This document shows positions 1 through 64,000 of a DNA stretch of 64,000 nucleotides, piece after piece. Numbering within the stretch: position 1 is the first letter of the stretch; each line of letters starts with the position of its first letter. The translations under genes and the position numbers were made by a program. Source of the stretch: Thermodesulfobacteriota bacterium. GTDB taxonomy: Bacteria; Desulfobacterota; Desulfobacteria; Desulfobacterales; C00003060. The stretch covers positions 288,001 to 352,000 of the forward strand of contig JAXHVD010000001.1 of NCBI GenBank assembly GCA_034189385.1, read 5' to 3'. Under the pieces are notes generated by a model. It was not told where the DNA came from, ran no database searches, and saw nothing but the letters and a program-made list of their open reading frames with translations.

Positions 1-51
1 TTGAAAGACATCTACTATCTTCAGAGTAGGTTGGCTGGAGGGTGTGAATAG

Positions 52-1125
52 ATGAGGGCGCTCAGGGTGATTGATGCTTCCATAGTGACCGGGGCCCTGT
101 TGGGACTGGGAGGTGTTTTCCTGGTCTCTTTTGGAAATCCAGTGAACTCTGGAATCTGCGTCTCCTGTTTTATGGAGAATGTAGCCGGGGCCTTGCAGCT
201 CCACGATGACCTGCGTATGAGTTACATACGTCCTGAACTCATAGGCTTCATATTAGGGTCCTTTCTGGTGGCCACAAAGTCTGGGCGATTTCAGGTGAAA
301 GGAGGTTCCTCTCCTCTCATCCGGTTTTTCATGGGCTTTTTCATCATCGTAGGGTGTGCTGTCTTTATCGGATGTCCCATCAAGATGATTCTTCGCTTAG
401 GGGCTGGTGACCTGACGGCTATTGCCGCTACTCTGGGGCTCACGTTTGGGATCTGGTTGGGTGTCAGGTACATCAAAGGGGGGTTCGCCCTGGACCGAGA
501 AAAGGCGCTTCCCCCTATGAATGGCCTTGTAATTCCACTAGTTGCCCTTCTTCTACTGGTTTTCCTATTCATCAGTCCATCTTTTGTTAAAACAGGACAA
601 AAGGGTCCGGCAGCCTGGCACGCCCCCATATTCATATCACTATTCACAGGGCTCGCCATCGGCGCTTTTGCCCAAAGGTCAGGGCTGTGCATCACTGGAG
701 GGATACGAAATTTCTTCCTGGCTGGAGAGAGAACGTTGCTGAATGGCGTTATTACCGCCTTCCTATCGGCTCTCATGCTGAGTGTCGTTCTGGGGCAATT
801 CCGATGGGGGATGACCGCCCAACCGGCATCCCACCTAAACCATGGATGGACCTTCTTGGCTATGGTCCTCGTGGGCATTGCCTCTGTATTGATTGATGGG
901 TGTCCTTTTAGGCAGTTGATAAAAGCGGGACAGGGCGATGTAGATGCCGGTGTGACAACGCTAGGGATGCTTTTTGGTGGGGGCCTGGTATACTCATGGG
1001 TGCTCAGAAGCACTTCTGCTGGCCCCACGTTCGAAGGAAAGATTGTGGTGCTGATTGGCCTGATTTTTGCTTTGGTGGTAGCTGTGGCATTTCGAAAAAG
1101 AAAACTTGTCGGTCAAGAGAGATAG
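52..1125 (+). CDS. yedE: YedE/YeeE-family sulfur/selenium-compound membrane transporter (selenium-metabolism-linked YedE type)
   Basis: Polytopic hydrophobic ORF with GNPxNSGICVSCF, FIGCP, QRSGLC and DGCPFRQL Cys motifs typical of the family. Confidence 0.85.
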   Translation: MRALRVIDASIVTGALLGLGGVFLVSFGNPVNSGICVSCFMENVAGALQLHDDLRMSYIRPELIGFILGSFLVATKSGRFQVKGGSSPLIRFFMGFFIIVGCAVFIGCPIKMILRLGAGDLTAIAATLGLTFGIWLGVRYIKGGFALDREKALPPMNGLVIPLVALLLLVFLFISPSFVKTGQKGPAAWHAPIFISLFTGLAIGAFAQRSGLCITGGIRNFFLAGERTLLNGVITAFLSALMLSVVLGQFRWGMTAQPASHLNHGWTFLAMVLVGIASVLIDGCPFRQLIKAGQGDVDAGVTTLGMLFGGGLVYSWVLRSTSAGPTFEGKIVVLIGLIFALVVAVAFRKRKLVGQER

Positions 1126-1140
1126 CAAAGGTTATATGGA

Positions 1141-1722
1141 ATGAAATGGTTTGGGAAAGCTAACAAAGAGGAAGTCTCTCTTCAATCTGAAGCCGTGACC
1201 AGGGGCCTCTTGATATTTTCAGATACCAGCACGGTCATGCAGGCTGAGCAGATACTTAAAGAGGAAAGTTACAATATCAAAGTCGTCAGCCCTCCTGAGA
1301 AGTATCGTACCGGCTGCGACCTGTGCGTGGAGTTCCCATTGGTTGAGGAGCCGGGGATTACGAGGATCTTGAAGAAGCTGGGATTGACACCCATAGATGT
1401 GCTCCCCATATCTCCGAATGGACTGGAGCCTTTGAGACTATGCAGAACCAAGGACTTTGGCCAGTATCTCATGGTCAGGGCGGCCAACATGAAGATTACC
1501 ATAGAGAAGAAGACCAATAGGATCGTCAATGTGTCTGGCGGGGGTTGCCCGGATGTGCCTTACTTGGCTTACGAGATGGTAGGCAAAGTCCTCTCCGAGG
1601 CCCCTGAACCGGTACTTATAGGTTTTTCCATGTGCGCCTATTCCCTGAATACGGCTCGAGAAGAAATGATGAAGATTACGGGAGGGAGAGATGCTTCTTC
1701 TGGTTGGGCCGATACCGATTAG
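1141..1722 (+). CDS. DUF3343-domain protein (putative Se/S carrier-like)
   Basis: VMQAEQILK...PPEKYRTGCDL N-terminal motif and SGGGCPDVPY C-terminal motif; follows yedE, as in known yedE loci. Confidence 0.7.
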   Translation: MKWFGKANKEEVSLQSEAVTRGLLIFSDTSTVMQAEQILKEESYNIKVVSPPEKYRTGCDLCVEFPLVEEPGITRILKKLGLTPIDVLPISPNGLEPLRLCRTKDFGQYLMVRAANMKITIEKKTNRIVNVSGGGCPDVPYLAYEMVGKVLSEAPEPVLIGFSMCAYSLNTAREEMMKITGGRDASSGWADTD

Positions 1723-2554
1723 GGACCTACCCCTTTCGCTGGGTCGGATTGAGGTTACCGAAGAGGGGCTTAGGGTGGACAGTCAAGCCCTGGATGTGAA
1801 CCGAGGGACAGCCGCCATGATGTCAGCTGCTTACACCGTCTGTAAGGAGTTTGGCTTGGAAGGCCCCATGGGTTTGGTGGCAGGGGATATAGGCACCAGG
1901 GCTGGCAGTGTAAGAATCTATGAGCATCTGGCAGACAACCTCTCGCTGGAAGATGTGGATGTTCTGACCCTCCACTACATCATGCCTGATATTCCCAGGA
2001 ATAAGGCTTTTTTGGAGACAATGGCGTCCCTGAAAAAAAGGCCTGTTCTGATAGCCGATGCCGGTGCCATGTATGTGGCCAAGGCTGGCGGCGATGCTGA
2101 CAAATATGATGTCTTTACCCCGGATTTGGGGGAGATGGCCTTCCTGGCTGACGAGAGAGCGGCCCATCCCGCCTACACGCGAGGATTCATCTTTCATCTG
2201 GAAGACGATGTGCCTGAGTTGATCCGCCGAGCCCATGCGTCCAAAAACGCTGCTCGCACGTTATTCGTGAAGGGCAAAGTCGACTATATCTGCCAGGACG
2301 GGGAGATCGTTGAAGCCATAACGGAACCGAATATAGAGGAGTTGGAACCCGTCGGGGGAACTGGGGACATGATTACCGGAATGATCAGTGGATTGATCTA
2401 TGCCGGGAAATCACATCTTGAAGCCTGCCGGATAGCAGGAAGAGTGAACAGGAAGGCCGGGGAACTTTGCCGGCCCACCCCTGCCACCCAGGTGGTGGAG
2501 ATCATAAAGTGTATCCCAGAGGCACTGAAACAGGTGCTCAAAGAGCAAGGATAG
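1691..2554 (+). CDS. Ribokinase-superfamily (YjeF-C / NAD(P)HX dehydratase-like) kinase-like protein
   Basis: LIADAG, FTPDLGEM, VKGKVD and GGTGD anion-hole motifs; overlaps the DUF3343 gene. Confidence 0.65.
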   Translation: MLLLVGPIPIRDLPLSLGRIEVTEEGLRVDSQALDVNRGTAAMMSAAYTVCKEFGLEGPMGLVAGDIGTRAGSVRIYEHLADNLSLEDVDVLTLHYIMPDIPRNKAFLETMASLKKRPVLIADAGAMYVAKAGGDADKYDVFTPDLGEMAFLADERAAHPAYTRGFIFHLEDDVPELIRRAHASKNAARTLFVKGKVDYICQDGEIVEAITEPNIEELEPVGGTGDMITGMISGLIYAGKSHLEACRIAGRVNRKAGELCRPTPATQVVEIIKCIPEALKQVLKEQG

Positions 2555-2557
2555 GTC

Positions 2558-2821
2558 ATGCCCAAGTTCATCATCCCTTTTCCACTTCGTGAACATGTGG
2601 ACAATCAGCGCGAAGTCGTGGTCGACGGAAATAGCCTGAAAGAAACCATGGAGCAGTTTTGGCGAAGGTATCCTGCACTGAAAAGGGTGAATCATGATTC
2701 GTCTCTCCTATCTATCTTTGTCAATAGCAGATTGATTAGGACTGGGATCGAAACGTGGGACAGCCTGCCTTTGAATAAGGATGATGAGATCACTCTCATA
2801 ATCCCCATAGCTGGAGGGTAG
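2558..2821 (+). CDS. Ubiquitin-like sulfur carrier (MoaD/ThiS family)
   Basis: 87 aa beta-grasp pattern (IFVN...LNKDDEITLIIPIAGG) ending in a free Gly-Gly. Confidence 0.85.
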   Translation: MPKFIIPFPLREHVDNQREVVVDGNSLKETMEQFWRRYPALKRVNHDSSLLSIFVNSRLIRTGIETWDSLPLNKDDEITLIIPIAGG

Positions 2822-2832
2822 GGGGAGGAGAT

Positions 2833-3408
2833 TTGGTCTCATTAGGGGAAATCAGCCGCACAGTGTTGCCGGTTCAGCATTGGCAGGAGATTCAGGCGCA
2901 TTGCAAGAGGAAACTCGCGGGACAGTATCTGCCTGGTGAGTCCGCAGGCCGAAAGGCCTATGGTTTGCTGGCAGGCACCCAGAATGGTTCGACCCTAAAG
3001 GTGGAGCGAATACTGCCGGCAAGAAGAAATGTCAGAGATCAAGAGCCTTATAAGACGTATATGGACAAGATGATGGAACAGCATGCCATCCCTTCGAAGA
3101 CGCCCTTGAGTAGCAGAGGCTGGATCACGGATCCTGAGGAGCTCAAGCAGTATTACGATAGGTGCGACCAAGAAGGACTTATCGTATTTGGGACTTATCA
3201 TATGCATGTTGTCCCCTGGGAACATGATGCTGTGAGGGATACGCCGACCAAATTGGATGCTATATTGGCCCGAAATAGTAATCTTTTTTCATTCATCGTT
3301 TCCATGGTTGATGTGAGCCATCCCAGCATTAGAGCCTTTTATGAAGCCATGAGGGAGAGAGAGATACCGGTCCTTGTGGAAGACGGACAATCTGTAAGTC
3401 CTCAATAA
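2833..3408 (+). CDS. JAB/MPN (Mov34-like) domain protein
   Basis: AYGLLAG, WITDPEE and GTYHMH...PTKLD (HxH...D) motifs; TTG start after a GGAGG RBS; directly follows the Ubl gene. Confidence 0.65.
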   Translation: MVSLGEISRTVLPVQHWQEIQAHCKRKLAGQYLPGESAGRKAYGLLAGTQNGSTLKVERILPARRNVRDQEPYKTYMDKMMEQHAIPSKTPLSSRGWITDPEELKQYYDRCDQEGLIVFGTYHMHVVPWEHDAVRDTPTKLDAILARNSNLFSFIVSMVDVSHPSIRAFYEAMREREIPVLVEDGQSVSPQ

Positions 3409-3473
3409 CCTCGGGCAAAGCCCCTAAGACCACGTTGGCCAAGAGGCAATTGAACCGAATAAACGAGCGCATT

Positions 3474-3517
3474 CCCCTTGGGTTGACTTCGACGAGCTCA
3501 GTCGAGTGGCCACGGGG
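3474..3517. repeat. Intergenic imperfect hairpin (CCCCTTGG...CCACGGGG) with an internal TCGAC/GTCGA stem; REP- or IS200/605-end-like
   Basis: Nested inverted repeats read directly from the sequence. Confidence 0.35.
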
Positions 3518-3634
3518 AGGGTTCAATTTGAAAACGTCTGAAAATCGCTCAAACAGTCAGCCATTTTCAAATTAGACCACCTAACGCCCTAGTTTTTAAA
3601 AAGTTGCGACAACCTGACGAAAGAAAATGAAATT

Positions 3635-4810
3635 ATGGGAGATATCCTGGACACAGAACCAGAGTTGATGGTGGAGTATACGGATCCCTTGGAGGGATTC
3701 AAAGGGTGGTTGGCCATTGACTGCCTTTCCCACAAGCTTTGCGCTGGAGGGTTCAGAGTCCAAAAGGGACTCACCCGTGACATCGTGGTCAGTTTGGCCC
3801 GGAACATGAATCTGAAGATGCGGATAGCGGGCATTCGGGCAGATGGGGCCAAGAGCGGGATTGACTATGATCCCCATTCACCCGGAAAGACAGCGGCACT
3901 TCACCGCTTCATAAGGGCCATACGACCCCTCATTCTGGAGCGCTATTCCATGGGGCCGGACCTCAATGTGAAGCTGAAAGAACTTGATGATATTGCGAAG
4001 CAATTGGACATTCCTTCGGTAAAGGTTGCCATCGCCAAAGCCCAGGGCTTTGATCTCCCGTACTTTTTGAAACGCTATGGCCTCTTGGGAGAGCCGGTGG
4101 ATCATGCCACAGTCGGAAAACTGCGTTCAGGTTTTGGGCTTGCGGCAGCCTGCTTAGGAGTCCTTGAGTTCCTGGGGATCCCCAATGAAAAGGCAACGGT
4201 GGCCATTCAAGGTTTTGGTGGTTTGGGCAGCGCAGCTGCTTATGGTCTTCAGAGGGCCGGGGTTAAAGTGGTTGGGATAGCCGATGAGGAGAAAAGCCTC
4301 ACCTGTACCAATGAGCACCCACTTGATGTGAAGGCCTTGGTGCAACACGCTGTGAACGGCCTCATTCCAAGTGGATGGAAGAACAGCGGACAGTACGCTG
4401 ATCGAAGTCACATATTTGACGTCACGTGCGACGTGTTCATTCCGGCAGCGATCGAGAATGCTGTTGTTCAAGATAATGCCGGGACCATCTCCACAAAGGC
4501 CATCGTGCCCGGTGCCAATCTTGCCATTACTGAGGAGGCGGAAAGGGTACTGAACGATCGTGGGATTATTACCATACCGGATTTTGTGGCAGGATGCGGT
4601 GGTTCCATGTCGATGAAGGCGCTGTTTGGTCCCAAATCCCATCCCACTGCAGCAGATTTGCTTAACGGCTTGGCTGAAGGCATGCGTGGCATGGTGAAGA
4701 GGGTCTTAGAGCGGAGTCAGAAAGACGGCACCACACCAAGGGAGGCAGCCTTGGATCTGTGCTCCGAAGCCCCGATCTATCCCGATGCCAAACCGTACGG
4801 CCCTCTGTGA
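3635..4810 (+). CDS. Glu/Leu/Phe/Val amino-acid dehydrogenase family protein
   Basis: AGGFR, GAKSGI (catalytic Lys), GPD, IQGFGGLG Rossmann motif, DVFIPAA, PGAN, IPDFVA. Confidence 0.85.
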   Translation: MGDILDTEPELMVEYTDPLEGFKGWLAIDCLSHKLCAGGFRVQKGLTRDIVVSLARNMNLKMRIAGIRADGAKSGIDYDPHSPGKTAALHRFIRAIRPLILERYSMGPDLNVKLKELDDIAKQLDIPSVKVAIAKAQGFDLPYFLKRYGLLGEPVDHATVGKLRSGFGLAAACLGVLEFLGIPNEKATVAIQGFGGLGSAAAYGLQRAGVKVVGIADEEKSLTCTNEHPLDVKALVQHAVNGLIPSGWKNSGQYADRSHIFDVTCDVFIPAAIENAVVQDNAGTISTKAIVPGANLAITEEAERVLNDRGIITIPDFVAGCGGSMSMKALFGPKSHPTAADLLNGLAEGMRGMVKRVLERSQKDGTTPREAALDLCSEAPIYPDAKPYGPL

Positions 4811-4839
4811 GCTGAAAGCTGAAGGCTCAATAGCTGAAA
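4811..4839 (+). repeat. Solo heptamer array (GCTGAAA GCTGAAG GCTCAAT a GCTGAAA)
   Basis: Same 7-mer family and orientation as the array at 9497-9533. Confidence 0.75.
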
Positions 4840-4900
4840 GGGTCCTCAGGATCCAGCAAACCATCCATTCCTCTTCCCAACACCCCAAGGCGCAACAATC

Positions 4901-6277
4901 ATGCCCTCTCATCCCATTGATTTTGAAATAAATCCAAACGTCTATAGCACCCCTGAACTACTAGCCATATTTGACGAAAAGGCAAGGTACCAGCGGTGGC
5001 TCGATTTCGAGGCTGCCCTGGCAAAGGCCCAGGCAGAGATGGGCGTGATCCCTCAAGAAGCGGCTGATGAGATCCAAAGCAAGGCAAGGCTTGCATACTT
5101 AGACTTGGACGCCGTTCACGAGGGGTATCTTCATAGCCGCAATTCTCTCATGCCGTTGATAAACGGTCTTCGCAACGTCTGCGAGAAGGGCTACGGAGAG
5201 TACGTTCATTTCGGTGTGACTACTCAAGACGTTCTGGATACTGGCGAAGTCCTTGAGCTGAGAAAGACCTTGGCCGTCGTTTATCGCGATCTTCGGGCCC
5301 TGGAGATGACTTGCCTGGATCTGGCAAAGAGGCATCGATCAACGCCCATGGTGGCCCGCACCCACGGCCAACAGGCCCTACCTGCCACCTTTGGCCTAAA
5401 GGTTGTCACTTGGTCAAGCGAGATTCGGCGTCACATTGACCGGACTAAAGACCTTTCTCAGAGATTGACGTTCGGGCAATTGAGCGGTGCCGTTGGAACC
5501 ATGGCCGCCTTGGGGCCCCATGCGATGGAAGTTGCCAGACGCACCCTGGACCTCTTGGGCCTCAGGCGTCGTCCCTTGGCGTGGCATAGCTCCAGGGAGC
5601 ACATCGGGGAATTGGCCTGTGCCTTTACCCTCATGGTCACCACGTTCGCGAAGATGGCCAATGAGATATTCCAACTTCAGAAGACGGAAATCGGCGAGTT
5701 GAAAGAACCTGCGCCAAAAGGAGCTATGGCCAGTAGCACGATGCCTCATAAGAGAAACCCTGTTATCTGTCAACGGGTTGTCGTCCTTTCTCGGCATGTG
5801 AGACACCTGGCAGGGACCGTTGTAGAGAGTATGGCGCACGAGCACGAGCGAGATGCCCGCTGCCTGTGGGGGGAGTGGTTGGCTGTGCCCCAGCTATGCA
5901 TCCACACCGGCGCCGCCTTGAAGTACATGCTAGATGTGATGTCAGGCCTCGAGGTGAACGTTGATCGCATGAAGGAAAATCTCCATCTTCAGAAAGCCAT
6001 GATCACATCGGAATGGCTGCTTTTCAAGTTGAGCCACACCATGGGCAAGATGAAGTCTTTAGAGAAGCTCCACGAGCTTTCAAACAAGGCCATGGATGCA
6101 GGGATTCCATTCAAAAGGGCTGTCATGGATGACCATGATACAGGGAATCTCCTTACGAGTGATGAAATAGAATATCTCGACCACCCGGAAAGATACATCG
6201 GGCATGCCCTGGAGATAGTAGACGAGACTGTGGAGGAGATTGAAGGGAAGAGGGCTTCAGATCCAACAAAGCTGTAG
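4901..6277 (+). CDS. Adenylosuccinate lyase / fumarase-aspartase superfamily lyase, paralog 1
   Basis: HFGVTTQD, ARTHGQQA, SSTMPHKRNP signature, HERD. Confidence 0.85.
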   Translation: MPSHPIDFEINPNVYSTPELLAIFDEKARYQRWLDFEAALAKAQAEMGVIPQEAADEIQSKARLAYLDLDAVHEGYLHSRNSLMPLINGLRNVCEKGYGEYVHFGVTTQDVLDTGEVLELRKTLAVVYRDLRALEMTCLDLAKRHRSTPMVARTHGQQALPATFGLKVVTWSSEIRRHIDRTKDLSQRLTFGQLSGAVGTMAALGPHAMEVARRTLDLLGLRRRPLAWHSSREHIGELACAFTLMVTTFAKMANEIFQLQKTEIGELKEPAPKGAMASSTMPHKRNPVICQRVVVLSRHVRHLAGTVVESMAHEHERDARCLWGEWLAVPQLCIHTGAALKYMLDVMSGLEVNVDRMKENLHLQKAMITSEWLLFKLSHTMGKMKSLEKLHELSNKAMDAGIPFKRAVMDDHDTGNLLTSDEIEYLDHPERYIGHALEIVDETVEEIEGKRASDPTKL

Positions 6278-6352
6278 GGTTCACATCGCAGGATTTATGT
6301 GTCTGAGGGGGAGAGACTCTGTCGTGATGGTCAACTCTGCAGTATCGGGTAA

Positions 6353-7035
6353 CGAAATCCTAATGTCGAATATCGAAGCCCGAGACAAATTCGAATGACA
6401 AAAAGAGATAAACCCAAGCAATATGATCTGGAAGATCGAACGCTTGCGTTTGCAAAACGGGTCAGAGCATTGGTAAAAAAGCTGAAAAAGACCATGGGAA
6501 ATATGGAAGACGGAAAGCAGGTGATTCGTGCTTCGGGCTCTGTCGGCGCGAACTACATCGAGGCCAATGAATCTCTCAGCAAGAAGGACTTCATCATGAG
6601 AATCAAGATTAGTCGGAAAGAGGCTAAAGAAAGCCGATACTGGCTGCGACTGTTGGATATTGGTGACGCGCCAGAGCAAGAGAATGAGCGTAAGGTTTTA
6701 GTTAACGAGGCTACGGAACTCATGAATATCTTCGGCGCAATATTGGTCAAGAGCAAAAGTGGTTAGAACATTTGGGCCTCTCAATTTCGGATTTAGAAGG
6801 CGCTGGTCAATGCCTATGAACGTGATGGATTCTCATAATGCCAATCAGTGCCTGAACGAAAAGTCATGTTCAAGGGAAATCCGAATACGGAACTAAGAAA
6901 TTCAAAAAGAATTCGAATGCGAAATGACAGAATGGTCAAGATAATTGATGACTCTTTGGAATTAGATCGTTTTGGTCATTGAGATATTACCATTTTTGTC
7001 ATTGTTTCGTGTTTCGAGATTCGGATCTCGAATTT
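6353..7035. mobile_element. Four-helix-bundle cassette 1 bounded by inverted degenerate CGAAAT-type heptamer arrays
   Basis: Left arm 6353-6403 (cgaaatcctaatgtcgaatatcgaagcccgagacaaattcgaatgacaaaa) is complementary to the right arm at ~6993-7035 (ttttgtcattgtttcgtgtttcgagattcggatctcgaattt); a further left-type arm lies at ~6877-6940. Confidence 0.55.
6395..6766 (+). CDS. Four helix bundle protein (TIGR02436 / 23S rRNA IVP-like)
   Basis: DLEDRT..FA, QVIRASGSVGANYIEA, SKKDF, KEAKESRYWL. Confidence 0.9.
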   Translation: MTKRDKPKQYDLEDRTLAFAKRVRALVKKLKKTMGNMEDGKQVIRASGSVGANYIEANESLSKKDFIMRIKISRKEAKESRYWLRLLDIGDAPEQENERKVLVNEATELMNIFGAILVKSKSG

Positions 7036-7084
7036 TTGAACGCAAGGAGCGGGTTTTCTGTGAAGCATCAATTAGGAAGCGATC

Positions 7085-8527
7085 ATGATTTCGTGCAAGC
7101 CAAACAGCCATATCACCGATTCACGATTCTATAGCAGCGGCTATACCACTGAGGAGGCCCGCAGGGTCTTTTGCGATAAATATCGGTACCAACGCTGGAT
7201 AGAGATAGAAGCCGCTATGGCCTCAGCACAGGCGGATCTTGGAATGATTCCCAAATGGGCAGCCGAGGCCCTCACTGAGAAGGCCCACCTTCGCTATTTG
7301 GACCTGGAGGCCATTAAGGCGGGCATAAAGACAACCAGTCACTCCCTTCTCCCTTTGCTTAGGGCGTGGCAGGAAGTTTGTGACGCCGCTGCTGGAGAAT
7401 TCATTCACTTTGGTGCCACTACCCAGGATATTCAAGACACTGCCCAGGTCCTAGAGATTCGTGACATACTGGGTATTGTTGAGCGCGACCTTACGGCGAT
7501 TGTCCGACAAGTGATGGAACTGGCCGAGCGTTACTCAGGGCTTGTTACCATTGGTCGCACGCACACACAACATGCCTTGTCCATGACACTGGGGCTAAAG
7601 GTGGCTGTGTGGCTAGATGAGCTTTGGCGAAACGTCGAGCGACTGATGGAATGCAAGGAGCGGGTGCTGGTGAGTCAGCTTTTCGGGGGGGTTGGTACGA
7701 TGGATGCCTTTGGTAATAAGGGCCTTGAGCTATTGTCCCTGTTTTCGCAGAGGCTGAAACTAAAGGCGCCCCTCACAGCCTGGCATGTCTCGCGGGACCG
7801 GGGGGCTGAATTCCTTGCCACCATGGCCATGATTTCTGGCACTTGTGCCAAGATAGCCAATGAGATCCGATGCCTGGCGAGGAGTGAAACTGGGGAACTG
7901 GAAGAGCCTTTTCAAATGGGCAAAGTGGGGAGCAGTACCATGCCTCACAAGAGAAATCCTGAAATGTGCGAGCAAGTCATCGTATTGGCAAGGCTCATTA
8001 AGGCCAATGCGGGTTTGGGCTTTGAAGGGATGATTAATGAGCACGAACGGGATTATCGGGCCGTGAGGTTGGAGTGGGTCACCATAACGGACACATCCCT
8101 TTTTGTGTGCGGGCTTTTGTCCTTGATGAAGTCGATCTTGAAGGATCTTATCATCCATGAAAATAGGATTCGTGAGAATGTTGACAAGGCAGCCACGCTC
8201 ATTTCAACAGAGGCCTTGATGTTTTTTCTCGGAGAGACCATAGGGAAGCAGACGGCCCATGAGATTGTCTATGAGACCTCCATGGAGGCTATTGAGACCA
8301 GTCAACCCTTGATCGATCTGTTGATGAACCATAAGGAGATACAGGGAAGATTCAGGCGTGAGGATGTTGAAAGAATCATTGATCCCAAGAACCACGTTGG
8401 CATGTCTGAAAAGCTGACACGCAGAGCGGTTGCATACGTAAGAGAGAAACTACTAGAGAAAGGCCCGTGTGAACAGAGTGAAAGGCTCTGCCCCCTTAGC
8501 GAAAAAGACGGGCGCTGCAGTGTTTGA
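7085..8527 (+). CDS. Adenylosuccinate lyase / fumarase-aspartase superfamily lyase, paralog 2
   Basis: HFGATTQD, GRTHTQHA, GSSTMPHKRNP, HERD; Cys-rich C-terminal tail. Confidence 0.85.
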   Translation: MISCKPNSHITDSRFYSSGYTTEEARRVFCDKYRYQRWIEIEAAMASAQADLGMIPKWAAEALTEKAHLRYLDLEAIKAGIKTTSHSLLPLLRAWQEVCDAAAGEFIHFGATTQDIQDTAQVLEIRDILGIVERDLTAIVRQVMELAERYSGLVTIGRTHTQHALSMTLGLKVAVWLDELWRNVERLMECKERVLVSQLFGGVGTMDAFGNKGLELLSLFSQRLKLKAPLTAWHVSRDRGAEFLATMAMISGTCAKIANEIRCLARSETGELEEPFQMGKVGSSTMPHKRNPEMCEQVIVLARLIKANAGLGFEGMINEHERDYRAVRLEWVTITDTSLFVCGLLSLMKSILKDLIIHENRIRENVDKAATLISTEALMFFLGETIGKQTAHEIVYETSMEAIETSQPLIDLLMNHKEIQGRFRREDVERIIDPKNHVGMSEKLTRRAVAYVREKLLEKGPCEQSERLCPLSEKDGRCSV

Positions 8528-8597
8528 GCAATTTGAGATAGTGTTTTCAGCAAGATAAGCATTAGTCTTTTATGAAGAACTTTTCGCTTTTGATTCT

Positions 8598-8687
8598 CTG
8601 ATTCTGGGTACTGGTTACTTGATGCCAGATAAGCGAAATGATGGGAGAGACTCTTTGAAGTGTCCAGTATCGTGCATCCAGCATCAG
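8598..8687. repeat. Gene-less inverted heptamer-array pair (CTGG-type / CCAG-type)
   Basis: ctgattctgggtactggttacttg (8598-8621) is approximately the reverse complement of ccagtatcgtgcatccagcatcag (8664-8687). Confidence 0.55.
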
Positions 8688-8760
8688 ACTGCGCTGTAGT
8701 GAACTCTCGCAATGCTCACAAAATGGACAACTCACAACACGTTGTCCTGGTATTCTATCT

Positions 8761-9477
8761 TTGAAACGCTATCAAAGACAGATAATCCTTTCTGAATGGG
8801 GTCCGGAAACCCAGAAAAAGCTTAAGGCCGCCAGGGTTTTTGTCGCCGGGGCAGGTGGCCTGGGGTGTCCCGCTGCATTGAATCTTGCCCTCGCAGGTGT
8901 GGGACACATCAGGATCTGCGATTTCGACACTGTTGAGATTAGCAATCTCAACAGACAATTCTTGCATACAGAAAAAAGTGTCGGCACCAGGAAGGCCCGC
9001 TCTGCGCGGGAGACCCTCTTGTCCATCAATTCAGAGATCACCGTTGAGGCCATATCAGAGAAGATCACTGATCGAAACGTGGGTGATGTCGTGGGGGACG
9101 CCCAGGTGATCGTGGATTGCCTAGACAATTTTTCCGCCCGTTATGCCTTGAATAACTGTGCCGTGAGGAAGGGTATCCCCATGGTTCACGGGGCCATATG
9201 GGGGTTGGAAGGGCGTGTCGTCTTTCTCGACCCTCCCAAGACCCCCTGCCTTGCATGCATTTTCCCCAAGGCCCCGGCCAGTGAGCCGTTGCCAGTCATA
9301 GGCGCCGTTTCTTGCGTCACAGGAAGCCTGCAAGCCCTAGAGACCATTAAGTACCTGACTGGGATCGGGAGGCTTTCAGCCGGACGCATGTTGATTATAG
9401 ACGGATCCACCATGGTATTTCAGGAGCTTGAAGTCTTCAGAAACCCCGAATGTCCTGTTTGTGGAGAACAAGAGTGA
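8761..9477 (+). CDS. HesA/MoeB/ThiF family (E1-like) adenylyltransferase
   Basis: RYQRQI, GAGGLG, DFDTVEISNLNRQ, DCLDN, CLAC and CPVC Zn motifs; no rhodanese domain. Confidence 0.9.
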   Translation: MKRYQRQIILSEWGPETQKKLKAARVFVAGAGGLGCPAALNLALAGVGHIRICDFDTVEISNLNRQFLHTEKSVGTRKARSARETLLSINSEITVEAISEKITDRNVGDVVGDAQVIVDCLDNFSARYALNNCAVRKGIPMVHGAIWGLEGRVVFLDPPKTPCLACIFPKAPASEPLPVIGAVSCVTGSLQALETIKYLTGIGRLSAGRMLIIDGSTMVFQELEVFRNPECPVCGEQE

Positions 9478-9496
9478 AAAGAGGTCAAGGTGGGAA

Positions 9497-9982
9497 GCTC
9501 AATGCTTAAAGCTGAAGGCTCAAAGCTTAAAGCGAACAAATACCGCATCAACTGTTTGAAATTGAGTTTATCAACCCTTTGATCATCGACGCTATTTCTA
9601 TTCCACTTAATTCGAGTTTGGAATACGCTTCGTCAGAAATCCATTTCTTTCTTTTGAAGACTTCGAGCAAGGTCATTGTTTCATAGAGAGAGCCTCTCGA
9701 CACATACAAGAACTGAACAAACTCCTTCTTTGAAAAGCGTCCCTTTCCTTCGGCAATATTCATAGACACACTCGTGGAACTAGCTTCAATCTGTTCAAGC
9801 AACCGATAGTGTTTACGGTCTGTAGACAGATCTTCTACAAGATCAATTACCTGAACGGCGAAATCGACCGCCTTGTTCCACACGTCCAGGTTTTGATAGG
9901 CGAATTTCATTGAAATATTGGTCCTCTTTCACCTTCCGACCTTCAGCATTGAGCTTTCAACATTGAGCTCTCCACTTTCAGC
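9497..9982. mobile_element. Four-helix-bundle cassette 2 bounded by inverted GCT(G/C/T)AA(A/G/T) heptamer arrays
   Basis: Five tandem 7-mers at 9497-9531 and six reverse-complement 7-mers at 9941-9982 enclose ORF 9548-9910. Confidence 0.65.
9548..9910 (-). CDS. Four helix bundle protein
   Basis: YQNLDVWNKA, QIEASSTSVSMNIAEGKGR.SKKEF..FL..SRGSL.E. Confidence 0.9.
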   Translation of the reverse strand: MKFAYQNLDVWNKAVDFAVQVIDLVEDLSTDRKHYRLLEQIEASSTSVSMNIAEGKGRFSKKEFVQFLYVSRGSLYETMTLLEVFKRKKWISDEAYSKLELSGIEIASMIKGLINSISNS

Positions 9983-9983
9983 T

Positions 9984-10490
9984 CTATTTTGCCCACTTCG
10001 GGCCTGAAGCATTGTGCACTCTGTCCATGCGGGGTACATAAGGTTTCAGATCCAGCACCGGCGTGCCATGGAAGGCATCGATTGCATCGACCCGGATGAC
10101 ATTATTCCTTACAGAGAGAATCTTGCATACAGAGAGGCCAATGAGGTTGGGCCTCCTGGGGGAGCGGGTGGCAAAGACGCCTGTGAGCGGGTTACTCATG
10201 TTGCCTCTAGGGTGAACACGCAGCGTCTTTCTCTTCTCGGGCGTGTCGTTCTTGTCAAACCAATAGAGAACCACTAAGTGGGAGAACTGATTTAGGCCCA
10301 AAAGGGCATCGGCATATTCTGGGTAGATTTCTATGGTGGTTGTGCCTGCCTCCTTTTTCACCTTTCCCACTGGAAAGACATGAAAGGCGTCCACTGAATC
10401 TTCTTGTTTGCCCTCAGCCGGAGTCAGGGCCAAGCCTGCCGTGACAAGTCCTGCCAAAACAACACATGCCAACACCAAGATCGCTTTCAT
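9984..10490 (-). CDS. tsaA: TsaA/TrmO-like SAM-binding beta-barrel protein with an N-terminal signal peptide
   Basis: GVFATRSPRRPNLIGLS and DAFHGTPVLDLKPY motifs; hydrophobic N-terminus MKAILVLACVVLAGLVTAGLA. Confidence 0.75.
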   Translation of the reverse strand: MKAILVLACVVLAGLVTAGLALTPAEGKQEDSVDAFHVFPVGKVKKEAGTTTIEIYPEYADALLGLNQFSHLVVLYWFDKNDTPEKRKTLRVHPRGNMSNPLTGVFATRSPRRPNLIGLSVCKILSVRNNVIRVDAIDAFHGTPVLDLKPYVPRMDRVHNASGPKWAK

Positions 10491-10752
10491 ATTGACTTCT
10501 CCTAGAAAATAATTTATATTATCAATGTATTAACACAGGGTCGGACACTTGGTCAAGATTAAGATTTCGCTTCTTTTCCTATTTCAGTCATCCCGACTAT
10601 CGGGTTCCTAGATTTCGCATTGTGACAGTAGGCAGTTAGCCCTCCGTGAGACCTTTGAATGACAGGGATAGGCTTTCGATTTTAGACTTTGGAATGCTTT
10701 CGGTTGGAACTCGTCGGTGAAGCCAGCCGAGATATTGCGAAAACCTGTCGCC

Positions 10753-10831
10753 TTCGAACGGTTATTGTGGGTCTTTTTTGGGTACCCGTTCCCGACTCCG
10801 TCGGGATGAGCGGTCCGCCCTGGCGGATCAA
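10753..10831 (-). repeat. Dispersed ~60-80 bp hairpin repeat, copy A (TCCCGAC-GGA-GTCGGGA core)
   Basis: Reverse complement aligns with copies at 19921, 45259 and 56471. Confidence 0.75.
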
Positions 10832-10907
10832 ATAGCTCACAGAATCAAGTGAGAAGGGGTTGTGCAAAGGTCTCGCATGGCCTTAGAGCTCAAAGGAGGT
10901 AGTCGAA

Positions 10908-12968
10908 GTGAAGGAAAAATGGGTACCCACTGAATTGTTGCTGTCTTTTCTTGTACTAGTGACCATTCATGGAGGTGCGAGGGCAGCCACTATTTATGTG
11001 CCTGACGATCATGGGACCATTCAGATTGCCATTAATAACGCTGCTGACGGAGACACCATTATTGTCAGAGACGGGACATACACGGAGTATGTCGAGCTTG
11101 GCACTTCGGCTGCCAATACAAAAAACAACCTGATCATCCAAGCTGAAAATGAAGGCTCTGCTATCATTCAATGTACAGACAGCGGCGATGTTCCGGTTAT
11201 ATACATAGAAGGAGATAGCGAGGGAGTACCGACAGGCACCATCATAGATGGTTTTGATATCAAGAGGTCAAGTGGTGGAAAAGGCGCCGGGGTTTTTATC
11301 AGCAACGCAAATACGAGTACCTATGCTGCTGTCACTGTGGAGGATTGCACCATATCCGGGGACACAAGCCTTCACTCGGGGGTTAGATTAAATGGGTATA
11401 TTGAAGCCACTATTACCGGAAACACAATCACCGGACCAAAAGAAGCCGGCATAGCCACCTCTGCCCCTGATTACTCTTCAAATGAAGACTATCTTTATGA
11501 AGATTCGATCGTAACGATTGAGGACAATATCATAAACGGCAATAGTGTCACCGATCAAGCTGGCATATTCCTAAAGGGGCATGCCGACAATACCACCCAG
11601 GTCGTCATCCGAGGCACGAGCACTGGCGTGCCAAAGACCTCCCGTATCTATGGAAATAGAACAGCCGGAATACGATTGGAAGATATTTACGGTGCTGTTA
11701 CGATTGATAATAACCAGGTTAATAACAATTCAAAAGCAGGAATATGCATGATAGATATAGGTTCAGAAAGCGCGATCGCAACCATTCAGAATAACAATAT
11801 TAACGATAATACTCAAGCCGGCATTACGGTAGCCGGTGCGTCTTATTTAACTATTGGGAGTAATAATAACATCAATGACAATGGAACGGGCGGAGTGGCT
11901 TTTAACAAAGCAACCATAACGATTTTATATTCAGACCCCATAAACGCCAGTTCACAACCGGTGACGATTTCAGGAAATAAGATCTACTCTAACAACACGT
12001 ATGCCGGAATCGGGATAATAGATGCCATTACTGGGACCGTAACTATTACCGACCAAAACGATATTTATCAAAATACTCGGGGAGGGATTGGGATCCAAAA
12101 TTCCTGTGAACTTCGCATTATCGGGAACAAGATCCGTGACAATGTGCGCGGAGGAATCCATACCGGCACCGATATAGCAGATGATGCCTTCAGTGATACT
12201 ACAGGGTTTCTTGGCGGTCCTGGCTCCGCTGACCTTACCATTACACAAAACAAGATCTATGGCAATGGTGAAAGCGGCTACGGCGGTGGCATTGATGTAA
12301 GACATGCTTCCGGCACCATTCATAACAACCTGGTGTATAGAAATCACAGAGGGGGGATCAGGTTCGGCGATTATATTACCGAGATTGTCAACAACACAGT
12401 AGCTCATAACGGCAATGACAACGACACCCCCACCGATCCAGATGACGATACTGGGGGCGGTATTGTTTATGACAACCTTGCAGGTGCTGTTAATGCGCAA
12501 CCAGAGGGAACACTTAGCGATTCCGCTAATTACCCCAATCCCCGCATAAGGAATAACATTTCTGCCTATAACATAACAACAGGACTCAGGGTTGGAAAAA
12601 TGCCAACGGATCTTACTACATGTCCCGACAACCCGGTTTATTCTTCTGATAGTATTAATTATAGGGACTATAACCTCGTATATCTCAATAATGGAACAAC
12701 CGATGATTGCGGGTGGTATACAGATACTGGTGTTTCCTATGCACGCATTTTGTCCTGTGCAAATAAGCAGTACGGTGGTTGTGGGGCAAACTGGCCCTAT
12801 CCGTTTGTAATGGTGGACCCACATGATATTATCGCAGATCCCCTGTTTGTAAGTACTACGGAGGGAAGTGAAGACTATCACCTTAAAGCCGGATCGCCAG
12901 CCATAGGTGGCGGAGTTGGTGGGGCCACGATGGGTGCCTATGGGGGTTCCGATCCGATCAATTGGTAG
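10908..12968 (+). CDS. Secreted right-handed parallel beta-helix (pectin-lyase-like/NosD) repeat protein
   Basis: Signal peptide, IYVPDDHGTIQ.AI start, many I..N.I..N...GI repeats, C-terminal DPLFV...DYHL...SPAI...MGAYGG. Confidence 0.85.
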   Translation: MKEKWVPTELLLSFLVLVTIHGGARAATIYVPDDHGTIQIAINNAADGDTIIVRDGTYTEYVELGTSAANTKNNLIIQAENEGSAIIQCTDSGDVPVIYIEGDSEGVPTGTIIDGFDIKRSSGGKGAGVFISNANTSTYAAVTVEDCTISGDTSLHSGVRLNGYIEATITGNTITGPKEAGIATSAPDYSSNEDYLYEDSIVTIEDNIINGNSVTDQAGIFLKGHADNTTQVVIRGTSTGVPKTSRIYGNRTAGIRLEDIYGAVTIDNNQVNNNSKAGICMIDIGSESAIATIQNNNINDNTQAGITVAGASYLTIGSNNNINDNGTGGVAFNKATITILYSDPINASSQPVTISGNKIYSNNTYAGIGIIDAITGTVTITDQNDIYQNTRGGIGIQNSCELRIIGNKIRDNVRGGIHTGTDIADDAFSDTTGFLGGPGSADLTITQNKIYGNGESGYGGGIDVRHASGTIHNNLVYRNHRGGIRFGDYITEIVNNTVAHNGNDNDTPTDPDDDTGGGIVYDNLAGAVNAQPEGTLSDSANYPNPRIRNNISAYNITTGLRVGKMPTDLTTCPDNPVYSSDSINYRDYNLVYLNNGTTDDCGWYTDTGVSYARILSCANKQYGGCGANWPYPFVMVDPHDIIADPLFVSTTEGSEDYHLKAGSPAIGGGVGGATMGAYGGSDPINW

Positions 12969-13088
12969 TCTTTTGGTAAGAATTGAGCGATTCATGTTTT
13001 ATGTTCATCGAGCAATGCACACATCTCCTGGGTGAGGGGATAACGGTCAAAAGGAAACTGTCATCAAACTCATAGTGAGAATAAGACC

Positions 13089-14159
13089 ATGAAATCTAAA
13101 CTGACTGCTTTGTTTGCCCTATTATTAACCGTAATGCTGAGTTTCAGTAGCCTGGTCCGTGGTGGACAGGTTGTCAAAAATTCCTATGAGGATAGTTTCC
13201 CCTGGGTGAAGGGTGACTGTTTAGTCTGGCAAGGTAATATCGACGGCGATTGGGAGATTTTTCTCTATAACATAGCTGCCAAAGAATTCTGCCAGATTAC
13301 CGATAATGACTATGGTGACATTTCCCCTCGGACTGATGGGAATTATGTGGTCTGGTTAGGATTTAGCTCTTCTGGTGGTGAAATCTTCCTGTACGATATA
13401 TCGAACGGCAAAACCACTCAAATTACCAATGACACGAATGTAGATTCCCCTCCTCAGATTGCAAATGGCCGGGTAGTGTGGACATCACAGGAGGTCACGG
13501 GGTCAGTTGAACCGGGCGAGATCTTTCTTCATGACATTGTCCCTAGAATGACGACGCCAGTGTCTGCCTCTGTTGATCCTTTGGGCACCCTGGATGACAG
13601 TTTCCCCCGCATTAATGATGAAGGCGTTACGTGGGTGCAAGCCGATGATGCAGGCAATACCGCCTTGTTTGTGTATTACTTTGGTAATAATGGTAATGGT
13701 GCCGAACCTGCCCCTGAAGGCTTTGTATGGACCGACAGTGCCCAGACAGATGGAGATTTAACGGTGATGACCCGATTCGATGGAAACGACAGGGAGATCG
13801 TTGTCTATAACGCTAGCCTCAAGACATATGAGCAGATCACCGATAATGACATTGAGGATAGAGATCCCCGCATCAGTGGAACTCACATAGCTTGGGTGGG
13901 GGGTGAAGGGCAGGCCGCAGAGATATACCTCAGTGCCGACGTTGACATGGAGCCAGACAACGGTGAGGATGACGATCCAGAGGAACCAGGTCCTCCAAGC
14001 GGAGGTGGTGGCGGTGGAGGGGGGTCTTGTTTTATTGGAACAGCGTCTTGCGGTGAAACCACGAAGGGCCCGGGGTACGTGATGGTAGGGGGTCTTATCT
14101 CGGCCGCCCTTGTGTTTTTTTTCTGGGTAAGAAAAGAGCATATGTCTCGTCACTTCTAA
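13089..14159 (+). CDS. Secreted TolB-like beta-propeller repeat protein with CFI-box-CTERM-like tail and TM anchor
   Basis: Repeated EIFLYDI...QITDN..D..P.I.G..VVW units; GGGGGGGSCFIGTA followed by a TM helix and basic residues. Confidence 0.75.
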   Translation: MKSKLTALFALLLTVMLSFSSLVRGGQVVKNSYEDSFPWVKGDCLVWQGNIDGDWEIFLYNIAAKEFCQITDNDYGDISPRTDGNYVVWLGFSSSGGEIFLYDISNGKTTQITNDTNVDSPPQIANGRVVWTSQEVTGSVEPGEIFLHDIVPRMTTPVSASVDPLGTLDDSFPRINDEGVTWVQADDAGNTALFVYYFGNNGNGAEPAPEGFVWTDSAQTDGDLTVMTRFDGNDREIVVYNASLKTYEQITDNDIEDRDPRISGTHIAWVGGEGQAAEIYLSADVDMEPDNGEDDDPEEPGPPSGGGGGGGGSCFIGTASCGETTKGPGYVMVGGLISAALVFFFWVRKEHMSRHF

Positions 14160-14233
14160 ATGGGACTGCTGAGGCGGACATTGTCCTTCCGCCTTCTTCG
14201 ACATATCAATTCATCCCAATAGCGAGGTCTAAC

Positions 14234-17200
14234 ATGCGAATGGTCTGCCTCTATTTCTTCATGGCATTTTTGATCCTCTGGGCATCAGGCGCCGCGGCCG
14301 AGAATCTTGTGACAAATCCAGGATTTGAGGCAGGCATTGGCTCGCCGTGGGCGAGCAACTCCCAGACATATTACTCTTTAGACAGCGGGGCATTTCATGC
14401 TGGCGCCCAATCTCTTAAAGTAACCGTTTCTGAGACTGCAGGCAATCATATTTGGATGGGTCAGAGTCTCCAGGTGACTCCAGGTGAATCTTACGATGTT
14501 GGCGCGTGGATTAAGACGGAGAGTGTGAGCGGTGCCGGAGCACAGGTATTCGTGGAATGGTCCAGCCCAAGCACATGGTTAGGTGGAGAATATGGTTTCA
14601 AGACAGTGAAAGGCACCCAAGACTGGCAGTATACTGGTCTCTCAGGTCTGATAATGCCGGAAAACGCGACAACCGCCACGGTTTTTGTCTCCATGCTGCA
14701 AGGATCAACGGGGACGGCCTGGTTTGACGATGTCATGGTGGAAAGACAGGCAAAGTCCGTTTTGGAGACGGTCCTGTTACGGCCAAACTACAGGGACAAG
14801 CTTTTACCGGATGCGCGGTCTCCTGAAATAGGAGTAGAAGTTATTCTGACCCCTGAAGAGGAGGATTTGACGCTGGGCGAATTAGAGATCACGGTGGCGC
14901 TCAAGAATGAAAGCGGGGATATTGTTCTCCAAGATGGTCCCATAGTTCCTTCGTCGAAGCGTTTTGAGGTGGACTTGGATATTGCCGCCGATACCCCACC
15001 GGGAGATTACACTCTTGCCATAGATCTCTTCACAGGCAAAACTCTCCTAAAGCAAGACACGTACCTAATAGAGAGATTGTCACAGGAGGCGTTTGACGAT
15101 TTGACCTCCTACATTGATAGCTACGGCCGTTTTATTCTTAATGACGAGCCTTTTTTCCCTCTGGGTTTATATGTGGTTGAATGCACCAATGGCAGTTACG
15201 CTGCCGAGCTAGATGAAATAGCTGACAGCCCTTTCGACACGTTGATGAATTATAGCGTCAACCGATGTGGCTCTGATGCGACGGACGCTCAGATCTGGGG
15301 GTACTTGGATGAACTGGCATTGCCATCGCGAGATTTGAAACTCATCTTTTCCCTTTCAGAGTACTTTGACGGGGCGCCGGCGGGCTGGGCTACTTGGATG
15401 TTTTCTATGCCTACAGACGGCACTTTCGACCTTTATGGCTGGTGGACGGGAGGTTCAAACAGGGCCAGCGATGCGCCCTATATGGTAAGCTATGGCAGCT
15501 TCTCTCAAACCATCAACATCGACCAGAGAATTCAGACCGGGGCCTGGAATTATATAGGCTCTTTCACCTTTGCCGGGTCAACATCGGGCACTGTGGTTTT
15601 AGGCAATGATGCCAATGGCTATGTGATTGCCGATGCCATTGGATGGGATACCGATGGAGATAGCAACCCAGACATCATTGTTGATGATGTGGATGCGGGG
15701 TTTTCCACCCAAGGCAATGGCTGGCTTACAAGTACGTCCGTTAATTCATACCTTAATCATGAGCATTATCATGCCAGGTTTTCCGATGACATTGCTACTA
15801 TAACTCACAAGGTGAACACCTTTAAGGCCCATCCTGCAGTCATAAGCTGGTATCTCAATGACGAACGCGACCCGACGAACTATCTGTCTCAATTGGAAGA
15901 ACGGTATGCTGCGATAACACAGGCGGATGGGAACCATCCCGTTTGGTCCGTGCATTGGAATACCGATTGGTTACTACAAGAGGGGCATACGACAGACATC
16001 GTGGGAATGGACTCGTATCCAATAGAGAACTTACCAATCACCGTTGTCGGAGAAGTGGCGGATACAGCACTCCAGGCTGGCAGACCCCTTTGGTTTGTGC
16101 CCCAGATATTTGATTGGAGGGATTATCCCGGTGACCCGGCGGGGCGCGATCTCACAGGGCGGCCTCCCACAAAAGAAGAAATGCGGGCCATGACCTATCT
16201 GGCCACCAACCATGGTGCCAAGGGACTCATTTACTACTCTTATTTCAACATCCGGGATGATGCCGATTATGGGACCAGGTGGCCACAGATAAAGGAGATT
16301 GCAGCTGAGATTCGTGACCTCAGGGATGTCATCCTTTCCATTCACCAGACGAATGATAACGACATTGCCTGTGACAACAGCAATATTGACTTTAAGTTGA
16401 TGAGAGAAGGCAATAGGTACTATCTCTTCGCGGTCAACACAAAGGAGCAAGCCCTGGCTGATGTGTCATTCGCCATCAACATGGAGCTGGAATCATCAAC
16501 CGTTGACGTGCGTTTCGAAGAAGACCTCGACGGTGATAGACAGGTATCTCTAATAAACGGTACGATAATAGATAGTTTTAGCCCTTACGAGGTGCACGTC
16601 TATTCTTGGCAAGGTGCTGCTGACAAAGACGGAGATGGTTTTGATTCGTTGGAGGAATGGGGGCCTAACAGAGATGATCCCAACTACGATGGTAATGGGG
16701 ACGGCTATGCGGACAGCGAATATGCGAATGTGGCCTCAGGTCATACTTTTGACAAGCAGCACTATGTGACTTTGGCTGTTTCCGAACCGGGCCGTTTAAG
16801 TCATTGTGCGGCCATTGACAACCCGGATCCGGCAAACACCCCATTCAGAAGAGGGTTTCCCCACGGCTTCTTTCGTTTTCAGGTCAGCGAATTTGATTCA
16901 CAGGACGGTTGCAAAGACGTGACCCTGCTGCTGCCCAGAAATACGAACATTGAGGCTTACTACAAATACGGAAGGACACCAGACAGCCCTGATCATGACC
17001 ACTGGTACGAATTCATGTTTGACAGAGAGACGGGTGCTGAGATCTTTCACGAGGAGACCTTGACCCGGATCGTCCTCCATCTGTGTGATGGAAAGCGGGG
17101 AGATGATGCTCTTTCCGTTGTCGGCACGATTGTTGACACAGGAGGCCCTGCCATCATCACCACTGCTGCACCTTCTGTGGTCACGGGCACGGCCGATTCG

Positions 17201-17536
17201 GTGACCTCAAGTTCGGCCAAGCTGACTGGGACGGTCAATCCCAATGGTGAAAGCACCACGTCTTATTTCGAGTACGGTACGACCGAAAGCTACGAATTGA
17301 GCACAGGGGGCTTGAATTTGAATGCAGGCGGTACGGCAGAGCCCGTGAGTGAAGATATTTCCGGGCTGAATAAGGGCACAAGCTATCATTTCCGTTTGGT
17401 GGCCACAAATACCAAAGGGGCAGTGTACGGAGATGACATGACCTTTACTACGAAAAGCGGCGGTGGTGGTGGCGGTGGAGGTTGCTTTGTGGCCACGGCA
17501 GGTTTGAGCCTAACCCTGCCCCTGTTTCATCCGTGA
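14234..17536 (+). CDS. Secreted multidomain protein: CBM4/9-like, glycoside-hydrolase-like barrel with inserted golvesin-like module, choice-of-anchor-U-like, FN3-like, CFI-box tail
   Basis: NLVTNPGFE...AWFDDV; PFFPLGLY...HPAVISWYLNDE...DSYPI...WFVPQ; YYKYG.TP...HWYEF...DGKRGDD; GGGGGGGGCFVATA. Confidence 0.7.
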   Translation: MRMVCLYFFMAFLILWASGAAAENLVTNPGFEAGIGSPWASNSQTYYSLDSGAFHAGAQSLKVTVSETAGNHIWMGQSLQVTPGESYDVGAWIKTESVSGAGAQVFVEWSSPSTWLGGEYGFKTVKGTQDWQYTGLSGLIMPENATTATVFVSMLQGSTGTAWFDDVMVERQAKSVLETVLLRPNYRDKLLPDARSPEIGVEVILTPEEEDLTLGELEITVALKNESGDIVLQDGPIVPSSKRFEVDLDIAADTPPGDYTLAIDLFTGKTLLKQDTYLIERLSQEAFDDLTSYIDSYGRFILNDEPFFPLGLYVVECTNGSYAAELDEIADSPFDTLMNYSVNRCGSDATDAQIWGYLDELALPSRDLKLIFSLSEYFDGAPAGWATWMFSMPTDGTFDLYGWWTGGSNRASDAPYMVSYGSFSQTINIDQRIQTGAWNYIGSFTFAGSTSGTVVLGNDANGYVIADAIGWDTDGDSNPDIIVDDVDAGFSTQGNGWLTSTSVNSYLNHEHYHARFSDDIATITHKVNTFKAHPAVISWYLNDERDPTNYLSQLEERYAAITQADGNHPVWSVHWNTDWLLQEGHTTDIVGMDSYPIENLPITVVGEVADTALQAGRPLWFVPQIFDWRDYPGDPAGRDLTGRPPTKEEMRAMTYLATNHGAKGLIYYSYFNIRDDADYGTRWPQIKEIAAEIRDLRDVILSIHQTNDNDIACDNSNIDFKLMREGNRYYLFAVNTKEQALADVSFAINMELESSTVDVRFEEDLDGDRQVSLINGTIIDSFSPYEVHVYSWQGAADKDGDGFDSLEEWGPNRDDPNYDGNGDGYADSEYANVASGHTFDKQHYVTLAVSEPGRLSHCAAIDNPDPANTPFRRGFPHGFFRFQVSEFDSQDGCKDVTLLLPRNTNIEAYYKYGRTPDSPDHDHWYEFMFDRETGAEIFHEETLTRIVLHLCDGKRGDDALSVVGTIVDTGGPAIITTAAPSVVTGTADSVTSSSAKLTGTVNPNGESTTSYFEYGTTESYELSTGGLNLNAGGTAEPVSEDISGLNKGTSYHFRLVATNTKGAVYGDDMTFTTKSGGGGGGGGCFVATAGLSLTLPLFHP

Positions 17537-17565
17537 GAGCCTTTGATGAGTACAACTTGTTTTTC

Positions 17566-17607
17566 CTTTCCGCATTGACCTTTCAACTTTCAGCCCCCGG
17601 CTTCTAG
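17566..17607 (-). repeat. Degenerate solo heptamer array (ctttccg cattgac ctttcaa ctttcag ...)
   Basis: Same 7-mer family as the 9941-9982 arm. Confidence 0.5.
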
Positions 17608-17782
17608 GCCTGATTTCATGACACTGAGGGCTTTTCACAGCCTCTTCTCGCTGGTTCCCATAAGTTTCTTGATCCGCAAGGATGGACCGTTCACTTTGCC
17701 TAGCCCCGGGTACGCCGAAAATCTCATAATGTCGTAAGAATGGGTGTGAAGATGTTTCACCAGTGTTCACATGTACTCATAG

Positions 17783-18292
17783 GTGCTACTTGTGGATAAG
17801 TTTACGAGTTTTATGAAAGTCTTGGGGGCTCTTGAAAAAAAGGGTGTGGAATACATTCTTGTTGGTGGGGTAGCTGTCGTTCTTCAGGGCCTACCACGTA
17901 CTACAGAGGATGTGGATATCTTTGTCAAGCCGGAGCAAGCAAATATTGAGAGGCTTAGAGAAGCTCTTATGTCTGTATATAATGACACTTGTATTGGTGA
18001 GATCACACTTAGTGAGTTGGAACGGTATCCAGTCATACGGTACGGAACCCCTGATGGATTTTGCTTAGATATCCTTGCCCGTTTGGGCGAAGCGGTTGCT
18101 TTTGATGACTTGGATATGGAAGTAGTTGAAGTCCATGACGTTAACGTCCGCGTAGCCACGCCGGAAACATTATATCGTTTGAAAAAGGACACGGTGCGGC
18201 CGAAAGATCGCCAGGACGCCCTGTTTCTGAGGAAACTCATCGGGCAACGAAGCCTGAAGAAAGAAGCCTGTGACGGAGATAGCTCACAATGA
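17783..18292 (+). CDS. Nucleotidyltransferase-fold protein (TA-associated MNT-like)
   Basis: YILVGGVAV...PRTTEDVDI and K...RPKD..D motifs. Confidence 0.75.
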   Translation: MLLVDKFTSFMKVLGALEKKGVEYILVGGVAVVLQGLPRTTEDVDIFVKPEQANIERLREALMSVYNDTCIGEITLSELERYPVIRYGTPDGFCLDILARLGEAVAFDDLDMEVVEVHDVNVRVATPETLYRLKKDTVRPKDRQDALFLRKLIGQRSLKKEACDGDSSQ

Positions 18293-18546
18293 AAGGAGAT
18301 GAAAAGGGTAGAATACAGAAATTCAGCAGTTTCGAAGAAGCCGATGATGCACTCTACTGCTTTGAGCCAGACCAGGAATACTTCGACAGGGTTGCTCGCC
18401 TTTGGAATTTCGTAGATAGGCTATACCCCAGAGACTATATGCGTGGTATATTTCGCTACCGTTCCATTGACGAGGCGAATAGACAAGCCGAAGAATGGCT
18501 TGAAGAGCATACCAAGCGCTTTCAGAAACAGCGCATGCGCAAATAA
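18289..18546 (+). CDS. Small partner protein of the nucleotidyltransferase (putative antitoxin-like)
   Basis: ATGA overlap with the upstream gene; KFSSFEEAD and RGIFRYRSIDEAN internal repeat. Confidence 0.6.
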   Translation: MKGDEKGRIQKFSSFEEADDALYCFEPDQEYFDRVARLWNFVDRLYPRDYMRGIFRYRSIDEANRQAEEWLEEHTKRFQKQRMRK

Positions 18547-18734
18547 GATCCCCACCATCCGGGAAATCGGCGTCGGAGAAACGTCGCCACACACAACACC
18601 AATCTTCGTTAGTCTGTGCCGGGCCCATTGAATTTGCATTGTTCAATTGGGGTTCGTCCGCGCCTAGACCAGGTGCCCTTGTGTAATCCTTGTCAAAACT
18701 TCAAAAAGCACTTGACCTCGGATTTCTTGCCATG

Positions 18735-18759
18735 TTATGAGTACTAAAAGTACTCATAA
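18735..18759. promoter_or_regulatory. Perfect 11-3-11 palindrome (TTATGAGTACT-AAA-AGTACTCATAA), probable autoregulatory operator
   Basis: Lies between a TTGACC -35-like hexamer (18712) and the RBS of the wHTH gene. Confidence 0.65.
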
Positions 18760-18770
18760 AGGAGTGCCAA

Positions 18771-19328
18771 TTGGAGACGCTATTTTCCGGGCTGATACCG
18801 TCCAAAACCCGAATTAAACTTCTTGTGCGCTTCTTTTTCAATCCCGAGCTGCGCTCGTATCTTAGGGAACTTGCCAACGAATTTGGCGTTTCCACCAACT
18901 CGGTTCGCAAAGAGCTCAACCAGCTTACCCGTACTAATCTGCTGAAATCAGAAAGAAATGGACGACAGGTCTTGTACACGGCCAATGAAGACCATCCGCT
19001 GTTCCCTGAACTCAGGTCCATGGTTACCAAGGTCATGGGCGTTGATCAGGTGGTAGATGGCATTGTGAATCAATTGGGGGACCTTGAGGTGGCCTATTTA
19101 ATCGGTGATTACGCGGAGGGAAAGGATACGGGGATCATAGACCTGGTGCTGGTGGGAAGGATTGACAAGGGTCATCTGAACTATTTGATAGAAAGAACAG
19201 AGCAGCACATGAAGCGGAAGATCCGCCCCTTGGTGCTGAATCGTCAAGAGTATGAGAAACTCCTTCCGGAGTTGAGGAAACGGCCTCAGGTATTGCTCTG
19301 GGGAAATAACAGAGATCAGGGTGACTGA
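18771..19328 (+). CDS. ArsR-like winged-HTH + nucleotidyltransferase-like regulator
   Basis: SKTRIKLL..FF.NP...YLRELA.EFGVSTNSVR.EL; C-terminal GDYA.G.D...IDLVLVG. Confidence 0.8.
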   Translation: METLFSGLIPSKTRIKLLVRFFFNPELRSYLRELANEFGVSTNSVRKELNQLTRTNLLKSERNGRQVLYTANEDHPLFPELRSMVTKVMGVDQVVDGIVNQLGDLEVAYLIGDYAEGKDTGIIDLVLVGRIDKGHLNYLIERTEQHMKRKIRPLVLNRQEYEKLLPELRKRPQVLLWGNNRDQGD

Positions 19329-19365
19329 CCACTCCATCGGTTGTCTTAAATACTTCAACCTGAAA

Positions 19366-19561
19366 GGGCTGTTGCCCAAATCCCTTTTCGCTTGGGCTAA
19401 AGCGTTTTTTGACAAATGTGGGGCTCGCTCTAGGCGATGTCAAAACTCTCCGCCGCGGCGGATCAAGCAGTTGACATCGCTAGTCTTCCACTTCGCCAAC
19501 ATTTGTTGGCAAAAAACGCCTTAATGCCCGCTCAAAGGAATTCTTGTTTGGGCAACAGCCC
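19366..19561. mobile_element. MITE, 196 bp, with perfect 15-bp terminal inverted repeats GGGCTGTTGCCCAAA
   Basis: 19366-19380 is the exact reverse complement of 19547-19561; no transposase inside. Confidence 0.75.
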
Positions 19562-19920
19562 GTGAAGAATTGACTCTTGGGTCAGGGTTGACCGGCGAGG
19601 GGTGAAGCGCTGACCTTGCGACTTACGCGTAGCGTTGCAGATTGAGTTGAATCGCGGTCTCAGCGATTCGAGTCAGTACTTGGTGGTCTCAGCGAGCTCT
19701 GTGAGAGACAGTAGTTGACTTGGTTATGTCTTCTGTAACCCAGGGGGCGGAGCTGGTAAGTTATAACCAAAAGTCTTGAACTGTTGAGCCTTTGCACAAT
19801 CTATTTTCGCTCGTTCCTACAAGCTTTTTGACCCAGCCCACGGGCTCACCCACTAAATCGCAGAAACCCTCCGCCTCAGGCGGATCAAACAGTTTAGGAT
19901 ATACCCACTGACGTGGGCCT

Positions 19921-19977
19921 TTCATCCCGACGGAGCCGGGAATGGCTACCCCAAATACTCCACAATAACCGTTCGAA
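19921..19977 (+). repeat. Dispersed hairpin repeat, copy B
   Basis: catcccgacggagccgggaatggctaccccaaatactccacaataaccgttcgaa matches copy A. Confidence 0.75.
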
Positions 19978-20053
19978 ACAGTTATTCAAAGATCTCCAAT
20001 CCCTGACGCTTTTTTCAAAACGAATTGCACAAGAGCAAGAGCCTCTGGGTAGT

Positions 20054-20797
20054 ATGAAAAAAACATCGCTGTCCGTGCTGGTGCCTGCCTATAACGAAGA
20101 GCGATTTGTAGAAAGAAGCCTGTATAGGTTGTTGGTGCTGGAGGAAAGTCCCTACCTTGAAAAGGTTCAGGTCATCGTTGTGAACGATTGCTCAACTGAC
20201 AATACTTCAGAGATACTTGACAGGCTTTCCTCGGAACTTCCACTGAAGAGTGAAGTGGTGCAGTGGAAATTCATCAATCACGAAAAAAACATGGGAAAAG
20301 GCGTGGCCGTTCAGACGGCATTGCAGGCAGCCGTCTGCGAAATAGCGGTGGTCCATGATGCTGATCTCGAATACCATCCGAAAGATATTATCAGAATGAT
20401 TCCCCTGTTTGTTGAAGAGGGTGCCGACGCCGTTTATGGATCAAGATTTGCGCCGCACGAGTACCGGCGAGTCCTCTTCTACAGGCACGAACTTGGAAAC
20501 AGATTCCTGACGTTCCTGTCCAATCTTATTTCGAACCTGAATCTGACGGACATAGAAACCTGCTATAAGGCCGTGAGAACCGCATTACTGAAGAGCATTC
20601 CTCTTAGAAGCAAGGACTACAGGATTGAGCCGGAGATAACGATGAAGCTGGCAAAAAGAAATGCAGAGATTTTCGAAATCCCGATTAACTATTCTGGAAG
20701 GACGTATCAGGAAGGGAAAAAGATCGGCTGGAGAGACGGGTTTAAGGCTATTTGGGCCATACTGCGGTTTGGTTTTTCAGATGACATCGGCCCGTGA
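20054..20797 (+). CDS. Glycosyltransferase family 2 (DPM1-like)
   Basis: SVLVPAYNEE, VNDCSTD, NMGKG, HDADLEY, TDIETCYK, GRTYQEGKKIGWRDG; start taken at ATG 20054 because the longer ORF begins in the repeat. Confidence 0.85.
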   Translation: MKKTSLSVLVPAYNEERFVERSLYRLLVLEESPYLEKVQVIVVNDCSTDNTSEILDRLSSELPLKSEVVQWKFINHEKNMGKGVAVQTALQAAVCEIAVVHDADLEYHPKDIIRMIPLFVEEGADAVYGSRFAPHEYRRVLFYRHELGNRFLTFLSNLISNLNLTDIETCYKAVRTALLKSIPLRSKDYRIEPEITMKLAKRNAEIFEIPINYSGRTYQEGKKIGWRDGFKAIWAILRFGFSDDIGP

Positions 20798-20955
20798 GAC
20801 ACGTATATGGGCAGAATCTGAAGAAGGGAGATAAGTACTGTATATGCTTATGCCGGATCGTGTAGTCAAGATCATCTTGAGAGACCTTTATTCCAAAACT
20901 CCCCTTAGAAAAAACCAAGGCTCTCAGTATACTATGCCAGTTTCCAAATGCTGTT

Positions 20956-21792
20956 ATGTTTATGAACCAAAACGCCCCCATAACCATTATTGAGCCGTCC
21001 CGAGGCTGTATAAGCCTTAAGCTCCAGGATATCTGGGAGTATCGGGAGCTCCTGTATTTTCTAGTCTGGCGAGATATCAAAGTAAGGTATAAGCAAACGG
21101 CACTGGGAGCTGCGTGGGCAGTCATTCAGCCCTTTTTCACCATGGTTGTATTCAGCCTTTTCTTTGGGAGGCTGGCCAAAGTCCCGTCCGATGGCATCCC
21201 TTACCCCATTTTTAGTTATGCTGCCTTGGTGCCTTGGACATTTTTTGCTCAAGGCCTAGCCCAGTCTTCCAACAGCTTGGTGGGCAGTGCTCATCTCATC
21301 AGCAAGGTATACTTCCCCCGACTCGTAATCCCGATCTCCAGCATCCTGTCCGGCTTGGTAGATTTTGTCGTTGCGTTTATTATGCTGGTGGTGATGATGT
21401 TTTACTACAGGCTGTATCCTACTGCTGCCATCATCTTCTTGCCTGGTCTACTCCTCCTCGCCCTGATCACAGCCCTAGGGGTTGGCCTGTGGCTCTCTGC
21501 TATAAATGTGAAATACCGAGACGTGCGGTACACGGTTGGGTTCATCAGCCAATTCTGGCTCTTTGCGACACCTATTGCCTACCCGAGCAGCCTGCTTTCT
21601 GAACCATGGAGAACACTATACGCGATTAATCCGATGGTAGGTGTGGTAGAAGGCTTCCGTTGGGCCCTACTGGGCACCCAAACAGCACCTGGGCCAATGG
21701 TGGCCGTCTCCTCTCTCGTGGCCATTGTTCTCCTAATCAGCGGCGCCTTTTATTTTCGGAGGATGGAGAAAACATTTGCAGATATAGTTTAA
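20956..21792 (+). CDS. wzm: ABC-2 polysaccharide export permease
   Basis: RDIKVRYKQT.LG..WA..QP, LISKVYFPR, YRDV, NPM. Confidence 0.92.
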   Translation: MFMNQNAPITIIEPSRGCISLKLQDIWEYRELLYFLVWRDIKVRYKQTALGAAWAVIQPFFTMVVFSLFFGRLAKVPSDGIPYPIFSYAALVPWTFFAQGLAQSSNSLVGSAHLISKVYFPRLVIPISSILSGLVDFVVAFIMLVVMMFYYRLYPTAAIIFLPGLLLLALITALGVGLWLSAINVKYRDVRYTVGFISQFWLFATPIAYPSSLLSEPWRTLYAINPMVGVVEGFRWALLGTQTAPGPMVAVSSLVAIVLLISGAFYFRRMEKTFADIV

Positions 21793-21794
21793 GA

Positions 21795-22295
21795 GACGGC
21801 GGACTAACGACCGCAGACCGCAGAGAAAGAACTTAACCGCGGACCGCTGATGGCTGATCAATGGCAGCTTATTTAAGATATCAAGTACTTCTAGATGGGT
21901 TATAAATTCGAAAAATTAGAGATTTGGGAACTGGCGTTAGCATATATCGATCTTTTTTATCAGATTGCTGAAAAACTACCCCAGATCGAAAAGCGTAATT
22001 TAGGATCAAAGGCCCTGCGCGCTCCTACTTCAATTGCCTTGAACACTGCCGAGGGATCGACGGGTCAAAGCAATGCAGAACAAAATCGATTTATAGGCAT
22101 TGCAATCCGATCTCTGGTTGAAACAGTTGCTTGTCTCCATCTGATGAAACGAAGGAACTACATCGACAAAAGATATGTTTCAACGGTCCTGTTTCTTGAG
22201 CGAGCAGCTTTTTGGAAAACTTCAGGCTGTTAGAAACCACTTGAAATCCACAGCGGCTCCATAAACAGCGGTCTGCTGTCCGTTGTCAGCTGTCA
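21795..22295. mobile_element. Four-helix-bundle cassette 3 bounded by inverted GACCGCA-type heptamer arrays, inserted between wzm and wzt
   Basis: Left arm gacggcggactaacgaccgcagaccgcag...ccgcggaccgctg; right arm cagcggtctgctgtccgttgtcagctgtc. Confidence 0.6.
21895..22264 (+). pseudogene. Four helix bundle protein, frameshifted
   Basis: YKFEKLEIW...SIALNTAEGS.GQSNAEQ.RF; the last helix (SEQLFGKLQAVRNHLK) continues in the +1 frame after the A-run near 22168, ending at TAA 22262-22264. Confidence 0.7.
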
Positions 22296-22297
22296 CT

Positions 22298-23608
22298 ATG
22301 AGTGATCTCGCCATCAAAGTCCAAAACCTTTCCAAGCAATACCAGCTAGGGGAACATCAACAGGCGTATTACAAGACTCTTCGAGAATCGATCATGGGCA
22401 CTCTAACCGCTCCATTTCGCCACCTGAAAAGTATACGGTTCTCACATGGCCTTGAGCCTTCAGCCTTGAGCCTTGAGCCGTCGAATGACTTCATTTGGGC
22501 CCTCGAGGACGTCTCCTTTGAAATCAAGCGCGGTGAAGTTGTAGGCATCATCGGCCGAAATGGGGCTGGCAAGACCACTCTGCTTAAGATCCTGTCACGC
22601 ATTACGGAACCAACGGAGGGCAGGGCTGAAATACACGGCCGGGTGGGCTCGCTGCTTGAAGTGGGCACTGGGTTTCACCCGGAACTGACGGGGCGAGAGA
22701 ATATTTTCTTAAACGGGGCTATCCTGGGCATGAGAAAGGCAGAGATTGAAGGCAAATTTGATAAGATCGTAGCCTTTGCTGAAATAGAGAAATTTATTGA
22801 CACCCCAGTCAAACGTTACTCCAGCGGCATGTATGTTCGGCTGGCGTTCTCCGTCGCAGCGCACCTGGAGCCTGAGATTTTGCTTGTCGATGAGGTGTTG
22901 GCAGTGGGAGATGCTGCATTTCAAAAAAAGTGCCTTGGCAAAATGGGGGACGTTGCCAAAGAGGGGCTCACGGTGTTGTTTGTGAGTCACAACATGGCTG
23001 CGATAGAAGGCCTTTGTCATTCAGCTTACCTGTTGGACCAGGGCCACATTATGGCCACTGGAAATGCCCATGAGGTTGTCGAAGTCTATATATCTTCCCT
23101 GAGACTGCTGGACGATCAGCCTCTGTGTGAAAGATCGGATCGTCAGGGAGATGGAAGGTTGAGATTCACCGACATGCAATTCCTTGGGGTGGATGGGGCA
23201 CCAATTGACATAATTCAGTGTGGGCAACATTTGAGAATCTGCATTGGATACAGTAGTGACATCGATGCATTACAAAACGTTGTGCTATCCATCGGTCTTT
23301 ATACAATGAGAGGACAGTGTATGCTCATATTGAATAACGAGATGGTTGGTAGTGAATTCAATTTCATTCCTCCTGCCGGCCAGTTTTGGTGCTCAGTCGA
23401 CCGTTTTCCCCTAGCGCCGGGCCATTACTATTTGAACCTTTTCTGTGAAGTGAATGGAGTCATCGTGGACTGGGTCCAACAAGCGGCCCATCTAACGGTG
23501 GAAGCGGGTGATTTCTACGGGACAGGTAAGCTGCCACCCCCAGGGCACGGAGGCCTACTGATTCCACATCGCTGGCAGGTAAGAGGGGAAAAGTTTAGAG
23601 AGGTCTAG
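22298..23608 (+). CDS. wzt: ABC polysaccharide export ATPase with C-terminal Wzt carbohydrate-binding domain
   Basis: GRNGAGKTT, YSSGMYVRLAF, LLVDEVLAVGD, VSH; C-terminal Wzt_C-like extension. Confidence 0.92.
   Translation: MSDLAIKVQNLSKQYQLGEHQQAYYKTLRESIMGTLTAPFRHLKSIRFSHGLEPSALSLEPSNDFIWALEDVSFEIKRGEVVGIIGRNGAGKTTLLKILSRITEPTEGRAEIHGRVGSLLEVGTGFHPELTGRENIFLNGAILGMRKAEIEGKFDKIVAFAEIEKFIDTPVKRYSSGMYVRLAFSVAAHLEPEILLVDEVLAVGDAAFQKKCLGKMGDVAKEGLTVLFVSHNMAAIEGLCHSAYLLDQGHIMATGNAHEVVEVYISSLRLLDDQPLCERSDRQGDGRLRFTDMQFLGVDGAPIDIIQCGQHLRICIGYSSDIDALQNVVLSIGLYTMRGQCMLILNNEMVGSEFNFIPPAGQFWCSVDRFPLAPGHYYLNLFCEVNGVIVDWVQQAAHLTVEAGDFYGTGKLPPPGHGGLLIPHRWQVRGEKFREV
22451..22478 (-). repeat. Heptamer array (CTTGAGC CTTCAGC CTTGAGC CTTGAGC) inside the wzt coding sequence
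   Basis: Same family as the arms of cassette 2; translated as LEPSALSLEP in the variable N-terminal loop. Confidence 0.75.
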
Positions 23609-24318
23609 TGAAACTCAAGGAGCTTCTATTGTACCTTGTGGTTGCTTTTGGTCGACGTATGCCGCGCTTGTTGCGGTTTCTGCCGCTTCGTGCTGACATG
23701 ATCACCAGATTAAACTCGAAAGAGGCGTATGACCTCCTTTATGCACAAGATGATATGCTCGACCAATATCTCTCACCTGGACGGCTAAGCTTTTATGAAG
23801 AGGTAGCCAACCATTGCTCGGAGGTGTTAGTTACTACTTATCCGGTCAGCACAGTGCGCGTAGTAGATCTGGGTTGCGGAACTGGCCACTTGCTGTTTTA
23901 TCTGTGGAAGTGCCTTGGGCGCAGTCCGCACGTAGAGTTTTGGGGGGTTGACCATGCTCCTGCAGCGATTGAGAGAGGTAAAGAACTGATGCCTCAGGCA
24001 AAGCTGATCATAGGTGACATTTACAATACCAACCTCTACTCGAATTATTTTGATTTGGTACTGTGCACGGAAACTCTGGAGCACTTACAATTTCCAGAAA
24101 GAGCCGTCAAAGAAATGGATCGGATTTGCAGGCCTTGCGGAAAGACCGTTATTACAGTTCCTGACGGAGCGAAAGATAAATGGGCGGGTCACGTGAACTT
24201 CTGGACAGAGTCGGATCTTTGGGAGTTTTTGAAGCCATTTGGAGTGCGGGAAATTTTGCCGCTGGACAATGAGATGGTTTTTGGCGCTGTCTTGTCAAAA
24301 GATCGTGAAGTGATATGA
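23608..24318 (+). CDS. Class I SAM-dependent methyltransferase
   Basis: VVDLGCGTG, GVD, FDLVLCTETLEH, ITVP. Confidence 0.85.
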   Translation: MKLKELLLYLVVAFGRRMPRLLRFLPLRADMITRLNSKEAYDLLYAQDDMLDQYLSPGRLSFYEEVANHCSEVLVTTYPVSTVRVVDLGCGTGHLLFYLWKCLGRSPHVEFWGVDHAPAAIERGKELMPQAKLIIGDIYNTNLYSNYFDLVLCTETLEHLQFPERAVKEMDRICRPCGKTVITVPDGAKDKWAGHVNFWTESDLWEFLKPFGVREILPLDNEMVFGAVLSKDREVI

Positions 24319-24464
24319 CTTATCGATTTTTTTACAGTTCGGTTTGGACCTACAAAATCGGTTGGAGCGAACCTCAGGCGACATGGATCAAGACTGCCTC
24401 GGGTGCTGTGCTATACGGAGGGGCGTTTGGACGAACTGCCCGATAAAATCTTTACGCAAGAGCT

Positions 24465-27257
24465 ATGAGCCTCAAAACTGTAAAGGATAGGGACTTGAAT
24501 CGTAGCGATGTCAAGAACCCGGACGGAGGTGAGGTGTTGCCCAATGCGAGATTTTACCCCCGGGTCACGTTTGGTATCATCGTCCTCAACGGGGAACCGT
24601 TTTTGCAGTACAATCTGCGGGCCCTTTATCCATTTGCTCATCAGATTATTGTGGTGGAGGGTGCTTGTGTAGCAGCCGCTTCTCTAGCCACTTCAGACGG
24701 ACACTCAACGGATGGCACTTTAGAGAAACTCTGGGTATTTAAAGAAAAGGAAGATCCAGACAACAAACTTGTTATCGTTACGGCTGAAAATGAAGGTAGA
24801 CGGGATGGTTTTTGGAGCGAAAAGGATGAGATGTCCCAAGCCTATGCCCGGAGGGCTACTGGGGATTGGCTTTGGCAGGTAGACTATGATGAATTCTACT
24901 TGGAAAATGATATGGTTATAGTCTTGGAGATGTTACAATCAGACCCAGGCATAACAGCTGTGTCTTTTCCATATAAACAATTTTGGGGAGGATTTGACTA
25001 TTTGGAGACCGGCCAGTGGTTTATCTATGATCACCCGTGCTTCCATCGACTGTTCCGTTGGAGTCCAGGTTACCAGTACGTGAAGCATCGCCCTCCTACG
25101 GTAGTGGATGAAAGGGGGCGCGATTTGCGCACTCTAAAGTGGGTGTCCCATAAGCAAATGCGAGAGATGGGGATTTACCTTTATCACTATTCGTATGTTC
25201 TGCCGAAGCAGGCCCGGCAGAAAGTGGGATACTACACCCATGTGACTTGGTCTGATCATTATCGAGACAATGAGCGCTGGTTGAAGGAGGGTTATTATGG
25301 GCTTACCGACCCATATTTCATTGGTGAGGGCGGCCGGCGTATGCCACAATGGTTAGAACGCTATCGTGGTCCGCACCCAGCTGAGATTGTCAAGATGCGG
25401 GAAGATCTGCATACGGGCCAGGCCAAAGAGCCTCTACGCCCCCTCGAAGACATCGAGAAGCTATTGAGCTCCCCTCGGTATGCATTGGGACGGTGGGTTT
25501 TGCGAGCCTATCTATTTGTATTGTGGAACGCGAGACAGGTAGCGAGACGACTGAGAAGATTTCTAGCGCCTTTACTACACCCCGTATCTGGTTGGGTAGC
25601 GGAGAGCCCGTCAAGAAGGGATCCTCGCTTGATCTGGTACCAGATTCTTACCAAAGGGTTCAGGAAGGCAGTAATAGCACGCTACGATGCTATGTTCTAC
25701 GAGGCGCATGACGAGCTCAAGCCGGGCTATGCTAAATTGGCAGACCATATATATGATTGGGCCAAACCACGTTCAGCTTGTGATCTGGGATGCGGTAACG
25801 GGTTTCTGCTGTATTTCCTGGCTCAGAGAGGGGTGGAGGTTTTTGGAGTTGACGGGTCGCCTGATGTGTTAGACTTTGTTGATCAAAGCCTTCATGGGCG
25901 AGTTGCCGTTGCTAGCTTGACTTCCCGACAAGACTTCGGTGTGAACGATTTAGCTATTTCCACCGAGGTTGCGGAGCACCTTCCCAAGCGAGCCTCACGA
26001 GCCTTTGTTGACAACATAGTCCGCAGTGCTCGCAAGCATATTGTCTTTGCCGCTGCTCGTCCGGGCCAATGGGGCGATGGGCATATCAATTGTCAACCAC
26101 GAGGGTTCTGGATTAAGCTATTCATGGAACGAGGTTGGGTCTATGATCACCAGGCTACTGAAGCGTTTGTAAGCAAAGTGAATAACACGTCGGAAATTGT
26201 AAAAACATTACCATGGATGCTTGACAACTTTATGCTGTTTGGGCGGAGATGTACTTCTCCGTACAACGGTCAGCAACAAAGAAAGCCTGCCGTGGATCGG
26301 TTTCATATAGTTGTGTCAAACTATAAGCGTATTTCATGCTTTGTTGACAACTTCCGCCGGATTCAAGGCTTCGACAGGCGGCGCGACCGGGTGATTATAT
26401 TTGACTGCTCGCCAGATCCAGACTGGCAGGAGCAGTTGGCCATTGCAGAAAGTCTGACTTTTCTTGGACTACGATGGGGAGAAAATCTCTATTTCATCCG
26501 GCGGAGGAACTGGAATGTGAACCACGGGGCGCAACTGGATTACTTCCGATGTCTGATAGACCAAAGTATTCCGAAACCCGAATATGCTGCGTTCATGCAA
26601 GACCACTATCTGGACTTGAAGCGCTTCGTAAAAGAGGACACGATTCCTGAGAATGCAGTGTATGATTTGGATCAAGTAGAGGCTAAGTTCCGATCCGACC
26701 CCGATATCGGCTGTGCTTTTTTCAGCCGGTATGGCATTCGAGTTAGCACTTCCAGCCCTATATCGGATAAGGACTTCTGGGGCGACGGTGCGGAGCTGAT
26801 CCCTGGTGCGAAACGCAGATGGTTTCTCGTTGACGGTGGCAACTTTATCGTTCGTCCGCAATTATACCTGAATTGGTTCAAGGCACACCCACATAGGCTC
26901 ACACAGGGTTTCTATGTGCAGAACTGTTGGGAAGTCCGCCTGGGCAAGATTCTGTGTGATCAAGGAATTAAGTGGGCTGACATGTACCGAAATATCGAGT
27001 ATTCTACTATCGAGGACCTTGATGCCATCGAGGCATCGCGAGGAGAGAAGGTTTCGATGCTGTGGTATGACAATCGCGTATGGTTTTTCTTCGGTGGTCG
27101 TGACATGCAATCTTACCCACCTAAGCCTCTGATTCCGATATTGCGGTATTTTATGAGATACATTCGGGACTGGATCTTTCACTCAAGGGACAAACGGCTT
27201 AGGTTTGTGTGGCCTTCAGATTTAGAGTTTAATCCAGCCGAGGAGGTGAGATTATGA
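24465..27257 (+). CDS. Tri-domain protein: GT2-like, SAM methyltransferase, unknown GT-A-like C-terminal domain
   Basis: GIIVLNGE...SxDGT...WQVDYDEFY; DLGCGNG...STEVAEHL...GHINCQ; third domain IFDCS...NHGAQLDY...FMQDH. Confidence 0.7.
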   Translation: MSLKTVKDRDLNRSDVKNPDGGEVLPNARFYPRVTFGIIVLNGEPFLQYNLRALYPFAHQIIVVEGACVAAASLATSDGHSTDGTLEKLWVFKEKEDPDNKLVIVTAENEGRRDGFWSEKDEMSQAYARRATGDWLWQVDYDEFYLENDMVIVLEMLQSDPGITAVSFPYKQFWGGFDYLETGQWFIYDHPCFHRLFRWSPGYQYVKHRPPTVVDERGRDLRTLKWVSHKQMREMGIYLYHYSYVLPKQARQKVGYYTHVTWSDHYRDNERWLKEGYYGLTDPYFIGEGGRRMPQWLERYRGPHPAEIVKMREDLHTGQAKEPLRPLEDIEKLLSSPRYALGRWVLRAYLFVLWNARQVARRLRRFLAPLLHPVSGWVAESPSRRDPRLIWYQILTKGFRKAVIARYDAMFYEAHDELKPGYAKLADHIYDWAKPRSACDLGCGNGFLLYFLAQRGVEVFGVDGSPDVLDFVDQSLHGRVAVASLTSRQDFGVNDLAISTEVAEHLPKRASRAFVDNIVRSARKHIVFAAARPGQWGDGHINCQPRGFWIKLFMERGWVYDHQATEAFVSKVNNTSEIVKTLPWMLDNFMLFGRRCTSPYNGQQQRKPAVDRFHIVVSNYKRISCFVDNFRRIQGFDRRRDRVIIFDCSPDPDWQEQLAIAESLTFLGLRWGENLYFIRRRNWNVNHGAQLDYFRCLIDQSIPKPEYAAFMQDHYLDLKRFVKEDTIPENAVYDLDQVEAKFRSDPDIGCAFFSRYGIRVSTSSPISDKDFWGDGAELIPGAKRRWFLVDGGNFIVRPQLYLNWFKAHPHRLTQGFYVQNCWEVRLGKILCDQGIKWADMYRNIEYSTIEDLDAIEASRGEKVSMLWYDNRVWFFFGGRDMQSYPPKPLIPILRYFMRYIRDWIFHSRDKRLRFVWPSDLEFNPAEEVRL

Positions 27258-27667
27258 ATGTGGAATCTGTCGACTACGATGGAATCAAATATGCCGAGAT
27301 CATATGGGCCGGCACTCAGGTGGACGAAACCACTTTCTTTTCGCCTCCTGAGTCTTCCTTTCAGTTTGGATTACTGGCGCACAAGGCGGGTTTTGTCGAA
27401 CCCGCTCACTATCATAAACCCATTACGCGCACGATCAAAGACCTCCAACAGATGTTTGTTGTCCAGCGTGGGGTTGTTGCGGTTCAATTGTATACCGATG
27501 ACGGCAACCTTTTACGTGAGATCGTGATGCAGCCTGGCGATGCGATTGTCTTGATTCATGGGGTACATGCTATTCGCGTTATTGAGGATATGCAGTGCAT
27601 TAGCGTCAAACAGGGGCCGTTCATGGGAACTAAAAACGACAAAATACTCGTTGAGGTCAAGAAATGA
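27254..27667 (+). CDS. Cupin-fold protein (sugar-nucleotide cluster associated)
   Basis: PAHYH, GVHAI, VKQGP motifs; translationally coupled to its neighbours. Confidence 0.7.
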   Translation: MNVESVDYDGIKYAEIIWAGTQVDETTFFSPPESSFQFGLLAHKAGFVEPAHYHKPITRTIKDLQQMFVVQRGVVAVQLYTDDGNLLREIVMQPGDAIVLIHGVHAIRVIEDMQCISVKQGPFMGTKNDKILVEVKK

Positions 27668-28785
27668 TTCCGGTATTTGAACCTCTAATTGACCGGCAAG
27701 AAATTGACGCTGTGGTTGCTGCATTAGAGCACGGCGAGATTTCAGGTACATTTGGCAAATCGATCCCTAACTTTGAACAAAAGTTTTCGGAGTATTGCGG
27801 CTGCAAATATGGCGTCGCAGTGAATAGTGGCACCTCTGGCCTACACCTTGCGGCAGCGGCGGCTGACATCGGGGCCGGTGATGAAGTCCTCGTCAGTGCA
27901 AGCACGAATATTGCCACCGCATTAGCAGCTGTCCACAATGGTGCCGTCCCGGTCCCCGTGGACTCAGAAAACGTGACTTGGAACCTTGACCTTGAGTTGA
28001 TCGAACGTCTGGTCACTCCTAATACCCGCGCCATAATACCCGTGCATCTTTTCGGGCACCCCGTAGACATGGATCGTCTTATGGAAATTGCCATACGACA
28101 TGACTTGGTCGTAATTGAAGACTGTGCAGAGTCCCACGGAGCTACCTGCCGTGGTAAGATGACGGGCGGCTTTGGCGATATGGGCTGCTTTAGCTTCTAC
28201 GCCAACAAGGTCATCACAACAGGTGAAGGGGGTATGGTAATAACGAACGACGAATCACTGGCTGAAAGGCTACGATTGTTGCGAAATTTGGCATTTACCA
28301 AGCCGCGTTTTCGGCATGAGGTGGCGGGCTATAATTACCGAATGACGGGTTACCAGGCAGCCATGGGATTAGCTCAATTGGGCAAAATCGATCACATTAT
28401 TCGTGAAAAGCGCCGTGTTGCCCGTACGTATAGCGACTACCTAAAAGACATTCGAGGTTTGCAATTGCCGGTGGAACTGGATTGGGCCAGAAATGTCCAT
28501 TGGATGTATGCTGTTGTAGTCAAACCGGAATTTGGAATGACGCGTGATCAATTGATGGAAGCTCTATGGGCCGACGGAATACAAACAAGAACCTTTTTCT
28601 GTCCGATGAGCCAGCAACCAGTTTTGCAGTCGTTGCCCGGCTTTCAGGATGTACCCACACCGGTGGCTGACCGGCTATGGGAGACCGGGCTGTATTTGCC
28701 CTCCTCCTGGAATTTGTCAGAGGAAATCATCAAGAATATTTCGGACAGGATTCGAGGAGCCTGTAGGGAAGGAAGAAAAGAATAG
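27664..28785 (+). CDS. DegT/DnrJ/EryC1/StrS aminotransferase (perosamine-synthase-like)
   Basis: NSGTSGLH, PVHLFGHP, IEDCAESHG, FSFYANKVITTGEGGM, GYNYRM. Confidence 0.9.
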   Translation: MIPVFEPLIDRQEIDAVVAALEHGEISGTFGKSIPNFEQKFSEYCGCKYGVAVNSGTSGLHLAAAAADIGAGDEVLVSASTNIATALAAVHNGAVPVPVDSENVTWNLDLELIERLVTPNTRAIIPVHLFGHPVDMDRLMEIAIRHDLVVIEDCAESHGATCRGKMTGGFGDMGCFSFYANKVITTGEGGMVITNDESLAERLRLLRNLAFTKPRFRHEVAGYNYRMTGYQAAMGLAQLGKIDHIIREKRRVARTYSDYLKDIRGLQLPVELDWARNVHWMYAVVVKPEFGMTRDQLMEALWADGIQTRTFFCPMSQQPVLQSLPGFQDVPTPVADRLWETGLYLPSSWNLSEEIIKNISDRIRGACREGRKE

Positions 28786-28923
28786 CGTCTACTAATGTTG
28801 GATATTGTGTCATTGCATTCACTGAAAGCAAAGATACCTTTCTGCTGTTATAAGGTCATACCGTTGGGACGGGGATGGCATGTTTTTTGTTGGAAAAGGT
28901 GAGGAGTTAGATAGGAATTTCAG

Positions 28924-29688
28924 ATGAGTTCATACACTGGGCGGCATGCTGAACTTTACGACGTCTTTTACGCAGATAAGCCATACGAGGAGGAAGCGGC
29001 GTTCGTCCATCAATGCTTGCAAGAATATGGCATCGTGACAACACGAAGCGTACTTGAGTTGGCGTGCGGTACTGGCTCACATGCTCTGGCGCTTGAGAAA
29101 TTCGGCTACCAAATTGTTGCTACAGATTACTCAGAAGACATGTTGGCCCGAGCCCGGCGCAAAGCGGCCGAATTGGGTTCTTCCGTTGATTGTCAGTGGC
29201 AAGATATGCGTACGTTAGACGTTGCAGAGAGGCCGTTTGAGGCCGTGATTTGCCTGTTCGATTCGATAGGATACGTAAAGACTAACGAAGATATTACGAG
29301 AGTGCTTAAGGGGGTCCATCGACACCTCTGTCCGGACGGGCTGTTTATCTTTGAATTCTGGCATGCAGGTGCGATGTTGCCCGGTTACGAGCCTGTGCGT
29401 GTTCGCGAATGGGCCATGCCTGAAGGCAAATTTATTCGAATTTCACAAACAGAGTTGGACTGCGTACAACAGACAGCCACTGTCCAATATAGTGTTTATG
29501 AGTTACGTGATGATGGGACCTATGACAGTTTTGAAGAAACTCAGGTGAACCGGTATTTCCTCATTCAGGAAATGGCGGCTTTGCTCTCTTCTTGCGACTT
29601 CACGCCTCTCAAATGGTTCTCGGGATTCTCAGATAACGAAGAGATTGATGAAAACACCTGGCATGTGTTAGCGGTGGCGCGAAGGTGA
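28924..29688 (+). CDS. Class I SAM-dependent methyltransferase (possible amino-sugar N-methyltransferase)
   Basis: YD..Y..K.Y..EA, LELACGTG, QDMR, CLFDSIGY. Confidence 0.8.
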   Translation: MSSYTGRHAELYDVFYADKPYEEEAAFVHQCLQEYGIVTTRSVLELACGTGSHALALEKFGYQIVATDYSEDMLARARRKAAELGSSVDCQWQDMRTLDVAERPFEAVICLFDSIGYVKTNEDITRVLKGVHRHLCPDGLFIFEFWHAGAMLPGYEPVRVREWAMPEGKFIRISQTELDCVQQTATVQYSVYELRDDGTYDSFEETQVNRYFLIQEMAALLSSCDFTPLKWFSGFSDNEEIDENTWHVLAVARR

Positions 29689-29737
29689 CGCTAGGGATTC
29701 CCTTTGGAAGGGTTTTCCAAGGAGCTGTATTGGTAGA

Positions 29738-30979
29738 ATGAAAGTCGGCGTATATTTGGATGACAGCACTCCTCAGGCGGGAGGCGGGCATGCGTTCCAG
29801 GATGACATATTTCAGGCCTTAGTTGAGCTTGCGGTTGAAAGCAAGCATTTTTTTGTGGTCTTTGGTGAAGGTCAACCTCGGCAATCCTTTATCAGACCTT
29901 CTCCAAACTTGGCGTTCGTTGATTTGTTGAAACTCCGGCGTAAACAGATGAAAAGACGGGTACGTATCAAATTGGCACGGGCCTATAATAGAATCGCCTT
30001 TGAACTTCCAGGGATGCCGCTTTTGAGTCGGGGCAGGTCAACGTGGATCGACCAACAGCTTTCAGATGTTGGCATCGATATCTTGTGGAACATTACGCCT
30101 CCCGGGATTCATCCGGACAACGTCCCTTTCATTTGCACGGTGCTTGACCTTCAGCATCGCCTCCAGCCATGGTTTCCTGAGGTCAGTACCGAGGGGATGT
30201 GGGGCTGGCGAGAAGCGCAGTACAGTCGTTTGCAGCGGGCAGCATTCGTCATCGTGGGGACTGAAACAGGTAAATCTGAAGTGATGCGATTCTATCAAGT
30301 GCCACAGGAACGGATCAAAGTGCTTCCTCATCCGACCCCTAATTTTGCTTTGCGAGAGAACCGATCTGGCCGAGAAGAAGATGATGAAGAAGTCATGCGG
30401 AGATACCAGATTTCACACGAATATTTGTTTTACCCGGCTCAGTTCTGGCCTCACAAGAACCACGTCAATCTGTTGCTGGCCTTACGTTACCTGCGGGATG
30501 CCTTCGGAATTGAGTATCATTTAGTTTTCGTGGGCTCGGACAAGGGGAATGAGTCTTATGTGAGATCTGTGGCTCAAAAGTTGGGCTTGCACTCGAACAC
30601 CCATTTTCTCGGCTTCGTGTCTCAGGAGGAGATGGTCTCCTTATATCGTCAGGCTTTTGCTTTGACGTACTTGACATTCTTTGGGCCTGAGAACCTTCCT
30701 CCGCTGGAGGCATTTGCCTTGGGATGTCCTGTAATAGCTTCAAGAGTTCCGGGAGCAGAAGAACAATTGGGTGGTGCAGCCCTGCTGGTAGATCCGAACA
30801 ATGTAGAGCAGGTCGCAAATGGGATCAAACAGCTCAGGGATGATTCTGATCTCCGGCAGGGACTGGTAACGCGGGGATATGCTCGAGCATCCAGTTGGAC
30901 TGGAGTGGATTTTGTTAGAAGTGTGTTTTCCATATTCGACGAGTTCGAGTCGGTACGGCGTTGCTGGTCGATGCACTAG
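29738..30979 (+). CDS. Glycosyltransferase family 4
   Basis: DLQHR, YPAQFWPHKNH, GPENLPPLEAFALGCPVIAS. Confidence 0.9.
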   Translation: MKVGVYLDDSTPQAGGGHAFQDDIFQALVELAVESKHFFVVFGEGQPRQSFIRPSPNLAFVDLLKLRRKQMKRRVRIKLARAYNRIAFELPGMPLLSRGRSTWIDQQLSDVGIDILWNITPPGIHPDNVPFICTVLDLQHRLQPWFPEVSTEGMWGWREAQYSRLQRAAFVIVGTETGKSEVMRFYQVPQERIKVLPHPTPNFALRENRSGREEDDEEVMRRYQISHEYLFYPAQFWPHKNHVNLLLALRYLRDAFGIEYHLVFVGSDKGNESYVRSVAQKLGLHSNTHFLGFVSQEEMVSLYRQAFALTYLTFFGPENLPPLEAFALGCPVIASRVPGAEEQLGGAALLVDPNNVEQVANGIKQLRDDSDLRQGLVTRGYARASSWTGVDFVRSVFSIFDEFESVRRCWSMH

Positions 30980-30991
30980 CCTCCAATTCTT

Positions 30992-31915
30992 ATGGTAAGT
31001 CCAAGCCTTAGACAACTGCCCCCACCACCCCCCAACAAAAAGGGATGGCCGTGGACCGAGGAGAGTCCACAAGTTCCAGACGCCATGCCCGATTGTAGTG
31101 CCTGGCCGAAGATCAGCATCGTCACGCCTTCATACAACCAAGGGCGGTTTATCGAAGAAACCATTCGTTCCGTGCTCCTCCAGGGGTATCCCAACTTAGA
31201 ATATATGGTGATAGATGGAGGTTCAGATGACGGCAGTGTTGATATCATCCAAAAATACTCAGATCATCTCGCATTTTGGATAAGCGAATCCGATAAAGGA
31301 CAAGTTGACGCCATAAACAAAGGATTCGACGAGGCAACGGGTGCCATTTTCGGTTGGATCAATTCGGACGATTTTTACTATCCGGGGGCCTTTCATGTTA
31401 TTGCGAGAACCTTTCTTGACTGCCCTGACATGGCCCTTATTTACGGATACGAGGACAACGTAGATATCCGGGGCAGATTGATACAACCGGTCTTTCCAAC
31501 GGTTAGGGACGCACGCACGACCATGCTCTATTTTGCCCAGCCTCTGCCGCAGCTCGCTTGCTTCTGGCGAAGTGACGCACACCGAGCCGTTGGCGGACTG
31601 AACGAGGCCCTTCACTATCTGCTTGACTATGATTTCTTGCTTCGGTTGGCATATCGTTTTCCTTCTGCATACTTGCATTTGCGCGTTGGGGCTTTTCGCA
31701 AGTATCCCGAGCAGAAGACGCAAATGACCAAGCGGGTCATTTCTGAACAGTACACAGTCCTGGAGCAGTTTGTGAATGGGCTGGATATTCCGCCGTGGAA
31801 GCGGCAGTTGTTGAGATGCTGGCACCGGGCATTGCTCAGATGGAGATACAAGTTAGGCTTTCAGGGAGGTAAATCGGTGGCTCGAAGGCTGCACAAGATG
31901 GTTGCTTGGAGGTGA
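30992..31915 (+). CDS. Glycosyltransferase family 2
   Basis: ISIVTPSYNQG, DGGSDD, D.GQ..AINKG, WINSDD. Confidence 0.9.
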   Translation: MVSPSLRQLPPPPPNKKGWPWTEESPQVPDAMPDCSAWPKISIVTPSYNQGRFIEETIRSVLLQGYPNLEYMVIDGGSDDGSVDIIQKYSDHLAFWISESDKGQVDAINKGFDEATGAIFGWINSDDFYYPGAFHVIARTFLDCPDMALIYGYEDNVDIRGRLIQPVFPTVRDARTTMLYFAQPLPQLACFWRSDAHRAVGGLNEALHYLLDYDFLLRLAYRFPSAYLHLRVGAFRKYPEQKTQMTKRVISEQYTVLEQFVNGLDIPPWKRQLLRCWHRALLRWRYKLGFQGGKSVARRLHKMVAWR

Positions 31916-31962
31916 GATCCTTCAAATGGCGTCATAATTGGGCATAATAGGTTCTAACAAAG

Positions 31963-32010
31963 AAGCCGAGACGTCCCGGCATCGTGCCCGAGAGTGTCTC
32001 GGCTTTTTTT
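31963..32010 (+). terminator. Rho-independent terminator closing the polysaccharide cluster
   Basis: AAGCCGAGAC...GTCTCGGCTT stem followed by a T-run. Confidence 0.75.
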
Positions 32011-32075
32011 GTCCAATATAGCCCACTAAGGCCAAAGCCAGAAACAGAGGATGATGAGGCAGAAGCTTTACTTTG

Positions 32076-32456
32076 CTATTCTGGCACGCCCAGGAATAGC
32101 TGATCGCCTCCAATGGCTCCCCGTTCCACATAGATCGTGCCGCTTGAGGTCTCGATAGTACCTGCAAGCTCGCACTCTCCATCCATTGTGAGCTGTCCAC
32201 CAGTCACGCTTGACGTCTCACCCATGAAGGTTGTGTACGTTCCCCCTGACGCAATAAGTCCACCGGCATCAATGGTCAGGGTGCACTGATCCCAGCATTG
32301 GGTCCCTGAAGCATCCCCGGCCCAGACCTCAGTGTCCCATACCCCTTCAAGATCCTGCTGTTGACAATGTGCCCAGGGAGATTCCCAGCTAAATCCTGTC
32401 GCTGGCATTGTAACGCATGCCAAGATCAGAGAAATGACCAAGTATTTTTGCCACAT
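32076..32456 (-). CDS. Small secreted Cys-containing beta-rich protein downstream of cytochrome 1
   Basis: GGAGG RBS, signal peptide, four Cys in the mature part. Confidence 0.7.
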   Translation of the reverse strand: MWQKYLVISLILACVTMPATGFSWESPWAHCQQQDLEGVWDTEVWAGDASGTQCWDQCTLTIDAGGLIASGGTYTTFMGETSSVTGGQLTMDGECELAGTIETSSGTIYVERGAIGGDQLFLGVPE

Positions 32457-32546
32457 CTTTCATCCTCCCTATTTTTATTAACGGTAGACGGCCGTCCGTC
32501 GCTGTTAGTGTTTACTGCCCAGTGTTGACTTGGTCCTGCTAAAGGC

Positions 32547-34630
32547 CTCCTCGCTTCTGCCCTTCACCGTATTCAACTCAACTCCTCGCTTACGGGTAGG
32601 GGTCCCACTTAATGGCATCGGTAATGACATAGCCATTTGCATCATCGCTCACTTCTACAGAGCCCGATGATGGTGATGCAGTAAAGGTGAAAGGGCCTCC
32701 TATATAATTCCAGTCTCCGGTCTGGATTTTCTGGTTGACGTCGATAGTTGTAGGCCCTCCACTATAATAAATAGTATAGGGCGCATCGCTGGCCCTGTTT
32801 GAACCTCCCGTCCACCAGCCATAAAGCTCGTAGTCTCCTGCTTCAGGTATCGAGAATGTCCAGGTGGCCTTGGCTGTGGCACCTCCACCACTTCCAGCAT
32901 GGTAGTGCTCAGAATTCTTGTACGAATTAGCGCTTCCGCTGGTCAGCCACCCTGTGCCCTGGGTGGAAAATTCAGGGTCCAGATCATCCACATAGATCGC
33001 GCCAGGGGTGACGACAGTCAAGACAGCTGTGCCTTGCCCAGAATTAGAGGCGTCATCTGTTGCCGTGATGACAAGGCTTTTGGGGATGTCAGGCGTGCTA
33101 GCGGGGACAGTGGCCTCGTAGCTGTATATACCATCACCAATACTCTGGTCTCCATTGTTGCCATTGTCATTCATCGCTTGATTTGAACTGCCCCCTATGA
33201 CACTCAGGTCAACTTCGATTTTGCTGGGAAGGGTATCGTCAAAATCGCCATCAGGATCGTACACAGAGGCCGTGATCAGTGTGGAGCCGCTTCCGTCGTT
33301 AGGCACCGTGTCCGGCGCTGCCTCTGCATTCAAGACCTTGGGACTAAGGTTGGGTGTTCTTACATAAGTAATACCATTATGGCAGGCCTTGCAGACGCCG
33401 TTTGAGGCGATGGTCGATGACCCATAATTCATAAAGCCCCCCACGCTTTGCGCCAGTGTCGCGTTCGGGTCTGAAGGGGGAACCTGCTTGGCATGGTAAT
33501 GCTCATGATTAAGGTATGAATTAACGGACGTACTTGTAAGCCAGCCACTGCCTTGGGTGGAAAACCCGGCAGCCAAATCATCAACAATGATATCTGGCGT
33601 GGTATCTCCATTGGTATCCCATCCAATGGCATCGGCAATGACATAGCCATTGGCATCATCGCCTAAAACCACGGTGCCTGATGTTGCCCCAGCAAAGGTG
33701 AACGTGCCTATATAATTCCAGGCTCCGGTCTGGATTGTCTGATCGACGTCGATGGTCTGAGAAAAGCTGCCGTAGCTTATCGTATAGGGCGCATCACTGG
33801 CCCTGTTTGAACCTCCTGTCCACCAGCCATAAAGGTCGAACGTACCCCCTGAAGGTACGGAAAAGGCCCATGTGGCCGTGGCTGTGGGCCCTGTGGATGG
33901 TATTAGATAGACAAAATTCAAGGCCGGCACTTTGTCCGTAGTGCCAGGGGTACTGATCATCTCTCCGTGCCTGATCATGGCCTGGCTAGGTGAACCATGG
34001 ACATTGTGGCAGGCGATACAGCTTTCCCGTGAGTCGGCCGTGCCGTCCCAGTCAGAGTCAAAGTGATTGGAGTTGATTTTTAGATGGATATTATGGGAAT
34101 TAGTTGGGCTTGTATCAGCGTTCCAGAAGTTAGTGCCGCTTACACCGGACGAAAACAGATCCGTGGCGCTATGGCAATCCAGGCAAAGGGCAAAACTCTG
34201 GGAATTAAGCGAGGCCGTCAGTCTCGGCAGATTCATGGCCGGCTGACCATCAACGTCCTTTAAGCGGTAGCTATCACTATAGGGGTTCACTGCAACTGGC
34301 GGGCTGCCTTCTGTGACCTCATAGGTCCGCGGCTCACCATCAATGTGGTTCTTCTCCGCATCATGGCAATTGGTGCAAACGATCTTGTGGCCCGTAATGT
34401 TATAGCCGTACGTGTCCCCATTGTTCTCATCACCGGCAATACAGGGCGCATAGACACTGTCAATGATGGCAGATTCATTGGTACCCGTGGTGGCAGGATC
34501 GTCATCATGGCAGCCCAGACACCAGTTCTCCTTACCAACCTTTAAAGTCTTGCCGTCCGATTCGTAGACGCCATCCGCCCAGTTAGTCCAGGCACCGATA
34601 ACGGAATCATCTAAACCATCAAAGGCACCA
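32547..34630. repeat. Direct repeat copy 1 (~2.08 kb) of 37650-39733
   Basis: Offset 5103 bp; translations identical; I noticed only one nucleotide difference (34609). Confidence 0.9.
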
Positions 34631-36441
34631 TTCGGGCTGTGACAATCAATGCACGAATTCTTCAACGGAGACACCCCGTGGCAGACATTACATAGTTCAG
34701 AGGCTGAGTATGTGGAAGAAAGCAGCGGCCCTTTTGGATCGGTGAAATGCGTCGTATGGGAGGCACTCACGGGTTCGACACAGGATGGTGCGTACTGTCT
34801 CTTGTAGAACCCGTCGATACCTGAGCCGCAGTTGGCATATACGTTGACGTTACATTCGGGATCAGGTGGCGCTGGGTCCAGATGGCAGACGGCGCAAAGG
34901 GAGCCCCAGTATGTCAGAGCCCCTTCTGTCTGAGCAGCGCCCTTGCTGACGTCAGGATCGTGCCAGTCCATGGTATTGTCCATGTCACTGTCCGAGCCAA
35001 AAGCAATTTCGCAACCATTCGCATCAAAGTATATCAGATTGCCCATTTCCCTCCGAGTCATAGCCGGGTTGGACTGACCGTGGGGGTCATGGCAAAGTAC
35101 GCAGGTGCCGTGAAACACTGGTGCATCAAGGGTTCCAGGAGCAGGCCCGCCCACATGCATCAGGTGCAGGTTCTCCGGCCCTACGGCGACGCCGCAGGCA
35201 TCTTTGAAATTCGTGTCCAAGTTCGCTGCCGAATCGTTAGTGGTAATGCACTGCTCATTGTGGCACTTGTAACAAAGGGCAAAGGCCCCGTCCGGGCCTG
35301 GGTCATAGGTGTTGTATGGCAGTTGCATGCCCATGTCGTCATCGGAGTAGAACCGAAAGTTCGTAGGGTTCGAAGTGTCTTGGATGTAATCGAATATGGG
35401 AAGCCGGTGATCATCGATATGATCGCTGGAGGGGTCATGACACCACGTGCAGTTTAAAATAGTTCCGTGTCCGGTCGCATAGAACCCAGAGGTGGCATTG
35501 TCACGAATAACGTTTGGCGCATACTTCCAAAACTCCACAAACCGCATTGCATCGAACGAGACGTTCGCAGTCCAATTCAGTCCGCCACTGTTTTCATTGA
35601 TAATGATTAGGATCTTCTTGATGGTGTTCACTGAGGGGTCAAATGATCCGAAATCAGCAAAGGGCAAAGCAACAAATGACCAAGCCCCGTCTCTCAGGTC
35701 AGACTGGCGAATCTTCCCAGCAAACACGTTGGCAGATTGATCGACGAGCTTAATCTTGATGTTTCTGATCCGCGTTTTTTTATCGACCTTGACATAGAGG
35801 ACAAGCGCGTCTGTGCCACTGACGTCGAGGGGAGAGGGGAAGGCCCGCACCAATTTGCCAAACTCCTCTACGGCCCTGTCCCAGTTTAACTTCACTCTCA
35901 TGTGCTTGGAGCCGTCAGGCCCCCCGTCATACTCAAAAAACGGTGGCTTGGCGTCTTTTTTGTTTATCCAATTCGTTCGGAGTTGTTCTTCAGGATCTGG
36001 AGGAGGGTTGTATTCAAAATCATCCACAAGGCGGGCAGATGGACCTCCTGTGTCCAGGTCATGACAGGTGGCGCACCACCGCTCTTTTCCTATCTTGAGT
36101 CGGCCATCGGTTTCATAAATGAGAGACTGTGTGGCGCCCGCGGACGACATGACATTCTCCCAGTTGGCTATTGCCCCAACGGTGCTATCGTTGACACCAT
36201 CGTAGACGCCACCTCGGCTGTGGCAGGGGTCGCAAGCGGCCTGCGAGGCATTTTGATAGGTCTCCGGGGTTGCCGTATGGCAGGCGCCGCAGTTGGTGCC
36301 AAGTTCCGGCCCCCTCAGCTCAGTCAGGTGGGTTTGATGGGGGGCGTCGTTTTGATCGGCGATGAGAAGAGTGTTACTCCCCGCGAAAAGTATCAGCCCC
36401 GAGGATAGCGAAAAAATCAAGAAAATCTTCAAGATACGCAT
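32590..36441 (-). CDS. Large secreted multiheme c-type cytochrome 1 (14 CxxCH) with CBM-like, golvesin-like and choice-of-anchor-X-like domains
   Basis: 14 CxxCH counted; AGGAGG RBS before ATG 36441; signal peptide; MNDNGNNGDQSIGDGIYS motif; C-terminal IYVDD...ATWTF...DAIKW domain. Confidence 0.88.
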   Translation of the reverse strand: MRILKIFLIFSLSSGLILFAGSNTLLIADQNDAPHQTHLTELRGPELGTNCGACHTATPETYQNASQAACDPCHSRGGVYDGVNDSTVGAIANWENVMSSAGATQSLIYETDGRLKIGKERWCATCHDLDTGGPSARLVDDFEYNPPPDPEEQLRTNWINKKDAKPPFFEYDGGPDGSKHMRVKLNWDRAVEEFGKLVRAFPSPLDVSGTDALVLYVKVDKKTRIRNIKIKLVDQSANVFAGKIRQSDLRDGAWSFVALPFADFGSFDPSVNTIKKILIIINENSGGLNWTANVSFDAMRFVEFWKYAPNVIRDNATSGFYATGHGTILNCTWCHDPSSDHIDDHRLPIFDYIQDTSNPTNFRFYSDDDMGMQLPYNTYDPGPDGAFALCYKCHNEQCITTNDSAANLDTNFKDACGVAVGPENLHLMHVGGPAPGTLDAPVFHGTCVLCHDPHGQSNPAMTRREMGNLIYFDANGCEIAFGSDSDMDNTMDWHDPDVSKGAAQTEGALTYWGSLCAVCHLDPAPPDPECNVNVYANCGSGIDGFYKRQYAPSCVEPVSASHTTHFTDPKGPLLSSTYSASELCNVCHGVSPLKNSCIDCHSPNGAFDGLDDSVIGAWTNWADGVYESDGKTLKVGKENWCLGCHDDDPATTGTNESAIIDSVYAPCIAGDENNGDTYGYNITGHKIVCTNCHDAEKNHIDGEPRTYEVTEGSPPVAVNPYSDSYRLKDVDGQPAMNLPRLTASLNSQSFALCLDCHSATDLFSSGVSGTNFWNADTSPTNSHNIHLKINSNHFDSDWDGTADSRESCIACHNVHGSPSQAMIRHGEMISTPGTTDKVPALNFVYLIPSTGPTATATWAFSVPSGGTFDLYGWWTGGSNRASDAPYTISYGSFSQTIDVDQTIQTGAWNYIGTFTFAGATSGTVVLGDDANGYVIADAIGWDTNGDTTPDIIVDDLAAGFSTQGSGWLTSTSVNSYLNHEHYHAKQVPPSDPNATLAQSVGGFMNYGSSTIASNGVCKACHNGITYVRTPNLSPKVLNAEAAPDTVPNDGSGSTLITASVYDPDGDFDDTLPSKIEVDLSVIGGSSNQAMNDNGNNGDQSIGDGIYSYEATVPASTPDIPKSLVITATDDASNSGQGTAVLTVVTPGAIYVDDLDPEFSTQGTGWLTSGSANSYKNSEHYHAGSGGGATAKATWTFSIPEAGDYELYGWWTGGSNRASDAPYTIYYSGGPTTIDVNQKIQTGDWNYIGGPFTFTASPSSGSVEVSDDANGYVITDAIKWDPYP

Positions 36442-36708
36442 CGTCTCTCTCCTCCTTAATCTCGTTTGCGCAAAGGCAAATACACACAAAAGGACTGTCT
36501 GTCCTGACGCTTTCTAAAAAATCAGTCCGACCGCTTCCCAACGACTAGTCTTTCAGTCCCAAATCTGGACCTGCCAACCGACACAACATATTAAAAATAT
36601 CTCATTTTGTGCTTACATGCTACATCATTGGAAGGCAATTCGGGATATCCCTAGTTTTGCCCAGAAAAAGAACGTATTTATTGGAAAATAATTACTTGGT
36701 AGATGAGC

Positions 36709-36860
36709 TAGTTTCCATCGAGAAATGGCCCTTTTCCGCAATCTCGGTATCAATCTGCAGCCCTACTGGCGCGACGCAGTTTGGTGCCTCCGCACAATTC
36801 CTTGATTTTTTTGGACCTTTTGACCTTGCGGAAAATTACTTATTTCTAAATTGGAAACTG
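36709..36860. mobile_element. MITE-like insertion in the cytochrome 1 leader
   Basis: Imperfect terminal IR: gtttccatcgagaaat ... atttctaaattggaaac. Confidence 0.5.
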
Positions 36861-37015
36861 ACGCCAGCGCCCACCTCCTTTTTAGATATTCATTGTGGGT
36901 TACGCAGTGGGGGTTACAACATGAAGGAATGAAATTACAGGCCTATTTTACGCCTATGCCAGAACTTAGCCAAGGGATGCGTCTTTGTCAACCCCATTAC
37001 CCACCTTTTTTGAAT

Positions 37016-37031
37016 AGCAAGTGTCGTTCCA
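37016..37031 (-). promoter_or_regulatory. Sigma54 (-24/-12) promoter for cytochrome 1
   Basis: Minus strand TGGAAC-GACAC-TTGCT, GG-N10-GC spacing. Confidence 0.6.
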
Positions 37032-37375
37032 GAGAGGTAGAAGCGGTGCTTGGTAATCAAATCGGAGCATTAGGCAACATTGTCGACGGGAGCGAAGGAT
37101 GCCTCGTATGTAAAAAAACAGCAATGAGTGAAAAAATACCATTTTTTGGCTTTTGGGGGGTGAAAGCATGTTCGTGTTGGGGAACACAAAACCGTTTTTG
37201 TAGGATTTCAATCTCAGCGGAAAAACGCTGAACGCGCCCCAGTAAAGGCCTTTGGCGAACGGGGCAGGCAGAGGGAATATATCTGTCTCTTTGGATTATC
37301 AAACAAATAAACTCCTCAGCCGGAAAAAGAACCGCAGGGGCGCCCTCATAGTGATGATGGGGCAGAAGGGTTTTA

Positions 37376-37645
37376 CTATTCTGGCACGCCCAGGAATAGC
37401 TGATCGCCCCCAATGGCTCCCCGTTCCACATAGATCGTGCCGCTTCAGGTCTCGATAGTACCTGCAAGCTCGCACTTTCCATCCATTGTGAGCTGTCCAC
37501 CAGTCACGTTTGAGGTCTCACCCATGAAGGTTGTGTACGTTCCCCCTGACGCAATAAGTCCACCGGCATCAATGGTCAGGGTGCACCGATCGCAGCATTG
37601 GGCCCCTGAAGCATCCCCGGCCCAGACCTCAGTGTCCCACACCCC
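37376..37645 (-). pseudogene. 5'-truncated duplicate of the small secreted protein gene 32076-32456
   Basis: Near-identical to 32076-32345; about 200 bp carrying the start and signal peptide are missing. Confidence 0.8.
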
Positions 37646-37649
37646 AGGT

Positions 37650-39733
37650 CTCCTCGCTTCTGCCCTTCACCGTATTCAACTCAACTCCTCGCTTACGGGT
37701 AGGGGTCCCACTTAATGGCATCGGTAATGACATAGCCATTTGCATCATCGCTCACTTCTACAGAGCCCGATGATGGTGATGCAGTAAAGGTGAAAGGGCC
37801 TCCTATATAATTCCAGTCTCCGGTCTGGATTTTCTGGTTGACGTCGATAGTTGTAGGCCCTCCACTATAATAAATAGTATAGGGCGCATCGCTGGCCCTG
37901 TTTGAACCTCCCGTCCACCAGCCATAAAGCTCGTAGTCTCCTGCTTCAGGTATCGAGAATGTCCAGGTGGCCTTGGCTGTGGCACCTCCACCACTTCCAG
38001 CATGGTAGTGCTCAGAATTCTTGTACGAATTAGCGCTTCCGCTGGTCAGCCACCCTGTGCCCTGGGTGGAAAATTCAGGGTCCAGATCATCCACATAGAT
38101 CGCGCCAGGGGTGACGACAGTCAAGACAGCTGTGCCTTGCCCAGAATTAGAGGCGTCATCTGTTGCCGTGATGACAAGGCTTTTGGGGATGTCAGGCGTG
38201 CTAGCGGGGACAGTGGCCTCGTAGCTGTATATACCATCACCAATACTCTGGTCTCCATTGTTGCCATTGTCATTCATCGCTTGATTTGAACTGCCCCCTA
38301 TGACACTCAGGTCAACTTCGATTTTGCTGGGAAGGGTATCGTCAAAATCGCCATCAGGATCGTACACAGAGGCCGTGATCAGTGTGGAGCCGCTTCCGTC
38401 GTTAGGCACCGTGTCCGGCGCTGCCTCTGCATTCAAGACCTTGGGACTAAGGTTGGGTGTTCTTACATAAGTAATACCATTATGGCAGGCCTTGCAGACG
38501 CCGTTTGAGGCGATGGTCGATGACCCATAATTCATAAAGCCCCCCACGCTTTGCGCCAGTGTCGCGTTCGGGTCTGAAGGGGGAACCTGCTTGGCATGGT
38601 AATGCTCATGATTAAGGTATGAATTAACGGACGTACTTGTAAGCCAGCCACTGCCTTGGGTGGAAAACCCGGCAGCCAAATCATCAACAATGATATCTGG
38701 CGTGGTATCTCCATTGGTATCCCATCCAATGGCATCGGCAATGACATAGCCATTGGCATCATCGCCTAAAACCACGGTGCCTGATGTTGCCCCAGCAAAG
38801 GTGAACGTGCCTATATAATTCCAGGCTCCGGTCTGGATTGTCTGATCGACGTCGATGGTCTGAGAAAAGCTGCCGTAGCTTATCGTATAGGGCGCATCAC
38901 TGGCCCTGTTTGAACCTCCTGTCCACCAGCCATAAAGGTCGAACGTACCCCCTGAAGGTACGGAAAAGGCCCATGTGGCCGTGGCTGTGGGCCCTGTGGA
39001 TGGTATTAGATAGACAAAATTCAAGGCCGGCACTTTGTCCGTAGTGCCAGGGGTACTGATCATCTCTCCGTGCCTGATCATGGCCTGGCTAGGTGAACCA
39101 TGGACATTGTGGCAGGCGATACAGCTTTCCCGTGAGTCGGCCGTGCCGTCCCAGTCAGAGTCAAAGTGATTGGAGTTGATTTTTAGATGGATATTATGGG
39201 AATTAGTTGGGCTTGTATCAGCGTTCCAGAAGTTAGTGCCGCTTACACCGGACGAAAACAGATCCGTGGCGCTATGGCAATCCAGGCAAAGGGCAAAACT
39301 CTGGGAATTAAGCGAGGCCGTCAGTCTCGGCAGATTCATGGCCGGCTGACCATCAACGTCCTTTAAGCGGTAGCTATCACTATAGGGGTTCACTGCAACT
39401 GGCGGGCTGCCTTCTGTGACCTCATAGGTCCGCGGCTCACCATCAATGTGGTTCTTCTCCGCATCATGGCAATTGGTGCAAACGATCTTGTGGCCCGTAA
39501 TGTTATAGCCGTACGTGTCCCCATTGTTCTCATCACCGGCAATACAGGGCGCATAGACACTGTCAATGATGGCAGATTCATTGGTACCCGTGGTGGCAGG
39601 ATCGTCATCATGGCAGCCCAGACACCAGTTCTCCTTACCAACCTTTAAAGTCTTGCCGTCCGATTCGTAGACGCCATCCGCCCAGTTAGTCCAGGCACCG
39701 ATAACGGAATCGTCTAAACCATCAAAGGCACCA
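37650..39733. repeat. Direct repeat copy 2 (~2.08 kb)
   Basis: See 32547-34630. Confidence 0.9.
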
Positions 39734-41586
39734 CCGGCACTGTGACAATCATCGCAGGCACCAGAAGCGACGATGTCGTCTATATAGTAATTGTCACCAG
39801 CATGACATGTCTCACAGCCTGCCTCATCAAGGGATATCCCCGGGCCCTTGCCATCGCTGTCGAAGTGCGTCAGGTGACTCTGATTGCCGTGGCAGTCCGC
39901 TTCCATACAAGTCGCGCCAGGGTCTCCGCCATGAGCCACATATTCATAATCCCTCGCGTACCAACCGTCCATCCCAAGGCCCCCTGTAAAGGGTACGCAA
40001 GGATCACTGGGTGGTGCTGCCGCGGTATGGCACACAGCATTACACATGGGATAACTGCCTGACCCTTGGTCTTCTTTCTGTGTCCCCCCCATGTTGATGT
40101 CAGCATCATACCAATCCATTGTCCCGTCGTCATCACTGTCCGAGCCAAAGGCTATTTCGCAGCCATCCGCATCGAAGTAAACGAGATCGCCTACGTCTTT
40201 ACGAAGGTTGGCAGGGTTGGCCTCTCCATGCACATTGTGGCAAAGGACGCAGGTGCCGTGATAAACCACCGGAGACATGCAGCCGTAGGGACTTCCTGCG
40301 ATATGCAGTAAGTGTAAATTATCGTGTGATCCGATAGGAATGAAGTTAGAGTCGGTAAAATTGGTAGTCAGGTTTGGATAATCAGCCTGCTGCGTAATGA
40401 CCGCTTCCTGATGGCATTTGTAACAAAGGGCAAAGGCCCCATCCGGACCTGGATCATATGTGTCGTACGGTAACTGCATGCCATAATCATCGTAGAATCT
40501 GAAGCCTGTTGGGTTCGTGGTAGTGGTAAAATAGTCATACAGATTTGACAACTGTTCCCCATCAATGTGTGCTTTGGCGGAATCATGGCAGGAGGTACAA
40601 CCGAAGCTATGTCCTGTCACGTACACGCCGTAACTCACATCATCTCCCACCACATTCGGTGGCTCAGGGTCAGACGATGCAGGCGCATCACTTTTGAGGA
40701 ATTTGATATCATCAACCCAAAAAGATACGTGATAGTTGGTGCCACCGTTTTCTATGGGACGTAACTGAATGGTCTTGATAGCGCTCCAGTCGCCATTGTT
40801 CGTGAAATCTTCTCTCGGGACTAAAACATATTTCCACTGCCAAGCCTCAATCCCATAGTCGGCGAAATTCACGGGAGCCATACTCCAAACCCCGCCGTTA
40901 TTAAGCCTAACCTTGACCTTCTTGAACTTCGAAGTACTCTCCACCCTGAGATAGAAACCTAAGCTGTCCGCAGCGTTGACATCCGTTGCACTATCGACCT
41001 TTTTCACGGTGCCGTAAGTCTTGCTGCTGTTTTCCCACCAAACATCTACATGCATGGACTCTGCACCCTGGGGCGCCTCGATGGTGGCCAGCTCGACGGT
41101 TTTACTGTCATCAAGCTTTTTCCACACTGCTTGGAGTGCACTGTCGCTGGAATATCCCTCAAAGTCATCCACTGCAAGGATGATTTCTGGGGCCGCTGCA
41201 CCGCCTTCATCATGACAAGCGGCACACCACTTCCTTTTCCCCAATTTCAGTTTGCCATCTGTCTTATAGATCAGGGACTGAGTAGCTTCACTGGGGGAAC
41301 TCCGGTTCTCCCAGTTGTTCAGCGCGCCAACTGCGGGATCATTGACCCCGTTATAGGGTCCGCCGGGGCTGTGGCAGGTGTCGCAGGAACTCGTATAGAC
41401 GTTATTGTAAGCAGGCGAGCCATCGTGACAATGCCCGCAGCCCATGCTGCCCGGCCCCCTGTCGGCCGTGAGATGCGTCTGGTGCGGAGGATCACTCTCA
41501 CCAGCCACCAGGATCGAAGCACTTCCCATAAAACCTAGCAGACCCAGAGTTAGTAGAAAAACCGAAAAGATTCCGAGGCTACGCAT
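37693..41586 (-). CDS. Large secreted multiheme c-type cytochrome 2 (13 CxxCH plus CX3CH and CX4CH), same architecture as cytochrome 1
   Basis: Motifs counted in the translation; AGGAGG RBS; signal peptide; C-terminal ~680 aa identical to cytochrome 1. Confidence 0.88.
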   Translation of the reverse strand: MRSLGIFSVFLLTLGLLGFMGSASILVAGESDPPHQTHLTADRGPGSMGCGHCHDGSPAYNNVYTSSCDTCHSPGGPYNGVNDPAVGALNNWENRSSPSEATQSLIYKTDGKLKLGKRKWCAACHDEGGAAAPEIILAVDDFEGYSSDSALQAVWKKLDDSKTVELATIEAPQGAESMHVDVWWENSSKTYGTVKKVDSATDVNAADSLGFYLRVESTSKFKKVKVRLNNGGVWSMAPVNFADYGIEAWQWKYVLVPREDFTNNGDWSAIKTIQLRPIENGGTNYHVSFWVDDIKFLKSDAPASSDPEPPNVVGDDVSYGVYVTGHSFGCTSCHDSAKAHIDGEQLSNLYDYFTTTTNPTGFRFYDDYGMQLPYDTYDPGPDGAFALCYKCHQEAVITQQADYPNLTTNFTDSNFIPIGSHDNLHLLHIAGSPYGCMSPVVYHGTCVLCHNVHGEANPANLRKDVGDLVYFDADGCEIAFGSDSDDDGTMDWYDADINMGGTQKEDQGSGSYPMCNAVCHTAAAPPSDPCVPFTGGLGMDGWYARDYEYVAHGGDPGATCMEADCHGNQSHLTHFDSDGKGPGISLDEAGCETCHAGDNYYIDDIVASGACDDCHSAGGAFDGLDDSVIGAWTNWADGVYESDGKTLKVGKENWCLGCHDDDPATTGTNESAIIDSVYAPCIAGDENNGDTYGYNITGHKIVCTNCHDAEKNHIDGEPRTYEVTEGSPPVAVNPYSDSYRLKDVDGQPAMNLPRLTASLNSQSFALCLDCHSATDLFSSGVSGTNFWNADTSPTNSHNIHLKINSNHFDSDWDGTADSRESCIACHNVHGSPSQAMIRHGEMISTPGTTDKVPALNFVYLIPSTGPTATATWAFSVPSGGTFDLYGWWTGGSNRASDAPYTISYGSFSQTIDVDQTIQTGAWNYIGTFTFAGATSGTVVLGDDANGYVIADAIGWDTNGDTTPDIIVDDLAAGFSTQGSGWLTSTSVNSYLNHEHYHAKQVPPSDPNATLAQSVGGFMNYGSSTIASNGVCKACHNGITYVRTPNLSPKVLNAEAAPDTVPNDGSGSTLITASVYDPDGDFDDTLPSKIEVDLSVIGGSSNQAMNDNGNNGDQSIGDGIYSYEATVPASTPDIPKSLVITATDDASNSGQGTAVLTVVTPGAIYVDDLDPEFSTQGTGWLTSGSANSYKNSEHYHAGSGGGATAKATWTFSIPEAGDYELYGWWTGGSNRASDAPYTIYYSGGPTTIDVNQKIQTGDWNYIGGPFTFTASPSSGSVEVSDDANGYVITDAIKWDPYP

Positions 41587-41916
41587 AATTTCCTCCTTTA
41601 GGTTGTGGGGGGGAGTAAAACTATATTAACTTTGGGTTATCTAATAGCTTCGGGTTATGTGGTGGGGTCACAACTCAAGGGATGTTACTGCAGTCTGACA
41701 CAGACAGAAATTGGTGTTTTGGCTGTGTCAACAAGAAATCGCCCTTTTTCTGCTCCCAAATTTGAAGCCAGATCTCTATTCCCAAAATCATGTTTCATCG
41801 CAACAGGTTAATCATACGAAAAGGAATTGGCAGCAGTTTATTTTTTTTCGGCCAAACGGCCTATTTCGCAAACGACCCTGTGCTGACCAAGGATCCACAT
41901 AACCATCGAAGGTTCT

Positions 41917-41932
41917 AGCAAGAAGTATACCA
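41917..41932 (-). promoter_or_regulatory. Sigma54 (-24/-12) promoter for cytochrome 2
   Basis: Minus strand TGGTAT-ACTTC-TTGCT, GG-N10-GC spacing. Confidence 0.6.
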
Positions 41933-42361
41933 AGAGGACACATTGAAGGGCATGGCGGGCTTTCTTGCTATTGGCTGAAAACTTCTGGATACTTAGCTGC
42001 TTGCGGGCAAAATCCGCTTCCGGTGGGATGGGCCGAATGTGGGTAGAAAGTGTGCCATAAAGGGAAAAGAAAAGCCACTTTTTGATATTCTTCGTGCCTA
42101 TTTGAAGGGGTCTTTTGATCTGCGCGATTTCAGCTCAGCATTGCTTGCCGAGGAAGTGGATGGGTTTGGCATCTGTATCGCACTTCTCCCCAAATTGCTC
42201 AATGTCGTTGGCAAAACAGAGTCTTTGAAGGTGTTAAGCGGAGATTGGAGGACAAAATGTCTCAGTGTTCTTTGCGCCTTGAGTGAGAGGAGTGAAGGGG
42301 CGGTGAATAAAGACGCGCTCTTGGGCCTTATGAAGTGGAGGGTCAGTTGGAAAGAATCTTC

Positions 42362-42419
42362 TTGACAGCATTATAGCAGGGGCATATGGTTAAGGTTAGT
42401 CATATGGACTTAGTCATAT
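42362..42419 (+). promoter_or_regulatory. Sigma70-type promoter with TTAGTCATAT direct repeats (probable TA operator)
   Basis: TTGACA at 42362, TATGGT at 42384, TTAGTCATAT twice upstream of the antitoxin. Confidence 0.5.
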
Positions 42420-42434
42420 TTTGAGGGGGTCAAT

Positions 42435-42656
42435 ATGATTGTAAACATTCATCAGGCAAAGACACATCTTTCAAGGCTGATTTCAAAGTTCTTAGATGGC
42501 GAAAAAATAGTTATTGCCAAGAATGGCAAGCCACTTCTTCAGTTTGCGCCGGTTGAAAAAATAGAAGATCAGGCAAGACCTATTGGATTCTTCAATTGCG
42601 ACATAGACATGTCCGCCTTTGACGACCCGATTGACGAAATGAAGGATTATGAATGA
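42435..42656 (+). CDS. Phd/YefM-family antitoxin
   Basis: VNIHQAKTHLSRLI....GE.IVIAKNGKP. Confidence 0.9.
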   Translation: MIVNIHQAKTHLSRLISKFLDGEKIVIAKNGKPLLQFAPVEKIEDQARPIGFFNCDIDMSAFDDPIDEMKDYE

Positions 42657-43051
42657 ACTGCATCCTTGATACGCATGTGTTGATTTTTTTGGGGTGCGGT
42701 TATGAGAACAGTATTGGACAAAAAGCTCTTGAGATATATAAGGACACGGAATCAAAGGTTTTTGTCAGTCAGATTTCCTTCTGGGAAATGGCTATAAAGA
42801 TCAATATTGGTAAGCTGACGATTCCAATAGGGCTGAAAAATGTCATCGTCCACACACGGCAAGCAGGAATCGAAACCCTTCCAGTCCGCAATTCCCACAT
42901 CCTCCATTATCAGTCGCTTGAGGTACATCAAAACCACAAAGATCCATTTGATAGATACATTGTGGCTGCCGCGTTCTGTGAAGATATGAAAATCCTTTCC
43001 AGCGACAAGCGATTTGACCTTTATTCAAAGGTCGTTCGGGTCTGGGACTAG
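42653..43051 (+). CDS. vapC: PIN-domain VapC toxin
   Basis: ILDTH, S.ISFWEMAIK, HKDPFDR, SSD; ATGA overlap. Confidence 0.9.
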   Translation: MNCILDTHVLIFLGCGYENSIGQKALEIYKDTESKVFVSQISFWEMAIKINIGKLTIPIGLKNVIVHTRQAGIETLPVRNSHILHYQSLEVHQNHKDPFDRYIVAAAFCEDMKILSSDKRFDLYSKVVRVWD

Positions 43052-43063
43052 ATTACCTCCCCC

Positions 43064-43459
43064 TCATAAACCTGACCATTTCCACGAATGGATGATCCCC
43101 TTCTTGTTTACATAAAACATGCGTGTGGCTGCATAGCCTTCTTGCCTGGGTCTTGTTGGATAATGGGTGCCGCCCACGACACGCTTGTCCTTTTCTTCTC
43201 CCCAAGTCCCCTTGAGGGACTCGTAGGTCAAGACAGTTCCCCCCTCTTCATCGGGCACGACCCTGGTAGGTGGCCCCCAGGAAGCAATAAGTTCAGATTG
43301 ATAGTGGCCGACCCATGAGTTCATCAAGGCGTCGATCTTCCTGGCCTTCTTGAAATCACTCACCCCCTGTGCACAGCCAGAAAGGCTGAGGGCAAACGAG
43401 GTGAGCAGACAGATGATAGGCCATCTGGGTTTACCAGGGGATCCCATGGACAAGGCCAT
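43064..43459 (-). CDS. Putative lipoprotein
   Basis: LSLSGC lipobox; SWVG....ELIASWGPP. Confidence 0.65.
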   Translation of the reverse strand: MALSMGSPGKPRWPIICLLTSFALSLSGCAQGVSDFKKARKIDALMNSWVGHYQSELIASWGPPTRVVPDEEGGTVLTYESLKGTWGEEKDKRVVGGTHYPTRPRQEGYAATRMFYVNKKGIIHSWKWSGL

Positions 43460-43785
43460 TCCAACAACCTCCTGTGGTCCTGTTTCTAGCCCTTGACTTC
43501 ACCTATCCCATAAATCATCATGTGAATCAACCTTGGGTTTCTGCCGCAGAAGGTGGCTCAATGGTCTCCCCACTTTTGGCAAAACAGGTATTGGGGGATA
43601 GGTGGCAGAAAAAACACGAAAAAGATTGACATTATCTGATTTTTTTTCGTATACATTAATATTAAGTTGATATGCAATAGTCACTACCTTAACTGCACAC
43701 ATCGAAATATAATATAAAATTTAATATATATGTAATATAATTTATATAATTTATAATTAAAAACATTTATATTAGCAACAATTAT

Positions 43786-45222
43786 TTGCTCCTTAACTAC
43801 TGTTTCCTGAACACCTTGCCCACCAAGGCCTTGCTGATGCATCTGACAAAGCATCCTGTCATAATGGTTTTGCTGATAGCCCTCTGGCTAGCCCCATGGC
43901 ATGTGGCCGCGGCTGATAATTGTGAGGAGGCCGCCACATGGTATCATGAAGGCTTAGCCCTGGGGGACAATTCAGAAAGGGAGGCGGCATACTACGAAAA
44001 GGCCATCGAATTATGTCCCGACTATTTTGAGGCCCACAACAGGCTTGGGGAGATCTACACGGCCTGGGGGGCCTATGAACGGGCCATTGAGGAGTTTAAA
44101 AAGGCCGGCAGAAAGCCGTCATTTGTGGAGGCCTACTACAACCTTGGTGAGGTCTATAGGATGCAGGGCAGGTATGACTTGGCGGCAGAAGCATTCGTAA
44201 AGGCCGTCAGGATAAGGCCTGATTTCCGTGAGGCCCACAACCAGCTAAAATACGTCTATAAGAGGCTGGGTAAATATGATTTTGTCATGGACACCCCTCC
44301 AGAAACGATACCAATTTCAATCTTCACAAGGATCCCGGGGATGACCCTTCCAAAGGGGACATTTCTTCTTGATCTCCAATATAGGTTCTGGGAACAAGAG
44401 GCAGGTCTGAACGAAGACATGTTTGTGGGGGAAATGCCTCCCCTTTTTGCCGCTCCCTCGAAGAGGAGGATAGACGTGAAAACGTGGGTTTTGGGCATAC
44501 GCTATGGCTTAACCCACGATCTGACCATAGGCCTGATTCCCAAGTTTTTTTCAAGAACAGCAGAGGTGCCCGTGGAATTTTGGAGCATAGACGCTGAGCC
44601 AGCTGTTACTGGATTCGGAGATACAGTGCTCCTGACCAAGTATCGGCTTTGGGGCAGAGGAAGGACCCACCTCTCTGTCTATAACCTGCTTAGCATCCCT
44701 ACGGGTGATGAAGATGCAGAAGCTGACGACGACCAAATTGCCCGTAGGATACCCTTGGGTTCCGGGGGTTATGATTTTACGCCAGGAATCGCCTTTACCA
44801 CCGTGAAAGAACCCTTTACCATTCATGCTGGCATATCGTATGTCTTTACGGAAAGCAGACAGGCCGGCGATGAATTTTACGCTGACCTTGCGGTGTTGCT
44901 CCCTCGCTTTCATGGATTCATCGGCATTGCGGAGCTCAATTACCGGTGGAGGGACTCAGCGAAGAGGTCACAACTTTTCCAAACACGATTTGGGTTTCAG
45001 CCAGGTCCTGGCATGTCGGATGTCGAGCCCGGACCCTGGACAGTTGAAAGCATCTTGAAAGAGCCGGGAGGCTATATCCTTTTTCTGTCGCCAGGCGTTC
45101 AGATCCCGTTAGCCAAGGGGCTTGAGGCAGAACTTGGGCTCCAAATTCCTATCATCCGATCAGGGCATGACTGGAAAGAAGAGATTGTGTTCCACATGGG
45201 GATGAGAAAGTATTTCTTCTGA
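43786..45222 (+). CDS. TPR-repeat protein fused to an outer-membrane beta-barrel (transporter / MetA-pathway-like)
   Basis: Signal peptide, 3-4 TPRs, GFGDT...K..., PTG....LGSG.YD motifs, C-terminal Phe; true start may be ATG 43837. Confidence 0.7.
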   Translation: MLLNYCFLNTLPTKALLMHLTKHPVIMVLLIALWLAPWHVAAADNCEEAATWYHEGLALGDNSEREAAYYEKAIELCPDYFEAHNRLGEIYTAWGAYERAIEEFKKAGRKPSFVEAYYNLGEVYRMQGRYDLAAEAFVKAVRIRPDFREAHNQLKYVYKRLGKYDFVMDTPPETIPISIFTRIPGMTLPKGTFLLDLQYRFWEQEAGLNEDMFVGEMPPLFAAPSKRRIDVKTWVLGIRYGLTHDLTIGLIPKFFSRTAEVPVEFWSIDAEPAVTGFGDTVLLTKYRLWGRGRTHLSVYNLLSIPTGDEDAEADDDQIARRIPLGSGGYDFTPGIAFTTVKEPFTIHAGISYVFTESRQAGDEFYADLAVLLPRFHGFIGIAELNYRWRDSAKRSQLFQTRFGFQPGPGMSDVEPGPWTVESILKEPGGYILFLSPGVQIPLAKGLEAELGLQIPIIRSGHDWKEEIVFHMGMRKYFF

Positions 45223-45258
45223 TGTTCTAGATTAGGATGGGGTCCTGTGAGCTTTTGG

Positions 45259-45310
45259 TCCCGACGGAGTCGAGAAAGGGGAACCCCAAAAGCTCACAAT
45301 GAACGTTGAA
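45259..45310 (+). repeat. Dispersed hairpin repeat, copy C
   Basis: tcccgacggagtcgagaaaggggaaccccaaaagctcacaatgaacgttgaa. Confidence 0.65.
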
Positions 45311-45333
45311 CGGAATGATACAAGTCTGAGGCC

Positions 45334-46632
45334 ATGTTGCGAATGACCTTGCGGGGTTTTAGAAAGAGATGCTGGAGATGTCTTGTCTTGTGTGCAAGTT
45401 GCATCCTCCTTTGCGGAGCGTCCCATGGCATGGCTGGGGAAAACCTGTCCGGCGGAAGAAACCAGGGGGTGGCGGTCCTTTTTGAGGATAATGCGTTCTA
45501 TCAAAACAGCCTCGCCGGCATCAGGGTGAGAGGAAACATGCCCGTGACGATTCGGACGTGTAAAATCTATTCGAATGGGAGGGCGGGAATCGCTATTGAC
45601 AGGCAAGCAAACGTCGCCGTGACAGATTGTGATGTGTATGAGAATGGAAGGGGAGGTGTTAATGTCGATGAGGCCGGACAGACAACCATAGAGCAGAGCA
45701 GGATTTACCAGAACAGGATGGCCGGTGTACGGGTATGGAGGAGCGGTGGCAAGGCCAGCCATGTACTGGACGTGGTGGATGTCAAGATTGCAAACAACAG
45801 AATATACATGAACGAACAGGCAGGCATCAGATCTATGCCGCAGCTTGAAAGTAAGGTGGACCTAGTTGTCACAGGAAATGAAATCTGTCGAAATGGCAAG
45901 GCCGGGGTCAGGGTTGAGAACAATACCCGGCTGACGGCAAAGGGGAACCACATCTGTGATAATGGGGCGGTGGGCATTATCTCCCACGAGTCTGTTATAC
46001 CCCCACTGCTGGACATTTATCAGAATAGACTTAGCTTCAACAAAGGCCCGGGGCTCCATATCCTTAACGGTAAAACCGGCCACATCGGGATTCGGAACAA
46101 CTGGGTCTACCATAACTTGCGTTCCGGCGTTGTTTGTGCCCTTTGGGGCGATCCTGATGTCGAGCAGTTAAACGTTGAGATTGTAAACAATACGGTGGTG
46201 GCCAATGGGAGCAGCGATCAGGGGGCTGGCATCAGAAATGACAGCAAGGGCAGGGCCCTCATCATGAACAACATTGTGGCCTACAATTATGTCTCTGGCA
46301 TCAGGACTAAGGAATGCAAAGACGACTCCTATAATCTGCTCTTTGCCAATGGTGACGTAGCCAATTGTTGCGACGATCCCCATTCCGCGCCCTATTGGGT
46401 CGAGAGAGTCCAGATTGGGGGTTGTCCTGAACGAGGGATCGGAGACCTCATTACTGATCCATTTTTTGTGGACCCGGACAACTACGACTTCCGCCTTAAG
46501 GACACTTCGCCTGCCATAGATGCTGGAAACGCCATGGATGCTCACCACGACGTCTTCTTTCCTCCATCAAAGGGCACGAGGAGAAATGATATGGGGGCCA
46601 CTGGTGGACCCTATGCCGTAGGGCAGGGCTGA
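45334..46632 (+). CDS. Secreted right-handed beta-helix repeat protein
   Basis: IY.N..AGI repeats; DPFFV...DFRL...SPAIDAG...NDMGATGGP. Confidence 0.85.
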   Translation: MLRMTLRGFRKRCWRCLVLCASCILLCGASHGMAGENLSGGRNQGVAVLFEDNAFYQNSLAGIRVRGNMPVTIRTCKIYSNGRAGIAIDRQANVAVTDCDVYENGRGGVNVDEAGQTTIEQSRIYQNRMAGVRVWRSGGKASHVLDVVDVKIANNRIYMNEQAGIRSMPQLESKVDLVVTGNEICRNGKAGVRVENNTRLTAKGNHICDNGAVGIISHESVIPPLLDIYQNRLSFNKGPGLHILNGKTGHIGIRNNWVYHNLRSGVVCALWGDPDVEQLNVEIVNNTVVANGSSDQGAGIRNDSKGRALIMNNIVAYNYVSGIRTKECKDDSYNLLFANGDVANCCDDPHSAPYWVERVQIGGCPERGIGDLITDPFFVDPDNYDFRLKDTSPAIDAGNAMDAHHDVFFPPSKGTRRNDMGATGGPYAVGQG

Positions 46633-47177
46633 AACCGGCGGGTCAGGATGATAGCAAGCCTAAGGTTGACGGCTTAACGCTCAGTGATTAGGTTATAAGT
46701 CAAGTTAGCGCCTCGCGGCTTGAAAAGAGGCGAACCCCTCGTTTCCACTAATAGTAGGTGTGTCAAGACTTGTACCTCCTGGATTTGGCAACAGAGGGAA
46801 GGGGAAATTCGCTGAACGGAGGCCTACAGCCATTGCCACCCACAATCTTTTCATAGCTACTAAAGGCATTGGAGGCCGAAGAGAAGCGGATTTCTTCATC
46901 CCGAGGTTTCAATTGCAGAGAAAAGACCCAGACCAGAGCCCTGCCGCTTCCTAGAAGCCATGGCACGGTTTAGCTTCTATTTCATACGGTTGATAAGGGT
47001 ACAAAACTTGAGAAAATAGATAGACGACAACATACGATGCCGAAGTTGGCCCGGCATCTCGCCTGATGTCGCGGAAGGAGAAAGACAGGTTTTGGCCACG
47101 TGCTGTGTGGTGAGGCCCTTGCATAAGTATTTCGAACGTTCAGTTTGGGCTCTTAATAACGATCCGGCTGCGGTGCC

Positions 47178-48086
47178 ATGTGCGTGAGACCTTCCAGACA
47201 GACGTCCCGCCCTTTTATCTCCCGGCTTTCATCTTCTCTTGGGCGGCATTTCCTCTGGATCGTATCCCTAAGCCTTACCGGATTGGGGCTGCCTCATGTT
47301 GTCTCTTTCGCAAGAGCCCCTCTTGAGCCTGCCGTTGTCCAGGATATGGCTGATCCATATGCTGCTCCAGTTCCATCCTTAAGCCCGCAAGAGTGTGGGC
47401 GATGTCACACCGAATTCTATTACCTCTTGAAGAAAAATGGCGGCAAGCACCGAATAGACTGCAGGCGATGCCATGTCCAATTTCACCTCTACCGACCGGG
47501 AAAGGTACCGTATGAAGCCATTTTACCCAAATGTGAAACATGTCACGACTTGGTCCATGGAAAAGACTTGGCACAGTGTTCCGGGTGCCACAGTGAGGTC
47601 CACGCGCCATTGGAAATTCCCGGGCGGGGCCCCTTGGAGCAAGGGTGTGCTGTCTGCCATCCTGAAGTAGACAGGGAGATCAAGACATATATCACACATC
47701 ACACGGAGTTCTATTGCTCTGCCTGTCATCATACGAGGCACAGATACGTTCCTGAATGCATGGAATGCCATCAGCCCCATTCCAAGGAGATGACCCATGC
47801 GGACTGCCTGACCTGCCACCCCGCCCATAAGGCCCTCGAAGTGGTCTATCCAGATGATATCCCTCAGGAGTCATGCATTGTCTGTCACCGAAATGCTTAT
47901 GAAGTACTTGTGAGGAGTGGTACAAAGCACGGAGCTCTTGCCTGTACCGAGTGCCACCCAAAGAAACATCGAGCCATCTTGAGATGCCGGCAATGTCATG
48001 GGGAACCCCACGGGCCCGGGATGCTCGAAAAATTCAGGGTTTGCGGACAGTGCCACGGAATAGCCCATAGTCTATGTCAGGGATGA
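47178..48086 (+). CDS. Periplasmic or membrane-anchored dodecaheme c-type cytochrome
   Basis: 12 CxxCH in ~230 aa with regularly spaced distal His; N-terminal hydrophobic segment. Confidence 0.9.
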   Translation: MCVRPSRQTSRPFISRLSSSLGRHFLWIVSLSLTGLGLPHVVSFARAPLEPAVVQDMADPYAAPVPSLSPQECGRCHTEFYYLLKKNGGKHRIDCRRCHVQFHLYRPGKVPYEAILPKCETCHDLVHGKDLAQCSGCHSEVHAPLEIPGRGPLEQGCAVCHPEVDREIKTYITHHTEFYCSACHHTRHRYVPECMECHQPHSKEMTHADCLTCHPAHKALEVVYPDDIPQESCIVCHRNAYEVLVRSGTKHGALACTECHPKKHRAILRCRQCHGEPHGPGMLEKFRVCGQCHGIAHSLCQG

Positions 48087-50908
48087 CCACTAAAGAGAAG
48101 ACCTGCATCACCTTGTTTGTAACCCTTATGGTGTGCATCACCTTTTCTCCACCGACCCATGGGGGCCAAATATGTAAGGTCATTGCCCCCAAACGCCTAG
48201 CCAAGCTGCATTACTTTCCGGTGAACGTCGTCGTCCAATTGAGCCAGGAAGCAAAACCAGAGACCTTCACGGCGTCGCTAAATGGAAAGGACATGACAGG
48301 CAAGTTTTCAGAAATGGAAAAGGGCTTGAGTGCCCTTGTGGGGCCAGAGGATGGGTTAAAAATCGATGTGAGAACAGGAGCCCATCGTAAGATCAACTTA
48401 TTGAAAATCGGGGTCAAGGCAATAGAACCAGGACAAGACGTGAGCATTGAGACCTTCTTTTTTGTTGAAATAGACAGACTGATGACCGTGGGGCCTGAAG
48501 GTGGCATCATTGAAAGCCTAGACGGAAATGTTTGCATAGACATTCCCAAGGGCACGCTCTCTTCTTCCGCAATCATAGGGGTTGCCAAAGTCCCTGGTTT
48601 GGCCCAGGTTGGAGAGGCTTATCAACTGCTACCAGTGGGGGCTAGTTTCAACGAGCCTCTTACCGTTACTATGACATACACTCCCGCCGCTTTGCCTCGA
48701 GGTGTAACAGAAGAAGACCTGTTCCTCATTCAAGGGGAGGCATTCCCAAGGAAACTGGAGAACATCAGGGTAGACAAGACGGCCCACACGGTAAGTGGGA
48801 CCACTATGTCTTTTGCCAAGGTAACTCTTTCCCATTACATTGGAATAGGGAAAACATTGGAGGACATTCCCCGTGCCAAGGATTTTAGACTTCCCATAGG
48901 AGATGATTCTGATGCACCCTATTCCTGTGGGCATGATTACCAGGCGCCCTCTAAAAAAGACCTTGGAGAGACTTTGAGCCTGTTGCATCGCTCATCGTAT
49001 CCCAATCTTGATTATCCTAAGATCACATTCAATAGAGACGGAGCGGCGAACCAGTGGCAGGTTACGACAGCCTATGGCCGGACTAGGTCTGTCAACTCTC
49101 CATCGGGACCTACGAGGGACGCCAAGTCTCTTTATATGCAAGATGGGAAGATATTCAACAACGGTGAAGAGTGGATTGTCGGCGAGAGCAAAGATAGGAG
49201 TGAAAGGCTTTCTGTGCACGCCATGGCAGACGGCCTTGTCATGTTTAGTGGCCAGGGTTACGGAACCGCCATTGCCCTGGCACACCGGATACCTGCCGGT
49301 CCTATTTTGTCAATATACTCTCACCGGGGTGACAAGTCCCCCTGTGCTGTGGGAACCATGGTGCGCAGGGGTAACGTCATAGGAAAAGCGCCCGGTATTG
49401 GAACCCCGAGATCCTTTCTTCACTTTGCAATTGCAAAGGGATCGATCATTGAGGTGGATTCTGAAACCGGGGAGCTCAAGGTCCCAGCTACCTGGTACGT
49501 GGACTGGCAAGAGGATTCAGTATATGAGAAATACTATGACCCCACGAATTTTTTGCTCAACATAACGGGAAAATATCAATGGGGTTTTGATGTTGACGGC
49601 AACATGGATGGCTGGATCGTGGAAAGCTCTGAAAACGACAATGGAAGATATCCCACACAGGTAAAAGACGGACTGCTTTCTCTTAGATCAAGAGTAAGCA
49701 GTTTTCAGTTAGAGAGTTATCCGCTGAAGATAGAGGCTGAGCGTTTTGACTCCATTTTCATAAGGATGAGAAGTGACGCTTCTTCCGGGCACGGGGTGGT
49801 TTATTTTGCAACGGATGAAGAGTCTGAGTGGTCGGAAAAGAGAGCAGTGACTTTAGGGATAGTCCACGATGGCGAGTTTCACCAATACAGAGCTTTCATG
49901 GGAGATAATCCCCGGTGGAAAGGAGAGATTGCGGGAATTCGCTTGGTTTTTCTGGATATGCCCATTGGGGAAACAACAGAGACGGATTTCGATTACATCA
50001 GATTGGGAAGGGCCTATTTGTCGCGAACACCGGATACAGGACAGGCCAAGTGTTATGATGATATACAAGAGACCACGTGCCCTGCACCGCATGCGCCTTT
50101 CTACGGACAGGACGCTCATTACACCGTCAACGCACCAAGCTACGAGATCAAGCGTGTTGATGAGCATGAGGTCGTGATAGATCATGTCACAGGTCTCACA
50201 TGGCAACGGCACGACGACGGCATGAAGCGGACTTGGCGACAAGCTGTAGACTACTGCGAGAATCTCTCCCTGGGTGGATATGCCGACTGGCGGCTTCCTA
50301 CGAAGAAGGAATTGCAGAGTCTACTAAACTATCGCTTTTTCCGTCCGGCTTTGGACACAGCCTATTTTGCTTACTCTCACATGCCTGATGATTGTTACTG
50401 GTCAGCGACTACCCGGGTTTTTCTCTCGGTCTCTGCCTGGAAGCTCTCTTTCTGGGAAGGTCAGGCCGCCATCAGTGGTGAGAACGATCTCAACTATGTT
50501 CGGGCAGTACGTGGCAGAGCGTTAGAATTTGGCCACTTTGTCGACAATGGAGATGGCACCGTGACTGATACGAGCAGTGGCCTTATGTGGCAGCAAACGG
50601 AGACAAAGGCCATGAGATGGAAAAAGGCATTGGCCTACTGTGAAGACACTGAGCTTGGAGGATACCAAGATTGGAGACTGCCGAATATCCGAGAACTATT
50701 GAGCCTGGTGGATGAAAACGTTGACGCACCCGCTATCAACGCAGGGTTCTTTCCTGGCTGTCGGCCCCGTACCTACTGGTCAAGCACCACCCATACAGGG
50801 TTTCCAGGCTATGCCTGGGGTGTGCCTTTTGAGGGCGGGGCTCAGTCCCTTCGAGCGTCCCAGAAAGGACGCGCCAACTATGTGCGTGCTGTGAGGGGTG
50901 GGAATTGA
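48074..50908 (+). CDS. Secreted multidomain protein: ZU5-like, degenerate M23 peptidase-like, CBM-like, two DUF1566 (Lcl C-terminal) domains
   Basis: VGPEGG....DG...IDIP; AMADG.V...YSH...V.RG.VIG...LHFAI; two VTGL.WQ...W..A..YC....GGY.DWRLP...EL...YWS.T...YVRAVRG units. Confidence 0.75.
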   Translation: MSGMTTKEKTCITLFVTLMVCITFSPPTHGGQICKVIAPKRLAKLHYFPVNVVVQLSQEAKPETFTASLNGKDMTGKFSEMEKGLSALVGPEDGLKIDVRTGAHRKINLLKIGVKAIEPGQDVSIETFFFVEIDRLMTVGPEGGIIESLDGNVCIDIPKGTLSSSAIIGVAKVPGLAQVGEAYQLLPVGASFNEPLTVTMTYTPAALPRGVTEEDLFLIQGEAFPRKLENIRVDKTAHTVSGTTMSFAKVTLSHYIGIGKTLEDIPRAKDFRLPIGDDSDAPYSCGHDYQAPSKKDLGETLSLLHRSSYPNLDYPKITFNRDGAANQWQVTTAYGRTRSVNSPSGPTRDAKSLYMQDGKIFNNGEEWIVGESKDRSERLSVHAMADGLVMFSGQGYGTAIALAHRIPAGPILSIYSHRGDKSPCAVGTMVRRGNVIGKAPGIGTPRSFLHFAIAKGSIIEVDSETGELKVPATWYVDWQEDSVYEKYYDPTNFLLNITGKYQWGFDVDGNMDGWIVESSENDNGRYPTQVKDGLLSLRSRVSSFQLESYPLKIEAERFDSIFIRMRSDASSGHGVVYFATDEESEWSEKRAVTLGIVHDGEFHQYRAFMGDNPRWKGEIAGIRLVFLDMPIGETTETDFDYIRLGRAYLSRTPDTGQAKCYDDIQETTCPAPHAPFYGQDAHYTVNAPSYEIKRVDEHEVVIDHVTGLTWQRHDDGMKRTWRQAVDYCENLSLGGYADWRLPTKKELQSLLNYRFFRPALDTAYFAYSHMPDDCYWSATTRVFLSVSAWKLSFWEGQAAISGENDLNYVRAVRGRALEFGHFVDNGDGTVTDTSSGLMWQQTETKAMRWKKALAYCEDTELGGYQDWRLPNIRELLSLVDENVDAPAINAGFFPGCRPRTYWSSTTHTGFPGYAWGVPFEGGAQSLRASQKGRANYVRAVRGGN

Positions 50909-50941
50909 CATAGGTCTTTCACCCCTGCTTGTTAAAGACGG

Positions 50942-53900
50942 CTATTCAGGATAGTGATATCCTAAATCTACTATTCCAGCATCGCCCACCCTATCTGTCC
51001 TGGTGGTCTTGACATCCAGACCAAGTTCTGCAGCCGTTTTACTCCCTGCGTTTACACAGGGACTATTGGCATCTTGCCCGGCAGCCCGCTGGCTCAGAAA
51101 ATAGTCGCCATTCTTTTCCGATGCAACAGCGGCAAACAAGGGATCTTTAGAAAAATCTTTGTCTCCAGCGACACAGCCGGCATATTCCTTGTCATTATTC
51201 CAAACGTTGTTGTGGTCGATGATCATGGTCGCTCCGGGTGCTGGGAATAACTCCGTCCCAGTATAGTTGGCAATTCCCGCCACCTTGTTGTTGGTAACAA
51301 TGTTATCTTCCACGATGGCATCAAAATCCCCAGAGTAAGGCCAGCCAAAGATCAACCCTCCGCCTCTATCCTGCTTATCGTCGCGGTGATTGTTCGAGTC
51401 AATAGTATTGTTTGAGATGATGATCTTGCTAAGATTAAAGGACGTGACGCTGATCCCACCTTGGTGGTTGTTAATGATGAGATTGTTGTTGATGATGATG
51501 TCCTCTCCAGCAAACCTTCGTATGGTAGCCATGGGGCTGATCACAATGCCAAAAACGTTGTCAAAGATGTGGTTCCCGTCAACACGTGGAGAAGCCACTT
51601 CCCGTGCCCCGATTCCGATTCTATTTCCGTAGATATAGTTTTCCTTGATTCGAGGTGCTGCAAGTCCCCTGCAACCTACACCAACGACGCGGTTGTTGTA
51701 AATATGGTTATTGAAGATATGGGCCGTGCTCCCCCTTCCGTTGCCAATGCCTATCATGTTCTCGTAGATCTCATTATTGTATATCTTTGTCTTGCCGCTC
51801 AGTATTTCCCTGCCATGGACCCCTATGGCATTGTGGTGATTGCGAGTAATCTTGTTGTTTGAAATAGTAGGCGAAGAATCCCATGCATTGATGCCGTGCC
51901 CCATGGGTCCCTTCCCGCCTCCTGTGATGATAAACCCTTCTATTTTACCGGCCCTATCACCAAGGTAGGGCACCATAATGGTGTTTACGTTTCCTTCTTG
52001 GCTTCCTCCGTCTATGGTGGGCCATCCTATGCCTATCAAGTTCACATTCTTGTCCATCACGATGGTTTCTTGGTAAATGCCTTTCTGGACCAGGATGTCG
52101 TCGCCTGGGTTCGCAGCATCCACTGCCGATTGCATGGTAGGATACTCCTCTGGGACCCGTCTTTTGCCGTCAACTGCGTTGTGTTTCGTGCTGACATAAG
52201 CGGTGTCAGGACTGCTGTCTGTCTTCCCGTCACTTACGACCAGCTTCAACTCGTAGCAGCCCAATGCATCTACCGAAAGCGTGGGGCTCACGGCATTGGG
52301 ATCTGAGAGGGCGGCCTGGCTTCCAGAAGGCCTAAAAGTGAGTTGCCACTTGTAACTGAGAGCATCACCGTCGGGGTCCTTACTGCCGCCTCCAAAGAGG
52401 GTCACCACATCACCCACATAGACGTTAGATATGAATTCTCCAGCATTGGCTGTCGGGGGGTGATTGCCCAGAGTACCAATTCTGACGGTGTGGGGATCAC
52501 CGGATGCGCCCCACCTGTCTTTTACTGTGAGTTGCACGACGTAGTCGCCCTGGACATCCACTGTAAAGGCTGGGTTCGCCGTTTTAGGATCAGAAAGCTT
52601 CGCCTGGCTTGTTAGCGGTCGGGAGATGAACGCCCATCGATAGGATATGGCATCTCCATTGGGATCTGCGCTATGGCTGCCATCGAGGATGACGTTATCG
52701 CCTACATATACGCTTTGTGCCGGACCGGCGTGGGCTTGGGGAGGATCATTCGGCCCTTTTTCTTCAGGCATGGCAAACGGTCCGCCATAGGCCCCCATAT
52801 CATTTACTGACGAGCCTAAAGAAGCAGGGAAGTGCACATCGTCAAACTCTGGACTGGGATCTCCCCTATCAATGGCCGGGGAGGCCGGTCGCAAATGATA
52901 GTCATGATGTGTCGCATCCACATACAGTGGATCGGCAATGATGTCGTTGTGTTTTAAGAAGCTCTTCTCGTCTTCAAACCCCCCATATTGGCGCCGAATG
53001 CACCAAAGGTAATGGGGGGCACAGTTGCCCGTTCTGTTATTAGAAAAGAGCAAGTTATAGGAATATCCCTCTCCGGAAGCCCGGATTCCAGCATCCTCAT
53101 TATGGGTAATGATATTATTCTTTATGTCAGGCACAGCAGAGGGATCCTCCACCACAATGCCCGACCGACCATTGGCCACCACCGTATTGTTGATCACGTC
53201 AAGGGGCGTAATGACGCACCTGATGCCGGCCGACTTGTTCTCATAGAGAATGTTGTTGGATATGGTCCCTGTGGCCGCCTTGGCCTCAATACCCGCTAGG
53301 GAGTTGTTGTGTATGATGTTGTTTAGGACCTCAAATGTAGAGGTCACCATTCCCCCAGTGGCAATTCCGGCCATTCCATTTTCCCTGATGGTATTGCCTT
53401 TGATCTTCAGTGAGCACCCGTTTTCCAGGTAGATCCCCGCCTCTTCATTCTTTCTGATGAGATTATGGGCTATGATGGCAGAACTGCCGCCACAGTAGAT
53501 GCCTGCAGGGGCATTTGCCTCTATGATATTGTTCCTTATGGTAGGAGACGTTGACTTGCAGTACACGCCTGCGCCTGAGCTAACTGTGGCCCCCGCGCCT
53601 TCAACGCGGGTGCCATTTACGATGGTAAAGCCGTCCAATGTGGCATCGTCAGCGCCATATACGACCCATCCGCCCTTTTTTCTCCCATCTATGGTCGATA
53701 TATATATGGATGTGTCTCGTTGCGAAAAATTGTCATTCCAACCCCCTTCTAACGTCACGCCCTTCTTCAACGTGATGTTCTCATAATACGTTCCCTGAGA
53801 GACCTGGACCGTGTCCCCCTTTGCCGCCGCATCCAAGGCTTCCTGAATGGTCCCATAGCCTTCTGGGACACGGATAGTGGCGGCCCAACACCGTTTTTCA

Positions 53901-53977
53901 AGGCCCAGTCCAGCTATCCATACTAAAACACCTGCCATGATGACTGAAGGCAGATAACATTTTCTCACGGTTTTCAT
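50942..53977 (-). CDS. Secreted protein: beta-helix, two PKD-like domains, second beta-helix
   Basis: RVPEGYGTIQEA and RVPEEYPTMQSA starts; PP.A.AG...LDGS.S.DP.GD...Y.W units; start at ATG 53977 after a GGAGG RBS. Confidence 0.85.
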   Translation of the reverse strand: MKTVRKCYLPSVIMAGVLVWIAGLGLEKRCWAATIRVPEGYGTIQEALDAAAKGDTVQVSQGTYYENITLKKGVTLEGGWNDNFSQRDTSIYISTIDGRKKGGWVVYGADDATLDGFTIVNGTRVEGAGATVSSGAGVYCKSTSPTIRNNIIEANAPAGIYCGGSSAIIAHNLIRKNEEAGIYLENGCSLKIKGNTIRENGMAGIATGGMVTSTFEVLNNIIHNNSLAGIEAKAATGTISNNILYENKSAGIRCVITPLDVINNTVVANGRSGIVVEDPSAVPDIKNNIITHNEDAGIRASGEGYSYNLLFSNNRTGNCAPHYLWCIRRQYGGFEDEKSFLKHNDIIADPLYVDATHHDYHLRPASPAIDRGDPSPEFDDVHFPASLGSSVNDMGAYGGPFAMPEEKGPNDPPQAHAGPAQSVYVGDNVILDGSHSADPNGDAISYRWAFISRPLTSQAKLSDPKTANPAFTVDVQGDYVVQLTVKDRWGASGDPHTVRIGTLGNHPPTANAGEFISNVYVGDVVTLFGGGSKDPDGDALSYKWQLTFRPSGSQAALSDPNAVSPTLSVDALGCYELKLVVSDGKTDSSPDTAYVSTKHNAVDGKRRVPEEYPTMQSAVDAANPGDDILVQKGIYQETIVMDKNVNLIGIGWPTIDGGSQEGNVNTIMVPYLGDRAGKIEGFIITGGGKGPMGHGINAWDSSPTISNNKITRNHHNAIGVHGREILSGKTKIYNNEIYENMIGIGNGRGSTAHIFNNHIYNNRVVGVGCRGLAAPRIKENYIYGNRIGIGAREVASPRVDGNHIFDNVFGIVISPMATIRRFAGEDIIINNNLIINNHQGGISVTSFNLSKIIISNNTIDSNNHRDDKQDRGGGLIFGWPYSGDFDAIVEDNIVTNNKVAGIANYTGTELFPAPGATMIIDHNNVWNNDKEYAGCVAGDKDFSKDPLFAAVASEKNGDYFLSQRAAGQDANSPCVNAGSKTAAELGLDVKTTRTDRVGDAGIVDLGYHYPE

Positions 53978-53984
53978 TACGCTT

Positions 53985-55058
53985 TTACCCTCCTGAATAT
54001 GCTTTGGGTCCGCCGTATGCACCCATATCGTTCTTTGATCCGTCCGGATCATGATAGATCGGGTCAGGATTGCCAGTGTCTCTGCATGGGGACGCTGGCC
54101 TCAAGCGAAAATCGCCGTCCTTTGGGTTTACAAAGAGTGGATCAGCAGAGATATTCCCATTCAGGCCCCTGAAGCTACCGTCGCCTATGTCTGAATGATC
54201 GGGTCTGGAGGAAGGATTAAACAGCCCTGAATAGAGGTCATCCTCATTGTTCCACAGAATCGTATTGATAATCCTCACAGAGCCTTTGTCAAAGAACAGC
54301 CCCCCTCCATGAGAGGCGGAATTCGCCGTAATCGTATTATTGATGATCGTACAGGCCGACCGGTCACAAGAAATTCCACCACCTGATTTTCCCTGGTTTT
54401 CCCATATGCAGTTGTTAGTGATGCGGGGAGACCCCTTGTAGCAAAAGATGCCACCGCCGGCATTAGATGCCTCATTTCCTACTATCTTGTTGTTGCTGAT
54501 GTTCGGTGAGGCCCTGTACGAGGCAATGCCTCCTCCAAACCTAGTAGCCTTGTTTCTCGATATAACATTGTTCGTGATGATGGGAGAAGAGTAAGGAGCA
54601 CAATGGACCCCACCGCCAACGACTGCGCCATTTTCGGTAATGATGTTGTTCGTGATGGTGGGAGAGGATGAAGGAGCACAATAGACCCCCCCACCTTCAA
54701 GGCTTTGGGTAGCCTTATCGTCCATGGTCTTGATGGTAAATCCATCGATAACGGAGTGAGAGTTTTCTACAAAGGTGATCACAGGACTGTTTCCCATTCC
54801 TTCAATGACGGTTTTTCGGGGTCCATGTGCACTTTTCAAGATGATGGACTCTTTGCTGATCGTGATGTTCCCAGAGTAGAGCCGGTGTGTGCCTGACGCC
54901 ACTATAATGGTGTCGCCAGGTTGAGCGGCGTGGATAGCCTCTTGCATCGTCAAGTACTCATGGGGAACCCGAAGGGTGTTGGGCGAGGCATCGGTGGCAA
55001 CCACCAACATGGAGACGATGGCCCACAGTGCCGTTTTAAACAAAGTCACCTTTTCCAC
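53985..55058 (-). CDS. Secreted right-handed beta-helix repeat protein
   Basis: RVPHEY.TMQEAI; GGGI.C..SSP.I.NN repeats; NDMGAYGGP. Confidence 0.85.
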   Translation of the reverse strand: MEKVTLFKTALWAIVSMLVVATDASPNTLRVPHEYLTMQEAIHAAQPGDTIIVASGTHRLYSGNITISKESIILKSAHGPRKTVIEGMGNSPVITFVENSHSVIDGFTIKTMDDKATQSLEGGGVYCAPSSSPTITNNIITENGAVVGGGVHCAPYSSPIITNNVISRNKATRFGGGIASYRASPNISNNKIVGNEASNAGGGIFCYKGSPRITNNCIWENQGKSGGGISCDRSACTIINNTITANSASHGGGLFFDKGSVRIINTILWNNEDDLYSGLFNPSSRPDHSDIGDGSFRGLNGNISADPLFVNPKDGDFRLRPASPCRDTGNPDPIYHDPDGSKNDMGAYGGPKAYSGG

Positions 55059-56218
55059 CCAACGAAATCCACGCCCGCCGTGAGATTGTCATAAATATGA
55101 TTGCGCCTCATCATAGAGGCAGGGACATTTAACAGCCTTATTCCGGCAGTCAAATTGCCATGGATCTCATTATCCTCAATGATCGCTTCGTCCACGTTAA
55201 ACAGGGATATGCCGGCCAGTGCGTTATCAAAAATCGTGTTGAACATGATCTCAACCTTGTCTATCTTGGATGATAGAATGCCAGCCTTCAGGTTCCCGTA
55301 TATCTTGTTATTCTCAATAACCGCCCTGATATTGGTCTCTGCGCCACCGAGGCCCCTTAGACCAATACCGCCCCTTCTGTTATTGCATAGGATATTGTTC
55401 CGAATAATTAATGCCTGGTCCCGGGAATCCAGATTGATACCGCCAATGCCGGCGTCATTTCTGGTACATAGGTTGTTCTCAATGATCGGGCGGGCATATT
55501 CTCTGATCCCAATACCCGGTGCCCCCGGATCTTTATCCGTGGCCCCGGGAAACCGATTGTCAAATATCTCATTATCGGCAATAAGGGCAGCAGAATTCGG
55601 CCCATTGGAGATTCCAGGGCCATGATTATCGTAAATGACATTGTTTCGAATAAGGGGGCTGGCCACTGTCTCAAGGGGTGGGCCCATCCCTATCCCCAAA
55701 CCAGTGGATATCATGCCGCCCCAGCTGCGATTTTTTGCCACGATGTTGTTCACCACTTCAGGGGAACAACCTCGAATCTCGACTAAAAAGAGGTTGATGC
55801 CGGAGCGGTACTTGGGCATATTCACGATAGTGAATCCATCCAACCTCATGGGGGCCGTCGTGTCCTTGGGAAAGCTAATCAAATAGCCAGGGGCCTCGAT
55901 GCCGGTGCCGTCAATGATGGTCCTGGCTGTCCTTTTGAGTATCTTCTTCTCTCCGGGGCCATCCACTAGGTCATTACCGTCGGTGCCTGCAAAGCTCACC
56001 AAGCTCACCCCTTCCGTGATCTCGATGCGCTCGTTGTATGTGCCCGCTTTCACATAGACCGTGTCCCCAAAGCGGGCTGCGTTCATGGCTTCTCCAATGG
56101 TGGCGTAATCTTCTGGTACGAAGATCTCCCCAGCCCAGGCTCCATGGGTACTCCAGACTGTCAGAACCAGAAACAAAAAGCCCGTTTTGAGGTGCACAAT
56201 CAACCGATTTCTTTCCAT
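55046..56218 (-). CDS. Secreted right-handed beta-helix repeat protein
   Basis: Signal peptide after ATG 56218 (or 56224); IFVPEDYATI.EA; I.NN.I..N..AGI repeats. Confidence 0.8.
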   Translation of the reverse strand: MERNRLIVHLKTGFLFLVLTVWSTHGAWAGEIFVPEDYATIGEAMNAARFGDTVYVKAGTYNERIEITEGVSLVSFAGTDGNDLVDGPGEKKILKRTARTIIDGTGIEAPGYLISFPKDTTAPMRLDGFTIVNMPKYRSGINLFLVEIRGCSPEVVNNIVAKNRSWGGMISTGLGIGMGPPLETVASPLIRNNVIYDNHGPGISNGPNSAALIADNEIFDNRFPGATDKDPGAPGIGIREYARPIIENNLCTRNDAGIGGINLDSRDQALIIRNNILCNNRRGGIGLRGLGGAETNIRAVIENNKIYGNLKAGILSSKIDKVEIMFNTIFDNALAGISLFNVDEAIIEDNEIHGNLTAGIRLLNVPASMMRRNHIYDNLTAGVDFVGWKR

Positions 56219-56470
56219 AATCATTAGTTTTTGATAGTAACATACTTTCAGGGGTTGCGGCAAACACATTCTAGTAGCCATGGCCGTTTGCTCCCATGTC
56301 CAGCCCCCATTTGCGGAACATCCAGGCGTAGGACTGCCAGAGGCTTTTTTGCTCAAATTTCCACGCCAATTGAATAAAATAAGGCTCTCGTATAGCGATG
56401 TCAAAAGTCTTCGCCCATGGGAGTGAGGCCTTTTTGGCACAACTCCTTCTCACGTGACTCTGGAAGCTCT

Positions 56471-56546
56471 TTGATCCACCAGGGCGGACCGCTTAGTTCG
56501 ACGGAGTGGGGAATGGGTAGCCCCAAAAACCCAACGTGGGCGTTCG
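56471..56546 (+). repeat. Dispersed hairpin repeat, copy D
   Basis: ttgatccaccagggcggaccgcttagttcgacggagtggggaatgggtagccccaaaa matches the reverse complement of copy A. Confidence 0.7.
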
Positions 56547-56641
56547 GGCGCTTTAGGCAAGGCTCTCGGCGGGACGGTTGCCCTTTTTCTTGGCAGGAGG
56601 CGTGAAGAGGTCTCTTTACAGGTGTCAGGCGAGTTCCCGTC

Positions 56642-56677
56642 TAGCCCCTTGACAGGAAGGGGCTAACCTTGTATTCT
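56642..56677 (+). promoter_or_regulatory. Sigma70 promoter (TTGACA-17-TATTCT) overlapped by a 9-bp inverted repeat
   Basis: TTGACA 56649-56654, TATTCT 56672-56677; TAGCCCCTT/AAGGGGCTA straddles the -35. Confidence 0.65.
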
Positions 56678-56689
56678 TACGTCAAATTG

Positions 56690-56815
56690 AGCGGCTGAAG
56701 CCGCTTTTGTTCAGGGGCTGTCTAGGGGAAGAGTCCAACATACCGGAACGGTTCAATCGTGCTACGAAGGCACAGTGTCACGAGGAGGTGACGTGTTTCG
56801 TAGCTTTTTTGTTGA
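56690..56815 (+). promoter_or_regulatory. Structured 5' leader / attenuator, copy 1
   Basis: GCGGC-TGAA-GCCGC hairpin, CCAACA, small hairpin, AATCG, GCTACGAA...TTCGTAGC stem + T6. Confidence 0.6.
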
Positions 56816-56827
56816 GAGGAGAGAGTA

Positions 56828-57502
56828 TTGGCTGAGGAAGTGGGGTACAGAGAGGTCCTTATTGCCCCCCTTGAGGCCCGCCGCGAGGCCATAGGCTTGC
56901 TAGGGGTCATCGTCCTGATTGCCCTGCTCATGGCTTTGCGCTTCTCCCTGCTTACCGGGACAACACCACAACAGGGCTTGAAGGCCTATCAGCGGCCCGA
57001 CACTGTATTGACTGGCCAGCAGCCGCTTCTCTATCGAACCCTTTTGAGTGTTGTGGACGAGGTAGTGGACTTGCGCGATCAGGAGGGGGAGTGGCCGGCT
57101 GTAAAGGTCTTGGAAAGGGAACATATCCCCCCCTTTGACAAGAGCTTTTTGCCAGTGGCACTCAAGAGCTACGTCTGGTCCCGTCACGAGGGGAACTCCT
57201 GGGTGGACTACTTCGGTGAGAATCCCAAGCGGGCCGACGCGGATGCTGTTGCCCACGAACCCACCAGCTTCTTGTTGCGAATCATTGATCTTCACACGGA
57301 AAATCACCCCCATCCCCACCCTGGTATCGATTACGACCCGAATATGCGATTTGCAGCCCAGGTCTGGACGTATCCGGCCAAACGCCCTTATCCTGGGGAA
57401 CGCGTGGTGGAATTCGGCTGGAAATGGATCGTGGGCCCAAGTGACCGTTCCTTATGGGCAAATCAGGAGATATCTGAAGCCCCTGGCGCCAAGAAGCCAT
57501 AA
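56828..57502 (+). CDS. DUF6162-like (FpvK-like) membrane-anchored protein
   Basis: One N-terminal TM helix, WP....L....IPPF, QVW motifs, HPHPHP insert; first gene of the ABC operon. Confidence 0.55.
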   Translation: MAEEVGYREVLIAPLEARREAIGLLGVIVLIALLMALRFSLLTGTTPQQGLKAYQRPDTVLTGQQPLLYRTLLSVVDEVVDLRDQEGEWPAVKVLEREHIPPFDKSFLPVALKSYVWSRHEGNSWVDYFGENPKRADADAVAHEPTSFLLRIIDLHTENHPHPHPGIDYDPNMRFAAQVWTYPAKRPYPGERVVEFGWKWIVGPSDRSLWANQEISEAPGAKKP

Positions 57503-57540
57503 GGATTTTAGGGAAAGCTATGAGTCAACGGAGGTGACGA

Positions 57541-58467
57541 ATGAATAGAAGAATTCTCTCAGTGCTACCATTAGTGCCCTTTCTGGTGGCCCTGGCGTTT
57601 CATGTCCATTCTGGAGAAGAAAAAAAGCTGAATGTTGGAGTGACATTGCATCCCTATTACTCCTGGGCGAGCAACATTGTTGGTGACACGGCCGACGTCA
57701 CGCCCATTATTCCCACGGATGCGGACCCCCATTCTTATCAGCCAAGGACACAGGACCTGGCTAATCTCAGAAATCTTGATGTTATTGTCATCAACGATGT
57801 AGGCCATGACGAATACATCAGACCCATGCTAAAGAGTGCAAGGCGTGAGGATCTGCACACCATCAATACCAGCATCGGTCTCCCATTGATTCCTATCTTC
57901 CAACAGACGTACGCCTTTGAAGGAGAGGCGGCCTCGGCTGTTGCATACAACAGCCACACGTACATTGCCATCACGGGAGCCATTCAGCAGATCAACACCA
58001 TTGCCCGGGAATTGAGCAAGCTTCGCCCCGGCTATGCTGACCTTTACAAGAAAAATGCCCGTGCATACGCTAAACGTTTGAGGCGGATGCTGGCGGCGGC
58101 CTTGGAAAAGGTCAACGCCCTTGATACAAGCAAGGTGAGAATAGCCACGGTTCACGACGGCTACGCCTACCTTATGCAGGAACTGGGGCTGGAGGTTGCG
58201 GCGGTCATTCAGCCCCGGCATGGCATCGAGCCCAATCCGCGTCAGTTGCAGGACACCATCAACCGGATCAAAGGGGCGGGCGTAAACGTTCTTTTCACCG
58301 AACTCGACTACCAGAAGCGATACGTGGACATCATCTATGAGGAGACGGGCTGTCGGATCTATCGTCTGTCTCATATCTCCCACGGCCCGTATACGGCGGA
58401 CAAATTCGAGCGGGATATTCAGGGAAACCTGGATGACATCATAAAAGCGCTGACCGATGCAAAATGA
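57541..58467 (+). CDS. Cluster A-I metal ABC substrate-binding protein (FpvC/ZnuA-like)
   Basis: GVTLHPYYS, DPHSYQP, GHDE, NSHTY, HDGYAY, HGIEP, SHISHGPY. Confidence 0.88.
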   Translation: MNRRILSVLPLVPFLVALAFHVHSGEEKKLNVGVTLHPYYSWASNIVGDTADVTPIIPTDADPHSYQPRTQDLANLRNLDVIVINDVGHDEYIRPMLKSARREDLHTINTSIGLPLIPIFQQTYAFEGEAASAVAYNSHTYIAITGAIQQINTIARELSKLRPGYADLYKKNARAYAKRLRRMLAAALEKVNALDTSKVRIATVHDGYAYLMQELGLEVAAVIQPRHGIEPNPRQLQDTINRIKGAGVNVLFTELDYQKRYVDIIYEETGCRIYRLSHISHGPYTADKFERDIQGNLDDIIKALTDAK

Positions 58468-59233
58468 GACACCCAAACAACAAGGGGCTGGCGCCACGGT
58501 AGCGCGGCCTCTTCTTGAGGTAAAGGGGCTCTCTGTCTCCTTAGGGGGGGATCAGATCTTAGATGACGTTAATCTGGAGGTCGCCTCGGGCAGCATTCAT
58601 GCCCTCATTGGGCCCAATGGCGCCGGGAAAACCACGTTAATCCGGAGCCTTATGGGTGGCATGCCCCACCGGGGGACGATTCGCTTCCGTTTTCGCAAAA
58701 GCGGGCGTATCGGTTATGTACCCCAATTGTTGGAATTTGATCATTCCGTGCCCATCACTGTGGGCGATTTCATTACCATCATGCTGCAAGATTCTCCGGT
58801 CTTCATCACTGGTATTAAGAAAATGCGACCGCAAGTGCAGCAGATATTGGCAGCCACAGAAAGCGACCATTTGCTCGATCGGTTGATAGGCGGGTTGTCG
58901 GGTGGAGAGATTCGACGGGTCCTTCTGGCCCAGGCCCTTGCACCCTTGCCGGAGTTGCTCCTCTTGGACGAACCGGCCAGTAACGTGGATGAACAGGGTG
59001 CCTTGCTCTTTGAGGAGATCTTGTTGCGGCTTAAGGAGGAGCATGGTCTCACCATCCTGATGGTAGGGCACGACACGCGCATGATCCTGCGCCTTGCTGA
59101 TATGGTAACCAGTGTCAACTGCAGAGTTACTTTTAGCGGGCCCCCGACAGAATTAGAGGATGAGGAAAGAATGGCTGGATTGTACAAGGCATCGTCTTCG
59201 CCTACTGCAACGAGATCAGGAGGGCCCCATTAG
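58457..59233 (+). CDS. Metal ABC transporter ATPase (FpvD/ZnuC-like)
   Basis: GPNGAGKTT, GYVPQ, LSGGE, LLLDEP. Confidence 0.92.
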   Translation: MQNETPKQQGAGATVARPLLEVKGLSVSLGGDQILDDVNLEVASGSIHALIGPNGAGKTTLIRSLMGGMPHRGTIRFRFRKSGRIGYVPQLLEFDHSVPITVGDFITIMLQDSPVFITGIKKMRPQVQQILAATESDHLLDRLIGGLSGGEIRRVLLAQALAPLPELLLLDEPASNVDEQGALLFEEILLRLKEEHGLTILMVGHDTRMILRLADMVTSVNCRVTFSGPPTELEDEERMAGLYKASSSPTATRSGGPH

Positions 59234-60126
59234 TGGATTGGTTGTACGAGATCATCAGTGGCTGGGCTAAAGCCGGCTATTTGCCTGGTATTTTCGAGCA
59301 CACCTTCATGATCCGCGGCATGCTGGCCGCCATGATTATTGGCCCTGTTCTTGGAGGGTTAGGTACGGTGGTCGTGACAAAGAAGCTTTCCTTCTTTACC
59401 CAGACCATTGGCAATGCCTCGCTCACCGGTGTGGCCCTGGGACTGCTTCTCGGCGAACCAGTGGAAGGGACTTACGCTGGGCTGTACGGCTTCTGCCTAG
59501 CGGTGGCGTTGGTAATGACCTTTGTCAAGAACCGGAGCCGCCTTTCCAATGACACGGTCATTGGTGTGGTGCTGGCCCAGGTGTTGGGTATCGGCATTAT
59601 CATGCTCTTGCTGGTGACCAGCCAGTTTAATATCCACCAGGTGGAGGGGATTCTTTTTGGAAGCCTCATTACGCTCACGGATGGCGACCTCATCACCCTG
59701 GTTTTTTCGTCCCTCGTGGTAGCTGCAGTCTTTTGCATCACCTTTAACCGCACTATATTGGTAGCCTTTAATCCCGTTCTGGCCAATGCCCGTGGTCGGA
59801 ATCCGGTCTTGTTGGAATATGTTTTTATTACGCTCATGACCACTGTGGTCGTGGCCAGCCTCAAGCTCATCGGTGCCTTGCTGGTCTTGGTCTTGATCGT
59901 GGTGCCGGCGGCTGGCGCGCAAAACATCGTGGGGAACTTGCGCCAGTTTTTGTGGGTAAGCATCGCCTTGTCCACTATCAGCACGGTGTCGGGATTATTC
60001 CTCTCAGCCCTGGTGCCTGTGCCTAGCGGTGCGGTCATTGTCCTTACTTCCAGCATATTGTTTTACGCGACCTTGGTGATGAGGCCGTTGTTTGGCCGGA
60101 GTGCCGTCAGGCAGGGAGATGGATAA
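59233..60126 (+). CDS. Metal ABC transporter permease (FpvE/ZnuB-like)
   Basis: GWA..GYLP, GPVLGGLGT.VV, LFGS, IGALLV..L..VPA. Confidence 0.9.
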   Translation: MDWLYEIISGWAKAGYLPGIFEHTFMIRGMLAAMIIGPVLGGLGTVVVTKKLSFFTQTIGNASLTGVALGLLLGEPVEGTYAGLYGFCLAVALVMTFVKNRSRLSNDTVIGVVLAQVLGIGIIMLLLVTSQFNIHQVEGILFGSLITLTDGDLITLVFSSLVVAAVFCITFNRTILVAFNPVLANARGRNPVLLEYVFITLMTTVVVASLKLIGALLVLVLIVVPAAGAQNIVGNLRQFLWVSIALSTISTVSGLFLSALVPVPSGAVIVLTSSILFYATLVMRPLFGRSAVRQGDG

Positions 60127-60214
60127 GACCTGTGGCGGCCTTTCAGGACGCGCAGCATTGGACAGCGAGAATGATATGAAATAGGGATTACTAGGATAAT
60201 TAGGAGGTTATATC

Positions 60215-60625
60215 ATGAGGTGCAAAGTGAGACGATGGATCCATGATGGCAACAGGTGGGTTACTACTTTTGGCATCGGTTTGATGATGGTGGCCTCTGC
60301 AGCCCTTGCCTATGCCCATGCCGCTGTATTGTGGGCTTACGTGGAGAACAACCACGTCTATGTGGAGGCCTTCTTCATGGGCGGTGACAAGATCAAGAAC
60401 GGGCGTCTCATCGTAGTGGACTCAAACGGGAAGAAGCTACTGGAGGGAAAAACCGATGAAGAAGGAAAATTCGATTTTGCCCCTCCAGCGATGGACGATA
60501 TGACCATTCTCTTGAGACTTGACAAGGCCCACGGCTCCGAGTTCACCATAAAAAAAGAGGATTTTCAGCAAGACCAGGAGTGCCCAGAACAACCAGCCAA
60601 GTCGCCAGCCAAGCCCCCCAAGTAG
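60215..60625 (+). CDS. Periplasmic CbiL/NikL-like accessory protein
   Basis: AYA-H signal cleavage leaving an N-terminal His; LLEGKTDEEG.F.F motif; paralog of 63637-64000. Confidence 0.6.
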   Translation: MRCKVRRWIHDGNRWVTTFGIGLMMVASAALAYAHAAVLWAYVENNHVYVEAFFMGGDKIKNGRLIVVDSNGKKLLEGKTDEEGKFDFAPPAMDDMTILLRLDKAHGSEFTIKKEDFQQDQECPEQPAKSPAKPPK

Positions 60626-60761
60626 AGGGTGGTTGATTCTTGTGCCAGTGAGAAGGGACGTCTCGTTGCCTACCCAACTGTTACTGGGTCACACCGCAGA
60701 GAGATGGGTCTCTTTTCTGTTGACACCGGGGTCGGGTTTTGTGTTAGGTAGGAGGCTACAA

Positions 60762-60878
60762 TGGGGGCTGAAGCTCCTGATCGCTGGTCAAGGAACCCCA
60801 ACAATTCACATGAAAATCGAGCCATGAAGGTTTCAGGTCTGCAGAAGGGACCGATGTTCGTGGCTTTTTTTGTTGGGG
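60762..60878 (+). promoter_or_regulatory. Structured 5' leader / attenuator, copy 2
   Basis: GGGGC-TGAA-GCTCC hairpin, CCCCAACA, small hairpin, AATCG, GCCATGAA...TTCGTGGC stem + T7; TTGACA at 60720. Confidence 0.6.
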
Positions 60879-60899
60879 AGCATCTTAAGAGAGGAGGTA

Positions 60900-61673
60900 A
60901 TGATGAAGAGAGAAATGATGAGTTGTTTTCTGGTGGTGATTGCCCTCATGATGGCAGTTCCGGCCCTTGCCCATTACGGCATGGTTATTCCTTCGGATCA
61001 AATGGTCATGCAGGGAGAAGAGAGGGAAGTGGAATTGAATCTTCTGTTCTGGCACCCTTTTGAGGGCCACGGCATGGAATTGGTCAAACCGGCCGCCTTT
61101 GGCGTCGTTGCCAATGGCGAGAAGCAAGATCTGCTGGGTGCTTTAGAGTCTACGAAGACAAAGGGGCATCAGACTTGGGCCGCCACTTACAAGATCAAGC
61201 GGCCTGGGGTGTATGTTTTCTATATGGAACCGCAGCCTTACTGGGAGCCGGCGGAGGACTGTTTCATCGTCCATTACACAAAGGCTGTGGTAACCGCCTT
61301 TGGGGATGACGAAGGATGGGACGAGGAGATTGGCCTGAAGACAGAGATCGTTCCCCTTTCCAAACCTTATGGCCTGTATGCCGGCAATGTGTTTCAGGGG
61401 ATTGTGAAGCTGGATGGCAAGCCTGTGCCCTATTCTGAGGTGGAGGTGGAGTATTATAATGAGGATGGCAAGTGCCATGCCCCCACTGATTACATGGTGA
61501 CCCAGACCGTCAAGGCCGATGCCAACGGTGTCTTCACCTATGCCGCGCCCACGGCCGGCTGGTGGGGTTTTGCCGCTCTAAACACCTCAGATGCCAAAAA
61601 GAAACACGATGGCGAGGAGAAAGACATAGAGCTGGGGGCGGTCCTTTGGGTCCAGTTTCACGACATGAAATAG
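60900..61673 (+). CDS. DUF4198 periplasmic Ni/Co-uptake-associated protein
   Basis: [48 protein letters not shown] before ATG 60900. Confidence 0.85.
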
Positions 61674-61749
61674 TAACTAAGGGCTTTACCCGGTGTCAGA
61701 AGACACGGGAGATCTATAAAACAGGAGGAAGGTTAAAAGGAGGAAAGAG

Positions 61750-62844
61750 ATGAAGAAACCGGTTTGGAGGCTCGTTGGGGTGCTTTGTGTTTTGGGACTA
61801 TTTGCCGTTGTCAACAGTGGCCACGCCATGCAGGAGCATGTGGGAGAAGTGCTTTCCGACATCCACTTTAGTGGCTTGATCGAAGTGGGTGGAGCCTGGC
61901 AGGATTTTGACTATGATGAGGGCGGTAGTGATGACGCCAGTGATCTTTGTCTGACGACGTTGGAACTGGAGGCGGAGGCAGAGATAAACGAGTGGGTCAG
62001 TGTGGCTGCATTGCTCTTGTATGAAGACGCCACTTCTTTTGAGGGAGAAAACGATGAAACAGATGTAGACATAGAAGAGGCCACGGTGACCATTGGCAAT
62101 CCTGACGAATATCCTTATTACCTCACTGCGGGCAAGATGGTTGTCCCCTTTGGGGCGCTGTTTACACACTTCCCAGATGATCCTCTCATGGATGTGCCTG
62201 TAACCCTGGTAATGGGGGAGACGATTGAGAAGGCTGTCCTGGTGGGCGCAACGTGTCCATTAGGGTTTACGCTGTCCGGTTATGTGTTCAGCGGAGATGT
62301 GGATGAGGACGAAGACAACAATGTAGAGAGTTATGGCTTGGACGTGAACTATGCCATGGAGGATGAAGAGGGTCTGGATCTGTTGATCGGCGCCTCTTAC
62401 ATATCCAACATCGCGGACTCAGACGTTATCGAGGAGACCCTCGAACACCATGGCGTGGAGGAGATCGAGGATTACGTGGATGGCTTTGATCTCTATTTTC
62501 TCGCCGACTGGGCCGGTTTCTTTCTGGGTGCTGAGTACATGACCGCCCTGGATGATTTTGACCACGACGAGTTGCATACAGCCGGCGGTGATGGCGCTGA
62601 GCCAGAGGTATGGAACATCGAGGCCGGCTATAATCTGGAATGGGGCAGGAATCTAGAAATCGCCTTGAAGTACGCTGGTTCTGATGAAGCGGAGGGTTTG
62701 GATATTCCTGAGGACCGATATGGGCTTTGTCTGAACCAAGAGATTTGGGAGGGCGTTGTGGGCTCCGTCGCATACCTTCATGATGAATATGAGAATGATG
62801 ATGAGAGGGACGTGCTGTACGGACAGATCGCAGTAGAATTCTAG
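61750..62844 (+). CDS. LbtU-family (siderophore/metal) outer-membrane porin
   Basis: SGLIEV, L.T.EL, LLYE, AGK..VPFG, YISNIADSD, P..WN.E, C-terminal VEF; highly acidic. Confidence 0.8.
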   Translation: MKKPVWRLVGVLCVLGLFAVVNSGHAMQEHVGEVLSDIHFSGLIEVGGAWQDFDYDEGGSDDASDLCLTTLELEAEAEINEWVSVAALLLYEDATSFEGENDETDVDIEEATVTIGNPDEYPYYLTAGKMVVPFGALFTHFPDDPLMDVPVTLVMGETIEKAVLVGATCPLGFTLSGYVFSGDVDEDEDNNVESYGLDVNYAMEDEEGLDLLIGASYISNIADSDVIEETLEHHGVEEIEDYVDGFDLYFLADWAGFFLGAEYMTALDDFDHDELHTAGGDGAEPEVWNIEAGYNLEWGRNLEIALKYAGSDEAEGLDIPEDRYGLCLNQEIWEGVVGSVAYLHDEYENDDERDVLYGQIAVEF

Positions 62845-62896
62845 TAGAACAGAAGGCAGATTGTCCAAAGTGTGAAGGACAACTCCCAGTGGTGCT

Positions 62897-62940
62897 GCCC
62901 CCACCTGCGCTTTTTTCATCAGAGAGCGCAGGGTGGGGGC
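62897..62940. terminator. Strong GC-rich hairpin between the porin gene and cbiM
   Basis: GCCCCCACCTGCGCT ... AGCGCAGGGTGGGGGC; no clear downstream T-run. Confidence 0.45.
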
Positions 62941-63032
62941 AAGGCGCTTAAAGAGGGAGGAAATGTCCGTTACATCAGGGTTCTTTCCAAATCATCCAGC
63001 GCGGTGATTGCAGGAGAGGGAGTCATCCCAGC

Positions 63033-63659
63033 ATGCATATTTCAGAGGGTGTGCTATCACCAACTGTTCTCATTGCAGGTGCAGCGCTTACAACAGCAGG
63101 TGTTGCTGCGGGGCTTAGGAAACTGGATAACAGGGAGATTCCTTCTACAGGGATACTGTCGGCTGCTTTCTTTGTAGCTTCGCTCGTTCATGTGCCTATC
63201 GGACCTGCTTCCGTCCACCTGGTCATGAACGGCTTACTCGGGCTCATCTTGGGGTGGAAGGCCTTTCCTGCGATCTTGGTAGGCTTGGGCCTTCAGACCC
63301 TCCTTTTTCAGTATGGCGGCCTTACCAGTCTTGGTGTGAATACCCTGAACATGGCCCTTCCAGCGGTCATATGTTACTACGTGTTTGGCTGGGCCGTGAG
63401 AACCCGAACCAGCATCTTCGTGTTCACCGGCATGGCCTTCGGGTGTGCTTTTTGTGCTGTCCTCATCAGTGGTATCATGGTCGGGTTTTCCCTGTACTTG
63501 ACAGGAGAAGCCTTCTTGCCTGCAGCAAAGGTCGTGGTAGTAGCCCATCTCCCCATCATGGTCATTGAAGGGATTTTAACGGCAGCCTGTGCCCTCTTTT
63601 TGAGGAGAGTAAAACCTGAATTATTGGAGGGACTCTATGTGCCAGAGCCCATTTCGTGA
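63033..63659 (+). CDS. cbiM: CbiM/NikM ECF-type Co/Ni transporter substrate component
   Basis: N-terminal MHISEG metal-binding motif, SVHL, GG.TSLGVN, EG..T. Confidence 0.92.
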   Translation: MHISEGVLSPTVLIAGAALTTAGVAAGLRKLDNREIPSTGILSAAFFVASLVHVPIGPASVHLVMNGLLGLILGWKAFPAILVGLGLQTLLFQYGGLTSLGVNTLNMALPAVICYYVFGWAVRTRTSIFVFTGMAFGCAFCAVLISGIMVGFSLYLTGEAFLPAAKVVVVAHLPIMVIEGILTAACALFLRRVKPELLEGLYVPEPIS

Positions 63660-64000
63660 GTCTAACCGGACCTGTTGCAGAGAGGTGGTTGTTTGTTTCC
63701 TCTTGGTAGTCCTGGGGCTTGGTTTTGGCGTTTTTCCCGCGTGGGCCCATAAGGTTACTATCTTTGCCTGGGTAGAGGGAGACACGGTCTACACGCAGAG
63801 CAAGTTCAGCGGCGGCAAGAAAGTCAAAAGGGGCACAATCGTGGTCTACGACAAGGAAGGAAATCAGCTTCTGGAGGGCAAGACCGATGATAAGGGTGCG
63901 TTCTCGTTTAAGGTGCCCAAGAAGACGACCCTCAAGATTGCGTTGAAGGCCTCCATGGGCCACTTTGCGGAGTGGACTATCCCTGAGAAGGAAATTGCGG
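63637..64000 (+). CDS. CbiL/NikL-like accessory protein (runs off the window end)
   Basis: Open frame MCQSPF...PAWA-HKVTIFAWVEGDTVYTQSKFSGG...LLEGKTDDKG.FSF...MGH; absent from the ORF track because it has no stop in the window. Confidence 0.8.
   Translation, partial: MCQSPFRESNRTCCREVVVCFLLVVLGLGFGVFPAWAHKVTIFAWVEGDTVYTQSKFSGGKKVKRGTIVVYDKEGNQLLEGKTDDKGAFSFKVPKKTTLKIALKASMGHFAEWTIPEKEIA

Follow-up and report, generated by a model that had tools for sequence, protein, structure and literature searches.

The nine genes at positions 52 to 9477 of the window (the whole 64,000-nucleotide stretch of DNA analyzed here) form the cytoplasmic half of a single conserved operon. This operon, which has about 14 genes, joins a selenium-linked import and carrier module, a ubiquitin-like (Ubl) carrier system, and two unusual lyases. 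A reading of the sequence alone had named no described pathway with such a combination; our literature searches likewise turned up none, nor did they yield a published description of the operon. We propose, with a probability of roughly 0.45, that the operon serves to import a chalcogen species and to build it into an organic small molecule. We lean toward selenium as the chalcogen, with sulfur as a sizeable second possibility. The features are as follows.

1..51, + strand: 3' end of "TPRb," a conserved transmembrane-anchored TPR-like gene (whole gene, G000:C1:287518-288051)
52..1125, + strand: YedE-family membrane channel, selenium-type subfamily (TIGR04112, 389 bits; cutoff, 200)
1141..1722, + strand: DUF3343 (Se/S carrier) with a conserved C-terminal domain (PF11823, 56.5 bits)
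1691..2554, + strand: NnrD/ribokinase-like ATP-binding protein (CarbK, "kinase"; PF01256, 50.6 bits)
2558..2821, + strand: ThiS/MoaD-type Ubl, ending in PIAGG-stop (PF02597, 29 bits)
2833..3408, + strand: divergent JAB/MPN+ (JAMM) metallohydrolase (PF01398, 16.2 bits, below the cutoff of 22.5)
3635..4810, + strand: ELFV-family amino acid dehydrogenase, non-glutamate type (PF00208, 106.7 bits; PF02812, 37 bits)
4810..4840, no strand: heptamer tandem array (AGCTGAA, x4.3), a repeat
4901..6277, + strand: lyase 1, adenylosuccinate lyase clade of the aspartase/fumarase superfamily (PF00206, 148.5 bits)
6374..7023, + strand: inserted cassette between the lyases, an IVP gene flanked by 31-nt inverted repeats
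7085..8527, + strand: lyase 2, 35 to 39% identical to lyase 1, with a Cys-bearing conserved C-terminal tail (R.CP....G.C)
8761..9477, + strand: ThiF/MoeB-type E1 adenylyltransferase without a rhodanese domain (PF00899, 251.7 bits)

Pfam and NCBIfam profiles back the domain identities that the sequence-only reading had given to all nine genes. Its account of nine co-oriented genes from yedE to E1, the first five tightly coupled, agrees with the coordinates, the common + strand, and the gaps between these five genes (15, -32, 3, and 11 nt, the negative value being a 32-nt overlap of the CarbK gene with the carrier gene). Its labels "kinase" and "fumarate-eliminating" went beyond what can be observed.

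With the JAB profile we found 35 related loci, all of them Thermodesulfobacteriota records from other genomes. The recurrent order is DUF3343 fusion, NnrD-like "kinase," Ubl, JAB, (dehydrogenase), lyase 1, lyase 2, and E1, and because this order recurs in 35 loci of other genomes, the gene arrangement is far beyond chance. In tblastn searches, CarbK was detected in all 35 loci, the carrier in 33, and the Ubl in 32; where no contig end truncates the locus, the lyases were present in 29 of 31 loci and the E1 in 23 of 26. In two loci (L013 and L041), sequence downstream of JAB is present and the lyases are absent, and in three others (L020, L023, and L024), JAB and both lyases are kept with no adjacent Ubl or E1. 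The dehydrogenase and the lyases are thus found next to yedE, Ubl, and JAB across other genomes, as the sequence-only reading had anticipated for a genuine pathway. That the locus is a chance neighborhood of housekeeping purB, gdh, moeB, and moaD genes might be read from the public annotation of the lyases as "adenylosuccinate lyase," but it is already contradicted by the conserved order, by the PurB and other E1s encoded elsewhere, and by equivalog scores that all lie under the cutoffs; we consider it hardly credible.

The gene boundaries given initially required two corrections. (i) Interruptions of the gene series had been described as solely heptamer cassettes and short repeats; the heptamer array is there, but a tenth + strand ORF (6395-6766; PF05635, IVP/four-helix bundle, 51.6 bits) lies between the lyases. 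Inverted repeats of 31 nt (6374-6404 and 6993-7023) enclose it, a terminator-like hairpin lies at 7013-7032, and the ORF had zero tblastn matches in the 35 related loci. This cassette splits the lyases in this genome only and is not part of the system. (ii) The start of the locus at position 52 was an artifact of the window edge. The stop codon of "TPRb," which ends at base 51, abuts the yedE start, and in 25 of the 35 related loci the gene immediately before yedE is a homologue. The operon begins before the window, with genes for five exported or membrane-anchored proteins contiguous with yedE; the gene that ends at base 51 is itself preceded by five further conserved genes in the same orientation. 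The exported proteins comprise two lipoprotein binding proteins, two TPR proteins, and a NosD-like beta-helix protein; these envelope genes are kept in 22 to 25 of the 35 loci and yedE in 26.

The first three genes of the cytoplasmic half carry the link to selenium. YedE has six Cys residues that are invariant in 25 orthologues, including those of GCPIK and GCPFR, and is 39% identical to a second YedE encoded beside selD on contig C29. Three Cys residues of the DUF3343-fusion carrier (C59, C136, and C165) are invariant in the alignment. Its structure model (pLDDT, 81.7) suggests a ferredoxin-like fold for the N-terminal part, with many weak structural matches that include some metal-binding proteins, and gives weak matches only, such as IscU (Z, 5.8), for the C-terminal part. 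CarbK scores 39.5 bits against TIGR00196 (cutoff, 129.85), and its GGTGD motif is invariant in 36 of 36 sequences. Carrier and CarbK are naturally fused in 5 of 150 listed representatives (P0124, P0125, P0132, P0136, and P0144). Among 80 metagenome loci, YedE, carrier, and CarbK occur together in 55, a TusA/YedF-like gene in 70, selD in 10 (9 of them among the 36 loci that span 8 kb or more), the selenium LysR regulator (LysR_Sec_metab) in 5, and JAB/Ubl in just one. A second copy in the genome studied here has the order YedE-TusA-carrier-CarbK-selD, with a TGA within selD; CarbK identity is 59 to 74% among operon copies and 32 to 50% to selD-type copies. The co-occurrence with selD that the sequence-only reading had proposed to check is frequent for this module. 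YedE-DUF3343-"kinase" is a separate, widespread, selD-linked module, and the "kinase" therefore belongs to chalcogen handling and not to the carbon skeleton.

Comparison with published clusters sets the operon copy of this module apart. The selD-linked YedE/YedF(TusA)/DUF3343 neighborhood, of which this genome carries the canonical set beside selD, shares the selenium-type YedE and a DUF3343 protein with conserved Cys, and duf3343 is listed among the top selD-overlapping genes (in the bioRxiv source); the carrier C-terminal domain and the NnrD-like partner are not discussed in the portions of these sources considered here (PMC5322559; bioRxiv 10.1101/2022.04.13.486033). Unlike that neighborhood, the operon copy comes without TusA/YedF or selD; it forms a distinct, more conserved subgroup. 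The YTD cluster of sulfur disproportionators (yedE-related, tusA, dsrE, and chp) shares a YedE-family channel in Desulfobacterota and Cys-based sulfur carriers and, as far as the excerpts of its descriptions extend, has no Ubl, JAMM, lyases, or E1 (PMC12998232, PMC9751629). The operon YedE is instead of the TIGR04112 selenium type, and tblastn detected TusA in 0 of the 35 loci. The cluster itself contains no desulfurase, TusA, or rhodanese and hence no S/Se donor enzyme, a negative outcome for the search that the sequence-only reading had suggested.

The Ubl system is recognizable by its parts. All 33 Ubl sequences (32 orthologues and the one from this genome) terminate in AGG without any extension, and the JAMM protein is therefore not needed for Ubl maturation. 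In JAB, whose profile matches include PDB 2kks and JAMM1, residues E36 and H123 are conserved in all 36 sequences and H125, D136, and D142 in 35 of them; the canonical Ser of HxHx7SxxD is replaced by Pro or Ala. The predicted Ubl-JAB complex scored 0.83 (three runs, 0.83, 0.86, and 0.81), against 0.01 for the best control; among solved complexes, 116 of 157 attain the score mark, and among mismatched pairs, 2 of 215. The runs have at least 86% of contacts in common, with partner pLDDT values of at least 81, and place Ubl residues 83-87 against JAB residues 97-99, 121, 123, 139, 141-142, and 145. JAB is thus predicted to grip the Ubl tail in its active site, a result that may stem from likeness to solved JAMM-Ubl complexes. 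The E1 conserves GxGGLG and two CxxC motifs and scores 240.8 bits against MoeB NF004281 (cutoff, 266); the genome has two further ThiF-family genes, on contigs C63 and C10. MoaD/MoeB and archaeal SAMP/UbaA/JAMM1 belong to the same E1 and Ubl families (the E1 gives 221 to 257 bits on MoeB and UbaA models, and JAMM1 is a weak sequence match to JAB), but the operon equivalog scores are all under cutoffs and there is no MoaE.

The CysO/MoeZ/Mec+/CysM cysteine and HcyS/HcyF/HcyD methionine pathways are routes of protein-thiocarboxylate biosynthesis that likewise combine a GG-ended ThiS/MoaD-type carrier, a ThiF-type E1, a JAMM protein, and carrier-using enzymes. The operon differs from them in that (i) it has no PLP sulfhydrylase, its E1 has no rhodanese domain, and its Ubl needs no trimming, (ii) its partner enzymes are a pair of ADL-like lyases plus an ELFV dehydrogenase, and (iii) it carries the YedE/DUF3343/NnrD-like and envelope modules. 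An alternative role would be pure trafficking, in which a Ubl seleno- or thiocarboxylate does no more than store the chalcogen safely within the cell or donate it to SelD, tRNA, or a cofactor, JAMM frees the chalcogen or strips stray conjugates, and the lyases and dehydrogenase meet an adjacent metabolic need. JAMM/SAMP-type systems do serve both sulfur transfer and protein conjugation, and the YedE-carrier-CarbK triad is selD-linked elsewhere; we nevertheless judge this role distinctly unlikely, given that the lyases accompany JAB in nearly all assessable loci and that JAB, dehydrogenase, and lyase 1 are adjacent even where the rest is scattered.

Both lyases are Lyase_1/ADSL_C domain proteins that score below every curated cutoff: lyase 1 gave 310.8 bits for purB (cutoff, 326.2) and 446 for XcbD (600), and lyase 2 gave 325.1 for purB, 560 for NF006500 (626), and 465 for XcbD. 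The XcbC model matched with just 45 and 31 bits. A role as housekeeping PurB was rejected, as PurB (560 bits) is encoded on contig C8 and the lyases are under the purB cutoff. Judged by these profiles, they are ADL/XcbD-like and not PurB. Lyase 1 retains the catalytic loop, SS(T)MPHK.NP, and the catalytic His in at least 27 of 29 sequences, and an additional invariant Cys, C290, adjoins this loop; in lyase 2, all 27 sequences have C295 and C469, and 23 of them have C478. Invariant Cys residues hence run throughout the operon, in the carrier, in YedE, beside the catalytic loop of both lyases, and in the lyase 2 tail. The nearest solved chains of lyase 2 are 3c8t, trans-aconitate decarboxylase, and CMLE, and the nearest solved relatives of the lyases act on tricarboxylates, not on S/Se adducts. 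The dehydrogenase is far under the cutoffs of all GDH, LeuDH, and TrpDH equivalogs, has C-A-G-G in 25 of 25 sequences versus Y-K-G-G in GDH structures, and retains the Lys of GAK(S)G; found in 24 of 33 assessable loci and missing from 9, it is an accessory operon member.

ADL-type lyases also cleave N-acyl-aspartates such as SAICAR, and the Ubl could on that basis be an amino-group carrier or protein modifier independent of S/Se: the E1 would tether a substrate to GG, the dehydrogenase and lyases would modify it, JAMM would release it, and the yedE triad would merely be cotranscribed. The lack of a sulfur donor enzyme fits this account, which is improbable in view of the pervasive Cys conservation and of the 3- to 15-nt gaps that join the triad to the Ubl gene in nearly all loci. 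A precedent for the lyases is the tandem aspartase/fumarase-superfamily pair of coenzyme M biosynthesis, in which, according to the parts of the description considered, XcbC eliminates phosphate to give an enoate, sulfoacrylate, and the ADL-like XcbD adds the thiol of free cysteine to it (PMC9457059). The operon has no ComA/XcbB, XcbE, or XcbA, and its nucleophile would be a protein- or carrier-borne chalcogen.

The operon might instead serve salvage or catabolism. In that case, an organic or complexed S/Se compound would be imported, the lyases and dehydrogenase would dismantle a succinyl-type adduct by beta-elimination, and the freed chalcogen would pass via the carrier or Ubl to SelD or assimilation. 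Superfamily lyases mostly run as eliminations, and in 15 loci the first gene of the operon encodes a DASS-type anion transporter. In addition, the operon YedE and CarbK are the sole copies in 4 of 5 other cluster-bearing genomes, with selD located elsewhere, and the module may therefore simply feed SelD. Weighing against salvage, which we regard as unlikely, there is no binding-protein-dependent permease for an organic substrate, and GG-ended Ubl proteins that come with their own E1 and JAMM serve, in the known cases, in biosynthesis or transfer.

The gene set also occurs in cable bacteria: of 119 genomes of that family, 38 have Ly2, and all five that were tested for JAB and CarbK have both. 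The set is scattered in "Ca. Electrothrix" GW3-4 (carrier-CarbK paired, JAB-dehydrogenase-lyase 1 together, and lyase 2), and the three regions examined there have no yedE or envelope genes beside these pieces. The Ubl had no match in the four cable-bacterial pieces examined, so that the lyases may be independent of this Ubl. The occurrence in cable bacteria would fit a sulfur-rich ligand for envelope metal-sulfur material, for which Ubl and E1 would act like MoaD/MoeB, the lyases would put two sulfurs on a small unsaturated acid, and a thiolate or dithiolene-type ligand would be exported to NosD-like, TPR, and cytochrome partners. Compatible with this are a NicO nickel transporter gene within the operon in 6 loci and an outer-membrane barrel, a second NosD-like protein, and a multihaem cytochrome downstream of it in 10 to 11 loci; the genes for the cable-bacterial nickel bis(dithiolene) ligand are not named in the available portions of the reports (PMC13534509, PMC11247825). 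However, the operon is found in many non-cable lineages, whereas the Ni cofactor signal is, in the source excerpts, so far confined to cable bacteria; the triad associates with selenium genes, and the scattered Electrothrix pieces stand apart from yedE and envelope genes. We rate a ligand of this kind as quite improbable.

For the uptake and fixation of a chalcogen, we infer every chemical step, as well as the element and the product. Exported proteins encoded upstream would capture the chalcogen species at the envelope and deliver it to the YedE channel. In the cytoplasm, the three invariant Cys residues of the carrier would bind it, carrier and NnrD-like ATP-binding protein acting as a unit. 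The E1 would adenylate the free Gly-Gly end of the Ubl, which the carrier-bound chalcogen would turn into a seleno- or thiocarboxylate. The two ADL/XcbD-like lyases would form a C-Se or C-S bond, one by beta-elimination to a fumarate-type enoate and the other by conjugate addition; the JAMM hydrolase would release the product and regenerate the Ubl, and the accessory dehydrogenase would interconvert the 2-oxo and 2-amino forms of the carbon skeleton. Weighing against this course are the missing S/Se donor enzyme, the JAB and lyase scores below cutoffs, the replaced Ser of JAB, the tricarboxylate substrates of the nearest solved lyase relatives, the loci in which JAB stands without an adjacent Ubl and E1, without lyases, or without the dehydrogenase, and the genomes in which the module may simply feed SelD. 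Of the original proposal of S/Se import, Ubl loading, and a thio- or seleno-succinyl metabolite, synteny, the free GG end, and the predicted grip of JAB on the Ubl tail speak in favor, and the "kinase" has been reassigned to chalcogen handling; the earlier observation is thus confirmed in part and its interpretation supported in part. Taken together, this is a real and conserved operon of sulfate-reducer relatives that has apparently escaped description, and its product is probably a small molecule that contains selenium or sulfur.

The first 9.5 kb of the window contain nine co-oriented plus-strand ORFs, as the sequence-only reading had proposed, and their identities were backed by Pfam and NCBIfam models, the assignment of JAB being weak. 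The genes and the heptamer array between them are as follows.

52-1125, plus strand: YedE (TIGR04112, 389 bits; cut-off, 200)
1141-1722, plus strand: DUF3343/Se_S_carrier domain with about 100 further residues, termed the carrier (PF11823, 56.5 bits)
1691-2554, plus strand: Carb_kinase/NnrD-like protein, termed CarbK (PF01256, 50.6 bits; NnrD equivalog TIGR00196, 39.5 bits versus a cut-off of 129.85)
2558-2821, plus strand: ThiS/MoaD-like ubiquitin-like protein, Ubl (PF02597, 29 bits)
2833-3408, plus strand: weak JAB (JAMM) match (PF01398, 16.2 bits; cut-off, 22.5)
3635-4810, plus strand: ELFV dehydrogenase (PF00208, 106.7 bits)
4810-4840: heptamer array, AGCTGAA x 4.3, directly 3' of the dehydrogenase gene
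4901-6277, plus strand: lyase 1, Lyase_1/ADSL_C (PF00206, 148.5 bits)
7085-8527, plus strand: lyase 2, Lyase_1/ADSL_C (PF00206, 145.3 bits)
8761-9477, plus strand: ThiF-type E1 (PF00899, 251.7 bits)

Gaps of 15, -32, 3, and 11 nt separate the first five genes, in line with the tight coupling that had been claimed. The series had also been described as interrupted only by heptamer cassettes and short repeats; the heptamer array is present, but a tenth ORF (6395-6766, plus strand) had been overlooked. It is an IVP/four-helix-bundle gene located between 31-nt inverted repeats (6374-6404 and 6993-7023), and since tblastn detected no IVP match in 35 related loci, the lyase pair is split by this ORF in this genome only. 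A second IVP/four-helix-bundle gene (9548-9910, minus strand) is found inside 47-nt inverted repeats of heptamer-like units (9477-9988). Both IVP genes look like small inserted cassettes, and the solo heptamer array may be a remnant of one of them. The operon does not start at base 52, as had been assumed: the upstream gene ends at base 51 and abuts the ATG of yedE. Because this conserved gene stops directly before yedE, the 5' limit proposed initially is the edge of the window and not that of the operon. No Rfam family, riboswitches included, was detected at E values up to 0.1 in the operon and the 18 kb upstream. There were no plus-strand promoter-like sites in 1-9477, in a scan whose totals did not exceed those of shuffled sequences and that is thus uninformative on transcription; a single terminator-like hairpin was found, inside the IVP cassette. 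Downstream of the operon are a TrmO-like gene (9984-10490, minus strand), a gene for a 686-amino-acid beta-helix/NosD-like protein (10908-12968, plus strand), and one for a 1,100-amino-acid protein with CBM_4_9 and Golvesin_C domains (14234-17536, plus strand), followed by polysaccharide genes.

JAB had 238 relatives at E ≤ 0.001; among the 120 listed, identities ranged from 57 to 91%, and nearly all were unnamed. A profile of 16 JAB relatives, searched against a collection of species-representative genomes, yielded 35 loci, a scan that undercounts the carriers of the operon. All 35 loci are in Thermodesulfobacteriota records, namely, Desulfobulbaceae, Desulfocapsa, a Seep-SRB2 bin, Thermodesulfatator, and one cultured isolate. 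When the proteins of the window were used as tblastn queries, gene order was identical throughout the related loci. CarbK was present in 35/35 loci, the carrier in 33, and Ubl in 32. At least one lyase was encoded in 29 of 31 loci, a contig end cutting the four others and two (L013 and L041) being without a lyase despite sufficient sequence. E1 was found in 23 of 26 loci (missing in L020, L023, and L024) and the dehydrogenase in 24 of 33; in the other nine, lyase 1 follows directly after JAB. The shared gene order thus argues against the outcome that the sequence-only reading had named as damaging to its proposal, namely, that dehydrogenase and lyase genes would not be found next to yedE, Ubl, and JAB in other genomes. 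Among 401 genomes sampled evenly across the phylum, JAB was detected in 2, the present one included. At least one carrier of the operon, the isolate behind L035, is cultured. Some loci deviate in appearance. L041 (CP070769.1) seems decayed or rearranged, with JAB truncated at residue 123 and not followed by lyases, and so does L013, with unrelated genes 3' of the dehydrogenase. A variant cluster (L020:577-8510 and L023:1-3432) has no adjacent Ubl or E1; upstream of it are an MFS transporter, three NosD-like beta-helix proteins, and a 538-amino-acid membrane protein with an ICMT/PEMT-like methyltransferase domain.

Of 119 genomes in the isolate's family, to which the cable bacteria belong, 38 had orthologues of lyase 2. 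The cable bacteria were reached via the public names of lyase 2 relatives, and JAB and CarbK were present in all five cable-bacterial genomes tested. In "Candidatus Electrothrix" sp. GW3-4 (G510), the genes are distributed over at least three places (L154, L158, and L159), as carrier-CarbK, JAB-dehydrogenase-lyase 1, and lyase 2 alone; a related genome (G492, L160) has kept nearly the whole operon, envelope genes included. Ubl had no match in the four cable-bacterial pieces examined. That the gene set persists where synteny has been lost speaks for a common function, and the joint retention of JAB, dehydrogenase, and lyase 1 in GW3-4 ties the latter two enzymes to the JAMM protein. We found no published role for the gene set in cable bacteria, and the accessible portions of the papers name no such genes. 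A bolder proposal, that the gene set, kept in these organisms too, makes the sulfur ligand of an envelope nickel-sulfur material, is a long shot.

All-against-all clustering of the flanks revealed that the conserved block extends upstream of yedE into genes for (i) an OpuAC-like lipoprotein, (ii) a TPR protein with a signal peptide, (iii) a PhnD-like lipoprotein, (iv) a NosD-like beta-helix protein, and (v) a membrane-anchored TPR-like protein. These envelope genes are kept in 22 to 25 of the 35 loci; in 15 loci they are preceded by the gene for a DASS anion transporter, and in 6 they include a NicO gene. Genes for a TPR/outer-membrane barrel, another NosD-like protein, and a multihaem cytochrome are located downstream in 10 to 11 loci. 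The PhnD-like lipoprotein gene of this genome (G000:C1:285380-286327; L006:15380-16327) contains an in-frame TGA (L006:16103-16105), which aligns with a Cys invariant in 23/23 orthologues (MPYC-T). Similarity of 68 to 71% persists for 73 codons beyond the TGA, and a second invariant Cys is present in the motif MIC. By this alignment, the TGA is a candidate selenocysteine codon (U242) or a nonsense mutation. The sequence 3' of the TGA yielded no convincing SECIS, its fold being no better than that of shuffled sequences (z = 0), and no alternative letter was observed at the TGA among the listed rows of aligned DNA contigs, which cover it thinly.

YedE, the carrier, and CarbK form a separate, widespread module with selenium associations. 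YedE is of the selenium type, the TIGR04112 model being covered over residues 3-336 of 337. The carrier exceeds the PF11823 cut-off of 25, and Cys59 of its RTGCD motif is invariant in 31/31 sequences; CarbK exceeds the PF01256 cut-off of 27, and its GxGD anion-hole motif, GGTGD, is invariant in 36/36. Its sequence places CarbK in the Carb_kinase/NnrD fold family, an NnrD function being putative. A search with the carrier profile among 1.84 billion representatives retrieved 238 proteins, including at least five carrier-Carb_kinase fusions of 514 to 588 residues (P0124, P0125, P0132, P0136, and P0144); one fusion cluster contains a "Candidatus Mailhella" protein. With the fusions as query, a metagenome scan returned 80 loci (L042-L121), of which 75 contained carrier and CarbK and 55 also YedE. 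A TusA/YedF-like gene was present in 70/80, a selenium-metabolism LysR regulator in 5/80 (NF040786, 292 bits; cut-off, 250), and selD in 10/80 (TIGR00476, 291 bits); when only the 36 loci 8 kb or longer are counted, 9 contained selD. Ubl, JAB, and the dehydrogenase were found in one of the 80 loci only (L106), and lyases and E1 in none. The sources were gut, sediment, and freshwater records, and other recurrent neighbors were an NMN-adenylyltransferase-like gene, a CbiR-like TIM barrel, and an apgM-like metalloenzyme. The YedE-TusA-carrier-NnrD-like unit looks uncharacterized.

A second, canonical selenium set in this genome (G000:C29:7972-11831; L122) encodes YedE, a TusA-like protein, carrier, CarbK, and a selD with one TGA; its YedE, carrier, and CarbK are 39, 51, and 45% identical to the operon copies, and a CbiR-like TIM-barrel gene is located nearby (15226-15993). 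Co-occurrence with selD, which the sequence-only reading had put forward for examination, applies to the module, but there is no selD at the operon copy itself. The selenium link has precedent in the accessible parts of earlier studies: YedE and DUF3343 were tied to SelD by comparative genomics (PMC5322559), duf3343 was among the top genes overlapping selD (bioRxiv 10.1101/2022.04.13.486033), and selenium starvation raised yedE mRNA in Methanococcus (PMC11097638). As a member of the selD-linked module, and one fused to the carrier elsewhere, the "kinase" belongs with chalcogen handling, and a role in phosphorylating the carbon skeleton was rejected on these grounds. In four of five other operon-bearing genomes, the operon YedE and CarbK are the sole copies, with selD located elsewhere, so the module may also serve SelD. 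We consider pure chalcogen trafficking distinctly unlikely as the purpose of the operon. Structure comparison of the carrier model by Foldseek returned no PDB match at E ≤ 0.001, the ACT-like regulatory domains being at about 7e-3. VIA-align gave leads only, namely, common ferredoxin-like matches (Z up to 8) and, for the C-terminal part, IscU (Z of 5.8). For the "kinase," ESM Atlas returned its own family names and nothing further.

Ubl exceeds the PF02597 cut-off of 22.5, stays below the equivalog cut-offs of MoaD_arch (24 versus 49.5) and SAMP1 (16.4 versus 60), and ends in PIAGG-stop in 33/33 sequences. Since all 33 already end in GG-stop, the putative JAMM protein is not a maturation protease; product release or deconjugation is the more likely role. 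In JAB, Glu36 and His123 are conserved in 36/36 sequences and His125 and the two candidate Asp residues, Asp136 and Asp142, in 35/36, the Ser of the zinc motif HxHx7SxxD being replaced by Pro or Ala. Profile matches were weak (PDB 2kks, E of 3e-4; JAMM1, E of 0.04). The predicted JAB-Ubl complex scored 0.83 (runs of 0.83, 0.86, and 0.81), with the best control at 0.01; scores this high were obtained for 116 of 157 solved complexes and for 2 of 215 mismatched pairs. Contact agreement among the runs was at least 86%, and partner pLDDT was at least 81. The modelled Ubl tail (residues 83-87) is placed against JAB residues 97-99, 121, 123, 139, 141-142, and 145 and reaches the HxH region. As JAMM-Ubl complexes have already been solved, this model reports likeness to them and not binding. 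E1, of 238 amino acids, consists of the ThiF domain alone, without a rhodanese domain, and has a conserved GxGGLG nucleotide loop and two conserved CxxC motifs; its MoeB score (NF004281) was 240.8 versus a cut-off of 266. No desulfurase or TusA, for which the upstream sequence was to be inspected, was found in the operon. All known Ubl/E1 chemistry favors sulfur as the chalcogen, and an Ubl carrier acting independently of any chalcogen, attached as it is to a selenium-type module, is very unlikely.

Both lyases score just under the purB cut-off (TIGR00928, 310.8 and 325.1 versus 326.2), and the genome's PurB, on contig C8, scores 560 bits; housekeeping duplicates of PurB or ArgH were rejected on this basis. 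Alignment with this PurB showed that the lyases have retained the catalytic His along with HERD and the SS.MPHK.NP loop; the stretches KHD, TSSD, and SHSSVER, which we take to hold the nucleotide in PurB, are altered in both. Their best family matches were the uncharacterized ADL subfamily NF006500 and XcbD (NF052536, 446 and 465 bits versus a cut-off of 600), and the nearest solved chains were 3c8t, trans-aconitate decarboxylase, and carboxymuconate cycloisomerase. Both have an invariant Cys four residues past the catalytic loop (C290 in lyase 1 and C295 in lyase 2). Lyase 2 has in addition a conserved C-terminal tail, R.CP....G.C (8470-8527), with C469 in 27/27 and C478 in 23/27 sequences; neither lyase 1 nor the PurB on C8 has such a tail. 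The dehydrogenase matches the ELFV domains (106.7 and 37 bits), stays below the GDH equivalogs (98.7 versus 620 and 79.6 versus 750), and has retained a Lys of the catalytic type in GAK(S)G. In 25/25 sequences it has C-A-G-G where GDH chains have Y-K-G-G. The Lys of the GDH K-G-G motif binds the side-chain carboxylate of the substrate; by its sequence, the dehydrogenase is unlikely to use glutamate.

The closest precedent for two such lyases in a sulfur pathway is XcbC/XcbD, in which, according to the accessible part of PMC9457059, the ADL-like XcbD adds a thiol to an enoate supplied by its superfamily partner XcbC. The coenzyme M gene context (XcbB/ComA, XcbC, and XcbE) is absent around the operon. 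CysO/Mec+-type pathways differ in having a PLP-dependent sulfhydrylase (CysM/MetY) and a rhodanese-bearing E1, neither of which is in the operon or its flanks. In the YTD cluster of sulfur disproportionators, a yedE-related gene is combined with tusA and dsrE; the operon has a different gene content, a TusA-like query having matched in 0/35 operon loci. Full-text searching retrieved no publication describing the combination, in agreement with the earlier claim of novelty, although supplementary tables could hold a listing. The Ubl/E1/JAMM transfer and thiol-adding superfamily lyases are known logic; what is new is their assembly, together with the selenium-type module attached to it and the envelope half.

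The best-supported explanation, to which we assign a probability of about 0.45, is an uptake-and-fixation pathway for a chalcogen. The element would be captured in the envelope, passed through YedE to carrier and CarbK and on to an Ubl seleno- or thiocarboxylate, joined to carbon by the lyases, and released by the JAMM protein. Salvage of a sulfur or selenium compound is an unlikely alternative to such fixation. Within the uptake-and-fixation reading, selenium is favored by the selenium-gene associations of the module and the possible Sec codon in the upstream binding protein. It is a tentative and rather doubtful possibility that the operon encodes a third type of pathway to selenium-containing small molecules, in which a selenium-dedicated YedE/DUF3343/NnrD-like relay would load an Ubl selenocarboxylate and two XcbD-like lyases would form the C-Se bond with a C4 acid. 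Neither Ubl selenocarboxylate carrier chemistry nor such a class of Se-C bond-forming enzymes was found in the literature searched. In the portions available, a selenoneine preprint states that pathways for the specific entry of selenium into small molecules had stayed elusive, a later ovoselenol preprint calls its own pathway the first, and PMC11097638 reports that neither a transporter dedicated to selenium nor a route for its delivery within the cell has been established. The operon offers a concrete, testable gene set for these questions of small-molecule synthesis and of selenium transport and delivery. Even if the chalcogen is sulfur, the operon would put aspartase/fumarase-type lyases to a new use, in combination with a protein thiocarboxylate, and, for either element, the DUF3343 fusion and the NnrD-like protein are one functional unit of a widespread selD neighborhood.

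Follow-up and report, generated by a model that had tools for sequence, protein, structure and literature searches.

A widespread RNA leader of nickel and cobalt uptake genes in Desulfobacteria, a candidate riboswitch with its aptamer embedded in the terminator

The hydrogenases and CO dehydrogenase of sulfate reducers and other anaerobes depend on nickel. In the window (the whole stretch of DNA analyzed here, 64,000 nucleotides), an initial annotation had described the same structured leader ahead of two metal-uptake transcription units, which raises the question of whether the two leaders are a metal-responsive riboswitch or attenuator of a new kind. The elements were found where that annotation had placed them: both leaders carry a 5′ hairpin (P1) with a C-UGAA-G cap and a long hairpin of the form GCYAYGAAGG...UUCGURGC, followed by a run of six to seven U (Table 1). 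The downstream genes had also been named correctly, with a metal ABC set after leader A and DUF4198, a porin and CbiM after leader B. CbiQ comes next in operon B, beyond the window; the cbiM of the window is the only copy in the source genome, where a search for CbiN found none. In both leaders a G+C-rich hairpin stands directly before the U run, as expected of an intrinsic terminator, and a simple terminator scanner left both unlisted because of its loop limit of 8. The shoulder of leader A is also able to fold alone, into the mini hairpin GCU-ACGAA-GGC. One metatranscriptome was found, and its contigs do not span either leader.

Table 1. Positions of the two leaders, their parts and the operons downstream, numbered from the first letter of the window.
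Feature	Position	Strand	Basis
Leader A, whole RNA element	56688..56826	+	Covariance model R1 match, 97.8 bits, E 1.4e-20
Leader A, promoter-like site: TTGACA 56649-56654, 17 nt, TATTCT	56649..56677	+	Promoter scan, 10/12 matches
Leader A, P1 hairpin GAGCGGC-UGAA-GCCGCUU: 7-bp stem, UGAA loop, C-G closing pair	56689..56706	+	Fold and family covariation
Leader A, conserved 5′ shoulder of terminator, GCUACGAAGGC	56761..56771	+	Family consensus RCCAYGAAGGY
Leader A, terminator hairpin, -21.0 kcal/mol; U6 56805-56810, then GUUG	56761..56810	+	Fold
Leader A, inner (apical) hairpin	56777-56792	+	Fold
Leader A, 3′ strand of terminator, UUCGUAGC, directly before U6	56797-56804	+	Sequence
Operon A	56828..60625	+	ORFs and family searches
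orf224, first gene of operon A; no family matched	within 56828..60625	+	
ZnuA-type binding protein, operon A	57541-58467	+	
ABC ATPase, operon A	58457-59233	+	
ABC-3 permease, operon A	59233-60126	+	
NikL-family fragment, operon A	60215-60625	+	NF058648 at 5.2e-24, below curated cut-off
Leader B, whole RNA element	60761..60886	+	Covariance model R1 match, 97.3 bits, E 2e-20
Leader B, -35-like TTGACA	60720..60725	+	Sequence; -10 poor, absent from promoter-scan calls
Leader B, P1 hairpin GGGGGC-UGAA-GCUCCU	60763..60778	+	Fold and sequence
Leader B, terminator hairpin, -19.7 kcal/mol; U7 60865-60871, then GUUGGGG	60821..60871	+	Fold
Leader B, shoulder of terminator, GCCAUGAAGGU	60821-60831	+	Sequence
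Leader B, inner (apical) hairpin, GCAGAAG loop	60836-60852	+	Fold
Leader B, 3′ strand of terminator, UUCGUGGC, directly before U7	60857-60864	+	Sequence
Operon B	60900..64000	+	ORFs and family searches
DUF4198, operon B	60900-61673	+	
Porin, operon B	61750-62844	+	
CbiM, operon B	63033-63659	+	
227-aa protein, operon B	start 63637, extends past window end	+	

Both leaders are members of an RNA family that is widespread and has no entry in Rfam 15. The whole window gave no match at the gathering score; in the region 56400-61200 the matches at E ≤ 10 were at chance level only, the best overlap being TEG147 with 19.7 bits against 56.1 needed and covering just the terminator hairpin of leader B; and 20 related loci scanned at E ≤ 0.1 returned only tRNA-Sec and two chance miRNA matches, so the proposed novelty withstood the Rfam scan. 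Covariance model R1, derived from 8 copies, found the element in 34 of the 37 genomes of the genus, with up to 7 copies per genome, in 85 of 151 genomes sampled from the class (50 of 77 genera) and in 24 of 151 sampled from the phylum. The exact core pattern also occurs in records of Desulfobacterales, Desulfobacca, Nitrospira, Thermodesulfovibrio, NC10, Clostridia and Spirochaetia. Leaders A and B are the only real R1 matches in the window, and the only copies in the 4.13-Mb source genome; a third match in the window (48319-48476, 18 bits) falls in coding sequence and was rejected.

P1, a hairpin with a free stem sequence, a fixed (A)NGAA loop and a C-G closing pair, follows within a few bases of the start of the RNA. 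Among 132 curated copies, the loop is of the NGAA class in 80 (UGAA 39, AGAA 35, CGAA 6) and of the A-N-GAA class in 27 (AAGAA 9, AUGAA 9, ACGAA 5, AGGAA 4). The initial annotation had held that the stem differences between the two leaders preserve pairing, and covariation in the family agrees: across 93 sequences all 6 of the P1 pairs have changed on both sides in a compensatory manner, with 95.9% of the cells paired. For the whole structure, none of 500 shuffles reached the observed values and slid controls were 35-54% paired, figures to be read with the facts that alignment A7 was fitted to the model, that the inner 4 pairs of alignment A9 were imposed by its own selection, and that shuffle counts overstate significance because the sequences are related. 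The G-U pairs are consistent with an RNA of the plus strand only. A linker of variable sequence leads to the terminator, which has the fixed word RCCAYGAAGGY as its 5′ shoulder. The first and last letters of this word are able to pair in 128 of 129 sequences (GC 84, GU 36, AU 8); the mini hairpin they close has only 3 bp, and support for its extension is weak, with the three following pairs forming in 60%, 48% and 36% of the sequences. The apical loop of the terminator contains GAA in 77 of the 132 copies, so that a further (A)NGAA loop is often present at the tip. Terminator stability has a median of -23.5 kcal/mol (132 copies), and the hairpin is part of the minimum-energy fold in 112 of the 132. 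No conserved antiterminator helix was found, as the 5′ strand of the terminator pairs with upstream sequence over 2.83 nt, against 3.00 in shuffled linkers. The conserved part is small, about 25 letters, and made of repeated, like hairpin loops. Other parts of the original description are true of the window copies without being features of the family: GGAA, CCAACA, the small hairpins and AAUCG are present in both, and AAUCG precedes the terminator stem in 8 of 126 family copies. Likewise, the enclosing helix of CAACA with GUUG is common to these two paralogous copies, and CAACA plus GUUG recurs in 2 of 126.

In many taxa the element sits between a TTGACA-type promoter or promoter-like site and the start codon of a metal-uptake operon, with the ribosome-binding site 15-40 nt past the U run. 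It lies almost always immediately upstream, and on the same strand, of a single functional class of genes, and of the copies in one genome, up to 7, each stands ahead of its own uptake gene. The genes that follow encode CbiM/NikM, DUF4198, NikL, CbiQ/O, NikA-like binding proteins, porins, and TonB receptors with TonB-ExbBD; in two Firmicutes loci they are LarE-LarB, which make the nickel-pincer cofactor. Of the metals first suggested (Ni, Co and Zn), this gene set points to Ni and less to Co, with Zn having the least support. NikR represses nickel uptake as a DNA-binding protein. A NikR_C domain was found in one of the 37 genus genomes, G013 (98% complete), which is among the only 3 that are motif-less, and NikR was found in one of the 151 class genomes, again motif-less, so the complementarity of NikR and motif rests on two genomes. 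The 66 of 151 class genomes with neither motif nor NikR indicate that other regulators exist. Among the downstream proteins examined (84 + 70), no candidate regulator gene recurred beside the element.

Taken together, the results make it very likely that the element, whichever sensor it uses, is a conserved leader that regulates nickel/cobalt uptake genes in cis. The most likely form is direct sensing by the RNA, as a riboswitch whose aptamer is embedded in the terminator; it draws indirect support from conservation, covariation, gene context and the absence of a recurring regulator gene, and we give it an even chance. The element would gate nickel (possibly cobalt) uptake operons at the intrinsic terminator. 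The shoulder is predicted to fold locally as RCC-AYGAA-GGY, the same shape as P1, so the nascent RNA could form two or three like hairpins as a sensor fold. This sensor fold would exclude the base of the terminator, and a nickel-status signal, perhaps Ni2+ or Co2+ themselves or a small molecule reporting their status, would shift the balance between it and the full terminator. Provisionally, we set the direction of the switch as read-through into the uptake genes when metal is scarce and termination when it is replete. With a terminator that is strong by default and no classical antiterminator, read-through would seem to require some agent that actively keeps the RNA in the sensor fold, so an OFF switch in metal-replete cells needs an extra assumption. 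Control of LarE-LarB together with the importers is also odd for a simple Ni-off logic. The fullest version of the proposal is a new riboswitch class, the first RNA sensor for nickel (or cobalt) import and not export, with an aptamer of two or three (A)NGAA hairpins embedded in the terminator, replacing NikR in Desulfobacteria and in scattered other anaerobes; we advance it tentatively, as somewhat short of an even chance.

The same RNA family and terminator could instead be read by a protein. In this case an antiterminator protein that binds RNA, such as a nickel-binding protein in its metal-free form, would grip the repeated (A)NGAA hairpins (P1, the shoulder hairpin and the tip) and block the terminator when nickel is scarce, much as in the ANTAR, LicT/RAT or lambda N/boxB systems. 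A single loop type present two to three times with variable spacing is the pattern of a multimeric RNA-binding protein, the strong default terminator comes with no RNA antiterminator, and a factor present at metal scarcity would suit the importers and LarE-LarB alike. However, no gene for a candidate regulator turns up repeatedly next to the element, and a protein would need to be spread as widely as the family, which is found in several phyla. An ANTAR protein in particular does not fit the loop size, and ANTAR had no match in 7 motif-bearing genomes of the genus (G002, G003, G004, G019, G022, G024 and G034, 67-96% complete), including two with 4 motif copies each (G003, 96% complete, and G034, 93%), while it was matched in all 3 motif-less ones. 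On balance we see a protein sensor as a plausible, rather doubtful alternative.

The position of the element speaks against a quite different product, in which the terminated transcript of about 110 nt would itself act in trans as a small RNA (a hairpin, an A-rich stretch and a terminator with its U tail), with read-through into the operon being incidental. The strong default terminator would suit such a molecule, and the AAGAAG-type loops and U tail do resemble those of Hfq-binding small RNAs. Nevertheless, the almost constant placement ahead of one gene class, at a short distance from the ribosome-binding site and with each of the up to 7 copies in front of its own uptake gene, fits a leader better; moreover, there is no conserved single-stranded seed region and the linker is variable, all of which makes the trans-acting reading very unlikely. 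Still more improbable is that these are ordinary promoter-proximal hairpins and terminators that sense nothing and were inherited or duplicated with the transporter genes. The single leaders do fold no better than their shuffles (z = -1.70 each, with 11 of 200 and 15 of 200 shuffles folding as well), and the two window copies share about 72-75% column identity, as paralogs. Yet a terminator between a promoter and its own gene is useless unless regulated, the letters of loop and shoulder persist from phylum to phylum whereas the P1 stem varies freely with its pairing intact, and the downstream genes come from different transporter families, which rules out that the element was merely carried along with one gene.

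The element probably decides on an early stop of transcription, which would be a new way for bacteria to tune nickel/cobalt uptake, and the RNA is a concrete, testable candidate for this control in a class where NikR is so rare. Should direct sensing be true, it would add a metal-import riboswitch and a second terminator-hidden aptamer after that of the HMP-PP riboswitch, a kind prone to be overlooked by conventional searches. The regulon also points to a part in nickel/cobalt acquisition for genes of poorly known function, namely those for DUF4198, NikL-like proteins, FmdE, DVU_1556-type methyltransferases, the TP_methylase adjoining TonB receptors and DUF3842.

Among known systems, the NikR regulon has like targets (NikM/CbiM-type and NikA-type importers, TonB systems) and did not co-occur with the motif in the searched genomes, and its regulator is a DNA-binding protein, whereas the conserved feature here is an RNA hairpin with a covarying stem. 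The NiCo riboswitch (czcD motif) is likewise an RNA linked to nickel/cobalt homeostasis, but it folds as a four-way junction and switches exporters on when metal is high, while the element consists of two to three simple hairpins ahead of importers; no match to it appeared in the Rfam scans of the window, the leader region and the 20 loci. Cobalamin riboswitches (RF00174) often precede cbiM, btuB and TonB genes in other bacteria and are about twice the size of the element. The source genome has 5 canonical ones (75-115 bits) before BtuB/BtuF-type genes, with none in the window and no match at the leaders (gathering score 31.5 bits), which bears out the earlier remark that the leaders look like neither a cobalamin nor a NiCo riboswitch. 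The guanidine-II riboswitch (mini-ykkC) has two small hairpins with the same short loop, fixed closing pairs and a variable linker, the second hairpin overlapping an expression signal. The likeness lies in this arrangement; the loops are ACGR there and (A)NGAA or AYGAA here, the genes and the expression platform (here a terminator) differ, and membership is rejected on the loop counts given above and the lack of an Rfam match. ANTAR targets also consist of two hairpins, each loop having six letters with A in position 1 and G in position 4, and the overlap of the second with a terminator is alike in form only; the 4-5-letter loops here and the 7 motif-bearing genomes with no ANTAR match rule against an ANTAR-controlled leader. 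Closest in architecture is the HMP-PP riboswitch (thiS motif), which is very compact, with a short 5′ hairpin followed by an otherwise classic intrinsic terminator in which the aptamer is embedded, conserved letters within the terminator stem, and a terminator tip common to both states (PMC6478431). The likeness is confined to these traits (compactness, 5′ hairpin, letters in the terminator stem, shared tip). No Rfam match and no thiamin synthesis gene among the 84 + 70 downstream proteins place the element in that class; its conserved letters are different, it precedes metal-uptake genes in place of thiamin synthesis genes, and only here do the 5′ hairpin and the shoulder bear the same loop motif.

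The initial annotation had described two structured leaders, each built from the same ordered elements, and a re-reading of the sequence found these elements in place in both leader A (56688-56826) and leader B (60761-60886). Folded singly, either leader gives the described hairpins, with ordinary energies (z of -1.70 each). The two copies are kin, with about 72-75% column identity, and it is through this kinship that they share the words CAACA and GUUG and an AAUCG directly 5′ of the terminator stem. An enclosing CAACA/GUUG helix does not extend to the family, as of 126 curated copies only the window's own two contain both words, and AAUCG is likewise a local detail (8 of 126). The longest helix that the linker can form with the 3′ flank averaged 5.94 bp, with no excess over the 5.72 bp obtained with shuffled linkers. 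A third match in the window to R1, our covariance model of the element, lies inside a coding sequence (48319-48476, 18 bits) and was rejected as a chance match; the copies of the element in this genome are leaders A and B only. A 100-aa open frame (60761-61063) overlaps the DUF4198 gene in a different frame; its ATG lies just 5′ of the 5′ hairpin (P1) of leader B and is preceded, at 5 nt, by AGGAGG. It is probably untranslated, because AGGAGG sits at the expected -10/transcription start.

Features of leaders A and B and the divergent neighbouring genes (window coordinates)
Feature	Position	Strand	Description
Beta-helix/NosD/PKD-domain genes	50942-56440	-	three large genes (1036, 357 and 464 aa), divergent from leader A
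Leader A, promoter-like site	56649-56677	+	TTGACA-17-TATTCT, promoter scan
Leader A, P1	56689-56706	+	7-bp stem, UGAA loop, C-G closing pair
Leader A, linker			54 nt between P1 and long hairpin
Leader A, long hairpin	56761-56804	+	-21.0 kcal/mol
Leader A, 5′ shoulder			GCUACGAAGGC
Leader A, U6	56805-56810	+	followed by GUUG
Leader A, gene start	56828		TTG, ribosome-binding site before it
Leader B, -35-like site	60720-60725	+	TTGACA
Leader B, P1	60763-60778	+	
Leader B, long hairpin	60821-60864	+	-19.7 kcal/mol
Leader B, 5′ shoulder			GCCAUGAAGGU
Leader B, U7	60865-60871	+	followed by GUUGGGG
Leader B, gene start	60900		ATG, preceded by GAGGAGG

The proposal that these leaders represent a new kind of element held up against Rfam 15, as they belong to none of its families. 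At the gathering score there was no match across the whole window, and at E ≤ 10 the sole match overlapping the leaders within 56400-61200 was the terminator-like TEG147, at 19.7 bits where 56.1 are needed. Twenty related loci from other taxa, searched at E ≤ 0.1, returned only one tRNA-Sec and two chance miRNA matches. The element is not this organism's B12 sensor, since its genome carries five canonical cobalamin riboswitches (75-115 bits; loci L171-L175), all outside the window on other contigs (C32, C34 and C56) and before other genes, namely a TonB-dependent receptor, two pairs of BtuF-type binding protein and ABC ATPase, a DUF4465 protein and one protein without family. Full-text searches of the main texts of open-access papers yielded no description of the motif and no paper joining "DUF4198" and "riboswitch", and targeted look-ups did not find it in two recent papers that survey novel bacterial RNAs (PMC11109978, PMC8632094).

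The leader RNA family extends far beyond the window. A scan of the genus with the word AAUCGNGCYRYGAAGG gave 11 matches, of which eight were leaders of the same build, the window's two included, and three (L011, L013 and L017) were rejected on inspection as unrelated; one-mismatch matches in the window's own genome fell in four places (L003-L006), none of them a leader. R1 was built from the eight genus leaders and, at E ≤ 0.01, matched 34 of 37 genus genomes, with a maximum of seven copies per genome. In an even sample of 151 genomes from the class Desulfobacteria it matched 85, representing 50 of 77 genera, and among 151 from the phylum Desulfobacterota it matched 24. An exact scan for the core hairpin, with one genome per species, found at least 121 stretches; among the matches listed, most come from Desulfobacterales and other "delta proteobacteria" records, and the rest include Desulfobacca, Syntrophobacteraceae, Nitrospira, Thermodesulfovibrio, NC10, Clostridia, Lachnospiraceae, Oscillospiraceae, Ruminococcaceae and Spirochaetia. 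Before counting, 14 of 80 core-scan loci were removed by eye: L097, which overlaps L096, and 13 that matched by chance within coding or unrelated sequence (L051, L060, L070, L077, L089, L094, L099, L109, L110, L111, L115, L120 and L126). Also left out of the gene-context set were L078, identical in sequence to L048, and L102, with too little downstream DNA. Several loci (L141, L146, L096, L061/L083 and L076) hold two to three copies within a few hundred bases, in tandem or before neighbouring genes, and in L096, a Nitrospira record, a tRNA-Sec gene (2127-2219, 63 bits) adjoins two copies. The core hairpin of L095, L151, L093, L197 and L205 is almost perfectly palindromic, flanked at either end by A and U runs, and therefore matches both strands, like a two-way terminator.

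The family has two hairpins, P1 with letters fixed in the loop and free in the stem, and the terminator with a near-invariant base. In 93 sequences aligned to R1, the covariation expected of a structured RNA was found in all six P1 pairs, each with two-sided changes (one pair, for example, occurs as GC 26, CG 24, AU 16, UA 8, UG 8 and GU 7) and with 95.9% of cells paired. Sliding the partner by one to three columns lowered pairing to 35-54%, and none of 500 shuffles attained the values observed for the whole structure. A separate ungapped, loop-anchored alignment of 74 tetraloop P1s showed 92.1% pairing against 58.0% when shuffled and compensatory changes in seven of seven pairs; the inner four pairs are imposed by the selection script, so that the evidence there comes solely from the outer pairs and from the range of pair types. 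We further examined 132 curated copies, those of 197 regex matches for which a GAA-loop hairpin could be detected no more than 100 nt away. Their P1 loops are UGAA (39), AGAA (35), AAGAA (9), AUGAA (9), CGAA (6), ACGAA (5) and AGGAA (4), with 25 other or doubtful. Linker sequence is variable, as is linker length (0-100 nt, median 38.5). The terminator is strong (median -23.5 kcal/mol), lying within the minimum-energy fold of 112 copies; its apical loop contains GAA in 77 of the 132, most commonly as AGAA (26), and is most often closed by C-G. Compensatory changes are few at the terminator base, RCCAYGA/UCGUGGY, in the 93-sequence alignment. Its conserved 5′ strand, the shoulder, reads RCCAYGAAGGY in 129 distinct copies, and letters 1 and 11 are pairable in 128 of them (GC 84, GU 36, AU 8); therefore, the shoulder alone can form an RCC-AYGAA-GGY hairpin, of the same shape as pentaloop P1s such as CC-ACGAA-GG and CC-AUGAA-GG. 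The three pairs that could extend this hairpin are formed by just 60%, 48% and 36% of sequences. When the first P1 loop letter was compared by mutual information with 40 other positions, no Watson-Crick-like partner emerged. No classical RNA antiterminator was found: pairing of the terminator 5′ strand with upstream sequence (2.83 letters) is not above that with shuffled linkers (3.00).

Leader A precedes a 224-aa protein (56828-57502) with no Pfam or NCBIfam match, followed by a ZnuA-type binding protein, an ABC ATPase, an ABC-3 permease and a NikL-like fragment (operon A). Operon B, after leader B, encodes DUF4198, a porin, CbiM, a 227-aa protein and, past the window end, CbiQ. The protein after CbiM (about 225 aa, with only a sub-threshold Ig-like match) was rejected as CbiN, and the genome, 90% complete, has a single cbiM and no CbiN match. 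For the wider family we tabulated the first genes of 64 wide-scan loci (84 proteins, NCBIfam added). Among the matches listed, these were CbiM and TonB-dependent receptors (nine loci each), class-I methyltransferases with weak DVU_1556/CpaM likeness (eight), DUF4198 alone or fused to CbiM (five), TonB/ExbB/ExbD, OprB or LbtU-type porins and FmdE (four each), NikA-like family-5 binding proteins, FecCD or Peripla_BP_2, ECF S components and DUF6802-containing proteins (three each), DUF3842 (two), NikL family with CbiQ (one), and LarE then LarB in two loci, L075 (Ruminococcaceae) and L092 (Oscillospiraceae). LarE and LarB make the nickel-pincer cofactor. In L072, L095, L123 and L129 the genes after the element are unrelated or none was called, and the ESM Atlas gave only generic ECF names for a Firmicutes ECF S component after the motif. 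The same gene set recurs in the genus loci (70 proteins). A unit of class-I methyltransferase, amino-acid permease, TP_methylase (whose weak precorrin-methylase likeness falls below cut-offs) and TonB receptor is found in L180, L182, L183, L186 and L176. The element precedes the first or second gene of this unit, which may encode a pathway for metallophore or corrinoid-related uptake. About 20 kb of genome G032 (contig C17, 44000-76000; L176 and L177) carries five to six copies, each before its own unit. The units consist of DUF4198, a NikL-like protein and TP_methylase alongside a TonB receptor; of a methyltransferase; or of a DUF6802/Lsa25.6-like protein, ExbB and TonB. This cluster looks like a dedicated metal-acquisition island.

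The initial annotation had named nickel, cobalt, zinc or a metal cofactor as the signal. In comparative work by Rodionov and colleagues, CbiN is reportedly the hallmark of cobalt systems, and extra components of the NikK/NikL type that of nickel systems. Taken with LarE-LarB and the NikA-like proteins, this favours nickel, with cobalt second; zinc, resting only on the ZnuA-type operon A, is weak. The host lineage is largely without NikR. Its C-terminal domain was found in one of the 37 genus genomes, G013 (98% complete), which is among only three motif-less ones (the other two being 83% and 52% complete), and in one of the 151 class-sample genomes, G039, also motif-less; 66 of the 151 have neither motif nor NikR. 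This pattern, carried by two genomes, is consistent with the RNA having replaced NikR. In G013 cbiM abuts the preceding gene with no spacer, and in G039 the upstream region is A+T-rich, with no clear site.

The element thus stands as a covarying, uncatalogued leader RNA, embedded in a terminator and linked to the acquisition of nickel (or cobalt). As to how the signal is read, direct sensing by the RNA, as a riboswitch, is the reading we favour, with about an even chance of being correct. Sensing via a protein is possible though less probable: the repeated simple loops suit a multimeric protein, but no regulator gene recurs beside the element and the family spans phyla. ANTAR proteins in this role are ruled out by loop size and by distribution, being missing from seven motif-bearing genomes of the genus and present in all three motif-less ones. 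Action in trans as a small RNA is improbable, and the absence of any regulation slightly more so. One metatranscriptome held 0.10 of the sampled words; at the level of contigs, six pieces lay on coding parts of operon A and one end, none on the leaders.

The architecture, a promoter-proximal hairpin with a fixed loop and a strong terminator whose fixed 5′ shoulder repeats the P1 loop motif, suggests how such a switch could work, be it read by the RNA itself or by a protein. In the nascent RNA, P1, the shoulder mini hairpin and the tip hairpin would all be able to form before the 3′ shoulder emerges. A ligand or protein tying the like loops together would keep the shoulder out of the terminator and allow read-through, while with the loops untied the terminator would prevail. 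As the genes encode importers, the signal would effectively have to report scarcity; alternatively, the metal would have to disrupt the sensor fold or promote that of the terminator. The HMP-PP riboswitch, an ON switch, has its aptamer within the terminator, with the terminator tip common to both (PMC6478431), and the layout that we propose for the new element is the same.
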